Source of the DNA: Kiritimatiellota bacterium
GTDB lineage: Bacteria > Verrucomicrobiota > Lentisphaeria > Victivallales > JAADHT01
Direction: 5' to 3'
NCBI GenBank assembly: GCA_013151705.1
Contig: JAADHT010000218.1
Coordinates: 1 to 36,994 of the forward strand
Length of the DNA: 36,994 nt
Shown here: piece by piece, positions 1 to 36,994 of the stretch
Position numbering within the stretch: position 1 is the first letter of the stretch
How the letters are laid out: each line of letters begins with the position of its first letter
Notes under the pieces: model-generated
Seen by the model: only the letters and a program-made list of their open reading frames with translations
The model's database searches: none
Told to the model about the DNA's origin: nothing
Made by a program: the position numbers and the translations under genes

Positions 1-115
1 ATTGCGCGCGATTCTCGCGGAAGGCGAACTGGCGCTTCGCTCGGAATGACCAAAGCAAACGTAAACTGATATAACTATAGCGCGCACTCTTAGCAGAACA
101 AAGTTCAGCTTCTTT

Positions 116-154
116 AAGGTGTGAAACACCTTTCTTTTCCCGCGGCGAAGCCGC
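116..154 (+). terminator. Possible rho-independent terminator (two adjacent GAA-loop hairpins) for a gene ending off the left edge
   Basis: The hairpin aaggtgt-gaa-acacctt (116-132) is followed by tcttttcc. A second hairpin, gcggc-gaa-gccgc, lies at 142-154. No convincing CDS overlaps this stretch. Confidence 0.35.
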
Positions 155-238
155 TCCTTAAGAGAAGATAAAACTCCATCAGTCTAGCCGTTTTTCCGTT
201 TCCATCTCCAAACGGGTGTATCCAAGCTATATAAACAT

Positions 239-259
239 GAGCCAGTTGCAAAAGTCTGA
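239..259 (+). repeat. Copy A of the dispersed 21-bp motif GAGCCAGTTGCAAAAGTCTGA, with a degenerate inverted partner at 295-315
   Basis: Exact match to the consensus shared with 9310-9330, 31696-31716, 31781-31801 and 32810-32830. The flank acgaccgtg resembles the flanks of copies B and C. Confidence 0.7.
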
Positions 260-491
260 ACGACCGTGCGACATCCCATTATGAGTGGCAATTGATGAAG
301 TTTGCGAATCAGCTCAGGGGAAACATATGCGGTTTGGAGTTTATCCGCCTCAGGAGGGTGCGAGATTCCTGTATCGCTTTCTATTGAAAGCCGTTGGACA
401 AATAAAAAAACAGATGTATGATTAATTGTCTCAGAGTTGTTTGGCAATGGTAGCGGAAAAATTGTTTTCAATCCAAAACAGGAGGTGTCTT

Positions 492-827
492 ATGTTTGGA
501 GACGGCATCAGGAGGAATGGGGCATGGTTGTTGTTGGCGGCGCTGTGCGTGTCGGTTTCGGTTCTGACTCAAACGCTGCTCGCCGGAAGCAGCGATCGCG
601 ACAGAGAGGGTTCTTCCCGCGGAAGGCGCGGCGGCATGCAGGGAATGATGGGCGGTCCGGCCACGATGGTCGCCAGCGACGGCTTTATTTTCATTATGAA
701 AGGGCGAACTCTGTACAAAGTGGACGCGTCAACATTGAAAGTAAGCAAAAAAGCGACGATTGAATTCCAACGTCCGGACGGCAACCGTTCCAGAAACAAT
801 AGCAGACGCGGAGCCGACGACTGGTAG
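492..827 (+). CDS. Small secreted Gly/Met/Arg-rich protein of unknown function (111 aa)
   Basis: The ATG at 492 lies 7 nt after a strong aggagg RBS (480-485). The N-terminus RRNGAWLLLAALCVSVSVLTQTLLAGS looks like a signal peptide. I recognise no family. Confidence 0.5.
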   Translation: MFGDGIRRNGAWLLLAALCVSVSVLTQTLLAGSSDRDREGSSRGRRGGMQGMMGGPATMVASDGFIFIMKGRTLYKVDASTLKVSKKATIEFQRPDGNRSRNNSRRGADDW

Positions 828-1087
828 GGGTTCGAGAAAATCGCTCTGTCCCGCTTGAAAAGCACAAGACTTCCTCGCATACTTAAAATGCTATTTTAAC
901 TTTTCAAGGAAGAATTGGCGAAATGATCGAGCGAGCGGTATTACGGGAAATATGGCTCTTCCCGATTTTACGCGTTTTACTTGACCGCTCTCCATCTCCG
1001 GCGAACTTTCTTGTTTTGGGAAGCTCATCGCCCGATTTAATCACCAATAGTTCGAAACATTGGCTGGAAGAAATAGAATTTGTGGAT

Positions 1088-1594
1088 ATGACTGACACAA
1101 TCTCAAAATCGAAGCGTTCATGGGTGATGAGCCGAATAGGTTCCGAAAACACGAAGCCTGAAAAACGGGTGCGCTCTCTGCTCTATGCTATGGGATACAG
1201 ATTCCGTCTGCACAGAAAGGATTTGCCCGGAAAGCCGGACATAACGTTGGCGAAACACAAGACGGCGATCTTTGTCCATGGATGCTTCTGGCACCGACAC
1301 GAAAACTGCTCGAAAAACAGACTCCCGAAAAGCAACATCGACTTCTGGCGAGAGAAATTCGACAAAAACGTGGCACGCGACGCTGAAAACATCCGCGAAC
1401 TTCGCGGACTCGGCTGGAGGGTCGAGGTGATATGGGAATGCGAAACATCCGACTTGGACGCGTTGAAACAACGCTTGTCTGAGATATTCGAACCAATGTC
1501 GATCGTATATAAAGCGAATGTGGCCGATATCGAAAAGACGCCTATTGCGGCCGAGCCGGAAAACAAGGAGTTTTATGAAAATCGAGATAATTAG
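1088..1594 (+). CDS. vsr: Very short patch repair (Vsr) DNA mismatch endonuclease
   Basis: Vsr hallmarks are present: [63 protein letters not shown] and [12 protein letters not shown] chose the internal ATG at 1088 because the upstream part of the ORF shows no homology-like content. Confidence 0.9.
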
Positions 1595-2465
1595 AACCCC
1601 GTCCGAAACATCAATGCAACCGGTGACATCAACCAGAGAATTAATCCATTGCCAACTTGGCGGAGGCGAGTTGAAAGATGTCGTCGAGACCCGTTTCGCG
1701 AAACTCGCGGGAAGCGGGATTTTCGGAGTGAAGGATTTCTTCTGGCCATCCGACGATTTGCTGGAGGAGATGTTGAACGCGTCGTCGCCGGTCTTGGCCG
1801 AACAGGGCACTGGTTCTCCGTTGATCTGGTTGTCCGAATCGGGCGCGTTACCGGCCGAGGACTGCGTCAAAATACCCGTCAACGACGCGTCGTTCTCAAT
1901 CCGTTATCCCTGGGACCTTTTGAAGGTGAACGAAATCGTCATCGCCGGACTTTCCGAAAGCCGAATCGACGGCGAGGTGTCGGAGAACGTCACCATCCGA
2001 GGAAATATTATTTTGGGAGCGGGCAGCGTTCTCTTGCCCGGCGTCTACATAGAAGGCAACGCGGCGATTGGAGAAAACTGTAAAATAGGCCCTAACTGCT
2101 ATATCCGTGGAAACACCCATATCGGAAACGAGTGCCATATCGGCCAAGCGGTGGAAATAAAAAACTCGATTTTGATGAATAGGGTCTCGACCGGACACCT
2201 CTCGTATGTTGGAGACTCAATAATCGGAGAGGAAACCAATTTGGGCGCCGGAACCATCACCGCCAACTTCAGACACGATGGGAAAAAACACCGCTCGGAT
2301 GTTAATGGCGAACTAGTGGACACCGGTAGACGGAAATTCGGATGCGTGATGGGCGACAACGCGCACACCGGAATACACACCAGCGTTTATCCGGGAAGGA
2401 AAATATGGCCGAACGCGTCCACTCTTCCAGGTGAAATCGTCAAAAAAGACAAACACCCGGAATAA
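1575..2465 (+). CDS. Sugar-nucleotidyltransferase-like N-domain fused to a left-handed beta-helix (hexapeptide repeat, GlmU C-terminal-like) transferase
   Basis: The ATG at 1575 is preceded by an aaggag RBS (1565-1570). Hexapeptide repeats include [61 protein letters not shown] and [19 protein letters not shown]. The gene overlaps the vsr 3' end by 20 nt. Confidence 0.8.
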
Positions 2466-2502
2466 GAGCGATTCCCCATTAGTTGTTAAATTTTCACGGT
2501 AT

Positions 2503-2709
2503 CTATTTGTTCATCGTCACGCCGGGCCGCGTCGGTTCTGAATGGTGTCGCGGGTAAATTCTCTTTATTGTACAAATCGCATTCCCCGGCGAGTCGGCAA
2601 CGACTAGATTCATTTTTTCCCCATCGGCACCCCAAAGTCCCCCGGCGCCCGACAAATCGAAAACGAAAATCGCGGCCACGAGCAAAAAACCTCGTAAATT
2701 GCGCGACAT
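2503..2709 (-). CDS. Small hypothetical protein with an N-terminal signal or TM segment (68 aa)
   Basis: On the minus strand, gaaggagattcattATG gives an AGGAG RBS 7 nt before the start. The N-terminus is hydrophobic (LRGFLLVAAIFVFDLSGAGG). I recognise no family. Confidence 0.4.
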   Translation of the reverse strand: MSRNLRGFLLVAAIFVFDLSGAGGLWGADGEKMNLVVADSPGNAICTIKRIYPRHHSEPTRPGVTMNK

Positions 2710-2883
2710 AATGAATCTCCTTCATAAAAACCGACATAAACATTTCTTATTTAAAACCACATTGGCACCGTGCTCAACGCCCAAATTGACTTCCACGTTT
2801 TTAGAGCCGCGACATGTGCGAGGGCACTTTCCGCCGTCGCTCGTTGAGCTATGGCGGGACGCGGTCGGCGAAAGCGCCCTACT

Positions 2884-3660
2884 CTATTTCGCGGGGGCGG
2901 GTTTCGGATAAACTTGGCGTTTGTCGCTTCCGTCGGCGTTCATCGAGATTATTTTGTCATCCTCCACAAATGCCAGACGCTCATCGTCTATCCATACGGC
3001 GCGCGAGTTTTGTTTTCGCGCTTTCGTTTGATAAGTGATTTCGCCTTTGTCGAATATGGTCGTGACAAAGGTGGTGCCTTTGTAAAAATGATCAATCACC
3101 GCTACCCTGTCGTTGTTCGGAGATAGATACACGTACCGATAATCGCTTTTCGAAAATTTCGCCAACACGCTTTTTTCGCCGATGGCGTCCAACAACTCCT
3201 CGCGGATGAGTGGATCTAGCCCGGACGTCGGCTCGTCGAGCAGTAACAGCTCGGGTTTGGGAGCCAAAGCGATGATCATCGCGAGTTCTCCGCGCGAAAG
3301 GCTCTTGACTTTGGCGCTCGTCGGCAGTTTAAGCAGTTCAAGGAGCCGCGAGCACTCGGTGGCGTCCCAGCTCTCGTAGATGCCTGCGGTCATCTTCAAA
3401 ACCTGCCCCACCTTCATCCATTCGTAGATGTGGTGTTTCTCCGGCACGTATCCGCAACGCTGCTTTATTTCCAGCGCGTGTTTCGCGGGCGAGAGTCCAA
3501 AGACGCGAACTTCGCCGGAAGTGGGTGGAAGTATATTCAGAAGAAGTTTGAGCAGCGTGGTTTTTCCGGCTCCGTTCGGACCGACCAACCCGCATGCGCA
3601 ACCTGCGGAATAAAGTTTTCGAATATGCGAAATTCCCGTTCTTTTCGGAATATACATCAT
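2884..3660 (-). pseudogene. Degenerate, chimeric ABC-transporter ATPase remnant fused in frame to a PD40/TolB-like beta-propeller fragment
   Basis: Walker A (GPNGAGKTT), a shortened signature region (LSRGELAMIIALA) and Walker B plus D-loop (LLLLDEPTSGLDP) are present. The N-terminal beta-strands are missing and there is no H-loop. The C-terminal 90 aa (AVWIDDERLAFVEDDKIISMNADGSDKRQVY) looks like a PD40 repeat instead. Confidence 0.55.
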
Positions 3661-3703
3661 CAACCGGCAAACGCAAACGAACCGCGAACAGGAACTTAAA
3701 ATA

Positions 3704-4450
3704 TCATTGGAGATCGTCGGCAAATGTGATTTTCGGGTTGTCGCCGCGATACTCGAAGAGAAACGGCCGATGCCCCGCCAGCTCCATGACTCCGGCGTCG
3801 TCTGTTGGATTAACTCCGCTTTCAATCGCTTGCTCGCAGGCTTCGCGAAGTTCGCGGGTTTTGAATATCTGCGGAGTCTCCACGCTCCAGATATCGCTCC
3901 TATCGAGCGTCTCCAGAACGAAGCCGTCGTCGTCCGTTCTTTTCAACGTGTCGGTCATCCGTTTCGCCGCGACGGCTCCACCATGCTTTCTAGCGGCGGC
4001 CAGACAGTCAAGCATCAACTTTCGGGTGCCCAAAGGGCGGGCGGCGTCGTGGACCGCCGCGAATCCAGCGGATTCGGGCAAGGCGCGCAAAGCGTTTAGA
4101 ACGGATTCCGCGCGGGTGGCTCCGCCGGAGACAATCCTCGGGCGGTTTTCGACGGGCAGTCGGTCCAAATGTTTTTCGAACACCGGGATGTCGTCCGGTT
4201 TCACCGCTATGACGAAGGCTCCGGACGGAGTCAAACCGGCGAACTCAAGCACCGAGAACATAAACAACGGCAGATCCGCGAATTCCGCGAGTTCGCTGGC
4301 GTTGAGTTCCGTACGCCGCTCCGCGAGAGAGTTCGATGAGACGAGCAGTTTTGAGACACCGGCGGCGTCGGCGAAGCGGGTTCCGGAGCCGCCAGCCGCT
4401 AAAACTATGCCTAGATCCTCAATGATTGAAGGTGATTCGCTCAACGTCAT
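3704..4450 (-). CDS. ispD: 2-C-methyl-D-erythritol 4-phosphate cytidylyltransferase
   Basis: IspD-like motifs are GIVLAAGGSGTRF, RIVSGGATRAESV, AVHDAARP, VAAKRMTDTLK, WSVETPQIF and NPTDDAGVME. The start is set at MTLSESPS (4450). Confidence 0.85.
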   Translation of the reverse strand: MTLSESPSIIEDLGIVLAAGGSGTRFADAAGVSKLLVSSNSLAERRTELNASELAEFADLPLFMFSVLEFAGLTPSGAFVIAVKPDDIPVFEKHLDRLPVENRPRIVSGGATRAESVLNALRALPESAGFAAVHDAARPLGTRKLMLDCLAAARKHGGAVAAKRMTDTLKRTDDDGFVLETLDRSDIWSVETPQIFKTRELREACEQAIESGVNPTDDAGVMELAGHRPFLFEYRGDNPKITFADDLQ

Positions 4451-4517
4451 TCTCCGTTTTTTCAGTAGTGGAATATCGTCCTGAAAGCGGCATCCCAAAC
4501 CACCGCGGAAACCAGAT

Positions 4518-5747
4518 TCAATTCCCGAGTTTTGTTTTCCGCAGCGAGCCGTGATGTCCGCTTTTATTCGCTCCGTCTTTCCGGAACGCTCCACCACGGG
4601 TTCCATGTTGCGGCCAGAACTCCTCCAGCTCGATATTTCGGGGAGCGACATTGTTCTGCAACGTCATCAACTCCCTGGCGTGGCGATATCTTTTGCTCTG
4701 TAGAATTTTCTCCCTGCGTTTCATCGCCAACATCGATGGTTGCATAAGCAGCATCCCCACGGAAGACGCGATGATTCTTTTTGGAAAGGAGTACGGGCTC
4801 AACACTTCGTTGATGACGCGTCGAATCTCCTTTTCGATTCCGAAACGGTAGTTCCACATGCTCAAGCGGATGTTCTCAATGTTTTCGGACAAGCGTCCCG
4901 CGACGAATGGGAGAGCGGCCGTGGCGATGGCGAGAGAGATGCTGTCGCGGTACTTTCCGGCCAGAAGCCTGGAATTGCGTTCGGCGAGCAACTCCAGCAT
5001 ATATTCGCGTTCCGGCGCGGCCCAGCGTTCATTCATAAACGGAAGATAGTATGCCAGAAAGCCGTAATCCCGAAATGCCGGAAGGATTTTGTCTGAATAC
5101 GGACTTTTGATGATTTTCTCGAATTCAAGCGCCAATCGCGAATGGGAGCAGCGGGTTATCAATGGCAGGGAGGTTGAAAGGGCGGAGCCCGTCTCCGGCT
5201 CCAGGGAGAAACCGTACTGCCCGACCAGTTTCAAGGCTCTGAGGATTCGAACCGGATCCTCGTTGAATCGCTCCAGTGGATTTCCCACCGCTCTGACTTT
5301 TTTCGCTTTCAAATCCTCGATGCCCTTGCCGGTATGGTCGATTATCTCTCCAGTACCCGGATCGTAGAAGATGGCGTTGACGGTGAAATCCCTCCGCCAG
5401 GCATCCTCCACCGAAGTGCCGAAATCGTTGTCAACCGGCAGCATTTCGCCGTCGCGCGTCTTTTGAGGGGCTTTTCTGAAGGTACTAATCTCGATGATTT
5501 CATTTCCATGATAGAGGTGGACAAGCCTGAAGCGTTTGCCGATGATCCTGGCCCGTCGTCGTCCGAAGACGTCTCTGGTCCGCTCGGGCGTGGCGGCCGT
5601 GGAGAGGTCGTAGTCTTTGGGAACGCGGCCGAAAAGAAGGTCGCGCACGGCACCGCCAACGAGAAGTGTCTCAAAGCCGGCGTTCCGCAGTTGTTCCACT
5701 ATATCGGCCACGTGTGGAGCGATCTTGATGTTTCGTTTCAAAGACAT
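4518..5747 (-). CDS. pcnB: Poly(A) polymerase I / tRNA nucleotidyltransferase family protein (PcnB-like)
   Basis: The matches run along most of the length of E. coli PcnB as I remember it. They include LVGGAVRDLLFGRVPKDYDLSTAATPE, IIGKRFRLVHLYHGNEIIEISTFRK, RRDFTVNAIFYD, NEDPVRILRALK and a C-terminal FPKR motif. Confidence 0.8.
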   Translation of the reverse strand: MSLKRNIKIAPHVADIVEQLRNAGFETLLVGGAVRDLLFGRVPKDYDLSTAATPERTRDVFGRRRARIIGKRFRLVHLYHGNEIIEISTFRKAPQKTRDGEMLPVDNDFGTSVEDAWRRDFTVNAIFYDPGTGEIIDHTGKGIEDLKAKKVRAVGNPLERFNEDPVRILRALKLVGQYGFSLEPETGSALSTSLPLITRCSHSRLALEFEKIIKSPYSDKILPAFRDYGFLAYYLPFMNERWAAPEREYMLELLAERNSRLLAGKYRDSISLAIATAALPFVAGRLSENIENIRLSMWNYRFGIEKEIRRVINEVLSPYSFPKRIIASSVGMLLMQPSMLAMKRREKILQSKRYRHARELMTLQNNVAPRNIELEEFWPQHGTRGGAFRKDGANKSGHHGSLRKTKLGN

Positions 5748-6164
5748 GCCGTTAAAAGCCTGTTTTTCCGAATTCCGCGACGAATTTCAACGTCCCGGTG
5801 GTCTCCATTGTCATTCGAACCTGGATCCGCTGGAATTCAGGTCGAACTTCACTCTTGATTCGGGACGATGCGAATATGACGATTTCACAGGCGCTGAATG
5901 TAGCCTTGAAGCACACAAACGCAACGGTCGAACTTAAAAAACATCCAATTTTAATAATAAATACATTTGCCTACGCAAACAATGGAGATATATTCACCGT
6001 TAGTCGGGTCGAAAGGTGATGCGACAATCGAAGTATCCAAGCGCTATTGTGAAAAAAATACAGGAACAAGATATTTGAACTCTGGTTTTTTCAGGTTTTG
6101 GCGCTGGAAATTGGTTCTTGAAACCGCCGAAAGATATTTAAAGTCGAAAACAGGAGGGTAGAAA

Positions 6165-6989
6165 ATGGCTTCAATGATGACGGGGTTCAATCTAGTGGTC
6201 GGGGGCATTATGCTCGTTTCCTTCATAGGAATGATCATCTGCTCGAAAAAACAGCATGTCACGCCAGCAGCCAAGCCGGGGGCGGTAGTGTTGTTGTTGG
6301 TCGTGGTTAGTTGCGCGATAACATTTATGGTTCATAACATGAGCGATGGAGACACCAAGGGATTGATTGAAAACGAATTGAAATTCGCGAAATCATCAAC
6401 CTACGTGCTGGGAAAATATCTCGCGAAGGCCATGCCGCACGCCAAAGTGCTTGTGATAGTCGGATCGGGAAACGAGAACAACAAACGTCAGAAGGTTTTG
6501 ATCGACAGTCTGAAGGAGGGTTTCGGCTCGGCGATAACAAACATAAAGGTCGAAGCTCCCAAATTGAAAACTCCAAAAGGGCCGGACGGCAAACCGATGC
6601 CCGATATGATGATGCCTATGGAGGAGATGATAAAGGCGTCGGATTTCAACAAGCTCATAGCCAAGAACAAATCCTGCAACCTCATCATCACGCTCATCGG
6701 TCTTCCAATGGACACGGGAGGTCTGAAAATCTGGAATCAGTTCAAAAGCAATCCGAAAAAGACGCCGAAACTTTGCATCGTGAACGGAGATGTCTCTATG
6801 TTCGGATTCTATATAGCCAAAGGATTGATGCCCGCTGTTGTCACATTCAAGCCCGATGCTAAGTACACCGAGGATCCGGCTCCCGAGGATATGCAGGAGG
6901 CCTTCGACAAACGCTATCTTCTCGTGACCTCGAAAAACATCAAGGAAATAGCGAAGAAATACAATCAGATATTCCGCAAAGCGAAATAG
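6165..6989 (+). CDS. Membrane-anchored hypothetical protein (two N-terminal TM helices plus a periplasmic-binding-protein-like alpha/beta domain)
   Basis: A strong RBS (aggaggg) lies 6 nt upstream of the ATG. There are two hydrophobic helices, then alternating beta/alpha-like segments (KVLVIVGSG, NLIITLIGLP, KLCIVNGD). I recognise no family. Confidence 0.75.
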   Translation: MASMMTGFNLVVGGIMLVSFIGMIICSKKQHVTPAAKPGAVVLLLVVVSCAITFMVHNMSDGDTKGLIENELKFAKSSTYVLGKYLAKAMPHAKVLVIVGSGNENNKRQKVLIDSLKEGFGSAITNIKVEAPKLKTPKGPDGKPMPDMMMPMEEMIKASDFNKLIAKNKSCNLIITLIGLPMDTGGLKIWNQFKSNPKKTPKLCIVNGDVSMFGFYIAKGLMPAVVTFKPDAKYTEDPAPEDMQEAFDKRYLLVTSKNIKEIAKKYNQIFRKAK

Positions 6990-7232
6990 TTTGATGTCGC
7001 GGCGGAGCCGTCCAAAACGCGCTCCGGCGATCTATTGAAGCCGCATGGAGAAGGATCGCTTTTGCGCGTCCTTTTTCTTGTGGTCTTCTTTTGTGGTGGT
7101 AGGAATCTCATTTTTGGCAATACTGTGTGCGGAGAAAATGATTTGAACATCCAATACCCGCCGCATACCGGCAACTCCGCTCTTCATCAGTTTTGGGTTG
7201 ATTTGTCCGACTGGACGGAGGGAATATCCAAT

Positions 7233-7420
7233 AATGAACGAAGAACTCCAGACTTCTCATCCAAAACTACGTGAACAGCCCTCATCTTCAACGCCCGCCC
7301 TCTCCCCGCTTGCCGCCGCAAGCGTAGTCCTCGGGATAGTCGAGTCGCAAAGTGAGAACAACAAACGTCAAGGAAATCGCCAAGAAATACAAAGAGCGGA
7401 TATTTCGGGCGGAGAGATAG
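7233..7420 (+). pseudogene. Decayed, internally deleted paralog remnant of the 6165-6989 gene
   Basis: 7317-7371 aligns with 6441-6489 (shared gagaacaacaaacgtca; VVLGIVESQSENNKRQ versus VLVIVGSGNENNKRQ). 7370-7420 aligns with 6943-6989 in a +1 frame (KEIAKKYKERIFRAER* versus KEIAKKYNQIFRKAK*). Confidence 0.55.
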
Positions 7421-7428
7421 ACGGATGA

Positions 7429-8289
7429 ATGGAGCGACGATTGAAATTCAGTAAAATGCACGGGGCCGGCAACGATTTCATCGTAGTCGATGACAGCGCT
7501 GAAAATTGCTTCCGCGCCCCTAGTTTCATATCGCTGCTGTGCGATCGACGCAGAGGCATCGGAGCCGATGGGCTCATTTCGATATCGCGTATTGAAGGCG
7601 ATTTTGTTTCGAACGCGTCATCGGCCGACATGCGTCTGCGCATGGATTTCTTCAACAGCGACGGGCGGATGGCGGATACTTGCGGCAACGGGTTGCGTTG
7701 CGCCGCGCTTTTCGCGGCGAAACATATGAACGCCGGCAAAAAAGTGCTGTTCGAAACCGGCGCTGGCGAATCGTTGGCGGAAGTGCTAGCGGACTCCAAA
7801 ATCCGAGTGGAGATTCCGTTGATCAAGGAGCCGGAAAGAATGACGCTTGACGGTTTTGAATGCTTCTTTGTCAACACCGGGGTACCCCATCTCGTGGTCA
7901 AAGTCGAAGATCTGACGAATTTCGACGTCAAAGGAATCGGACGCGTCCTGCGCAATAATTCCCGTCTCGCCCCAGAGGGAGCGAATGTCGATTTCGTGGA
8001 ATTTTCAGTTGAATTGAATAATCTCGCTTCCATAAGAACCTTTGAGCGGGGAGTCGAGGACGAAACCCTCGCTTGCGGCACGGGCGCGGCGGCGGCAGCC
8101 GTCTGCGCCGTCTCTTTTTTGAACAAACGATCGCCTCTGGATTTCAAAACGGCGGGAGGAGATGTTTTGGCTATTGATTTTTCGTTGGAAGAAGGTATTG
8201 TGTCGACAGAGTCCCGTTTGTCGCTCACAGGGCCCGCGGTGGAGGTGTGCTCCGGGGTGTTGAGCGGCGGCTTTCGAGAATCGTCTTGA
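7429..8289 (+). CDS. dapF: Diaminopimelate epimerase
   Basis: The motifs FSKMHGAGNDFIVVD, CGNGLRCAA, FFVNTGVPHLV and ETLACGTGAAAAA include both catalytic Cys motifs. Confidence 0.9.
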   Translation: MERRLKFSKMHGAGNDFIVVDDSAENCFRAPSFISLLCDRRRGIGADGLISISRIEGDFVSNASSADMRLRMDFFNSDGRMADTCGNGLRCAALFAAKHMNAGKKVLFETGAGESLAEVLADSKIRVEIPLIKEPERMTLDGFECFFVNTGVPHLVVKVEDLTNFDVKGIGRVLRNNSRLAPEGANVDFVEFSVELNNLASIRTFERGVEDETLACGTGAAAAAVCAVSFLNKRSPLDFKTAGGDVLAIDFSLEEGIVSTESRLSLTGPAVEVCSGVLSGGFRESS

Positions 8290-8371
8290 TATCCGCGATC
8301 GGCAAGCGAACGGCATCGATGATAGCGGAGTCGCCGACGGATGATTGTTCAACATATTGAGGTTACGAAAA

Positions 8372-9238
8372 ATGAAACTAGCAGGTGTTTTCACGGCGAT
8401 GGTAACGCCTTTCGACAACGGAAGTGTCGATTTCGGCAAAATCGGAGAACTTGTCAAAATGCAACTCGAGGGCGGGATCGACGGGCTTGTGCCCGTCGGC
8501 ACGACCGGTGAGTCTCCGACACTCGCTATGGACGAGCATGTAAAGGTTATCGAGACGGTTGTGAACGCGGCCGGCGGCAACTGCCTCGTAATAGCCGGAA
8601 CCGGGGCCAACTCGACCGCCGAGGCGGTGGAGTTGACCAATATCGCAAAATCGATCGGCGCCGACGCCACCTTGCAGGTCACTCCGTACTACAACAAGCC
8701 GCCGCAGGAGGGATTGTATCGGCACTTCTCAACGGTGGCGGATGAATGTGGTCTGCCTGTGGTGCTCTACAACGTTCCAGGTCGTTCCGGCGTTCCGATA
8801 GCCATACCAACAATCGCCAAACTGGCTTCCAACCCGAATATAATCTGTGTGAAGGAAGCCGGCGGCAGCGCCGACAGGGTCAGTCAAATACTCGATGCTT
8901 GTGATATAACCGTTCTGAGCGGCGACGATTCCCTCACTCTTCCAATGATGTCGATAGGGGCCACCGGCATAATAAGCGTCGCCTCCAACCTGCTGCCGGC
9001 GAGGGTGAAGGCTATGGTGGCCGCGTTTTCCGCCGGCGACGCGGCGAAGGCGATGGAACTTCATCGGGAGCTGTACCCGTTTTTCCGGGACATATTCATC
9101 GAGACAAATCCCGTTCCAATAAAAGCGGCTATGGCCCGCAAAAATTTGATCAAAGAGGAATACCGTCTCCCCTTGTGTCCGATTAGCGCGGCCAATATGG
9201 AGATTCTGGCCACCACTATGGACGCGGTGGGGATTTAA
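8372..9238 (+). CDS. dapA: 4-hydroxy-tetrahydrodipicolinate synthase
   Basis: Motifs are GVFTAMVTPF, GLVPVGTTGESPTL, VIAGTGANST, QVTPYYNKP, LYNVPGRSG and ICVKEAGG. The ATG at 8372 was chosen over the upstream TTG. Confidence 0.92.
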   Translation: MKLAGVFTAMVTPFDNGSVDFGKIGELVKMQLEGGIDGLVPVGTTGESPTLAMDEHVKVIETVVNAAGGNCLVIAGTGANSTAEAVELTNIAKSIGADATLQVTPYYNKPPQEGLYRHFSTVADECGLPVVLYNVPGRSGVPIAIPTIAKLASNPNIICVKEAGGSADRVSQILDACDITVLSGDDSLTLPMMSIGATGIISVASNLLPARVKAMVAAFSAGDAAKAMELHRELYPFFRDIFIETNPVPIKAAMARKNLIKEEYRLPLCPISAANMEILATTMDAVGI

Positions 9239-9309
9239 GCGGGAGTGTCCTCGACGAACACTATAATATTTAGCCCCCTTCGGTTGTGGCGATGTTTTGT
9301 CCGGTTCGC

Positions 9310-9330
9310 TCAGACTTTTGCAACTGGCTC
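9310..9330 (-). repeat. Copy B of the dispersed 21-bp motif (reverse orientation)
   Basis: tcagacttttgcaactggctc is the exact reverse complement of copy A. It lies 23 nt upstream of the PSP1 gene start. Confidence 0.7.
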
Positions 9331-9353
9331 ATTATTTAAGGATACGCGCGTAA

Positions 9354-10268
9354 ATGCTATTAACATATGACATAAAAGTGGATTCGGGTGCCAGATACTT
9401 GGCGGTCGGAAACGAGGAATTGAACCTGAAAACCAAGGATTGGTGCGTTATCCGCAAAGAGAGGGTTCTAGACTACGGAAGAATAGTGAGGGCGCTGGGT
9501 GAGAACGCTGGCGAGAAATCAAAAAAAGAGGAACTTCCTAAAATCGAGCGGAAAGCGACGGTGGTGGACCAAAGCAAGGCGAATGAAAACAAGATGAGGG
9601 CGAAATCCGCTTTCAGGACCGCGTCCCGGGACATAGTCGAGATGAAACTTCCGATGAAACTCCTCAACTGCCATTATTCCTACGACGGGAAATTGATAAC
9701 CTTCCAATTCTCGTCCGAAGGCAGGGTCGATTTCAGAGAACTGGTGAAAAGACTCTCGCAGGAACTCAACACCCGTATCGAATTGAGGCAGATCGGAGTC
9801 CGGGACGAGACGGCGCTATGCGGAGGACTCGGAGTCTGCGGGCAGGAATTGTGTTGCAGCAGGTTCCTTTCCGAATTCGCGTCGATAAACGTGAAAATGG
9901 CGAAAGAGCAGGATCTCTCTTTGAATCCGACCAATATCTCCGGATGTTGCGGACGCCTGAAATGCTGTCTTAAATACGAGCACGAGGGGTATCTGGAGCT
10001 CGATCAGAACATGCCTCGCCGCGGAGCGGCATGCGAGTGTTCGGAAGGAAGAGGGAAAATCATCGACCGGAACCTCCTGTCGCGTACCGTCACCGTGTTG
10101 GTCGAGGGAAAGGAACTGCCCATCACCTGCGCTAGAGACGATGTGAGAATCGTCTATCCTAAAAAATACAATATGCCTAAAAAAAACTCCAACCGCCCGC
10201 CCGAGGACACTCTCGCGGGAGTCCCCGACAAGGACAAGGATATTTTGCGGAAACTCAACGACAAGTGA
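9354..10268 (+). CDS. PSP1 C-terminal domain protein (YaaT/RicT-like regulatory Fe-S protein)
   Basis: PSP1-type features are YSYDGKLITFQFSSEGRVDFRELVKRLSQELNTRIELRQIGVRDE and the Cys cluster LCGGLGVCGQELCCSRFL ... CGRLKCCLKYE. Confidence 0.85.
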   Translation: MLLTYDIKVDSGARYLAVGNEELNLKTKDWCVIRKERVLDYGRIVRALGENAGEKSKKEELPKIERKATVVDQSKANENKMRAKSAFRTASRDIVEMKLPMKLLNCHYSYDGKLITFQFSSEGRVDFRELVKRLSQELNTRIELRQIGVRDETALCGGLGVCGQELCCSRFLSEFASINVKMAKEQDLSLNPTNISGCCGRLKCCLKYEHEGYLELDQNMPRRGAACECSEGRGKIIDRNLLSRTVTVLVEGKELPITCARDDVRIVYPKKYNMPKKNSNRPPEDTLAGVPDKDKDILRKLNDK

Positions 10269-10310
10269 ACCGTCGACGCTTGAATTTCGACAACCAAACG
10301 GATTCGTCGT

Positions 10311-11828
10311 ATGCGATACGCTATAATATCAGATCTGCACGCCAACAAACAGGCTCTGAAAGCGGTGCTCACCGATATCAAAAGTATAGGTGCCGACCAA
10401 ATCGTATGCTTGGGTGATGTCGTTGGATACGGGCCGAATCCCGCCGAAGTGTTGGAGTTGGCCTACAACAGCGTCTCTTATTTCGTGTTGGGCAACCATG
10501 ACGCCGTCGTCGCCCAAATAATGTCTCCCGATTGCTTCAATGACAAGGCCAGGCGTCTGATCGACTGGACTTGCTCGCAGCTCGATTCCAAAGCCGAGAA
10601 ATTCTTCCGCGAATTTCCACTTATGCTGACGGGCGAAAACTTCAGATGCGCGCACGGCGAATTCGAAAACCCCAGAAGATTCGGATATGTTCTCGACAAC
10701 GACGCCGCGTTGAAATCATTCGACATAACTCTGGAGCAACTGCTTTTCATAGGACACAGCCATGTGCCCGGGATTTTCGTGATGGGCGAAAGCGGTCGGC
10801 CGCATTGGATGCACACCCAGGATTTCGCGACCGAACAAGTCAAACGCTACATCGTCAACGTCGGATCAGTCGGACAACCGAGGGATAACGACTGCAGAGC
10901 CTCATATTGCATCTTCGACACCGACGAACAAGGTGTCATCTTCCGCCGAATTCCCTTCGATATTGATGTCTACCGCGCCGAATTGAAAAAACAGCAGTTG
11001 CCGGAATCATCGTCATATTTCCTCAAAACAGCGGACAAACTCCCGGAGGAGAACATCCGAGACATCATCGATTTTTCGCCATTGTCGCCGGAAGCGGCAT
11101 TGAAACTTGAGAACACCACTCAAGATTTGAGGGAGGAGGTGGAGAAGCTGCGCTCCTCGCGGAAAACCCTTCTCGCGGTACTCGTGGCGTTGTTGCTGAT
11201 CGCCAGCGCTTTGGGAGCCTTGCTGTTTATCAAATCGCGCGGACACGCTATGAACATTCCTCTCAAACCGACATCCAGGGTGATCAAAGCGAAACGAAAA
11301 TCCCAGACTCCCGCGCTGAGACATCCTAAAGTCGGAGTAGAGTTGATCTCCATGCCGCAAAAAACAGGAGAGCCTACGGAAAAGGCGCCGTTGATGAATT
11401 GGACGATAACACTCTCCCCGGACGCCGGGCAAACGGTTTCCGTCGAAAAAGGAAGAGACTCGAAAAAAAGCGAGTTAATGTTTTTCAGAGTTAAATCCGC
11501 GAAACCCGCGTCCTTGAGAATTGCCTATCTAGCGGCGAACGTGAAAAAAGGCATGCGGTTTTCCGGAAGCGCCCAAATCAGAAAGATCCACCTTGACTCA
11601 GGATTCATCGAACTGCGATTGATGGAGAAAGTCAAAGACGGATCTTTGAAAACCATAGTCAGACGGGAACCCAGAAATATCGCCGGTCCCGCCAGATGGA
11701 TAAAAACATCCGTCACCAACAAATCTAAAGAGCCCATCATGGATGACGGAAAGCTAATCTGGTGCCTCTACTGCGAGTTCACCGGTGAGATTCTGGTCCG
11801 CAAACCCCGTCTCACGCGCAAAGAGTGA
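10311..11828 (+). CDS. Metallophosphoesterase (YfcE/ApaH-like N-domain) fused to a TM helix and a 190-aa C-terminal domain of unknown function
   Basis: Phosphoesterase motifs are AIISDLHAN, CLGDVVGYGP, LGNHD, GHSHVP and VNVGSVGQPRD. A TM segment (LLAVLVALLLIASALGALLFI) follows, then an unrecognised tail. Confidence 0.8.
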   Translation: MRYAIISDLHANKQALKAVLTDIKSIGADQIVCLGDVVGYGPNPAEVLELAYNSVSYFVLGNHDAVVAQIMSPDCFNDKARRLIDWTCSQLDSKAEKFFREFPLMLTGENFRCAHGEFENPRRFGYVLDNDAALKSFDITLEQLLFIGHSHVPGIFVMGESGRPHWMHTQDFATEQVKRYIVNVGSVGQPRDNDCRASYCIFDTDEQGVIFRRIPFDIDVYRAELKKQQLPESSSYFLKTADKLPEENIRDIIDFSPLSPEAALKLENTTQDLREEVEKLRSSRKTLLAVLVALLLIASALGALLFIKSRGHAMNIPLKPTSRVIKAKRKSQTPALRHPKVGVELISMPQKTGEPTEKAPLMNWTITLSPDAGQTVSVEKGRDSKKSELMFFRVKSAKPASLRIAYLAANVKKGMRFSGSAQIRKIHLDSGFIELRLMEKVKDGSLKTIVRREPRNIAGPARWIKTSVTNKSKEPIMDDGKLIWCLYCEFTGEILVRKPRLTRKE

Positions 11829-11851
11829 TCAAGTCGTTATGGGATGGCCCC

Positions 11852-12184
11852 TCAAAGCCTCAAACCACCGTCGATCTCCAGAATCCTGCTGTTCACGAAA
11901 TCATTCTCCACTATGAAACAAACCGTTTTCGCTATCTCACTCATCTCGCCAAGTCGTTTAAGCGGGACTCGATCCGTTATTTTGGCGAGGGTGTCGGGAT
12001 TAATCGCCGCTACCATTTCAGTGTTCACATATCCGGGAGCTATGGCCGCGCAGCGAATTTTGTGCCTCGCAAGTTCCTTGCTCCAAGTTACGGTCATAGC
12101 ATCGACACCGGCCTTCGCCGCGGAATAGTTGGTCTGCCCGAAATTTCCGGCGCGCGACACGGACGATATGTTGATTATCCACCA
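11852..12184 (-). pseudogene. C-terminal fragment of a short-chain dehydrogenase/reductase (FabG-like); the Rossmann N-terminal half is missing
   Basis: IINISSVSRAGNFGQTNYSAAKAGVDAMTVTWSKELARHKIRCAAIAPGYVNTEM ... ILEIDGGLRL carries the YxxxK catalytic motif. There is no TGxxxGIG region, and homology stops at about 12184. Confidence 0.75.
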
Positions 12185-12185
12185 A

Positions 12186-12521
12186 TTGGGGGCGATATCA
12201 AAATCCAAACGGATCGCGCTCGTACTGGACAACGTTTCATACCACAAGTGCGCTTACGTGAGGGAAAAGATCGAGTTGCGCTCGAACATCATATTGAAGT
12301 ATCCGCCAACGTATTCTCCCGAGTATAATCCAGTGGAGCAAGTATGGAGACGGCTCAAGCCCCTAGTGTACGGAACCAGCAGTATCGCGAAGGGCGTGGT
12401 GGAGTTTGAGTCGAAAATAAGAAAGACGATTTGGCATTGGCAAAACGACAAATTGTCAAAACCCTTGAATATTGGATTTGGATTATGGAATAATCTTATT
12501 ATAAATATATATGGCTCTTAA
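12186..12521 (+). mobile_element. IS630/Tc1-mariner family transposase fragment (C-terminal third of the DDE domain only)
   Basis: The motif is KRIALVLDNVSYHK ... LKYPPTYSPEYNPVEQVWRRLK. There is no N-terminal HTH or first catalytic Asp region, and no terminal inverted repeat is visible. The stop lies 5 nt from the neighbouring gene's stop. Confidence 0.75.
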
Positions 12522-12526
12522 CTTAT

Positions 12527-13288
12527 CTACCTCCACTTGACGGATATGAACACTGGGGATTCATCGGATTTCGCGCGAAGCCCCAAGGCCGCGCCTCTGA
12601 ACGTCAGAGTTTTAATCGCGGCCATATCCAATTCTTGGTCGCCACACGAACACTCCAGGACTACCGTCGGAAAAAAGTCTCCATCGAAAAAACGGGTTTT
12701 CAACACTGTCTCATTCAAAGGCGGAGGTTTTGTTTTCACGAGCGAGCGGACTGCCGAGGAATCGGGAAACAACTGTGGAAGCCGCGAGCCGTCTTCAAGA
12801 AGCCAGAGAGGGTATTCGGAAGTAGGGATGGCGACACGCGGTTCGGTTGGAGAGATTGGCAGCGCGACGTATCTCCATAATTTACGCAACCGTTCCTGTT
12901 CGGTTTCCGTGGGCGATGGTAGGGGAGACGACGCGCTGAAACGAAAGCTTGGTTTACGCGTCCTCTCCACGAAAGGCGTGTCATTCACGCTGTCCTCGCT
13001 CAATCCCAAGCTGAATCCGCAAACTCGGTTCGGCTTGATAAAGCATTTGGGATCCAAAATGCCAAGCCATTTCAGAAGTCCAAGCTCCGTCTTCGACGTG
13101 GGATTCAATGGAAGCAGCGCCACCATCGGAGGCGGCGCGGAGGTCGCCGCCAAAGGGGGTGGCGCTTTTTTGAAGAGAAGAAAGGTTGCATGAAGAGCCA
13201 ACGTTAAAAGGATGGCCATCACCATTCCAAAGGAAAGGCGGGATTCTTTCGATTCCCTGGAATTGAAACTGTCAATCGTTCTTTTCAT
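12527..13288 (-). CDS. TonB-like energy transducer (N-terminal TM anchor, Pro-rich linker, TonB-C-like end)
   Basis: It sits downstream of exbB-exbD and overlaps exbD by 17 nt. It has a TM segment (FGMVMAILLTLALHATFLLF), a Pro-rich stretch (KKAPPPLAATSAPPPMVALLPLNP) and a C-terminal VVLECSCGDQELDMAAIKTL that resembles the TonB SSG..LD.AA motif. Confidence 0.6.
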   Translation of the reverse strand: MKRTIDSFNSRESKESRLSFGMVMAILLTLALHATFLLFKKAPPPLAATSAPPPMVALLPLNPTSKTELGLLKWLGILDPKCFIKPNRVCGFSLGLSEDSVNDTPFVERTRKPSFRFSASSPLPSPTETEQERLRKLWRYVALPISPTEPRVAIPTSEYPLWLLEDGSRLPQLFPDSSAVRSLVKTKPPPLNETVLKTRFFDGDFFPTVVLECSCGDQELDMAAIKTLTFRGAALGLRAKSDESPVFISVKWR

Positions 13289-13724
13289 CCTGAAAGACCT
13301 TTTCCTTGGCGGGGTTGTCTGAGAGCGTGGCGACGTACACGTTGAGCCCAAGCGATCTCGCCAGCGACATCATCCGCACCACGACTCCGTACTCGGTCGT
13401 TCTATCCGCTCTGACTATCACGGTATTGGCGTTCCAATCGGCTTTGCATTTCTGCAACCGCTCCGTAAGAGTCTCCCAATCCATTTCCATGTCGTTGAAA
13501 TAAAGCCTGTTCGAACGGTCGATCGACACCACCAGTTTATCGACGCTCATTTTACTGCTGGCCTTGGCGGTGGGCAATGTGACGGGGATTCCTGAAACCT
13601 GCACGAAAGAACTGCTCAACATAAAAAATATGAGCAGAAGAAACACAGTGTCGATCATAGGCGTCAAATCAGGACGGCCGCTGATTATCTTCAAATTACC
13701 GCGGATTCTACTTTTCATTTCCAC
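13272..13724 (-). CDS. exbD: Biopolymer transport protein ExbD/TolR
   Basis: Motifs are DLTPMIDTVFLLLIFFM and VTLP, with a C-terminal periplasmic domain (VIVRADRTTEYGVVVRMMSLARSLGL). Confidence 0.85.
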   Translation of the reverse strand: MEMKSRIRGNLKIISGRPDLTPMIDTVFLLLIFFMLSSSFVQVSGIPVTLPTAKASSKMSVDKLVVSIDRSNRLYFNDMEMDWETLTERLQKCKADWNANTVIVRADRTTEYGVVVRMMSLARSLGLNVYVATLSDNPAKEKVFQDEKND

Positions 13725-14364
13725 CCTCTTTGGACGCTTGCGTCAGCTTGCCCCAGTTGCGCTTGAAAAAATATATTATTTCGGATGACGCCTTCTCCAT
13801 GTCGAGCGTGATGGAATCTATTCTGGAGACTAGATAGTTGTAGGCGACGAAACATGGAATCGCCACGCAGAGGCCGGCGGCGGTGGTGAAAAGCGCCTGC
13901 CCTATTCCATTGGCCAAATCGCTGGCGTTCACCATCGCCCCTTTCGCTCTGATCGTGAAGAAAATATCTATCATTCCCAAAACAGTGCCGAGCAAACCAA
14001 GCAACGGCGCTATATACGCGATAGTCGCCAAAACCTTCATTCGGATTTCGAGACGCGGAATCTCACCCAGAGCGGCGTCGTCAACGGCCTGTCTCAAATC
14101 CTCTTCCCCCTCCTCGAATGCGAGAATCGCGGCTCTGAGCACGTGAGCCACCGGCCCGGGAGTGTCGTCGCACAGACTGATCGCCTCCACTATGCTGTTT
14201 CTTTTCAAAACGTTTACCAATCCGCGCACCAGATCTCCGACGCTTATCTGGACTCTGTGCAGATAGAACGTCTTCTCCAAAAAAATGAATGTCGCCACGA
14301 CACTGCACAGCAATATCAGCCACATGACCGGTCCACCCTGTTTCATAAACTCCATAAATAACAT
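13708..14364 (-). CDS. exbB: MotA/TolQ/ExbB proton channel protein
   Basis: The protein has three TM segments. The conserved IAYIAPLLGLLGTVLGMI and GIGQALFTTAAGLCVAIPCFVAYN are present. Confidence 0.85.
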   Translation of the reverse strand: MLFMEFMKQGGPVMWLILLCSVVATFIFLEKTFYLHRVQISVGDLVRGLVNVLKRNSIVEAISLCDDTPGPVAHVLRAAILAFEEGEEDLRQAVDDAALGEIPRLEIRMKVLATIAYIAPLLGLLGTVLGMIDIFFTIRAKGAMVNASDLANGIGQALFTTAAGLCVAIPCFVAYNYLVSRIDSITLDMEKASSEIIYFFKRNWGKLTQASKEGGNEK

Positions 14365-14370
14365 TGTTCA

Positions 14371-16956
14371 TCACTCCTTTAATTTGTATTTCACCTGAAT
14401 TTGTTCAATTTTCTTTTTCAAATCGTCCCTCGGCTCCAAACCGGCTTTCACAAGGGAGCCGTAAACTGTCATTGCGGCTTCCGCGGCCTCGGGAGTCTCC
14501 TTCGCGAGATACAGCCGCGCGGCGGCTATCGCGGATTTAGCGAACCAAACCGAGCTCCGCGCCGTAACTCTCTCAAGCTCCTTGTCCAGATCGTATCTGT
14601 ACATGACTTCGCGGTATTTCAAAAGAGCCTTGCCCTTGTCGCCCAAAAGCTCCTCCGATCGACCTATTTTATACAACACCTGGTCCAAAAAAGCCGACGG
14701 CAGGTTTCCGGAGTCGAAAACTTTTTGATAAAACTTTATCGCGGTCAAATAGTTTGTGCCGTCGGGCGTTTTCCATCCCAAAGCGAAATAACAGTCGCCG
14801 ATTCTCCCCCAGGAGGATTTCTCCAAAAGCGAGCTTGGAAGCGTTTCGACAGCCTTCTTGTAAAAAGGTATGGCTTTCTCATATTCGCTGTTTTTCGAGA
14901 AAATATCTCCGCGCAGAAACAAACCATAGGCCTCGACTCGTTCCTTGGAGTATTTTTCAGATAATTCATCGAGGATCCTCAAGGCCTTTTTGTCGCTGTT
15001 CTTCTTGAAATATATGTCGGCGATCTCGTAGACGGCCCTGGCGGCCAGGGATTTGAACGACGCGGCCGCCGCCAACGATTCAGCCTTCCTGTACGCAGCG
15101 ACGGCTTGATCGTCCTCGCCGCGGCCTTGGTGATGCGCGGCGAGACGAAACAACGCGTGAACGGTGTATTTCGATCCTGGACGCCGCTTGGCGAGAGTTT
15201 CAACATTTTTGATCGCGGCCGCGGGACGGTTCTCCGCGAACAAGGCGTAGGCGAGACGGTATCTGACATTGGGAATCAAAGGATTGTTTGGATATTTTCG
15301 GCAAAACAAGTCGAACTCCGTCACCGCCGCCGCGCAGTTCTCGTTGTCGAGAGAGATCAGGCCGGACTCGAAAAGCGCTCTGGGAGCGTATTTGTCCTCG
15401 GGGCGCTTCCGCGCGAACTCCGCTAATCGTTTTCCCGCTTCCTTCAACTTCCCGGCGTTCTTCAATGCGATGGCATAGAGAAATTCTATTTCAGAAGCCA
15501 AAGAACTTCGCGGCAATTCCCGCAAAAACTGTTTCATTTTCATCGTGAGTGTTTTCGAATCCCTTAAAGACATCAGAATTTTTATCTCGGCGTACAGCGC
15601 CTTTTCCTTCCAATCAGCGAACTTCGCGGCCACCGCGTCGAAAGCCACCGCGGCTTTCCTCGGTTCGCCGCGGGCGAGAAGAGTCTCGCAACGCCAGAAT
15701 GAACCCTCGCCGCGCGTTTTCTCGTCGGCTCCGTTTTTCTCCATGTACGCGAACATCTCGTCGGCATCGTCATAGCGTTTGAGAGAAAGGTAGATCCGGG
15801 CGGCCTCCCTGGCGGATTTCACTTTCACGTCCAATTCGGCCGCTGGGTCTTTTATTATCGTCGTCAATACCTGGAGAGCGTCGTCTGAACTCCCCGTTTT
15901 AGCGTACAAGCCCGCCAACCTCAACCTTATTTCATTGGAAATGAAAGAGTCGGGATAGTTTTTCAGAAACTTCTCCGCCGCCGCGCGAGCGGCAGTGATG
16001 TTTCCCGTGGCGGTCGCGCAGTTGATGCAGCCAACCAACGCCTTTTGTCGGTCGAATTCGGAGGAGGCGAACAAAAGAGCGTCGTTCAAAAGCCAGAGAG
16101 CGGTTTTAACGTCGCCCTTTTTTTTGAAGGACTCCGCCAACGAGGTGGCGAGAAGATACCACAAAGGATCCGGCCCCGAGGCATGTTTGCGGATCGTTTT
16201 GTAATGAACCAGGGCTTTGTCGGACAAACCCTCTTTAGCGAGCATCAACCCGCGCATGACGCGGGGACGCATATCACCTTTGATTTTGGATTGGCTGATG
16301 AGCAGCCGCGCCTCTTTGTAATCACCCATCATGACGACGGCCAAAACGCGTTTAGCCTCGGCATCCGCCTCCCAATGGGTGTTTTTGGCGGTGAACGCCA
16401 GCAACGCGAAGGTTTTCTCGGCATCAACCCATTGGCTCCATCTGGCGTATGTCGTCCCCAACGCATCGAGAGTTCTGTAGTATAACTCGCCGCGACGCGG
16501 AAGCGCCTTTAGAAGTTTTTTAAAGGATTCGCTCGCCTTCCGAAGATCCCCTGAAGCGAGAAGAACGCAAGCGTCCCAATAACTCAGACGTCTTCGCAAA
16601 TCGGGCTTCTTGGCGATAGTGGCCGCGAATTTGGTGGTCAGAAACGTGAATTCCTCCCGCGCTTTCAGCGGATTGCCGGAACGAACATAAGTGGCTATGA
16701 GACACTCACTGGCGTCTATCGACGCCTCTGTGTTTCCCGCGGACTCCGCTTTGTATTTCAAATAAAATTTGACCGCCAAATCGTAAATCCCGTCCTTGAA
16801 CGCCTTGTCGCCCAGATAGCGACTCTCCGACGGATTGCCGGCGGTTCCGCCTGGTTTGACTGAAGGGGTGTCGCCGAAAGCGGTGAAAACGACGAGCGGC
16901 GACGACAGCGTCACCGCCACTGTGGATATCAACGCCAAATTGCGAATGAAATTCAT
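14371..16956 (-). CDS. Large secreted tetratricopeptide-repeat (TPR) protein
   Basis: There is a signal peptide (MNFIRNLALISTVAVTLSSPLVVFTAFG). TPR-like A/Y/L-rich 34-aa periodicity runs throughout. It is the first gene of the exbB-exbD-tonB-like operon. Confidence 0.85.
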   Translation of the reverse strand: MNFIRNLALISTVAVTLSSPLVVFTAFGDTPSVKPGGTAGNPSESRYLGDKAFKDGIYDLAVKFYLKYKAESAGNTEASIDASECLIATYVRSGNPLKAREEFTFLTTKFAATIAKKPDLRRRLSYWDACVLLASGDLRKASESFKKLLKALPRRGELYYRTLDALGTTYARWSQWVDAEKTFALLAFTAKNTHWEADAEAKRVLAVVMMGDYKEARLLISQSKIKGDMRPRVMRGLMLAKEGLSDKALVHYKTIRKHASGPDPLWYLLATSLAESFKKKGDVKTALWLLNDALLFASSEFDRQKALVGCINCATATGNITAARAAAEKFLKNYPDSFISNEIRLRLAGLYAKTGSSDDALQVLTTIIKDPAAELDVKVKSAREAARIYLSLKRYDDADEMFAYMEKNGADEKTRGEGSFWRCETLLARGEPRKAAVAFDAVAAKFADWKEKALYAEIKILMSLRDSKTLTMKMKQFLRELPRSSLASEIEFLYAIALKNAGKLKEAGKRLAEFARKRPEDKYAPRALFESGLISLDNENCAAAVTEFDLFCRKYPNNPLIPNVRYRLAYALFAENRPAAAIKNVETLAKRRPGSKYTVHALFRLAAHHQGRGEDDQAVAAYRKAESLAAAASFKSLAARAVYEIADIYFKKNSDKKALRILDELSEKYSKERVEAYGLFLRGDIFSKNSEYEKAIPFYKKAVETLPSSLLEKSSWGRIGDCYFALGWKTPDGTNYLTAIKFYQKVFDSGNLPSAFLDQVLYKIGRSEELLGDKGKALLKYREVMYRYDLDKELERVTARSSVWFAKSAIAAARLYLAKETPEAAEAAMTVYGSLVKAGLEPRDDLKKKIEQIQVKYKLKE

Positions 16957-17248
16957 TGGTTCAAACATCCGGTGTTTAAATACGCCACTCTGGACCCACA
17001 GGATTCCGAATCGCATACTACGTACTATTTGATCTGGTTCAACGGAGCGAGGAAAACCACCTGCAAGGGTGTGAACCCCGTCCGGAACGGAGCGCCAGCG
17101 TTCGTTTCCAAAATCCGTTGTCGGAACCCCGTTCGCAAAACGCTGGTAACATACTCCAATTAACGCTTAGAACAAGTCGCTCTTGATCCCTTGCGCCTTC
17201 TTTATCACCTACCACCTACCCCCTGAGAAAAGTCCATTATTGAAAAGA

Positions 17249-17276
17249 TTTAACATTTTTTTAAGAGTTCCTTAAT
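17249..17276 (+). promoter_or_regulatory. Three phased hexamer direct repeats, TTTAAC-N5-TTTAAG-N5-CTTAAT (PmrA-box-like OmpR-family response-regulator site)
   Basis: Half-site starts are at 17249, 17260 and 17271 (11-bp period), 112 nt upstream of the methyltransferase ATG. A near-identical array lies at 22251-22278. Confidence 0.55.
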
Positions 17277-17387
17277 TTCACTCATCTAAAGTATTCGCGA
17301 CTGAGAGGTTTTGGCTTCGGGGTGTGAAAAGTCAGGGGGTTAAATTGTGATCCGGTCGGCAAACAATAAAACGAGGAGAAACTGAAC

Positions 17388-18185
17388 ATGGAAAAGACCG
17401 TGGAACGGGAAATGGGAACCTTGACATTCGCTGAATGGCAAACAGCAATGGACGGCGCTCCGGAAAGAAGCGGAGAGGATGGAGAAACAGAATCAGCTTG
17501 TAACTCATATGTGGATGCGAAATCCCGATTTTCAAAAGTGAAAAAGGCCTTGAGCTACCCGTCCGAATACCGAACGGGAAACGCCCATGACGATCGAGAG
17601 CGCGGAGCCATCCGCCAAGCGCTCGATTATCTGAAACCCTGTTCAAAAGTGCTTGATTTGCCTTGTGGGACCGGCCGTCTAACCAATTTGCTGCTAGAAG
17701 CGGGACATGAAGTCAGGGGAGCGGATGTCTCAAATGGAATGGTGAGACTGGCGAGGAAGAATTTCGAGAAGCGACACAAGCAGGCTGCGGAAAACGCTAC
17801 GGCTCACAACGTTCAATTCAATGTGGTCGATGTGATGGATACTCCTTATCAAAATGGAGAATTCGACGCGGTCGTCTGCAATCGTTTGTTTCACCATTTC
17901 ATTGAAAGCGAAACGCGCGTCGCGGCGTTGACCGAGCTCCGACGCATCACCTCGGAAGCCGTCATAGTGTCGTTTTTCAACTCGAAATCGTTCGATGCCT
18001 GTTGGCGCCGCGTCAGGAATTGGATGAGGATGCGCCGTCCAAAGGATAGGTTGCCGATTTCCTTGAAACAATTCGAATCCGAATTGAATTCCGCCGGATT
18101 GAGGATCGTTGCCCGTATTCCGGCGCGCCCATTCATCTCGCAGCAATTTTATATCGTCGCCAGACCTAGAAGCATTTCACAATAA
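17388..18185 (+). CDS. Class I SAM-dependent methyltransferase
   Basis: Motif I is VLDLPCGTGRLTNLLLEAGHEVRGADVS. Also present are FDAVVCNRLFHH and a gaggag RBS. Confidence 0.85.
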   Translation: MEKTVEREMGTLTFAEWQTAMDGAPERSGEDGETESACNSYVDAKSRFSKVKKALSYPSEYRTGNAHDDRERGAIRQALDYLKPCSKVLDLPCGTGRLTNLLLEAGHEVRGADVSNGMVRLARKNFEKRHKQAAENATAHNVQFNVVDVMDTPYQNGEFDAVVCNRLFHHFIESETRVAALTELRRITSEAVIVSFFNSKSFDACWRRVRNWMRMRRPKDRLPISLKQFESELNSAGLRIVARIPARPFISQQFYIVARPRSISQ

Positions 18186-18234
18186 ACAAGGACGATTGGC
18201 GGGTTCAACGCCATGGTATAGAAGCGAAAAGACG

Positions 18235-18634
18235 CTGTCCATCCATTCAATCAACACCGCGAAACGCAAGATATACTATCGGATTATTATTTTGCCGGCT
18301 TTCGCGTTGGGCACTGGAGCCGGGGATTTGATCTCTGAAAAACTTGAGTTAGGGTATGGAGTCGCATTGTCCATTTTTTCCGCGGGTATTCTAGGAATTT
18401 CAATCTCTTATTACTATTTTAAATTAAACGCGACTTGCGCGTTTTGGATCGCGTTCATTTTCACAAGACCCCTTGGAGCCTCAATTAGGCGATTTAATGA
18501 CTCAATCACCCGCAGACAGCGGATTGGGAATGGCAAGTGTCAATGCCGCTTTCTTTTCAGTGATCATTGGATTAATTATTTGTTTGAGTGTTAACGAGCG
18601 GAGAAAATCTAAAGAAAAATGTCGAGAAATATAA
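18235..18634 (+). pseudogene. Frameshifted C-terminal remnant of a repeat-containing integral membrane protein (COG4705-like)
   Basis: Frame 1 encodes YRIIILPAFALGTGAGDLISEKLELGYGVALSIFSAGILGISISYYYF...FWIAFIFTRPLGAS. The sequence continues in the +1 frame as LGDLMTQSPADSGLGMASVNAAFFSVIIGLIICL, repeating the LG..GDL...LG pattern. The first two thirds of the family architecture are absent. Confidence 0.55.
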
Positions 18635-20175
18635 TGGGAAATAAAACAGCCGCAAATAATTCAACTCGCCGACGGAATCGGTGGTATCACTCCGCTTCGC
18701 TTCTGATAGGATTGTTTTTGCTCGCTAGACTCGCGACTCTCGGCGTAGTGCCATTGGTGGATCCCAGCGAGGGACGTTATGCTTTGATCGCTAGAGATAT
18801 GGCTGAGAGCGCAAATTTCGTCACGCCCATGATCTGGAGAAAAGGCAGGCATATCGTCTTCTGGGGAAAACCTCCTTTGAGATTTTGGATGGGCGCTCTC
18901 GCATTTAAAATATTCGGAGTCAACGAATTCGCGGCCAGATTGCCATCGTTTTTGAGCGGACTTTTTCTGTTGGCGCTGCTATCGTGGATTATCAACAGGT
19001 ATCGCTCGAAAAACGAGGCGTTGACAGCAGCATTGTTTTTAGCGACGAGTGGCGGATTTTTCTTTCTCTCCGGCGTGGTGTTGCAGGAAATGACATTGAC
19101 GGCGTTCTCCAGCGGCGCGTTGCTGTTGTATTACGGGTTTCTTCGGGAATCGAATATGAAAACGCGTAAGTGGCTAAGTCTTGGAGTTTTCGCTTTACTC
19201 GGCTTGGGTTTTATGACGAAGGGGCCCTTGATTCTCGTAACGTTTGGTCTGCCGGTGTTTTTGTGGCATTTACTCAACCGGGAATGGGGAATCCTGCGAA
19301 ACCACGCTTGGCTTCCTGGCGGAACTTTGTTTCTTTTGATAACAATTCCGTGGTTTTGGCTGGCCGAACGCGCGACCCCCGGATTCCTGCGTTATTTTTT
19401 CCTCAACGAGAACCTTTATCGATTCGTCAAATCGGACTACGGCGATTTGTATGGTGTCGGACACAAATATCCATTTGGAGCGGCTTTCGTGTTTTTTCTC
19501 GCGTTGTCGGCGCCATGGTGCGTGGTGGCGTTCGGCGCGGTTATCGCAAAAACGCTGAAAACAACGGGAAATGTCAAAGAGAGGGCTTGCGCATTATGGC
19601 GTTCAATCAATGATACCACAGGCGATTCGAAAAGCGGAACGGATATTTTTCTGCTGGGATTCGCCGTCAATACGCTTTTCTGGTGTTTCGCTCGTCAGAT
19701 ACATTTATACTATATGATAATAGCTGTTCCCGCTTTTTGTGTTTGGCTCTCCTCCGTGGCCGCCTCGGAAACATCGCTACCAAAGCATCTTCCCAAACTC
19801 GCTTGGTTGACTTTGTTCGTATATCTCGTCAGTCTGATTGTGATGCCGGGAATAGTCGACCGCGGAAAGTCAACAAAAGCAATTCTCGCGAAAGCGAAGG
19901 AAATCATGAAAAGCGACGAACAATGGAACGGGAAAATAGTTTTCGTGCGAAAAACCCCCTATTCCGCTTATTTTTACGGAGGGAAATTTATCAAAATCCA
20001 CAAAAAAGAATCATTGGAAGCGTCTTTCAAGCGGGATATCGCGATCAACAACAAACGCGACATCTATATTGTCCGCCCTCGGCACGTGAAAGATATCCAA
20101 CCTGAATTGCGTAAACATTTAAATGTATTATATTCATCGGAGGGTTGGTTGATTTTATCAGAGAACGCCGATTGA
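18619..20175 (+). CDS. ArnT-like glycosyltransferase (GT39/GT83, undecaprenyl-phosphate-sugar dependent lipid A/glycan transferase)
   Basis: The protein has multiple TM helices. The N-terminal motif is PLVDPSEGRYALIARDMAESANFVTPM...GKPPLRFWMGALAFKIFGVNEFAARLPS. A soluble C-terminal domain follows. Confidence 0.85.
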   Translation: MSRNIMGNKTAANNSTRRRNRWYHSASLLIGLFLLARLATLGVVPLVDPSEGRYALIARDMAESANFVTPMIWRKGRHIVFWGKPPLRFWMGALAFKIFGVNEFAARLPSFLSGLFLLALLSWIINRYRSKNEALTAALFLATSGGFFFLSGVVLQEMTLTAFSSGALLLYYGFLRESNMKTRKWLSLGVFALLGLGFMTKGPLILVTFGLPVFLWHLLNREWGILRNHAWLPGGTLFLLITIPWFWLAERATPGFLRYFFLNENLYRFVKSDYGDLYGVGHKYPFGAAFVFFLALSAPWCVVAFGAVIAKTLKTTGNVKERACALWRSINDTTGDSKSGTDIFLLGFAVNTLFWCFARQIHLYYMIIAVPAFCVWLSSVAASETSLPKHLPKLAWLTLFVYLVSLIVMPGIVDRGKSTKAILAKAKEIMKSDEQWNGKIVFVRKTPYSAYFYGGKFIKIHKKESLEASFKRDIAINNKRDIYIVRPRHVKDIQPELRKHLNVLYSSEGWLILSENAD

Positions 20176-20212
20176 CATCGGAATCCGACAATTTGTCATA
20201 CGGAGATTCACA

Positions 20213-20884
20213 ATGCGTGTTCTACTTGTCGAGGATGAGAGAAAAGTGGCCTCCTTCATAGCGAAAGGGTTGAGGGAGGAGGGAATGGCGGTCGACCACG
20301 TCTCGGACGGGAAGTCCGCCTTGGCGCAGTTGGATGTCTATGAATACGACCTGCTCGTGACGGATATCATGATGCTAGGCATGAGCGGGATCGAACTGAT
20401 CCGCGAAATTCGCATGAGAAAAGCGGGCATTCCGATTCTCGCTCTGACGGCGAAAGACTCCGTCGACGACAAAGTGCTGGGGCTGGACACCGGAGCGGAT
20501 GATTATATGACCAAGCCGTTCGTCTTCGCCGAGCTGTTGGCGCGTATCAGAGCGCTTATGCGCAGGCCGAGCGCTTTGGCCGAGCCGCTTAAAGCCGGAG
20601 ATTTGATAATGGATCCGGTCGCGCATGTTGTGACTCGAGCCGGCGAAAAGGTGGATCTCACGCAAAAAGAATACGCCTTGCTGGAGTTTTTGCTTTCCAA
20701 CAAAGGCAGAGTCCTTTCCAGAACTTCCATAATAGAAAGTGTGTGGGATATGCATTTTGACAGCGATACGAATCTCGTGGATGTTCTGGTCAGCTATCTG
20801 CGGGGGAAAATCGACCGCGGATTCGACGTCAAACTGATCCATTCGGTAAGGGGCGTGGGATATGTGTTGGAGGATAGGGGTTGA
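20213..20884 (+). CDS. OmpR-family two-component response regulator (CusR/PmrA-like)
   Basis: The receiver domain carries MRVLLVEDE, LLVTDIMMLGMSG and DDYMTKPF. The winged helix carries LTQKEYALLEFLLSNKGRVLSR, VWDMHFDSDTNLVDVLVSYLRGKID and VRGVGYVLE. Confidence 0.92.
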   Translation: MRVLLVEDERKVASFIAKGLREEGMAVDHVSDGKSALAQLDVYEYDLLVTDIMMLGMSGIELIREIRMRKAGIPILALTAKDSVDDKVLGLDTGADDYMTKPFVFAELLARIRALMRRPSALAEPLKAGDLIMDPVAHVVTRAGEKVDLTQKEYALLEFLLSNKGRVLSRTSIIESVWDMHFDSDTNLVDVLVSYLRGKIDRGFDVKLIHSVRGVGYVLEDRG

Positions 20885-22245
20885 AAGTCAAAACGAAATT
20901 CGCTTTGGTGACCGCGGGAATTCTTTTTCTCTTCGCTTTGCTGTTTCTCGTGGCCAACACCGCCTTCATCTTGCATGAGACATTGCTTGTGCGACGATAC
21001 GAGTTGCGAATAGTCGCTCGGCGGATCGATGAGATTTTCAATTCAGCCGACAAAACGACAATCGGGAAAAAACGCGCGCTGGTGCTTGAGGGAGTCAAAT
21101 TCGCCGCTAAAAAGGGAAATCTCAAATTCGCGGCGTTCAATCTGAAAGGCGATCCGCTTGTCTTCAGCGACGACTACCAGGAGGAAGTTCTACGTGAGCG
21201 AAACTACCCGACGAAATTAGGGAGTTCGAAAAACACCGAACAGTGGAAAAGCTGGAACAAATGGGATACCGACATCTACTACACCGGTGAATACTGCTAT
21301 GTGAAGTTGAACGACACGCAGAATATTGAAATAGAAGACGACATAATCCTTTTCTTTTTAGTGTCGTTGCCGGTGATCGCCGTCTTGGCCGTGATTGGAG
21401 GAGGTTTGCTCGGCGCGGCCGCCACGCGGCAGATAGGGAGAGTCGAAAAAGCGGCCGCCGAGATAGCGGGCGGGAATTTAGCGTACCGCGTTCCCACATC
21501 ATCGTCCAATGACGAGATGGCGGTGATGGAACGTGATTTGAACAGAATGTTCGCCGAGCTGGAAAGCTCTTTCAGTAGAATCATGGAGTTCAGCTCTGAT
21601 TTGGCGCATGAGTTGCGCACGCCCCTCACCGTCATGACAGGCGAGTTGGAGGTGGCCTTGAGAGAGACCCGATCCGAGGAGGAGTATCAACGCGTGCTGG
21701 CCAAAACGATGGAGGAAGTGGCGTTTTTGCGCAGACTCGTCGATGATATGCTTATTCTGGTCAAACCCAACTTGGCCTACGCCAAGGAGAATTTCGAGAC
21801 AATCGATCTATCCGAGCTCCTTTCAGCTTCCATAGACGCTCTGGATCTGCTGGCGGATTCCAAGGGAGTCAAAACACATTCACGCATCCCAAAAGAGATG
21901 AAAATTCACGGCAATCCTTCTCTCGTAAGAATGCTTCTTTACAACCTATTGCACAACTCCATCAAATACAGTGGAGAAAACGGCGAGGTGGAGATATCCC
22001 TCACCGGCGATTCAGATACCACCACCCTGTCCATCAAGGACAACGGACCGGGAATCCCGGAAGAGGAACGCCTAAACGTCTTCAAACGATTCTACCGAAT
22101 GAAAATAGCGAAAGACAATGGAAGTTCCGGCACTGGATTGGGATTGGCGATCGTCAAAAAAGTCTGCGAGGTGCATGAAGCGGAAATAACCTTGGAAAGC
22201 TCCGATGAGGGCTCCACCTTCACTGTCGTGTTCAAGCTTCATTAA
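20881..22245 (+). CDS. Sensor histidine kinase (two TM helices, HAMP, HisKA, HATPase_c)
   Basis: The H-box is FSSDLAHELRTPLT, the N-box is LLHNSIKYS, and G-boxes are DNGPGIP and GTGLGLAIV. The TTG start overlaps the regulator's stop (TTGA). Confidence 0.9.
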   Translation: MKVKTKFALVTAGILFLFALLFLVANTAFILHETLLVRRYELRIVARRIDEIFNSADKTTIGKKRALVLEGVKFAAKKGNLKFAAFNLKGDPLVFSDDYQEEVLRERNYPTKLGSSKNTEQWKSWNKWDTDIYYTGEYCYVKLNDTQNIEIEDDIILFFLVSLPVIAVLAVIGGGLLGAAATRQIGRVEKAAAEIAGGNLAYRVPTSSSNDEMAVMERDLNRMFAELESSFSRIMEFSSDLAHELRTPLTVMTGELEVALRETRSEEEYQRVLAKTMEEVAFLRRLVDDMLILVKPNLAYAKENFETIDLSELLSASIDALDLLADSKGVKTHSRIPKEMKIHGNPSLVRMLLYNLLHNSIKYSGENGEVEISLTGDSDTTTLSIKDNGPGIPEEERLNVFKRFYRMKIAKDNGSSGTGLGLAIVKKVCEVHEAEITLESSDEGSTFTVVFKLH

Positions 22246-22250
22246 AATAT

Positions 22251-22278
22251 TCTAATCGTTTTTTAAGAACATCTTAAT
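22251..22278 (+). promoter_or_regulatory. Three phased hexamer direct repeats, TCTAAT-N5-TTTAAG-N5-CTTAAT (second PmrA-box-like site)
   Basis: Half-site starts are at 22251, 22262 and 22273, 136 nt upstream of the metallophosphoesterase ATG. The two promoter-proximal hexamers are identical to those at 17260-17276. Confidence 0.55.
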
Positions 22279-22413
22279 CCTTCCTTGTTATCTTCCCTCT
22301 TTTTCCGTCGCTTCCCGTACGAAGAGCGCGGTTTTGGCGGTCAAGTGAAAAACACTTTTTCGAGTCCAGAAGAAAACAATTGACCAATTTTATGACGGAG
22401 GTGAACAAATTTT

Positions 22414-23469
22414 ATGAACATTGATTTTCCAAATGTGAAACAGGTGGCGCGCAAAGCGTTTCCAGTGTTTATTTTCGTGGTGCTTTCACTCGCCACTGGT
22501 TATATCGGTTATCTATTCTACCTGCGACAAATCGTCAACTCCGATAGACCGGAACTTTTCGGAAGTGACGCCCGTCTCGTGGCGGCCTTGAAAAAAAACG
22601 AGCATGGAGATTCATACAAATTTCTGGTATTGGCCGACTCCAACGGAAATTTTCCCGTCGAAGAAGATCTGATTAAGCCTGTGGCCGATGAAATAGATTT
22701 CGCCGTCATCCTGGGCGACGCGGCGGACAGCGATTTCGAATCGCACAGATACCTGAAACAGACGATGCGCCGCTTGAACTTGAAAACACCCTTTTTCTAC
22801 GTACCGGGAAACAACGATTTCGACGCGGGGAAAACGAAAGGATATCAAAAGCGGTTCACCGCAGAGGATTTCGAGACAGAGTACGGTCCACTGATGTTCT
22901 CCTTCGTGTATCATGGAGACATGTTCATCGGCATTTGCTCAATCGGCAACAACGCCACTGACGAGAAAAGCGTCGCTTTTCTCAAGAGTTTGGAGGCGAA
23001 AAGACGAAAATACCGTCATTGCTTCGTGTTCATGCACATTCCTCCGCCGTTGCCGGCGTTCGACAACACGAAATTTACCGCTGACGAGAGATATCCCGAG
23101 CTTTTCGCTAAATTGAATGTCGACTACGTGTTCGCCAGCCATTATCACGGCTATCAGACGACGACATCGCAAGGGGTGAATTACATCGTAACCGGCGGAG
23201 GAGGAGCAAGGCTGGATAATAAAAAACTCCCCCAGTTTTATCATTCCATCGAGTTTTTCGTGGGACCCGAATCCATCTCGCAACGTTTCGTGTATTCACC
23301 GGAGGATGTGGACTTCCCGGATTGGTTGGAGGTTCGATCAGTGCTTCACGTCATCCCGTTTTTTCTGACCTATCGATGGTTCGCGTTTTCAGTTGTGGGG
23401 TTGATCTGCGCGGCTTGGGTTGTTCTAGCATATTTTACCCTTGCGAAACGGAAATCCGGAGACGAGTAA
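22414..23469 (+). CDS. Membrane-anchored calcineurin-like metallophosphoesterase
   Basis: There are N- and C-terminal TM segments. Phosphoesterase motifs are FLVLADSNGN, VILGDAAD, VPGNNDF, VFMHIPP, ASHYHGY and VTGGGGA. Confidence 0.8.
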   Translation: MNIDFPNVKQVARKAFPVFIFVVLSLATGYIGYLFYLRQIVNSDRPELFGSDARLVAALKKNEHGDSYKFLVLADSNGNFPVEEDLIKPVADEIDFAVILGDAADSDFESHRYLKQTMRRLNLKTPFFYVPGNNDFDAGKTKGYQKRFTAEDFETEYGPLMFSFVYHGDMFIGICSIGNNATDEKSVAFLKSLEAKRRKYRHCFVFMHIPPPLPAFDNTKFTADERYPELFAKLNVDYVFASHYHGYQTTTSQGVNYIVTGGGGARLDNKKLPQFYHSIEFFVGPESISQRFVYSPEDVDFPDWLEVRSVLHVIPFFLTYRWFAFSVVGLICAAWVVLAYFTLAKRKSGDE

Positions 23470-23585
23470 AACGAAGACGGCATAGCCGCGGCTAAATTTC
23501 CAGAATAAGGTCGAAAAATTTTCAATATTCAATGCGAGAAATAAATTTTTTCGCTATTCTACTATTCATCAGCGGGGTTTGATGG

Positions 23586-24746
23586 TTACTTCACGAATTC
23601 GGGTTGATTCTTCTTTCGCGCCAACTCTTCGATGATGTCGGCGACGACCTTCGGGCGGGAATAGAAATCCGTTGAATCGGAATATTTCAACGCCGACTTC
23701 CGCCATTTCATTTTTTTCTCTGGTGTCGCACTCAAAAGTTCCGCGAGTTTAGCGTTGAAATCATCCTGGGAGAAATCCCAGCCGTCCAAAACAGCTCCAG
23801 CGCCGGATTCCTCCACGTGGAAAGCGTAGCCGCAGTTGGATAGAGTCAATACCGGCACTCCGGCTATCAAAGCCTCCACAATGGCGTTTCCCGTGTTCTC
23901 GGCGTACGCTGGATGCAACAGCAAATCCGCCGCCGCCAATAGTTTCGGGACATCGTCCACCGCGCCGAGAAAAGTCACTTCGGATCCGACGCTCAGGGAT
24001 TTCGCCAACTTCTTGAAACCAAGCGACTTTCCTTTTCCGGCTATGAAAAGTTTCGTTTCGCCCCGCGATTCCGCGGCCAAGGCCTTGATTGAGCGATCAA
24101 CACCTTTTCGTTGAAAATCCGACCCGACCATAAGGAGCATCACATCGTCGTCCCTTAAGCCCAACGCGCTCCGTTTTTCTTTACGATTCTCATCGGAGGA
24201 GCCGGTGCGAACGCGCTCTTTGTCTATTCCAGCCGGGATCGGGAGAAAACGCTCTGATTGGGTTCCATATTCTTTGATGTATATTTCACGTTGAATGTCG
24301 GAAAGCGCGAGAATCGCGGTTTTTGATTCGCGCGAAAACACCGCTTTTTCAAAACGCGCGTACACCTTGTGCCGCGGAGTCAGGGAGTGAAGAGAGGAGC
24401 GGCGTCTGCGAATGTCGTCGATATAGCACACGTCGGCGCAGTAGTAGAGATCCAAACCGGGCATTCGATTGAAGCCAACAAGGAGATCAAACGTTTGTTC
24501 TTTCAACATTTCTTGAAGATTGGAGACGTAGGCCGCGCATCTCGCATGATTCGAAAACCCGGAGAACGGCACTTCCTCGATCACGCATTTCGAGGTTCGC
24601 AAAACGCTTGGCACTTCCCCGTCCCAGCGCATGGTGAAAATGGTGATGGAATGACCTCTGACCAAACACTCCTCCACTATCCTTGTGAAGTTGCGTTCCA
24701 GCCCGCCGAAAGGATAATATTTGAAGATGGCGAAAACCAAACGCAT
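23586..24746 (-). CDS. waaG: Lipopolysaccharide core glucosyltransferase I-like GT4 glycosyltransferase
   Basis: Matches run along the length of E. coli WaaG as I remember it. They include FKYYPFGGLERNF, GFNRMPGLDLYYCADVCY, VGSDFQRKGVDRSIKAL, AADLLLHPAYAENTGNAIVEALIAGVPVLT and CGYA. Confidence 0.85.
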   Translation of the reverse strand: MRLVFAIFKYYPFGGLERNFTRIVEECLVRGHSITIFTMRWDGEVPSVLRTSKCVIEEVPFSGFSNHARCAAYVSNLQEMLKEQTFDLLVGFNRMPGLDLYYCADVCYIDDIRRRRSSLHSLTPRHKVYARFEKAVFSRESKTAILALSDIQREIYIKEYGTQSERFLPIPAGIDKERVRTGSSDENRKEKRSALGLRDDDVMLLMVGSDFQRKGVDRSIKALAAESRGETKLFIAGKGKSLGFKKLAKSLSVGSEVTFLGAVDDVPKLLAAADLLLHPAYAENTGNAIVEALIAGVPVLTLSNCGYAFHVEESGAGAVLDGWDFSQDDFNAKLAELLSATPEKKMKWRKSALKYSDSTDFYSRPKVVADIIEELARKKNQPEFVK

Positions 24747-24819
24747 ACTGTTTCCCCGCAAAAAAAAAGATGCCACGAGCGAAAGCCGCGGCATCTTTTC
24801 AACTTCGAATCAAATTGCC

Positions 24820-25377
24820 CTACTCGTTGATATCATCGGGAGTGAAATCATCGCCTTTGATGTCGATAAACACCCAACCCAGGATGAAGTCGGCGATCTC
24901 AACCGGATGGATTTCAAACTGCATTTCAATCAACGCCGCGAGTTTCGCTCCCACCGACCAGAAATCCTTGGCTCCGTTGTGGAAATCGTATGGATTTTTG
25001 GTCATGGACGGAACTCCAGTCGCGCGGAAGAAGTATTTTTTGACGGAACCGATCGGCTCGTCAACCTCACGACTTTCAGCGCCGATCATCAGAAAACTGA
25101 CATCCCAACCGTTCGAACGGCAGAATCCATACTGACGGTTGACGCCTTTCACCACTTGAGCGGTCGCGCCGATTTCGCCCCCGATAGAAAGATATTTCGT
25201 GCAGTGCCCTTCGACTCCTATGGCGGGACCAAAACCCAAAGTAAGCGAAAACATGTCCACCATATCAACCAACCGATTGGGGATGTACAACAACAACGTG
25301 TCTCCGGCACCGGCCTTGACCGACGCGGAACCCACAAACATCATGACGACTGCGATCAAACAAACCAATTTTTTCAT
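24820..25377 (-). CDS. Secreted hypothetical protein (185 aa), immediately upstream of waaG on the same strand
   Basis: There is a clear signal peptide (MKKLVCLIAVVMMFVGSASVKAGAG). I recognise no family. Confidence 0.65.
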   Translation of the reverse strand: MKKLVCLIAVVMMFVGSASVKAGAGDTLLLYIPNRLVDMVDMFSLTLGFGPAIGVEGHCTKYLSIGGEIGATAQVVKGVNRQYGFCRSNGWDVSFLMIGAESREVDEPIGSVKKYFFRATGVPSMTKNPYDFHNGAKDFWSVGAKLAALIEMQFEIHPVEIADFILGWVFIDIKGDDFTPDDINE

Positions 25378-25658
25378 AGCGATCTTTCCTTTTTCCCTTA
25401 TAGGTTATCAATATAAACCACTGCTCAACTCAACACCCCAACTAACTACCATGCCAACTAATCTAGCGCGTCTGAAAACAAATGCAAGAAAAAAAATCGA
25501 TTCCAAGCAAAAAATAACGTTATTTTATCGTTTTCCGCTTGAAAAGCTCTGTTGAAGAGTCAGGTTACGGGCCCTTGAATCGGTGTTGGCGAGTGGAATC
25601 GGGCTCTCCGCCGAGTCGCCAAAATCGACAACGCCTCGTTTCAAGTCTCTTCATTCAT

Positions 25659-25736
25659 CGGGATGTAGCGCAGTCTGGTTAGCGCGTTTGACTGGGGGTC
25701 AAAAGGTCGGAGGTTCGAATCCTCTCATCCCGACCA
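25659..25736 (+). tRNA. tRNA-Pro (anticodon GGG), CCA end encoded
   Basis: A hand-folded cloverleaf fits. The parts are:
- acceptor cgggatg/catcccg
- D stem gcgc/gcgc
- anticodon stem tttga/tcaaa with loop ct-GGG-gg
- T arm ggagg-ttcgaat-cctct
- discriminator A plus CCA. Confidence 0.93.
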
Positions 25737-26176
25737 TCTTTTTAGCCTCAAAACCACCATTTTCCACCACTTTTCGCACAACCTGCAAACACCCGCTAAA
25801 ACACACCTTTTCGTACAGAGATTACGGCATAATTACGGCAGGAATTTTTTTCGAATTTCTTCTCGAATAATCAACATTTCTTCGTATGTGCGTTATTTAA
25901 CTTGAATACACCTGATTCTACATCTGTTTTTTTCGCCACAATTCAATCATTTCCAACAATAGCAGTATGATTGGCCCGTCTATTGGAGCGGCCTGCTCGA
26001 ATCCATCCGCTGTAAATATCCGAAAACCCTGCTGGGGGTGATCATCATTTTATGGATATATATCACAATCGTGAGATTAATTTTAGAGAAGTGGACCTCG
26101 AAACTTGCGCCATTGGTTAAGATGGGCTAGTTTACTTTTCCGTTAACCAAAACAGGGGAAGAAAAATGGCTAAGAG

Positions 26177-26212
26177 TTTTTTAGGGACATTTTTTAGCAT
26201 TTTTTAGGGACA
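26177..26212 (+). repeat. Short tandem repeat TTTTTTAGGGACA / TTTTTTAGCA / TTTTTTAGGGACA
   Basis: Direct reading gives two perfect 13-mers flanking a truncated 10-mer. The repeat lies in the non-coding stretch between the tRNA-Pro and the catabolic operon. Confidence 0.6.
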
Positions 26213-26401
26213 GGTCAATTATGGTTTAGGAGGCGAGGCTGGAGCACACGACGAGGGACGAGGAATCTGTCCAGTACTGCCCCCAAGCTAGACGATTACG
26301 AATGCCAGAGAAAATATTCCGTTTTTTTTCGAAATCGGGCTTGTTTTTTACATTTAAAAAGATATTTTATATATAGCCCCAAAATATAGGAGGATGAGAA
26401 T

Positions 26402-27538
26402 ATGGAATTCGAGTTCATTTCCCCGGAGAAAATTGTTTTCGGCCCAGGAAAAGTAAATGAGTCTGGCGCATTGTGTGAGGGTTTGGGTCGTCGGGCCTTG
26501 ATTGTGTGCGACGCGTATACGCTCGGCAGCGGATTGGCGGAGCGTGTGGCGGGAATTTTAAAAGCCGCCGGCATGGAGTCGACCATCTACAGCGGAGTCA
26601 TTCCCAACCCCACCGCGGAATGTGTTGACGAAGCTGGCGCGGTGGCGATGGCGAATGATTGTGATTTCGTCGTCGGCGTGGGCGGCGGGTCTTCCATGGA
26701 CACGGCCAAGGGAGCGGCGGTTTCGGCGACTCACGGCGGGAAGATATGGCCTTACGCCATCGGCGACAAAGAGATCACCGACAGTGTTTTGCCCATCGTG
26801 GCGATCACCACAACCTCCGGGACAGGCAGCCAGTGCACTTGTTTCGCGGTTATTTCCAATCACGAGACGAAGCAGAAACCAGGAATGGGGTCGCCGCTCA
26901 TACTTCCCAAGCTCGCGATTGTCGATCCGGAGCTGATGCTGTCGGTTCCCAGACAATTGACCGCCAACACCGGATTTGACGTTTTCACTCACGCCGTGGA
27001 GGCTTACACCTCCACAGCGGCATCCGCAATGAGCGACATGCATGCCGAGAAATCACTAATATTGCTTGGCGGCTTCCTCGAACGTTGCTACAAGGATGGT
27101 TCCGACTTGGAAGCCAGGGAGGCGATCGCGCTGGCCGACACCTGCGCCGGGATGGCTATTTGCAACGCCGTCGTGACTTTGCCTCATGTAATAGCGCATG
27201 TCATCAGCGGGCATTTCGAGGAAATTCCGCATGGCGACGCTCTTCACTCCATATATCGCGCGAGCCTGAAATTCAATTCGCGGGCCTTGCCTGGAAAACA
27301 CCGGTTTATCGCCAATGCCATTGATCCGGGAAACAACGACGTGGTTTCGGCATTTGAAAATTACTTCAGCCGTTTTGAATTTGTGAACATGCTTAAAAAC
27401 AAATTGGCGGAAGACCCAGAGGCGATTGATCGTCTCGCTGAAGACACCTTCACTTATATGTTGGGAATAACGGAACTAAATCCCGTGAAAGCGACACTGG
27501 AAGACGCCAAACGAATTCTGGTTGAGTCAAGCAAATAG
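26402..27538 (+). CDS. Iron-containing (group III) alcohol dehydrogenase
   Basis: Motifs are GVGGGSSMDTAKGAAV and a metal-binding His cluster (LPHVIAHVISGHFEEIPHGDA). A taggagga RBS precedes the start. Confidence 0.9.
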   Translation: MEFEFISPEKIVFGPGKVNESGALCEGLGRRALIVCDAYTLGSGLAERVAGILKAAGMESTIYSGVIPNPTAECVDEAGAVAMANDCDFVVGVGGGSSMDTAKGAAVSATHGGKIWPYAIGDKEITDSVLPIVAITTTSGTGSQCTCFAVISNHETKQKPGMGSPLILPKLAIVDPELMLSVPRQLTANTGFDVFTHAVEAYTSTAASAMSDMHAEKSLILLGGFLERCYKDGSDLEAREAIALADTCAGMAICNAVVTLPHVIAHVISGHFEEIPHGDALHSIYRASLKFNSRALPGKHRFIANAIDPGNNDVVSAFENYFSRFEFVNMLKNKLAEDPEAIDRLAEDTFTYMLGITELNPVKATLEDAKRILVESSK

Positions 27539-27563
27539 TTATTAAAATTTGAGGAGCGACAAC

Positions 27564-28418
27564 ATGCCCCTGGTAAACCCTATGCCTATGTTGGAGAAAG
27601 CGCGCGCGGAAGGTTTCTGCGTCGGCGCGTTCAATGTGGTTGATTACTTGTCAATCGAGGCGGTGGTGGAAGCCGCCGAGCGTAAAAGAGCGCCGGTTAT
27701 AATACAGACTTCATCCGCCACGATCAAACGTTTCGGTATTGAAAACATCGTGACAATGACCCGTATGGCCGCGGCGGAGTCCACCGTGCCGATATGCCTG
27801 CACCTTGATCATGGAACAGATGTCTCGGTAATTAAAGAAGCTATTGAAAAGGGGTATAGCTCGGTTATGATTGACGCCTCGAAACTGGCTTTTGAGGAAA
27901 ATATAGCAGTCAGCAAAGAAGTTGTCGAAGCGGCTCACAAAGCCGGTCTTGCCGTTGAAGGTGAAATCGGGCTGGTCGCGGGAGTGGAGGATGACATCGT
28001 GGTCAATGCCGAGGACGCGATCTATACAACACCGGAGGAAGCGATTGAATTTCAAGCCCGTTCCGGTGTTGATTTTCTGGCGGCGGCCATCGGTACGGCT
28101 CATGGCTTCTACAAAGTAGCGCCAAAACTGAATATCGACACATTGCGCGAAATACGCGTCAAAACTGATTTCCCGCTGGTCGTGCATGGCGGCACGGGGT
28201 TGCCGACGAATATCGTCATGGAATTGGTTGAAGCGGGAGGCGCCAAGTTTAACGTGTCAACGCAAATCAAGCAAACCTATATTGACTCAATGTACGGTTA
28301 TATACAGGAAAAGCGCGACGAATACAACATTTTAAAAGTTCTCGACGCTGCGAAACAGGGATTGGCGGATATGATCGCTGAATATATGACAATCCTTGGC
28401 GGCGAGGGTAAGGCGTGA
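27564..28418 (+). CDS. Class II (metal-dependent, TIM-barrel) fructose/tagatose-bisphosphate aldolase family protein
   Basis: Motifs are GAFNV, PVIIQTS, LHLDHG, VMIDAS, VEGEIG, AIGTAHG and VVHGGTG. A gaggag RBS lies at 27551-27556. Confidence 0.88.
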   Translation: MPLVNPMPMLEKARAEGFCVGAFNVVDYLSIEAVVEAAERKRAPVIIQTSSATIKRFGIENIVTMTRMAAAESTVPICLHLDHGTDVSVIKEAIEKGYSSVMIDASKLAFEENIAVSKEVVEAAHKAGLAVEGEIGLVAGVEDDIVVNAEDAIYTTPEEAIEFQARSGVDFLAAAIGTAHGFYKVAPKLNIDTLREIRVKTDFPLVVHGGTGLPTNIVMELVEAGGAKFNVSTQIKQTYIDSMYGYIQEKRDEYNILKVLDAAKQGLADMIAEYMTILGGEGKA

Positions 28419-28426
28419 GGTGAATC

Positions 28427-29365
28427 ATGAGTGTTTCGTACTGTAAATATCCCTGTGACATGCATTGCCATACTGTTCGTTCAGATGGAAATGACACTCC
28501 ACGGGAATTATTGAGCAACGCCGCCTTGGTGGGTCTGAAGGTGGTGGCGATTACGGATCATGACACCCCGCCGCCTGTCAACTGCGAACTTGAGGACGGC
28601 AGTGAAGTCCCATGCGATGAATATGCTTCGGAGTTGAAAATAGTCTATGTGCCAGGATATGAGTTTTCCTGCGACAGATGGGTTGATGATGTTCACATCT
28701 GCGGTTACGCGATGAACTGGGATTATCCCGCTTTGGCCGATGAAATCCAGATGGCCCGAAACAGCAAAAGCGAGGCCTATAAGAAATTGTGCGGGATGTT
28801 GACATCGAAAGGCATGGAGATTGACTGGGAGCTGGACATTCTGCGAGTTGACACTCCCAATGAGCGTGCTCCGGATGAGGTGGAACGTAAACATATTTTT
28901 GAGGCCATCGCCGTCAAAGGACATACTCCCACCTGGAGCGAGGCTAAAATAATGGTGCGTGACGATCCTGAATTGAATATCCGGCGACGTAAAATCGGCG
29001 CGGCGGCGGCGATTGATCTCATCCATGCATGTGGTGGCGTCGCCGTGCTGGCGCATCCCTATCTGATTGATGAAAAAGTGTTTGTCGACGGTAAAGAGAA
29101 AATATGCCGAACGGAATACATTGAACGACTGATAACCGCGGGTCTTGACGGCATTGAGGCATCGTATACTTATGATAAAACATCATATAAAGGAACTCTG
29201 TCTCCTGAAGAAATAGAACAGGTGATACGCGGGAAATATACTGATCGTCTGTTTATCAGCGGCGGTTCCGACTATCACGCTGGACACAAAAAAGGAAACG
29301 CGAAGGTGCGTCATCTCGGCGAACGCGGTATTTCAATGGATGAGTTCGCGAAGTTCGACTTGTGA
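28427..29365 (+). CDS. PHP-domain metal-dependent phosphoesterase
   Basis: Motifs are CDMHCHTVRSDG, VVAITDHDT, VLAHP and GGSDYHA. Confidence 0.85.
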   Translation: MSVSYCKYPCDMHCHTVRSDGNDTPRELLSNAALVGLKVVAITDHDTPPPVNCELEDGSEVPCDEYASELKIVYVPGYEFSCDRWVDDVHICGYAMNWDYPALADEIQMARNSKSEAYKKLCGMLTSKGMEIDWELDILRVDTPNERAPDEVERKHIFEAIAVKGHTPTWSEAKIMVRDDPELNIRRRKIGAAAAIDLIHACGGVAVLAHPYLIDEKVFVDGKEKICRTEYIERLITAGLDGIEASYTYDKTSYKGTLSPEEIEQVIRGKYTDRLFISGGSDYHAGHKKGNAKVRHLGERGISMDEFAKFDL

Positions 29366-29391
29366 GAATGGAAATAAAAAGGAGAAGTGAA

Positions 29392-30102
29392 ATGATTGAC
29401 ATGAAAACTCTGACTAAAAAAGAGCTTGCGGGAATGATGGATTATTCCATTCTGCCTAAAAATACTCAGGAGAAGGACATTCGTGAAGGTTGCGCCGTCG
29501 CGCGTGAATATCGTTTTGCCGCTTTTTACAGTAGCAGTCCATACTGGACTCCGTTAATCAAAGAGGAACTACAGGGGTGTGATGATATTGAGATCGGCAC
29601 CGGCATCGCGTTCCCATTCGGTTCGACACCCGCTTCCGTCAAAGCGCTTGAGGTGGAAGAGTCCGTCAAGCGCGGATGCACCACTGTTGACATGGTCATG
29701 AATATAGGAGCTCTCAAAGACAAACGATATAAAGTAGTAGAGGAAGAGCTTGAACTGTTCGTCAAAGCGGCCGGAAACGCGGTGACGAAATGCATACTCG
29801 AGGTCTGTTATCTGACTAATGAGGAAATTACAGCCGGCAGTAAACTGATTGAAGCGGCGGGAATTCAGTACGCCAAGACTTCCACCGGTCAATTTGACGG
29901 TCCGGATATGGATCAGTTTCTGATAATGCGTGATACTTTAGCTGGAAGCGCCGTGAAACTTAAAGCGGCCGGCGTCAAATTCCCGCGTCCGCAAAATGCT
30001 TTGGTATTCATTAAGGCGGGAGCCGTGAGAATCGGCACGCGCGCGGCGATAGAGATTGTCGAAGCTTATGACACCATGAAATCAATCGGCCTCATCGGCT
30101 GA
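29392..30102 (+). CDS. DeoC/LacD-family class I aldolase (deoxyribose-phosphate aldolase-like)
   Basis: Motifs are MMDYSILP, VDMVMNIG, TKCILEVCYL and the Schiff-base lysine motif YAKTSTGQ. An aaaaaggaga RBS precedes the ATG at 29392. Confidence 0.85.
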   Translation: MIDMKTLTKKELAGMMDYSILPKNTQEKDIREGCAVAREYRFAAFYSSSPYWTPLIKEELQGCDDIEIGTGIAFPFGSTPASVKALEVEESVKRGCTTVDMVMNIGALKDKRYKVVEEELELFVKAAGNAVTKCILEVCYLTNEEITAGSKLIEAAGIQYAKTSTGQFDGPDMDQFLIMRDTLAGSAVKLKAAGVKFPRPQNALVFIKAGAVRIGTRAAIEIVEAYDTMKSIGLIG

Positions 30103-30118
30103 TCAAAGGAAGCCGCTC

Positions 30119-31681
30119 ATGCCTATTCGACGGCAATATCTGGCTGGAGTCGATGTCGGAACAACTGGAACCAGATGTTCCATCTACGACCTGAAGGGAC
30201 AACGTGTCGGCAGTGAATATCTGGAGTATCCCTCAATCTATCCGCATCCCGGCTGGGTGGAACAGGATATTCAGTTCATGGTCAAGCGTTGCATGGAGGC
30301 TTGCCGCGCGGCAATCTCCTCCGCCGGGGTCGCTCCTGAAAATATTGCGTCAATCGGCTTCTCCACCCAACGTTCGGTGACTTGTCCGGTGGATGCGGAC
30401 GGTGAACCGGTGCGTGACATGATATCGTGGCAGGATGCCAGAACCGGAGACGAAGTGGCTGACATGCGTCGGCTGATTGACGATGAGGAGTACTATGCTT
30501 TAAGCGGTTTGCCGATGGGAACAACCTGGATTCTCTCCAAAATATTATGGATGCGGAAAAACGAGCCGGAATTTTTTGAAAAAACCGCGAAAGTCGTCCA
30601 GAACCAGGACATCGTACTGCGGGCATTTGGCGCCGAAGGCTTTTTCACTGATATGAGTTGCATGCCGTTTTATGGTGTTTGGGATGTTAAAAATGGCTGC
30701 TGGAATGATAAGTTGATGTCATTATTCGATTTGACGCCGGAGTTTTTCGGCACACCGACTCCGCCGGGAACTCAGGTCGGGGTTATTGGCGCTGATATCG
30801 CCGCCAAAACCGGTTTTGCGGAAGGAACTCCGATTTGTGTTGGCGCGGGTGATCAGAATTGCAGCGTTGTCGGCATGGGGGCGGTCAAGCCGGGGATGGC
30901 CACGGTCACTCTCGGCACGGCCGGTCTGGCGATTCTCACAGTTGACAGTCCGGTTCCTGGATTCGGGGGTATGATGATCACTCATCACGCGGTGCCGAAT
31001 CAGTGGGAGGTCGAAGGATTGTCGAACGCGGCCGCCAGTTCATTGCGCTGGTTTCGTGACGTGATTGGAACCCGGGAGAAGGAGATTGCTGAAAAAAGCG
31101 GCGCGGACGCGTATGCGCTACTCGACCAGTTAGCGGCAAAAAGCAAACCCGGCAGTCATGGAATTCTATATATGCCTTATTTGGCGACCGCCGGAACACC
31201 GCGCTGGAACGCGAACGCTCGGTCAGCATTCATCGGCATGTCATTGGCGCATAATCGGGCCGATATGACGCGGGCGGTAATGGAGGGAGTGGTTCTTGAA
31301 ATTCGTGATATGATCGAAGGTTGGCGCGAACAGGGAATGGAAGCCGAAGTGTTGAGACTTGGCGGCGGAGCGGCGAAATCGAAGTTATGGAACCAGATTC
31401 AAGCTGATGTCTACGGCAGACCGGTTCAGATTCCGCGTGAAAGTGATTCCACTGTTCTCGGCGCCGCTATTCTGGGCGGTGTGGGCGCCGGTATTTTTTC
31501 TTCCATTGATGAGGGCGTGAAGAACATGGTCCATGTGGCCGGAGAGCTTGAACCAGATATGGCTAATCATCATATTTACGAGGAGATGTACCGCGCGTAT
31601 CGCGCGGCGTATAATGGTCTCGCGGAAAGCGGGACTTATGATCTGCTTGCCGGACTTCAGGAAAAATTCGCTCAAGGATAA
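30119..31681 (+). CDS. FGGY-family carbohydrate kinase (xylulokinase/fuculokinase/rhamnulokinase-like)
   Basis: The N-terminal motif is YLAGVDVGTTGTRCSIYD. Also present are VGAGDQNCSVVGMG and the C-terminal LRLGGGAAKSKLWNQIQADVYGRPV. Confidence 0.9.
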   Translation: MPIRRQYLAGVDVGTTGTRCSIYDLKGQRVGSEYLEYPSIYPHPGWVEQDIQFMVKRCMEACRAAISSAGVAPENIASIGFSTQRSVTCPVDADGEPVRDMISWQDARTGDEVADMRRLIDDEEYYALSGLPMGTTWILSKILWMRKNEPEFFEKTAKVVQNQDIVLRAFGAEGFFTDMSCMPFYGVWDVKNGCWNDKLMSLFDLTPEFFGTPTPPGTQVGVIGADIAAKTGFAEGTPICVGAGDQNCSVVGMGAVKPGMATVTLGTAGLAILTVDSPVPGFGGMMITHHAVPNQWEVEGLSNAAASSLRWFRDVIGTREKEIAEKSGADAYALLDQLAAKSKPGSHGILYMPYLATAGTPRWNANARSAFIGMSLAHNRADMTRAVMEGVVLEIRDMIEGWREQGMEAEVLRLGGGAAKSKLWNQIQADVYGRPVQIPRESDSTVLGAAILGGVGAGIFSSIDEGVKNMVHVAGELEPDMANHHIYEEMYRAYRAAYNGLAESGTYDLLAGLQEKFAQG

Positions 31682-31695
31682 AATAATAGTTGCTA

Positions 31696-31801
31696 GAGCC
31701 AATTGCAAAAGTCTGAGCGAGCCGTGTTGCGAGCGCATGAGGTGCTGATTTCGCTCTACGAGCTATGGAGGACAAGCTGTTCAGACTTTTGCAACTGGCT
31801 C
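31696..31801. repeat. Complete 106-bp inverted-repeat (MITE- or REP-like) element bounded by copies C and D of the 21-bp motif
   Basis: gagccaattgcaaaagtctga (31696-31716) and tcagacttttgcaactggctc (31781-31801) are inverted repeats with 1 mismatch. They enclose 64 bp with further self-complementarity. The element lies between the kinase stop and iclR. Confidence 0.7.
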
Positions 31802-31939
31802 GACGATTAAAAAGTTTTCTTCCCGGGCCAATTTCCAATTTCGGATATCCAACAATCAGCCGCGGCGGAAACCGAAGATAGTGAAGAGAAAATGCAAGTG
31901 GCTCATTTGAATTTGGAGTTCACACACACTGTGTACGAC

Positions 31940-32752
31940 ATGAGTATGAACAAGAGCAAAAAAAGCAATTATTCGGCGCCGGCGGTGGATGCGATGTTGG
32001 ACATCGTCGAACGGATGGCCCAAGAGAGTCGGGTGTTTAATTTAACCGAGTTGGCGGTCGGTTTGGATCTCTCGAACAATCTGGTTTTCCGCGTGTTGAA
32101 TCGTTTGTTGGAACGTGGTTACGTCGAGCGCTTGGAGTCAGGCGGCTACCGTTTGTCCGACGGTTTTTTCACGTTGGGCATGAAGTTGTATTCACGTTTC
32201 GAATTGCGCGTGGCGGCTAGAAAACACCTTGAGAAATTGAGCGCGGAGGTGGGCGAGACGGCTCAGTTGCAGGTTCTAAGCGGTAGGGAAATGCTGGTTT
32301 TGGAGGCTGTGGCGCCTTCGTCGGACTTTTACCTGCACGTCACGCCGGGAATTCGGGTGCTCGCTCACTGCAACGCCTACGGCAAGGTGGTGATGGCGTT
32401 CCTGCCTCCCGAGAGAGTCGATGAGATTCTGGAGGGAAGGCTTGAGCGCGTTACCAAAAGAACGATAACCTGCAAGAAAACTTTGATGAATGAGCTGAAA
32501 CGGATAAAAAAGACTGGCGTGGCGTACGATAACGAGGAGTACAGCAGAGGGGTGTTCTGCGTGGGATCGCCCGTTTTCGATAGCGATGGAAAGATTGTCG
32601 GTGGAGTTGGTCTGACGGGACTCACATCAAGATTCAATCCCGAAAACGCGCCGGAATTGGAGAAAAAGGTGCTTGAATGCGCGGAGCGCGTTTCCAGCGG
32701 ACTAGGATACGGCGGCGATTTTTTCACTACACTCGCCACTTCCGCGAAATGA
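31940..32752 (+). CDS. IclR-family transcriptional regulator
   Basis: The N-terminal wHTH is LDIVERMAQESRVFNLTELAVGLDLSNNLVFRVLNRLLERGYVER. The effector domain carries AQLQVLSGREMLVLEAV, TKRTIT, GVAYDNEEYSRGVFCVGSPVFD and GGVGLTG. Confidence 0.9.
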   Translation: MSMNKSKKSNYSAPAVDAMLDIVERMAQESRVFNLTELAVGLDLSNNLVFRVLNRLLERGYVERLESGGYRLSDGFFTLGMKLYSRFELRVAARKHLEKLSAEVGETAQLQVLSGREMLVLEAVAPSSDFYLHVTPGIRVLAHCNAYGKVVMAFLPPERVDEILEGRLERVTKRTITCKKTLMNELKRIKKTGVAYDNEEYSRGVFCVGSPVFDSDGKIVGGVGLTGLTSRFNPENAPELEKKVLECAERVSSGLGYGGDFFTTLATSAK

Positions 32753-32797
32753 ATTGTTTGTATGGAAATTCGTCGACGGCTCCTAAATCCAAGTGTC

Positions 32798-32811
32798 GAA
32801 ATTCGAATTTC
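32798..32811. promoter_or_regulatory. Perfect 14-bp palindrome GAAATTCGAATTTC, a candidate operator upstream of the first glycyl radical enzyme gene
   Basis: Direct reading shows it is its own reverse complement. It lies 49 nt upstream of the 32860 ATG. The related half-site TCGAATTTC lies at 25851-25859 and TTTCGAAA at about 26327-26334. Confidence 0.3.
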
Positions 32812-32830
32812 AGACTTTTGCTATTGGCTC
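32810..32830 (-). repeat. Copy E of the dispersed 21-bp motif (2 mismatches)
   Basis: tcagacttttgctattggctc lies between iclR and GRE-1. Confidence 0.6.
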
Positions 32831-32859
32831 TTTAGATCAGGCATTCCGTGGAATGCGGT

Positions 32860-34971
32860 ATGGAGAAAAAAATGAACGCTGACGAAAGAGCAAAATTAGT
32901 ACGGACCCGAGTGCTTGACGACCAGTCGAAATTATCGTGGTTCAAAGGACGCGATGTAGTTACGGACGCTGAGATATTACGCGGACTGCGGAACTACAAG
33001 TCGCAACAATTGCGAGCGGGCGCCCTCACTCGCGGAAGATTATCGGGACTGCGCTTTCAGATCGACGATTTCGAATTGCTCGCGGGAAGGATTTTGGAGA
33101 ATGATCGTTCCAACGAGGAGAAAGAGGAAGCCGTGGCATTTCTTGAGACACTTCCCCCGGCCGGCGGTCAATCGGGACATTGCGCTCTCTACTGGGAGGA
33201 GCTTTTCGAGATTGGTTTGGGTGGGTTGATCGACAAGGTATCCGCATTGGGAAAAAATTCCGAGGGTGAGCGAGTGGACGCCTATCACTCGTTCATCGAC
33301 GCGTTGGAGGGCGTGCGGACGATGATAGCCAACGCATGCGAACCTGTCGAGGAGGCATTGCCCTCGGCCACTCCGGAACGAACAGTCGAGTTGGAGAAAA
33401 TTCTTGACTCGTGCCGTCGGATCGAGAAAAAACCTCCGCGGAATTTCCGCGATGCGATTCAGTTGGTGTGGTTCATGATAATAGGCACGATGATAGGAGA
33501 TGGCGTGGGTTTCATTTGCCCCGGGATGCTTGACAGGCATTTCGCCCGCTTCATCGAAGATGGCGAGGCGTTTGAAAACGAGGTTTTGGAAATTCTCGAG
33601 GCCTACTATTTTCTGATCAATGATTTCACTCCCGCGGGAGGTGCTTACGCCATTATGGTGGGAGGTGTCGATGAAAATGGAAGAAACCTCACCAATAAGT
33701 TGTCGTTTCTCTGTTTGGAGGCTTTGCGTCGAACCAATCTCGTCTATCCAACCGTTGGCGTCTGCTGGCACGAGGAAACTCCCGACGCTCTAACGGATCT
33801 GGCTATCGATTTGATTTCAAAAGGGTATTCCACTCCGGCTTTCTTCGGTGACTCGACGATAAGAAAAGGGTTGGTGAAATACGGAACGCCTGAAAAAGAG
33901 GCTTGCGACTACCAGAACTCCACTTGCGTCGAGATTACGCCATACGGCTCAAGCAATGTCTGGGTGGCATCCCCCTATTTCAGCCTCTGCGGCATATTGA
34001 TGGATGTCATGGGGACGATGGTCGATGGTGGTTACATTATCAAAACGTATGACGACTTCGTGTCCGCGTACTTCGCGAAACTGGCGGATGAGATCGCGAA
34101 AGCCGCGGAACTCCAAAACCAGTGGCGCGAGAAACGCAGGTTGAACAACAGGAACCCGCTCCAGAGCGTGATGACCCGCGATTGCGTGGAGCGAGGACGC
34201 GATATCGACGACGGAGGCGCGCGGTACAACTGGGTGGAATGCTCATTCGTCGGGCTGGCGAATTTGGTGGATTCCCTGAAAGTGGTGAAAGAGGAGGTAT
34301 TTGAATCACGCAATTTCTCACTGAATGAATTGAAAAGCCTGTTGGACGCGAATTTCGCGGAGAATGAAAACATTAGAATGAGGTTTCTCAACGCGCATTC
34401 GAAATATGGGCTGGACGATTCCGAGGTCGACGACGAGGTGAGTAGGTTTGTGGCGTTCGTAACCGCCGAGTGCGCGAAACACAAGATGCTGCCGGACGAT
34501 TCGCATTTCATTCCCGGAACGTTCTGCTGGGTGAAGCATCAAGTTCTCGGAGCTCAATGCGGGGCCACGCCAGACGGCCGCCAAGCCACACGCCCGTTCG
34601 CCGATGGAGCCGGTCCAGCGCAAGGCCGCGAGAAACTCGGCCCCACGGCGGCGATAAACTCCGTGACATCCTGGGATCATTCCCCGCTGATCGGCGGTTC
34701 CGCCTTCAATATGAAATTCGACAGCTCGGTCTTCAACTCGCCGGAATCGAATGAAAAGCTCAAACAGCTCATTCTCGTGTTTCTGCGTCAAGGCGGATTC
34801 GAAACTCAAATCAATGTATTGAAACACGGAATTCTTAAAGAAGCGAAGGCGAACCCGGAGGAATACCGCGATCTGGTCGTCAGAATCGGAGGATATACGG
34901 ATTATTTCACTAAACTATCTCCTGACATGCAGGACGAGGTGATGCTGAGAACGGAATACACCGAGTTGTAG
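32860..34971 (+). CDS. Glycyl radical enzyme, PFL-like fold, compact (about 700 aa), with a Cys-x-Glu thiyl loop
   Basis: The glycyl loop is DLVVRIGGYTDYFTKLSPDMQDEVMLRTEY and the thiyl loop is DYQNSTCVEITPYG. Also present are FRDAIQLVWF, ATPDGR and GPTAAINS. The alternative start at 32872 has a better GGAG RBS. Confidence 0.9.
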   Translation: MEKKMNADERAKLVRTRVLDDQSKLSWFKGRDVVTDAEILRGLRNYKSQQLRAGALTRGRLSGLRFQIDDFELLAGRILENDRSNEEKEEAVAFLETLPPAGGQSGHCALYWEELFEIGLGGLIDKVSALGKNSEGERVDAYHSFIDALEGVRTMIANACEPVEEALPSATPERTVELEKILDSCRRIEKKPPRNFRDAIQLVWFMIIGTMIGDGVGFICPGMLDRHFARFIEDGEAFENEVLEILEAYYFLINDFTPAGGAYAIMVGGVDENGRNLTNKLSFLCLEALRRTNLVYPTVGVCWHEETPDALTDLAIDLISKGYSTPAFFGDSTIRKGLVKYGTPEKEACDYQNSTCVEITPYGSSNVWVASPYFSLCGILMDVMGTMVDGGYIIKTYDDFVSAYFAKLADEIAKAAELQNQWREKRRLNNRNPLQSVMTRDCVERGRDIDDGGARYNWVECSFVGLANLVDSLKVVKEEVFESRNFSLNELKSLLDANFAENENIRMRFLNAHSKYGLDDSEVDDEVSRFVAFVTAECAKHKMLPDDSHFIPGTFCWVKHQVLGAQCGATPDGRQATRPFADGAGPAQGREKLGPTAAINSVTSWDHSPLIGGSAFNMKFDSSVFNSPESNEKLKQLILVFLRQGGFETQINVLKHGILKEAKANPEEYRDLVVRIGGYTDYFTKLSPDMQDEVMLRTEYTEL

Positions 34972-34994
34972 GAAACGAAACAGTGAAAAAGGAA

Positions 34995-35197
34995 AAGATT
35001 TAACCACTAACTCTCACTAACTTAACACCCGCCTTCGCATCTACGGCGTGGCAGGCTAACAATGTATTGCGCTCCGTACCGGAGCGCAGCGGTGTGTCAT
35101 AAAAATTCAACGTGACGTTTCCGCGTTCGGTATTCCGAACGCGGAAATATTCTCTTCGTTAGTGTGAGGTTAGTGTTCGTTAGTGGTTTAAAATCTT
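34995..35197. repeat. 203-bp structured inverted-repeat element with phased CACTAAC/GTTAGTG heptamers and two internal hairpins
   Basis: The left arm is aagatttaaccactaactctcactaac (34995-35021). The right arm is gttagtgtgaggttagtgttcgttagtggtttaaaatctt (35158-35197). Heptamers sit at 35005 and 35015 on the + strand and at 35158, 35169 and 35179 in inverse orientation. Confidence 0.65.
35118..35147 (+). terminator. Perfect 13-bp stem / 4-nt loop hairpin, a candidate intrinsic terminator or attenuator between the two GRE genes
   Basis: tttccgcgttcgg-tatt-ccgaacgcggaaa is followed by tattctcttcgtt. A second 9-bp hairpin, tgcgctccg-tac-cggagcgca, lies at 35068-35088. Confidence 0.45.
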
Positions 35198-35222
35198 GAT
35201 TGATTTGATATTGAGGAAAAAT

Positions 35223-36994
35223 ATGAGAACACCAACTTATGAGATATTGATGGAGCTCGGCGAATATTTTCTCGCGGGATTCCATGAAAACAGGTTCGAC
35301 TCCTATATGAGGCGATTCTGCAAAGCGTTGCTTCTATATGCGAAACACGCCGATGCGGTTGATTACGATGAAACCGCGCTGTTCCCCTCCGGCGGAGCCC
35401 AAATCTGGCGTTTGATTCCCGACTCCAGTGCCGGATTCTCGTATTCATACACGTTTTTCTATGATAGTCCGAAATTTTTGAGAAAAATAGAGACGCTTCA
35501 GGATGAGAGGAAAAAGATATTGATGCGCGGAGTGGATGGCGAGATGACGACAATCGCCTCCATTCACATCGCGCCTCAATACCGTTGCGGCGGAGCCGGA
35601 TACACACATTCCATAATCAACTACGCCCGAGTTCTGAATGACGGACTGGCTGGCTACAGGAGAAGACTCGAGAAAAAACTCGACGATCCGGATGCAAACG
35701 AAGAAAAGGCGGATTTCCACGCATCGCTCCTGCTGGCTCTCGACGCGGTTTCAATTTTGCGCGACAAACATCTAGCGAAACTCAAAAGCGTCAAAAAAAC
35801 TAGTCGAAAACTGAAAAGGTTGATCGTCGCGATGGAAAAGGTTCCCGAGAATCCGGTCGAATCGTTTTACGAAGCGATGGTCGCCACGAATTTCATGTGG
35901 TTTGTGGACGACGGCGACTCAATCGGCCGCTTGGATCAATTTCTGTATCCGTACTACGAGAAAGATTTGGACGCCGGCGTTATTTCCAGAGACGAGGCTG
36001 GGGAATTGTTGAAGGAGTTTTGGCGCTCATTTGATTGCCGGAGCGGATGGCACATGATTTTGGGGGGAAGCCGCGCGGACGGATCAGCCGCGTACCAAGA
36101 TCTTACCCTCCTTTGTCTCGAGACCATCAAGAAATGCCGTCGCCCCAATACGGGGTTGAGAGTAAGGAAGGACATGCCGGAGGAAATTTGGCGGGCGGCG
36201 CTCGACTCGATGGCATCGGGTTGCGGGCATCCTTCGCTATACAACGAGGAGATGTACTCGGAGGGAATAAGGAATATTCTTAAAGTCGACGAAAAAGACG
36301 CGAGCGACTTCGCCTACGGAGGATGCACTGAGATAATGTTTCAGGGCATGTCGAATGTGGGCTCCATCGATTCTGGGCTGAATCTGCTCGAGGTGCTTGA
36401 GAACGAGTTGCCGAGACTGACTGAATTCGACACCTACGACGAATTCCGCGACCATTTCATGAAAAAGGTCGCGAAAGTCGCGGAACTCACAGTCTCACAG
36501 TCGAATTTGAATCAAAAACAGATGGCGTTGTATCGTCCCCAGCCCATAAGGTCTCTTTTCGTTGAGGATTGCATCGAACGCGGCGTGGACTACAACGCCG
36601 GTGGAGCGAGATACAACGGCAGCGTGATAAACGTGATTGGTTTCGCCAACACCATAAATTCGCTATTCACTATCAAAAAGATTTTCGAGGGAGGAATTCC
36701 AATTTCACGTCAAAGTCTTCTCGATGCGGTCAAAGCCGATTTCACCGGTTTCGAAAAAGAGCTTCAGATAATAAAAAACCTTGACAAGCATGGATGCGAC
36801 AACCCGGAAATCAATGATATCGCGTCGAATCTCTCGAATTTCGTGTTCGACGAGATTCTTTCGAGAAGATGCAGCCGCGGCGACGGATTCTGCGTGCCGG
36901 GAACGATAATGTTCGTAACCTACGCCGCCGAGGGAGCTGATATCGGAGCCACTCCCGACGGTCGCCTGGCCTTCTCGCCGATCGCCGACTCGTA
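35223..36994 (+). CDS. Second glycyl radical enzyme (PFL-like), 3'-partial, running off the window edge
   Basis: This open frame is absent from the ORF track because no stop is reached. The ATG at 35223 follows a gagga RBS. Motifs are SIGRLDQFLYPYYEKDL, the thiyl loop DFAYGGCTEIMFQG, GGARYNGS and GATPDGR. The glycyl loop is expected about 300 nt beyond the window. Confidence 0.9.
   Translation, partial: MRTPTYEILMELGEYFLAGFHENRFDSYMRRFCKALLLYAKHADAVDYDETALFPSGGAQIWRLIPDSSAGFSYSYTFFYDSPKFLRKIETLQDERKKILMRGVDGEMTTIASIHIAPQYRCGGAGYTHSIINYARVLNDGLAGYRRRLEKKLDDPDANEEKADFHASLLLALDAVSILRDKHLAKLKSVKKTSRKLKRLIVAMEKVPENPVESFYEAMVATNFMWFVDDGDSIGRLDQFLYPYYEKDLDAGVISRDEAGELLKEFWRSFDCRSGWHMILGGSRADGSAAYQDLTLLCLETIKKCRRPNTGLRVRKDMPEEIWRAALDSMASGCGHPSLYNEEMYSEGIRNILKVDEKDASDFAYGGCTEIMFQGMSNVGSIDSGLNLLEVLENELPRLTEFDTYDEFRDHFMKKVAKVAELTVSQSNLNQKQMALYRPQPIRSLFVEDCIERGVDYNAGGARYNGSVINVIGFANTINSLFTIKKIFEGGIPISRQSLLDAVKADFTGFEKELQIIKNLDKHGCDNPEINDIASNLSNFVFDEILSRRCSRGDGFCVPGTIMFVTYAAEGADIGATPDGRLAFSPIADS

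Follow-up and report, generated by a model that had tools for sequence, protein, structure and literature searches.

Glycyl radical enzyme genes and a sugar-phosphate cassette in a probable conserved operon of anaerobic PVC bacteria

Introduction

YbiW and PflD are glycyl radical enzymes (GREs) which cleave 1,5-anhydroglucitol-6-phosphate and 1,5-anhydromannitol-6-phosphate (PMC13450708). Together with FsaA/B and GldA, they provide a precedent for a route in which a GRE acts on a sugar phosphate and an aldolase and an alcohol dehydrogenase take the steps after it (PMC13450708). The premise of the original prediction for the locus described here, that GREs with a Cys-x-Glu loop take only small unphosphorylated substrates, is therefore outdated.

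Results

Gene Order and Operon Structure

The window analyzed spans a whole contig (36,994 bp) from a Kiritimatiellota MAG, and this contig stops inside the second GRE gene. All eight genes predicted between positions 26402 and 36994 were confirmed in the same order by Pfam and NCBIfam profile searches, and all are encoded on the + strand. The features of the cluster are:

26402–27538, +, Fe-dependent alcohol dehydrogenase (Fe-ADH, adh), 378 aa, at the start of the operon (PF00465, 176 bits; PF25137)
27564–28418, +, class II ketose-bisphosphate aldolase (FBA, fba); the ORF opens at 27549, the RBS favours the ATG at 27564 (PF01116, 302 bits)
28427–29365, +, PHP-family metal-dependent phosphoesterase (php), 312 aa (PF02811, 27.5 bits)
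29392–30102, +, deoxyribose-phosphate aldolase of the DERA/DeoC type (deoC); the ORF opens at 29362, the RBS favours the ATG at 29392 (TIGR00126)
30119–31681, +, FGGY-family sugar/polyol kinase, 520 aa (FGGY_N, FGGY_C)
31696–31716 (-), 31781–31801 (+), and 32810–32830 (+), three copies of the 21-nt motif TCAGACTTTTGCWAYTGGCTC flanking iclR, within 31696–32830
31892–32752, +, IclR-family regulator (iclR; HTH_IclR, IclR_C)
32872–34971, +, GRE1, a short GRE of "type B", 699 aa; the ORF opens at 32848, the RBS supports the start at 32872 (PFL-like, Gly_radical)
34999–35191, +, structured element between GRE1 and GRE2 with 30-nt inverted arms and internal hairpins
35223–36994, +, GRE2, a short GRE of "type A", 590 codons, cut by the contig end (PFL-like)

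With the RBS-supported starts, the gaps in the first block (adh-fba-php-deoC-FGGY) measure 25, 8, 26, and 16 nt, and a GGAG-like RBS lies 5′ of the gene following each gap, so that the tight packing described before was borne out. The larger ORFs upstream of the cluster (1–25 kb) are housekeeping genes. As had been claimed, those scanned include neither an isomerase nor a transporter nor an acylating aldehyde dehydrogenase. No homolog of a BMC shell protein was found in the window, and nothing further of relevance was detected there.

A tRNA-Pro(GGG) is present at 25659–25736, but the proposal of a tRNA-linked island was not supported. The GC content of the cluster (0.513) is like that upstream (0.507), neither an integrase nor a repeat of the tRNA 3′ end was seen in the window, and a tRNA-Pro is missing from the surroundings of all nine related loci compared.

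The Alcohol Dehydrogenase and the Sugar-Phosphate Cassette

The Fe-ADH reaches no NCBIfam equivalog cut-off, and in the PDB it is best matched by generic Fe-ADHs and DhaT. The same lack of an equivalog match holds for FBA, PHP, FGGY, IclR, GRE1, and GRE2. FBA passes a single NCBIfam model, the subfamily model TIGR00167 for ketose-bisphosphate aldolases (264.7; cut-off 215.6), with the Fba, GatY, and KbaY equivalogs all scoring under cut-off. In 25 of the 38 assessable metagenome loci, php has an fba gene upstream of it at a distance of no more than 2.5 kb.

The PHP enzyme, for which more than 2,300 homologs were found, weakly matches models of pAp phosphatase and RNase AM. It contains the metal-ligand motifs HCHT, GYEFS, DVHIC, LAHPY, and GSDYHA, the His, Asp, and Glu residues of which are invariant in alignment A2.

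DeoC matches TIGR00126 with 152 bits (cut-off 117) and the DERA structure 3ngj with 147 bits, whereas its Pfam match is weak. The motifs VDMV, KTSTG, and LKAAG were found, which we take, by E. coli DERA numbering, to contain the catalytic Asp, the Lys that forms the Schiff base, and the second Lys. By its sequence, DeoC is thus shown to be a bona fide DERA-type enzyme. The nearest models of the FGGY kinase, XylB (309 bits; cut-off 380) and LsrK (252 bits; cut-off 528), both remain under cut-off, and its best PDB match is LsrK (5ya0).

IclR and Non-coding Elements

In at least 10 loci, an IclR ortholog is encoded immediately 5′ of a GRE array, and another is the last gene of L083, a locus with the cassette only. 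The motif TCAGACTTTTGCWAYTGGCTC occurs in five exact copies in the window against none expected. Two of these lie outside the cluster (239–259 and 9310–9330), which rules it out as a cluster-specific operator.

The inverted arms of the element between GRE1 and GRE2 are composed of CACTAAC/GTTAGTG heptamers, and its RNA has an MFE of -95 kcal/mol (z = -6.4). It includes a terminator-like hairpin at 35117–35148 and has no match in Rfam. The same architecture is repeated at the orthologous junction in L169.

The Glycyl Radical Enzymes

Both GREs carry the predicted Cys-x-Glu loop. In GRE1 it reads NSTCVE (33925–33933), with the His at 33178–33180 and the glycine motif RIGGY at 34882–34896; in GRE2 it reads GGCTE (36324–36332), with the His in YTHS at 35601–35612. 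Full-length GRE2 orthologs (708–731 aa, 64–78% identity) carry PF01228, and those in L167 and L169 have RIGGYSEYF.

Against any solved GRE, the best scores are at most 258 bits for GRE1 and 149 bits for GRE2, and the best sequence match of GRE1 is glycerol dehydratase (GD, 1r8w). The AlphaFold2 model of GRE1 (pLDDT 88.5) forms a GRE barrel with a TM of 0.90 to GD, PflD, PD, and CutC, and in structure-based alignments GRE1 is 21–26% identical to eliminase and isomerase structures. The GRE1 family is large and spread over PVC and other anaerobic phyla. These data support that GRE1 and GRE2 fall outside every characterised clade. Together with a third type C, they are deeply divergent, short (650–730 aa), and uncharacterised.

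Conservation in Related Genomes

The order adh-fba-php-deoC-FGGY-iclR-GREs is repeated on five other contigs (L001, L002, L087, L170, and L171), and all five encode a radical-SAM activase within or after the GRE block. Three of the five are tightly packed, and four contain a third GRE type; intergenic gaps do not exceed 53 nt over ten genes in L170 and 73 nt in L087. Types A, B, and C occur with one activase in L001, L002, L087, L170, L167, and L169. Furthermore, a [FeADH]-IclR-A-B-(C)-AE unit was found in at least eight further loci, and arrays of 2–7 short GRE genes are present in related PVC bacteria. In the relatives, the activase is a protein of about 304 aa which carries additional ferredoxin-like domains; a CxxxCxxC motif is present in the copy of L001.

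The window therefore very probably holds two-thirds, counted from the 5′ end, of a catabolic operon which is conserved among anaerobic PVC bacteria of the Kiritimatiellota and Lentisphaerota. It is well supported that this operon centers on an array of GREs of types B (GRE1), A (GRE2), and usually C, all deeply divergent and unusually short, that one radical-SAM activase serves the array, that IclR and Fe-ADH accompany it, and that the cassette of class II aldolase, PHP phosphatase, DERA-type aldolase, and FGGY kinase lies between adh and iclR in this lineage. Since L167 and L169 have the same B-then-A order, the sequence beyond position 36994 should encode the missing 120 aa or so of GRE2, together with a type C GRE of about 654 aa and an activase of about 304 aa.

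The cassette and the GRE array are separable modules. No GRE module lies within 10 kb of 82 of 84 cassettes in metagenome loci, and about 75 of 80 type B GREs in genome loci have no cassette within 10 kb. An orthologous ADH-IclR pair is common to GRE-only, cassette-only, and combined loci, the ADH orthologs showing 55–74% identity. Identities to the window are 74% (ADH) and 55% (IclR) in the GRE-only L169, 60% and 52% in the cassette-only L083, and 67–73% (leaving out the frameshifted adh of L171) and 48–59% in combined loci. In the PHP and FGGY trees alike, the cassette adjoins a type B GRE in two separate clades. The tight packing in relatives and the ADH-IclR pair of both modules contradict a mere adjacency of the two blocks. 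As the modules mostly occur apart, however, the link could be lineage-specific or indirect, and GRE-only loci with just ADH and IclR (L169, L010, and L028) indicate that the GREs need no kinase or aldolases nearby.

Some relatives of the cassette (about 48% PHP identity) add four DeoC paralogs in tandem, besides a transketolase, a HAD phosphatase, and a transaldolase-like protein, which is consistent with a module that handles several deoxy-sugar phosphates and supplies the pentose-phosphate network.

Discussion

Two routes had been hypothesized before. In one, a GRE dehydrates the vicinal diol of a polyol or sugar to a 2-deoxy-aldehyde, which passes to FGGY, the DeoC-type aldolase, and Fe-ADH; such logic covers more of the genes. 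The other, in which a deoxyhexose or polyol is phosphorylated and split and the resulting diol is dehydrated by a GRE, leaves DeoC, PHP, and the multiplicity of GREs unexplained, and its defining enzymes are absent.

We tentatively propose, as a possible but somewhat doubtful mechanism, that sugar alcohols or their phosphates undergo radical dehydration to 2-deoxy-aldose phosphates, which are split by DeoC, with the aldolase and phosphatase absorbing the aldose phosphate. As to the class of substrates, whether kinase or GREs act first, and what FBA and PHP do, we infer the following. Each GRE would be a C-O-cleaving eliminase of the glycerol-dehydratase kind, the thiyl radical of which takes hydrogen from a hydroxyl-bearing carbon. 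The Glu of the Cys-x-Glu loop would deprotonate the hydroxyl at the radical carbon, and the conserved His would protonate the neighbouring one, which departs as water. Attack on the terminal 1,2-diol would yield 2-deoxy-aldoses, and the paralogs may divide chain lengths or stereoisomers between them. The terminal phosphate would come from the FGGY kinase, before or after the radical step. DeoC would then release acetaldehyde, with glyceraldehyde-3-P or erythrose-4-P as the aldose phosphate; the acetaldehyde may be reduced to ethanol by Fe-ADH as an electron sink. The class II aldolase would join DHAP to this aldose phosphate, and from the resulting ketose bisphosphate the PHP enzyme would strip the 1-phosphate to give fructose-6-P or sedoheptulose-7-P. 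IclR would control the whole set.

Several points argue against this mechanism. No polyol transporter or polyol-specific gene was seen in these loci, and the flanking genes of relatives (for sulfatases, a GH29 fucosidase, a GH116, a SASA esterase, and an SSF transporter) suggest glycans that are sulfated or fucosylated, and not free polyols. As DERA discriminates between stereoisomers at C3, the products of three different GREs may be too much for one DeoC. In addition, one literature search found no PHP-family fructose or sedoheptulose bisphosphatase.

In an uncultured anaerobe, several oxygen-sensitive radical enzymes which are uncharacterised thus share a conserved operon with an alcohol dehydrogenase, a kinase, a phosphatase, and two aldolases, and this points to an undescribed radical route for degrading sugar-like compounds. 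The earlier view that no canonical route applies is upheld, and the profile results support that the gene combination matches no curated pathway.

All paralog types retain the equivalents of His164, Cys433, and Glu435 of GD, a set shared with GD and PflD, whereas CutC has Thr at the position of His164. Gly/Leu-or-Phe, Ala, and Phe take the places of His281/Ser282, Asp447, and Tyr640, the residues by which GD binds its small substrate glycerol, and these changes are therefore compatible with a larger substrate.

Gene Content of the Operon

The window represents a complete contig (36,994 bp) of a Kiritimatiellota MAG. Eight co-directional genes were identified downstream of a tRNA-Pro(GGG) gene (25659-25736), which is located 665 nt upstream of the operon and was the sole match of an Rfam scan of the region from 25 to 37 kb. 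The larger ORFs that were scanned in the 25 kb upstream encode housekeeping functions, namely IspD, a poly(A) polymerase-family protein, DapF, a DHDPS-family protein, ExbB, a two-component system, and glycosyltransferases.

Genes of the operon in the window
26402-27538, + strand: adh, Fe-type alcohol dehydrogenase (Fe-ADH; Pfam, NCBIfam)
27564-28418, + strand: fba, class II ketose-bisphosphate aldolase (Pfam, NCBIfam)
28427-29365, + strand: php, PHP phosphoesterase (Pfam, NCBIfam)
29392-30102, + strand: deoC, aldolase of the deoxyribose-phosphate aldolase (DERA) type (TIGR00126, 152 bits vs cut-off 117)
30119-31681, + strand: FGGY, FGGY kinase (Pfam, NCBIfam)
31892-32752, + strand: iclR, IclR regulator (Pfam, NCBIfam)
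32872-34971, + strand: GRE1, PFL-fold glycyl radical enzyme (GRE) of 699 aa (PFL-like and Gly_radical domains)
35223 to the window end, + strand: GRE2, GRE with 590 codons (PFL-like domain), truncated by the contig end

This gene set and its order, as well as a Cys-x-Glu loop in both GREs, had been read from the sequence in the original prediction and were confirmed by Pfam, NCBIfam and motif searches. The spacing of 8-26 nt that had been claimed for the first block was also borne out, with gaps of 25, 8, 26, and 16 nt in front of RBS-supported starts. Wider gaps containing repeat elements are found between FGGY and iclR (210 nt), iclR and GRE1 (about 119 nt), and GRE1 and GRE2 (251 nt).

The four genes fba-php-deoC-FGGY are referred to as the cassette. 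The deoC product aligns with the DERA structure 3ngj across the motifs KTSTG, KAAG, and VDMV, which we take to hold the Schiff-base lysine, the second lysine and the aspartate that correspond to Lys167, Lys201, and Asp102 of E. coli DERA. Judged by its sequence, DeoC of the window is a bona fide DERA-family enzyme, for which this activity is predicted. According to the family models, the PHP protein is nearest to nucleotide phosphatases. In the window, the equivalogs for FucK, RhaB, and lactaldehyde reductase (FucO) remained below their cut-offs, with 131 vs 471, 40 vs 528, and 203 vs 523 bits, respectively.

The Glycyl Radical Enzymes

The AlphaFold2 model of GRE1 (pLDDT 88.5, pTM 0.90) was compared with known structures by Foldseek and gave TM values of 0.84-0.92 to the 50 best-matching GRE chains. 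The values for glycerol dehydratase (GD, structure 1r8w), PflD, 1,2-propanediol (PD) dehydratase, and the choline TMA-lyase CutC are all close to 0.90 at 21-26% identity. GRE1 is modeled as a genuine ten-stranded alpha/beta GRE barrel with the PFL fold and is about equidistant from the known eliminases and isomerases. It carries the glycine motif RIGGY at 34882-34896 and matches PF01228 with 78.7 bits. GRE2 matches PF02901 with 277 bits and is truncated before the glycine-radical domain; its full-length orthologs (64-78% identity) carry PF01228, and those of L167 and L169 show the motif RIGGYSEYF. Here and in the following, L001-L171 denote the related genome and metagenome contigs that were compared with the window.

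The cysteine loops read NSTCVE (C-V-E) in GRE1 and GGCTE (C-T-E) in GRE2, and the relatives contain C-Y-E in type C and C-T-E in type D paralogs. A Cys-x-Glu signature on the Cys loop defines the 1,2-eliminase/isomerase class of the GREs (PMC13450708). The premise of the original prediction that such enzymes act on small, unphosphorylated substrates is outdated. Clustering of the GRE genes of the loci yielded three recurrent types, besides which accessory types occur.

Recurrent GRE types
Type B: loop NSTCVEITP, includes GRE1
Type A: loop GGCTE, includes GRE2
Type C: loop GCYEA, about 654 aa, weak YjjI-like Pfam match

The paralog types of L001 and L002 share a mutual identity of 25-34%. The best scores against any solved GRE are at most 258 bits for GRE1 and 149 bits for GRE2, and neither of them approaches the cut-off of any equivalog in NCBIfam. 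GRE1 stays far below those of choline TMA-lyase, hydroxyproline dehydratase, and the DHPS and isethionate lyases, with scores such as 246/1050 bits for CutC, 276/1100 for HypD, and 234-237/1000 for HpsG/HpfG, and the PflD equivalog PRK09983 with its cut-off of 1109 is matched with 290 bits by GRE1 and 176 bits by GRE2. A review from June 2026 names no characterized member of these GRE families and emphasizes that whole clades are still unassigned (PMC13450708). In the literature that was searched on GREs in connection with Kiritimatiellota, DERA, polyols, fucose, and PHP/FGGY, neither the operon nor its GRE families were described.

The active sites were compared by sequence alignment to GD, CutC, PD dehydratase, and PflD. 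In the profile alignments, the GRE1 family keeps the equivalents of His164, Cys433, and Glu435 of GD. The equivalents of His281/Ser282, Asp447, and Tyr640 are replaced by Gly/Leu-or-Phe, Ala, and Phe, so that His164 is the only residue kept from the GD pocket set, which we assume to be formed by His164, His281/Ser282, Asp447, and Tyr640. Types A, C, and D as well as PflD likewise have a histidine at the position of GD His164, where a threonine is found in CutC. The kept histidine would favor hydroxyl or ether leaving groups.

Synteny and Genomic Setting

The gene order adh-fba-php-deoC-FGGY-iclR, followed by GREs and one activase, i.e., a radical-SAM GRE activating enzyme, was found in five other contigs (L001, L002, L087, L170, and L171), with which the check for synteny in relatives that had been proposed for the locus came out positive. 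L001 and L002 belong to two Victivallales MAGs. The cassette proteins of the syntenic contigs are 68-88% identical to those of the window, and near-zero gaps were observed in three of the five contigs. In L170, all ten genes are separated by gaps of at most 53 nt, and in L087 the largest gap is 73 nt, with several stop and start codons overlapping. The combined gene set forms one operon in these relatives.

A trio of types B, A, and C together with one activase is present in L001, L002, L087, L170, L167, and L169. All of these contigs and L171 encode, within the GRE block or behind it, a Radical_SAM protein of about 304 aa with Fer4 domains. In the window, whose contig ends inside GRE2, the scan of the larger ORFs revealed no activase. 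Since L167 and L169 show the same order of type B followed by type A as the window and continue with type C and the activase, the remaining 120 or so codons of GRE2, a type C GRE, and an activase are expected beyond position 36994.

Two further features of the syntenic contigs were noted. In L171, adh (7976-9124) and FGGY (11601-13149) are each split into two ORFs with the synteny otherwise kept, which could be due to sequencing frameshifts or early pseudogenization. Within the GRE arrays of L001 and L002, a gene for a 347-aa protein with a signal-peptide- or lipoprotein-like N-terminus and no Pfam match (8916-9959 in both) is placed between the A/D-type and the B-type genes.

The view of the locus as a tRNA-Pro-adjacent island was not upheld. 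The GC content of the cluster (0.513) shows no shift relative to the upstream region (0.507), the scanned larger ORFs of the window include no integrase, and a second copy of the tRNA 3′ end is absent from the window, outside of which the far border lies. Furthermore, no tRNA-Pro gene is near the operon in the nine related loci that were compared. The proximity of the tRNA seems to be incidental.

Relationship Between the Cassette and the GRE Array

Type B GREs form a large family in the PVC phyla, Hydrogenedentota, Latescibacterota, Chloroflexota, and others. Among the best 80 genome loci, the activase is the sole widespread neighbor (39-47 loci), followed by the rarer URO-D-like proteins (13), IclR (11), Fe-ADH (7), and cassette genes (3-5). 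At least two PFL-fold genes occur in 21 of 71 loci, and the Lentisphaerota show a recurrent unit of the form [FeADH]-IclR-A-B-(C)-activase.

Several individual loci are worth mentioning. In L009 (327-18888; uncultured Victivallaceae, CAZWRV010000103.1), seven PFL-fold genes are located on one strand together with an Fe-ADH, an IclR, and one activase. A simple motif search detected the canonical glycine motif in four of the seven, and the other three may be degenerate or use another radical-bearing residue. In L082 (7310-9367), which combines a cassette with a type B GRE, the GRE is followed by a 685-aa radical-SAM protein with a Radical_SAM_N domain, which is not a GRE-type activase. The URO-D-family proteins (PF01208) within 10 kb of type B GREs are found mainly outside the PVC phyla (L021, L025, L029, L031, L032, L040, L043, L045, L047, L049, L059, L060, and L067). 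This family includes corrinoid-dependent methyltransferases, and a link to methylated substrates is one possibility. Finally, the best 80 genome matches include a single cultured organism, Oligosphaera ethanolica DSM 24202. It contains a lone type B GRE (L075, 9965-12088; 47% identity), with neither an activase-like CxxxCxxC protein nor a cassette within 10 kb of it. This strain is a possible experimental handle on the type B family.

The cassette is widespread in its own right, and no description of it was found in the literature searched. The PHP protein has more than 2,300 homologs, and FBA is encoded just upstream of it in about two thirds of the assessable loci. Cassettes without GREs are present in L083, L084, and L086, and a GRE lies within 10 kb of the cassette in two of 84 loci analyzed, 80 of which stem from a metagenome scan. 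In more distant cassettes, genes for an HAD phosphatase, a transketolase, a GldA-like Fe-ADH, and a transaldolase-like protein are added, and the number of tandem DeoC genes reaches four. The extended version in L138, L139, and L142 (about 5949-18507) comprises a split transketolase, the transaldolase-like protein, FBA, PHP, the HAD phosphatase, four tandem DeoC genes, FGGY, the GldA-like Fe-ADH, and a GntR regulator; L158 and L159 carry an extended cassette without transketolase, in which a second FGGY replaces the GldA-like ADH. None of these five contigs has a GRE within 10 kb of the cassette. We know of no description of a sugar-phosphate cluster with such a multiplicity of DeoC. From these gene contents we infer that the cassette probably handles deoxy-sugar phosphates.

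ADH and IclR are orthologous across three arrangements. The first one is adh-iclR-GREs, as in L169 (ADH 74% and IclR 55% identical to the window), L010, and L028. The second one is cassette-adh-iclR, as in L083 (ADH 60%, IclR 52%), and the third one is the adh-cassette-iclR-GREs order of the window group. In the trees of PHP and FGGY, the cassettes adjoining a type B GRE fall into two separate clades, the window group and L082/L111. The two modules are tied together by the orthologous ADH-IclR pair, by the two GRE-adjoining cassette clades, and by the tightly packed combined operon.

Repeats and Structured DNA

For the spacer between GRE1 and GRE2 (34972-35222), a strong RNA structure was predicted (MFE -95 kcal/mol, z = -6.4). 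The spacer contains 30-nt inverted arms with three CACTAAC and three GTTAGTG heptamers around hairpins, of which the one at 35117-35148 is terminator-like. This architecture recurs at the orthologous junction of L169 (7625-7864), where all six heptamer copies are changed to the CACTAAT form, and the same junction of L167 contains different repeat elements. Possible identities of the spacer are a MITE/REP-like element, an array of protein-binding sites, and an RNA element for attenuation or processing.

Additionally, five exact copies of a 21-nt motif were detected in the window, with none expected.

Copies of the motif TCAGACTTTTGCWAYTGGCTC
239-259, - strand
9310-9330, + strand
31696-31716, - strand
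31781-31801, + strand
32810-32830, + strand

The plus-strand copies lie 17-91 nt upstream of annotated start codons, and the motif was found in none of the 171 related loci. A role of TCAGACTTTTGCWAYTGGCTC as a cluster-specific operator (adh promoter, upstream of iclR and GRE1), and with it its use as evidence of co-regulation, was rejected because copies occur outside the cluster at 239-259 and 9310-9330 and the motif is absent from the related loci. It is possibly a promoter, regulator, or REP-like motif specific to this genome.

Proposed Pathway and Alternative Explanations

The reading that we tentatively prefer employs every gene of the operon. GD-like radical dehydration at the terminal diol of sugar alcohols or their phosphates would yield 2-deoxy-aldose phosphates, with the FGGY kinase providing the phosphorylating step of the cassette. 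DERA would cleave these into acetaldehyde, to be reduced by the Fe-ADH, and an aldose phosphate, which together with DHAP would be converted to a ketose monophosphate by FBA and PHP. This is close to one of the original hypotheses, in which a 2-deoxy-aldehyde made by a GRE is passed via the FGGY kinase and DeoC to the Fe-ADH.

An extended form of this reading, which is possible but on balance unlikely, is a radical 'deoxy-glycolysis' in PVC anaerobes. Here, arrays of three to seven previously unrecognized GRE dehydratases would act together with DERA, the class II aldolase, and a new PHP-type ketose bisphosphatase on sugar alcohols, on sugars pre-reduced by the Fe-ADH, or on their phosphates. 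The products of DERA would be acetaldehyde and a triose or tetrose phosphate, with the rest being returned to central metabolism by the class II aldolase and PHP. If true, polyols and reduced sugars would be fermented by a redox-sparing route, at least three new GRE functions would be defined, and DERA would have a catabolic role beyond the breakdown of nucleosides.

The best placed of the alternatives, itself rather improbable, assumes two independent modules, the cassette serving deoxyribose or (deoxy)nucleoside-sugar phosphates and the GREs being lyases or dehydratases of small 2-hydroxyethyl or 1,2-diol compounds. Their co-location would be due solely to the release of acetaldehyde or a similar aldehyde by both, to be handled by the common Fe-ADH and sensed by the common IclR. 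The modules are apart in most genomes sampled, the ADH-IclR pair accompanies either of them, DeoC is a canonical DERA, and PHP is closest to nucleotide phosphatases. Moreover, ADH-FBA-PHP of L129 is flanked by an amidohydrolase and a binding protein of the Bmp/PnrA type, which bind nucleosides. However, the cassettes showed neither a nucleoside phosphorylase nor a phosphopentomutase or DeoK-type kinase, type B GREs are linked to two cassette clades, L170 and L087 have all ten genes closely packed in a single operon, and the conserved histidine argues against amine or sulfonate leaving groups.

Next in rank, and improbable, is a deoxyhexose route in which fucose or rhamnose from sulfated glycans would be converted to the ketose, phosphorylated at C1 by the FGGY kinase, and split by the class II aldolase into DHAP and lactaldehyde; the Fe-ADH would form 1,2-propanediol, and a GRE propionaldehyde. 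FGGY, aldolase, and Fe-ADH do parallel FucK/FucA/FucO, and PD dehydratase structures are among the best fold matches of GRE1. The operon of L087 is preceded by an SSF transporter, two sulfatases, and a GH29 alpha-L-fucosidase, and sulfatases are also encoded upstream in L170. Since sulfatases are very numerous in these genomes (PMC6388578), however, their adjacency is weak evidence. In L027, a type B GRE and an activase adjoin an MR/MLE enzyme, an epimerase-family protein, and a DHDPS-like aldolase, which was read as a fuconate-type context. Against this route, neither a fucose or rhamnose isomerase nor an aldolase of the FucA/RhaD type (PF00596) was seen in the window or the syntenic operons, no acylating aldehyde dehydrogenase occurs among their annotated genes, no microcompartment shell is found in the window or the 171 loci, and the FucK and FucO scores are far below cut-off. 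The route leaves DeoC, PHP, and three or more GRE types unexplained, and Kiritimatiellales strain F1 ferments fucose without forming 1,2-propanediol (PMC6388578).

The third alternative, ranked behind the deoxyhexose route and improbable as well, is an isomerase chemistry like that of YbiW/PflD, by which the GREs would open intramolecular or O-alkyl ethers of algal sugars, possibly after phosphorylation. Examples would be 3,6-anhydrogalactose, anhydro-alditols, or O-methyl sugars, with the resulting deoxy-keto sugars being passed to the kinase, the aldolases, and the ADH. In both sequence and fold, PflD ranks second among the matches of GRE1, it has the His, Cys, and Glu in common with the GRE1 family, and the hosts degrade marine polysaccharides (PMC6388578). 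A GRE-aldolase-ADH chain on sugar phosphates has a precedent (PMC13450708), and the use of two paralogs for two epimeric substrates in E. coli would explain the arrays found here. Nevertheless, GRE1 scores 290 vs 1109 bits with the PflD equivalog, the window is without an FSA-type aldolase, neither agarase nor carrageenase genes were noted next to the operons, and ether opening would yield deoxy-ketoses rather than DERA substrates. Finally, the chance adjacency of two unrelated blocks behind a tRNA gene, as a horizontally acquired island without functional unity, would suit the larger, repeat-containing gaps beyond the first block and the nearby tRNA-Pro, but it is very improbable and effectively excluded by the synteny data, i.e., the same order in five other contigs, the near-zero gaps in three, and the ADH and IclR orthologous across arrangements, along with the lack of a GC shift, integrase, and tRNA 3′-end repeat in the window and of a conserved tRNA adjacency.

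The discovery of GRE functions is limited by finding clades with a substrate-suggestive genomic context (PMC13450708). The locus offers three uncharacterized GRE families at once, and the operon partners narrow the chemistry to hydroxylated, phosphorylatable, and aldol-cleavable substrates. The families are common in uncultured anaerobic polysaccharide degraders of the Kiritimatiellota, Lentisphaerota, Planctomycetota, Latescibacterota, Hydrogenedentota, and Anaerolineae, and their substrate is probably relevant to carbon turnover in sediments and digesters. The arrays also raise the question for enzymology of how one activase serves several GREs with a mutual identity of only 25-33%.

Comparison With Known Systems

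The GREs reach no equivalog, and membership in the fucose/rhamnose, GD, GRM, and YbiW/PflD systems fails, in line with the original view that the genes match no canonical route. The locus is non-canonical, conserved, and uncharacterized. It belongs with the GRE eliminase loci, among which its multi-paralog arrays, its short GREs, and the coupling to a DERA-centered sugar-phosphate cassette are notable.

The first system for comparison is the 'anhydroglycolysis' of E. coli with the GRE isomerases YbiW/PflD, the aldolases FsaA/FsaB, and GldA (Ma et al., 2024, as summarized in PMC13450708). In that account, the substrate of the Cys-x-Glu GRE is likewise derived from a sugar, an aldolase cleaves the deoxy product, an ADH reduces the small carbonyl fragment, and the GREs are paralogous, there for stereoisomeric substrates. 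GRE1 shares the His, Cys, and Glu with PflD and has a fold match of TM 0.90. However, the identity to YbiW/PflD is about 23-26%, the PflD equivalog is far below cut-off, and the GREs described here are 50-150 residues shorter. The aldolases are of the DERA and class II FBA types instead of FSA, an FGGY kinase would phosphorylate in place of the PTS, and the scan of ORFs in the window revealed neither TAL_FSA nor PTS genes. One activase is shared by three to seven GRE genes, and a PHP phosphatase is added.

The B12-independent GD system of Clostridium butyricum (GD, activase, and the Fe-ADH DhaT) provides the best sequence and fold match of GRE1. Both systems combine a GRE, an activase with ferredoxin-like domains, and an Fe-ADH without a microcompartment shell, and the equivalents of His164, Cys433, and Glu435 are kept. 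GRE1 differs from GD by an identity of 24%, the replacement of His281/Ser282, Asp447, and Tyr640, and a shorter N-terminal region, and the locus differs by several divergent paralogs and the linked kinase, two aldolases, and phosphatase.

With the fucose/rhamnose loci of GRM-type PD dehydratases, the locus shares the Cys-x-Glu eliminase fold, the Fe-ADH, and a possible link to fucose glycans (L087). Unlike in these loci, no shell, acylating aldehyde dehydrogenase, or FucI/FucA-type genes were seen, and the identity is 23-25%. A tblastn search with PduA and EutN gave no BMC shell matches in the window and the 171 related loci (2.28 Mb).

Finally, the catabolism of deoxyribose by deoK-deoC resembles the cassette in its true DERA-family DeoC and in the logic of a kinase, DERA, and acetaldehyde reduction. 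In contrast to deoK-deoC, no nucleoside phosphorylase or phosphopentomutase was seen here, the kinase is of the FGGY type and not a DeoK of the ribokinase family, and the cassette always couples DeoC with a class II aldolase and a PHP phosphatase.

Follow-up and report, generated by a model that had tools for sequence, protein, structure and literature searches.

Two compact glycyl radical enzymes at the end of a Kiritimatiellota contig probably begin a longer array served by a single activase

The Clostridium butyricum dhaB1-dhaB2-dhaT operon encodes B12-independent glycerol dehydratase (DhaB1, PDB 1R8W), its activase and 1,3-propanediol dehydrogenase, and in the dehydratase structure described in 2004 residues Ser282, Asp447, Tyr640 and Ser642 reportedly contact glycerol. 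The Roseburia inulinivorans 1,2-propanediol dehydratase (5I2A/5I2G, about 840 aa) is microcompartment-associated. E. coli YbiW and PflD, the glycyl radical enzyme (GRE) sugar-phosphate isomerases of 'anhydroglycolysis' (765-810 aa), are CxE enzymes whose substrates are phosphorylated carbohydrate derivatives; they form a paralog pair specialised on two epimers and thus give a precedent for one paralog per isomer. Their genes lie at two separate loci, ybiV-ybiW-ybiY-fsaA and gldA-fsaB..pflD-pflC, each with its own activase, and the sugar phosphatase gene ybiV, the aldolase genes fsaA and fsaB and the dehydrogenase gene gldA stand beside GRE and activase. According to a 2026 review, CxE with a substrate-bound Glu defines the GRE eliminases and isomerases, and His164 is the acid in glycerol dehydratase.

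The DNA analysed here (the window) is an entire contig of 36,994 bp from a Kiritimatiellota MAG, and its last two genes, both on the + strand, encode genuine PFL-like GREs, which are oxygen-sensitive radical enzymes. GRE-1 (32872..34971) matched Pfam PFL-like (E=2.4e-87, spanning profile positions 152-647 only) and Gly_radical (E=5.7e-22). Its uninterrupted ORF has possible starts at 32848 (GTG), 32860 (ATG) and 32872 (ATG), giving proteins of 707, 703 and 699 aa; the NCBI model (P0001, NOY75733.1) uses the last, which has a GGAG 8 nt upstream. In the 703-aa numbering the protein carries FELLAGR at 71, His107, GMLDRHF at 222, STCVE at 354-358 (Cys356, Glu358) and RIGGY at 675-679 (Gly678). Of GRE-2 (35223..36994) only the N-terminal part is present: 590 codons remain open up to the contig end, and about 120 residues including the glycyl loop are missing. 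This part matched PFL-like (E=4.6e-82) and carries His129, GGC368TE370 (Cys368, Glu370) and SIGRLDQFLYPYY. As its full-length orthologs (64-78% identity) are 708-731 aa and every one has Gly_radical, an end at about 715 aa and a glycyl loop are supported for GRE-2. The initial annotation, which gave GRE-1 about 700 aa, a Cys near 356 in STCVE and RIGGY about 320 residues further on, and GRE-2 a Cys near 368 in GCTE, was accurate on these points and on the distant similarity of the two proteins, which are 25% identical over 493 aa; its predicted end near 715 aa for GRE-2, outside the window, is supported by the orthologs. It erred in denying GRE-2 an ELxxG-type segment, as a diverged counterpart, DETALFPSG, sits at the homologous place. 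Profile-profile alignment of the two proteins begins at the His loop and leaves the first 105-130 residues unalignable.

The AF2 model of GRE-1 is a complete GRE fold predicted with confidence as a whole (pLDDT 91.7, pTM 0.92), falling to pLDDT 74-76 near the Cys loop, where Thr precedes the Cys. DhaB1 (1R8W) is its best match in both structure (TMq 0.91) and sequence (258 bits, 25% identity), followed in sequence by PflD (254 bits; YbiW and PflD are 23-26% identical to GRE-1). The GRE-2 type was represented by P0122, a 78% identical ortholog, whose model is likewise a complete fold (pLDDT 90.0, pTM 0.91); its best structural match is the R. inulinivorans 1,2-propanediol dehydratase (5i2g, TMq 0.87), which is 24-25% identical to this class and shares the CxE plus His machinery and a fucose-related context, but differs in pocket residues and in its Cys loop, which is GGCTE in the GRE-2 class. 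Among NCBIfam models both proteins match TIGR01774 (PFL2-3, formate C-acetyltransferase/glycerol dehydratase family GREs) best, although at 345 and 217 bits they stay far under its curated cut-off of 678 and both matched only from model position ~153 on.

The unusual compactness noted initially is real. GRE-1 has 699-703 aa, whereas solved PFL-like GREs have 759-897 aa as construct lengths (one CutC entry has 1150, and native E. coli PflD has 765), and it is 84-88 residues shorter than DhaB1. Related sequences fall into at least six compact classes (A-F), GRE-1 belonging to class C and GRE-2 to class A, and all share three deletions: about 30-36 aa from the stretch linking the ELIxG segment to the His loop, about 23 aa ahead of that stretch, and the 12-16 aa loop that bears Tyr339 in glycerol dehydratase.

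In glycerol dehydratase numbering, His164, Cys433, Arg760, Gly763 and Arg782 are invariant across the six classes and Glu435 of CxE is retained in five of them (A-E); GRE-1, like DhaB1, has Cys433, Glu435, His164 and Gly763. Among 40 class C sequences N353, S354, C356, V357, E358 and I359 are invariant and T355 is present in at least 90%; among 40 class A sequences G366, G367, C368, T369, E370 and M372 are invariant. Both sets come from many phyla, and judged from these alignments STCVE and GGCTE are conserved class signatures rather than signs of decay. Thr in place of Gly before the catalytic Cys, as in GRE-1 and unlike DhaB1, had no precedent among the solved CxE enzymes aligned. The residues said to contact glycerol are replaced in the compact classes (Ser282 by F/L, Asp447 by A, Tyr640 by F and Ser642 by W), and pocket residues vary from class to class. 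Because the glycerol-binding residues are absent, the closest structural relative says little about substrate.

In syntenic loci of relatives both classes stand at the head of arrays in which 3-7 compact, deeply diverged GREs (653-775 aa) are followed by one closing GRE activase (AE) of 300-320 aa. The orders are A-unknown-C-D-AE (L001), A-B-unknown-C-D-AE (L002), E, ADH, IclR, C-A-D-AE (L003), C-A-D-F-AE (L004) and A-C-AE (L006). A non-redundant set of 84 class C-anchored loci includes 31 with at least two GREs, and 11 of the 12 with at least three GREs have exactly one activase within the 10 kb around the GREs that the count covers; further activases may exist elsewhere in those genomes. The commonest arrangement is class C alone (53/84, with an activase within reach in 24 of the 53), and in L089 and L091 an activase accompanies a solitary class A gene. 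Combinations of classes vary greatly (AC, BC, CF, CD, ACD, ABCD, CDF and others), and co-arrayed paralogs are only 22-33% identical, as distant from one another as from characterised families. GRE-1 is nearest to the L001/L006 type of class C (69-73%), whereas GRE-2 is nearest to the L003/L004 type of class A (64-66%, versus 42-46% to class A of L001/L006); by these identities the window is a mosaic of class C and class A types.

No activase is encoded in the window: CxxxCxxC is absent from every open frame of at least 80 aa on both strands, and none of the 28 main ORFs scanned matched Pfam Radical_SAM. This extends to the whole window the initial remark that none lies between or before the GREs. 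The suggestion that one is encoded downstream or elsewhere also agrees with the data, as an activase closes the syntenic arrays and a search of the same MAG found an orthologous GRE activase, NOY75670.1, on a different contig. This protein has CX3CX2C plus two ferredoxin motifs, is 69-70% identical to the array activases of L001 and L002 (GRE-1 is 69% identical to its orthologs there), and its accession precedes that of GRE-1 by 63. The absence from the window is a contig-end effect; a single activase very probably lies beyond the contig end, perhaps with one or two more GREs. That one activase serves several GREs we infer from gene content within 10 kb.

The + strand gene run of the window opens with an Fe-dependent alcohol dehydrogenase (26402..27538; Pfam Fe-ADH plus ADH_Fe_C), which falls under all NCBIfam equivalog cut-offs (lactaldehyde reductase, 203 versus 523). 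It is followed on the same strand by a class II ketose-bisphosphate aldolase (27549..28418; Pfam F_bP_aldolase 6e-90; TIGR00167 cbbA subfamily 264.7, cut-off 215.6), a PHP-family phosphoesterase, putatively a sugar or other phosphatase (28427..29365; Pfam PHP 4.5e-06, NCBIfam matches weak), a deoxyribose-phosphate aldolase (DERA; 29362..30102; TIGR00126 deoC 152.5 bits, cut-off 117.3), an FGGY-family sugar or polyol kinase (30119..31681; Pfam FGGY_N and FGGY_C), xylulokinase-like but below the XylB cut-off (TIGR01312, 309 versus 380), and an IclR-family regulator (31892..32752; Pfam IclR_C 5e-41 plus HTH_IclR). Fe-ADH-IclR-GREs-AE is a recurring unit. Fe-ADH adjoins the GREs in 14 related loci, and IclR, the most constant non-catalytic neighbour, is directly 5' of them in 19, as it also is in L089 and L091. 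Other array neighbours are sulfatase, fucosidase, GH16, GH141, GH71/99, esterases, aldo-keto reductase, aldehyde dehydrogenase and GFO/IDH/MocA oxidoreductases. The triad of GRE, activase and Fe-ADH is shared with the DhaB1 system, and the E. coli loci likewise bring together a phosphatase or dehydrogenase, an aldolase, a GRE and an activase, although GRE-1 and GRE-2 belong to a multi-GRE array. The aldolase-PHP-DERA-FGGY block is enclosed by the unit in the window, in L001 and L002, and probably in L006, where the contig breaks off within the PHP gene. Only four closely related loci have this block together with the GREs; as a 210-bp gap and an IclR gene lie between the block and GRE-1, the association may be adjacency alone.

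Just before the GRE-1 start lies a perfect 7+7 palindrome, GCATTCC-GT-GGAATGC (32841..32856), possibly an operator; the window has no second exact copy, and looser matches do not exceed chance expectation. The 251-nt spacer between the GREs (34972..35222, + strand) is structured (RNA fold -95 kcal/mol, z = -6.4), with CACTAAC-heptad arms at 35002-35028 and 35158-35191 flanking two hairpins, of which that at 35117-35148 is the strongest terminator-like hairpin of the region in a terminator scan. No Rfam family matched the spacer. L003 has a spacer of the same design at the same place; the element is generic rather than GRE-specific.

We consider it probable that GRE-1 and GRE-2 open a longer PFL2-type battery of independent, competent eliminases that share one activase. 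As solitary members of each class are found with an activase and arrays differ in composition, the paralogs are most likely independent catalysts. Their function would most likely be radical 1,2-elimination, with several carbohydrate-derived diols or sugar phosphates as substrates. The activase would install a radical on the C-terminal glycine (RIGGY), from which it would move to the loop cysteine; the thiyl radical would take hydrogen from a hydroxyl-bearing carbon, the CxE glutamate would deprotonate the hydroxyl and the conserved histidine would protonate the neighbouring leaving group, whose loss would give a carbonyl product (1,2-elimination, or ring-opening isomerisation). Because the pocket-lining residues differ, each paralog may have its own substrate among carbohydrate-derived vicinal diols, polyols and sugar phosphates, while a common activase and an IclR regulator would serve them all. 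The products may in this lineage supply the neighbouring kinase, DERA, class II aldolase and phosphatase module along with the Fe-ADH. In one possible route loss of water from the terminal diol of a kinase-made alditol phosphate would yield a 2-deoxyaldose phosphate, which DERA would split to acetaldehyde and triose phosphate, the ADH reducing the aldehyde.

The two-enzyme pathway offered by the initial annotation is incomplete, as the pair probably forms the visible beginning of a larger and variable battery, such batteries having 3-7 GREs drawn from at least six classes. Co-arrayed paralogs might still act serially on one carbon skeleton instead of on alternative substrates, for example in successive radical dehydrations of a polyol or sugar. 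Array GREs are all co-directional and tightly spaced, and class C, either A or B, and class D repeatedly precede a single activase (L001-L004, L010, L012, L014 and L031), but the predominance of solitary class C, with or without a nearby activase, and the shifting combinations make this unlikely, and the mosaic window suits exchangeable cassettes better than a fixed pathway. Somewhat less probable still is redundancy, with several isozymes of a single known activity such as 1,2-propanediol or glycerol dehydratase kept for dosage, regulation or replacement of oxygen-damaged enzyme. These dehydratases are the top structural matches, the triad resembles the C. butyricum operon, hydrophobic residues occupy positions 640 and 642, which would suit a methyl-ended diol, and fucosidases occur nearby; however, the paralogs are no closer to each other than to characterised families, their pockets differ, NCBIfam scores are far under every equivalog cut-off, and the annotated window and loci contain neither microcompartment shell genes nor a CoA-acylating aldehyde dehydrogenase. 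The other initial proposal, that one paralog is catalytic and the other a diverged structural, regulatory or radical-storage partner, does not fit and is very improbable: known GREs dimerise through their N-terminal helices and the N-terminal regions of classes C and A cannot be aligned, and other GREs have partner subunits, though small and unrelated, but Gly, Cys, Glu and His and the class signatures are kept in both classes, both model as complete folds, and each occurs alone with an activase in no fixed pairing. That either gene is a decaying duplicate, as the Gly-to-Thr change in GRE-1 and the unseen glycyl loop of GRE-2 might suggest, is refuted as far as sequence can do so, since both ORFs are uninterrupted, the atypical residues are conserved in 40 sequences per class, and GRE-2 stops exactly at the contig end while its orthologs are full length.

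The initial annotation asked whether GREs of about 700 aa with TCVE/GCTE loops are a common and already characterised subfamily. They are indeed common, with 337 loci among GTDB species representatives, but NCBIfam, PDB and the searchable literature contained no characterised member of the compact classes. The compact GREs are large, unstudied and unusually short branches of the family, kept by glycan-degrading anaerobes in rows of up to seven for one activating enzyme.

The window is one complete Kiritimatiellota MAG contig of 36,994 bp (locus tags GXP32_08065 and GXP32_08070), and in its last 10.6 kb all genes lie on the + strand. These encode an Fe-dependent alcohol dehydrogenase (Fe-ADH, 26402-27538), a class II ketose-bisphosphate aldolase (27549-28418), a PHP-family phosphoesterase (28427-29365), a deoxyribose-phosphate aldolase (DERA, 29362-30102, which passed TIGR00126 with a score of 152.5 against a cut-off of 117.3), an FGGY kinase (30119-31681), and an IclR regulator (31892-32752), followed by two glycyl radical enzymes (GREs). 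GRE-1, a class C protein, runs from 32872 or 32860 to 34971 and is separated by a spacer of 251 nt from GRE-2, a class A protein that begins at 35223 and stays open to the last base of the contig. A tRNA gene lies at 25659-25733, and the remainder of the window holds housekeeping and envelope genes. A protein with a Vsr-type DNA mismatch endonuclease domain is encoded at the far contig end (923-1594) and is unrelated to the GREs.

Both proteins matched the ten-stranded PFL-like barrel of Pfam PF02901 (E = 2.4e-87 for GRE-1 and 4.6e-82 for GRE-2). GRE-1 also has the C-terminal glycyl radical domain (PF01228 at 5.7e-22), with the loop RIGGY at residues 675-679. The corresponding loop of GRE-2 falls past the contig end, and the Gly_radical domain with RIGGYSEYF is present in all GRE-2 orthologs of 64-78% identity. 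Cys356 of GRE-1 and Cys368 of GRE-2 align with Cys433 of glycerol dehydratase, and this loop cysteine is invariant in an alignment of 130 compact GREs. The AlphaFold2 (AF2) model of GRE-1 (pLDDT 91.7, pTM 0.92) matched glycerol dehydratase with a TMq of 0.91, and that of P0122, the 78%-identical full-length ortholog used in place of the truncated GRE-2 (pLDDT 90.0, pTM 0.91), matched 1,2-propanediol dehydratase with a TMq of 0.87. TMq values against solved GREs were 0.81-0.91, and identity to any solved structure was at most about 26% for both GRE types. None of the NCBIfam GRE families reached its cut-off: the best score, to PFL2-3 (TIGR01774), was 344.9 against 678.2, and the equivalogs HypD, CutC, HpsG, HpfG, HPAD, IAD, and PFL gave 72-290 against cut-offs of 994-1150. 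The dimensions proposed in the initial annotation were borne out to within a few residues, in that GRE-1, read from the ATG at 32860, has 703 aa, its Cys356 lying in STCVE and its Gly678 in the later RIGGY loop, and Cys368 of GRE-2 lies in GGCTE. The two are as distantly similar as had been judged by eye (25% identity over 493 residues, with profile-level alignment only from the His loop to the C-terminus), and the reported lack of an activase holds for the whole window, as no open frame of at least 80 aa on either strand contains CxxxCxxC.

Residues were compared in glycerol dehydratase numbering, which was validated by C433, E435, G763, and H164 landing on the expected residues. His164, Cys433, Arg760, Gly763, and Arg782 are invariant across all compact classes, and Glu435 is kept in classes A-E. 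The CxE motif is C356-V-E358 in GRE-1 and C368-T-E370 in GRE-2, and the counterparts of the general acid His164 are His107 and His129, respectively. A 2026 review names the CxE glutamate as what distinguishes GRE eliminases and isomerases, and assigns to His164 the role of the acid that protonates the leaving hydroxyl. GRE-1 and GRE-2 are thus members of the GRE superfamily having the CxE and His residues of the eliminase/isomerase group. Their classes share the catalytic His164, Cys433, Glu435, and Gly763 with glycerol dehydratase, but not its substrate residues. The glycerol-binding Ser282, Tyr339, Asp447, and Tyr640 are replaced by F218, a deleted loop, A370, and F555 in GRE-1, and by G, a deleted loop, I, and I in GRE-2, and hence neither protein should be filed as a glycerol dehydratase. 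The pockets are class specific: class C has Ser282 to F/L, Asp447 to A, Tyr640 to F, and Ser642 to W, positions 282/447/640/642 being C/Y, I, I, and F in class A and A, V, F, and F in class D. Very probably, the compact GREs carry out eliminase-type chemistry, although not on glycerol nor all on one substrate. Class F, which does not occur in the window (L004 8106-10250, L012 11360-13498, L046 13273-15351, and at loci L079 and L082), keeps the Gly, Cys, and His residues, but C-M-G preceded by Ser replaces CxE. The loss of the glutamate suggests that its chemistry differs from that of the eliminases found inside the same arrays.

The classes were sorted from an alignment of 19 GREs from the first loci. 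Class C, that of GRE-1, has the signatures GQ[ST]GHC, NSTCVEITP, and RIGGYTDYF, and class A, that of GRE-2, has G[YF]THS, GGCTE, and RIGGY[ST]EYF. Class D proteins (653-685 aa) have NIGH, GCYEA, and R[VI]SGYSA; classes B, E, and F are marked by GGCTETM, GGCMELSP, and NSCMG, respectively. Among 40 class C sequences drawn from many phyla, N353, S354, C356, V357, E358, and I359 never vary, and T355 is conserved to at least 90%; among 40 class A sequences, the invariant positions are G366, G367, C368, T369, E370, and M372. The STCVE and GGCTE loops that had been called atypical are therefore class-defining, and the sequences speak against the view that GRE-1 and GRE-2 are decaying copies, as both belong to ancient classes with fixed signatures.

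Inter-class identity is only 22-33%, and by bit score GRE-1 is closer to Clostridium glycerol dehydratase (258 bits) than to GRE-2 (148 bits). In a neighbour-joining tree with a star-like backbone E. coli YbiW and PflD and glycerol dehydratase are interspersed with the compact classes. By these sequence measures, the compact classes diverged as long ago as the characterised GRE families did. The deletions that they share suggest common ancestry, but neither the star-like tree nor the bit scores give a verdict on a single compact clade. Relative to PflD and YbiW, the classes have lost about 30-36 residues between the ELIxG segment and the His loop and about 23 residues farther upstream; the third loss is the 12-16-residue loop that carries Tyr339 in glycerol dehydratase. 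Apart from these three shared losses, the modelled fold is complete, and the N-terminal trimming and loss of the Tyr339 loop common to the classes define a minimal PFL2-type scaffold. Two apparent GRE fusions of 1,283 and 1,556 aa (at loci L069 and L055) were rejected as long open frames in high-GC DNA, since their last ~700 residues alone match GREs.

The spacer between GRE-1 and GRE-2 contains a palindromic element (34995-35195), one arm of which has two to three CACTAA[CT] heptads 10-11 nt apart, mirrored in the other arm as [AG]TTAGTG. The same design occupies the same place in locus L003 (7625-7865, RNA fold z = -9.2), and the heptads recur at L093, L105, L117, L140, L161, L164, L169, and other loci. 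No Rfam match was found in the spacer. At least 120 metagenome contigs, originating from soils, peat, and fresh and marine waters, contain the motif AACCACTAAYNNNCACTAAY, usually in the form of 3+3 heptads flanking a loop of 20-40 nt. Since the heptads are conserved and the 3-nt spacers neither conserved nor complementary, the element resembles a set of protein-binding sites along one face of the DNA more than it does a pure RNA hairpin. A role as a GRE-specific regulator was ruled out, because GRE, activase, and operon genes were present in none of the 80 contigs fetched of the at least 120; the element may be REP- or MITE-like. Within the spacer lie a perfect 14-bp hairpin (35117-35148; eight G-C pairs and a weak T-tail), the strongest terminator-like site of the region, which could attenuate read-through from GRE-1 to GRE-2, and a second perfect hairpin at about 35067-35092. 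Promoter and terminator scans were at chance level overall. Directly upstream of the GRE-1 start codons and overlapping the GTG at 32848 is a perfect palindrome, GCATTCC-GT-GGAATGC (32841-32856), a candidate IclR operator; no second copy was found in the window and looser matches were at chance level.

The lack of an activase in the window very probably reflects the end of the contig inside GRE-2. In two Victivallales genomes (loci L001 and L002), the same ADH-aldolase-PHP-DERA-FGGY-IclR block precedes three or four GREs of 653-726 aa, and the series closes with one 305-aa GRE activase that has ferredoxin-type clusters. Amid these GRE paralogs is a 347-aa protein (8916-9959 in both L001 and L002; 94% mutual identity) that had no Pfam or NCBIfam match. 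Loci L003, ordered ADH-IclR-GRE(706)-spacer-GRE(709)-GRE(674)-activase, and L004, ordered GRE(703)-spacer-GRE(731)-GRE(654)-GRE(714)-activase, are the closest models for the window, since their first two GREs are of the GRE-1 type and then the GRE-2 type. The expectation that an activase is encoded downstream or elsewhere agrees with its place at the array end in these syntenic loci and with the presence in the same MAG of an orthologous activase, NOY75670.1, on a 9,750-bp contig. This protein of 302 aa has CX3CX2C at 29-36 and two CX2CX2CX3C motifs, and is 69-70% identical to the L001 and L002 array activases, a divergence equal to that of GRE-1 from its orthologs there; its accession precedes that of GRE-1 (NOY75733.1) by 63.

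Among 84 non-redundant class C loci, class C occurs alone in 53, 19 have two GREs, and 12 have three to seven, with class combinations freely variable. Exactly one activase was found in 11 of the 12 loci with three to seven GREs. The largest array found, L012 of a Victivallaceae MAG (327-18888), packs seven GREs into 19 kb together with a single Fe-ADH, IclR, and activase gene each; the GREs represent five classes (B, B, D, C, F, D, E). Class A also occurs as the sole compact GRE. In a Spirochaetota contig the order is IclR-sulfatase-CBM9 protein-GRE-activase-esterase-GH71/99-URO-D-like-alpha-L-fucosidase, and in the L091 contig IclR-GRE-activase is followed directly by a canonical 786-aa GRE (13231-15591). 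Compact and full-length GREs can thus share a locus, and at L091 they perhaps share one activase. The class C gene of the window is nearest those of L001 and L006 (69-73%), and its class A gene is nearest those of L003 and L004 (64-66%, vs 42-46% to those of L001 and L006), a mosaic consistent with paralogs being exchanged like cassettes.

When each GTDB species was represented by one genome, a pattern scan gave 337 loci with class C relatives, in Lentisphaerota (Victivallales/Lentisphaeria), Kiritimatiellota (Kiritimatiellia), Planctomycetota, Verrucomicrobiota, Chloroflexota, Anaerolineae, Hydrogenedentota, Latescibacterota, Armatimonadota, some Bacillota, and others. What is known of the carriers is mainly that they break down complex and sulfated glycans in anoxic sediments and guts. 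As to whether ~700-aa GREs with TCVE or GCTE loops are a common, characterised subfamily, they are indeed common, but we found none characterised in the literature: searches on glycyl radical enzymes of these phyla, glycans, and partner genes returned nothing on the compact clades, and the 2026 review includes none that resembles them in size, loop type, or taxonomic origin.

Recurrent partners at the 84 loci were the activase (51 loci), IclR (19), Fe-ADH (14), and URO-D-like proteins (14), and neighbourhood clustering gave no single conserved substrate-revealing partner beyond these four. Occasional neighbours were aldo-keto reductase, aldehyde dehydrogenase, GFO/IDH/MocA oxidoreductases, GH16, GH141, an MGH1-like hydrolase, and GDSL esterases. 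Judged by gene content, the setting is one of carbohydrate breakdown with aldehyde- or ketone-handling enzymes. The URO-D-like proteins (uroporphyrinogen decarboxylase/MtaA-type methyltransferase fold) are often multicopy (L025 8765-9814, L034, L036, L039, L044, L045, L074, L076, L086, L089 17592-18710, and others); sugar O-demethylation is one possibility for their role. Only four loci, the window and its three nearest relatives, have the aldolase-PHP-DERA-FGGY block beside GREs, and there it lies within an ADH-IclR-GREs-activase unit that is otherwise conserved (the L006 sequence stops in the PHP gene, its upstream end being unseen).

The simplest reading is that the arrays encode a battery of enzymes working independently as radical 1,2-eliminases (dehydratases or C-O lyases/isomerases), in which each paralog would act on its own substrate, or its own stereo- or regio-isomer. 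A shared activase would switch on all paralogs, IclR would control them, and Fe-ADH would reduce the carbonyl products. The paralogs might instead catalyze consecutive steps of one pathway, assemble as a hetero-oligomer, or be redundant isozymes, and each of these readings is weakened by the solo occurrences, variable combinations, class-specific pockets, and conserved catalytic residues; the same evidence weakens the view that they are pseudogenes. If the paralogs are independent eliminases, their products in the lineage of the window would, as an alternative to reduction, be phosphorylated by the FGGY kinase and then cleaved by DERA and the class II aldolase. There the terminal diol of an alditol phosphate might be dehydrated to a 2-deoxyaldose phosphate, the type of substrate cleaved by DERA, which would pass acetaldehyde to the ADH. 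This route, like the link of the GREs to the sugar genes, is an inference. The nearest functional precedent is the paralog pair YbiW and PflD of E. coli, which are specialised for two epimers of an anhydro-alditol phosphate and at whose loci GRE and activase are joined with a sugar phosphatase, aldolases, and a dehydrogenase.

A bolder version, which we consider unlikely, is a radical deoxygenation battery for anoxic glycan breakdown, in which each compact GRE expels its own leaving group and one promiscuous activase serves up to seven GREs. The leaving group could be water, a ring ether, or even a sulfate ester, and the substrates would be sugar, alditol, or sugar-phosphate isomers from sulfated, fucose-rich polysaccharides. 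The single activase would have to serve the differing Gly loops RIGGYTD, RIGGYSE, and RVSGYSA. If true, this would contradict the working rule of one specific activase per GRE and would imply new GRE reaction types and a possible O2-independent route from alditol phosphate to 2-deoxyaldose phosphate cleaved by DERA.

Among anaerobic radical enzymes, the GRE eliminases form the class that is growing fastest. The chemistry class of the compact GREs is familiar; undescribed are their compact scaffold, loops of the TCVE and GCTE types and, most notably, arrays in which several GREs accompany one activase. The current statement is that each GRE has its own specific activase, and the 2026 review calls activase specificity poorly studied and tied to the Gly-loop sequence. 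Gene content is what suggests that one activase is shared by the GREs of an array, and such arrays would run counter to that statement. Three to seven GREs at 22-33% identity behind one activase are a natural test case for activase specificity. The review also notes that whole GRE clades are without any tested member, and the locus marks several such clades. Should the link of GREs to DERA, kinase, and aldolase be true, it would point to new fermentative routes for polyols or deoxy-sugars.
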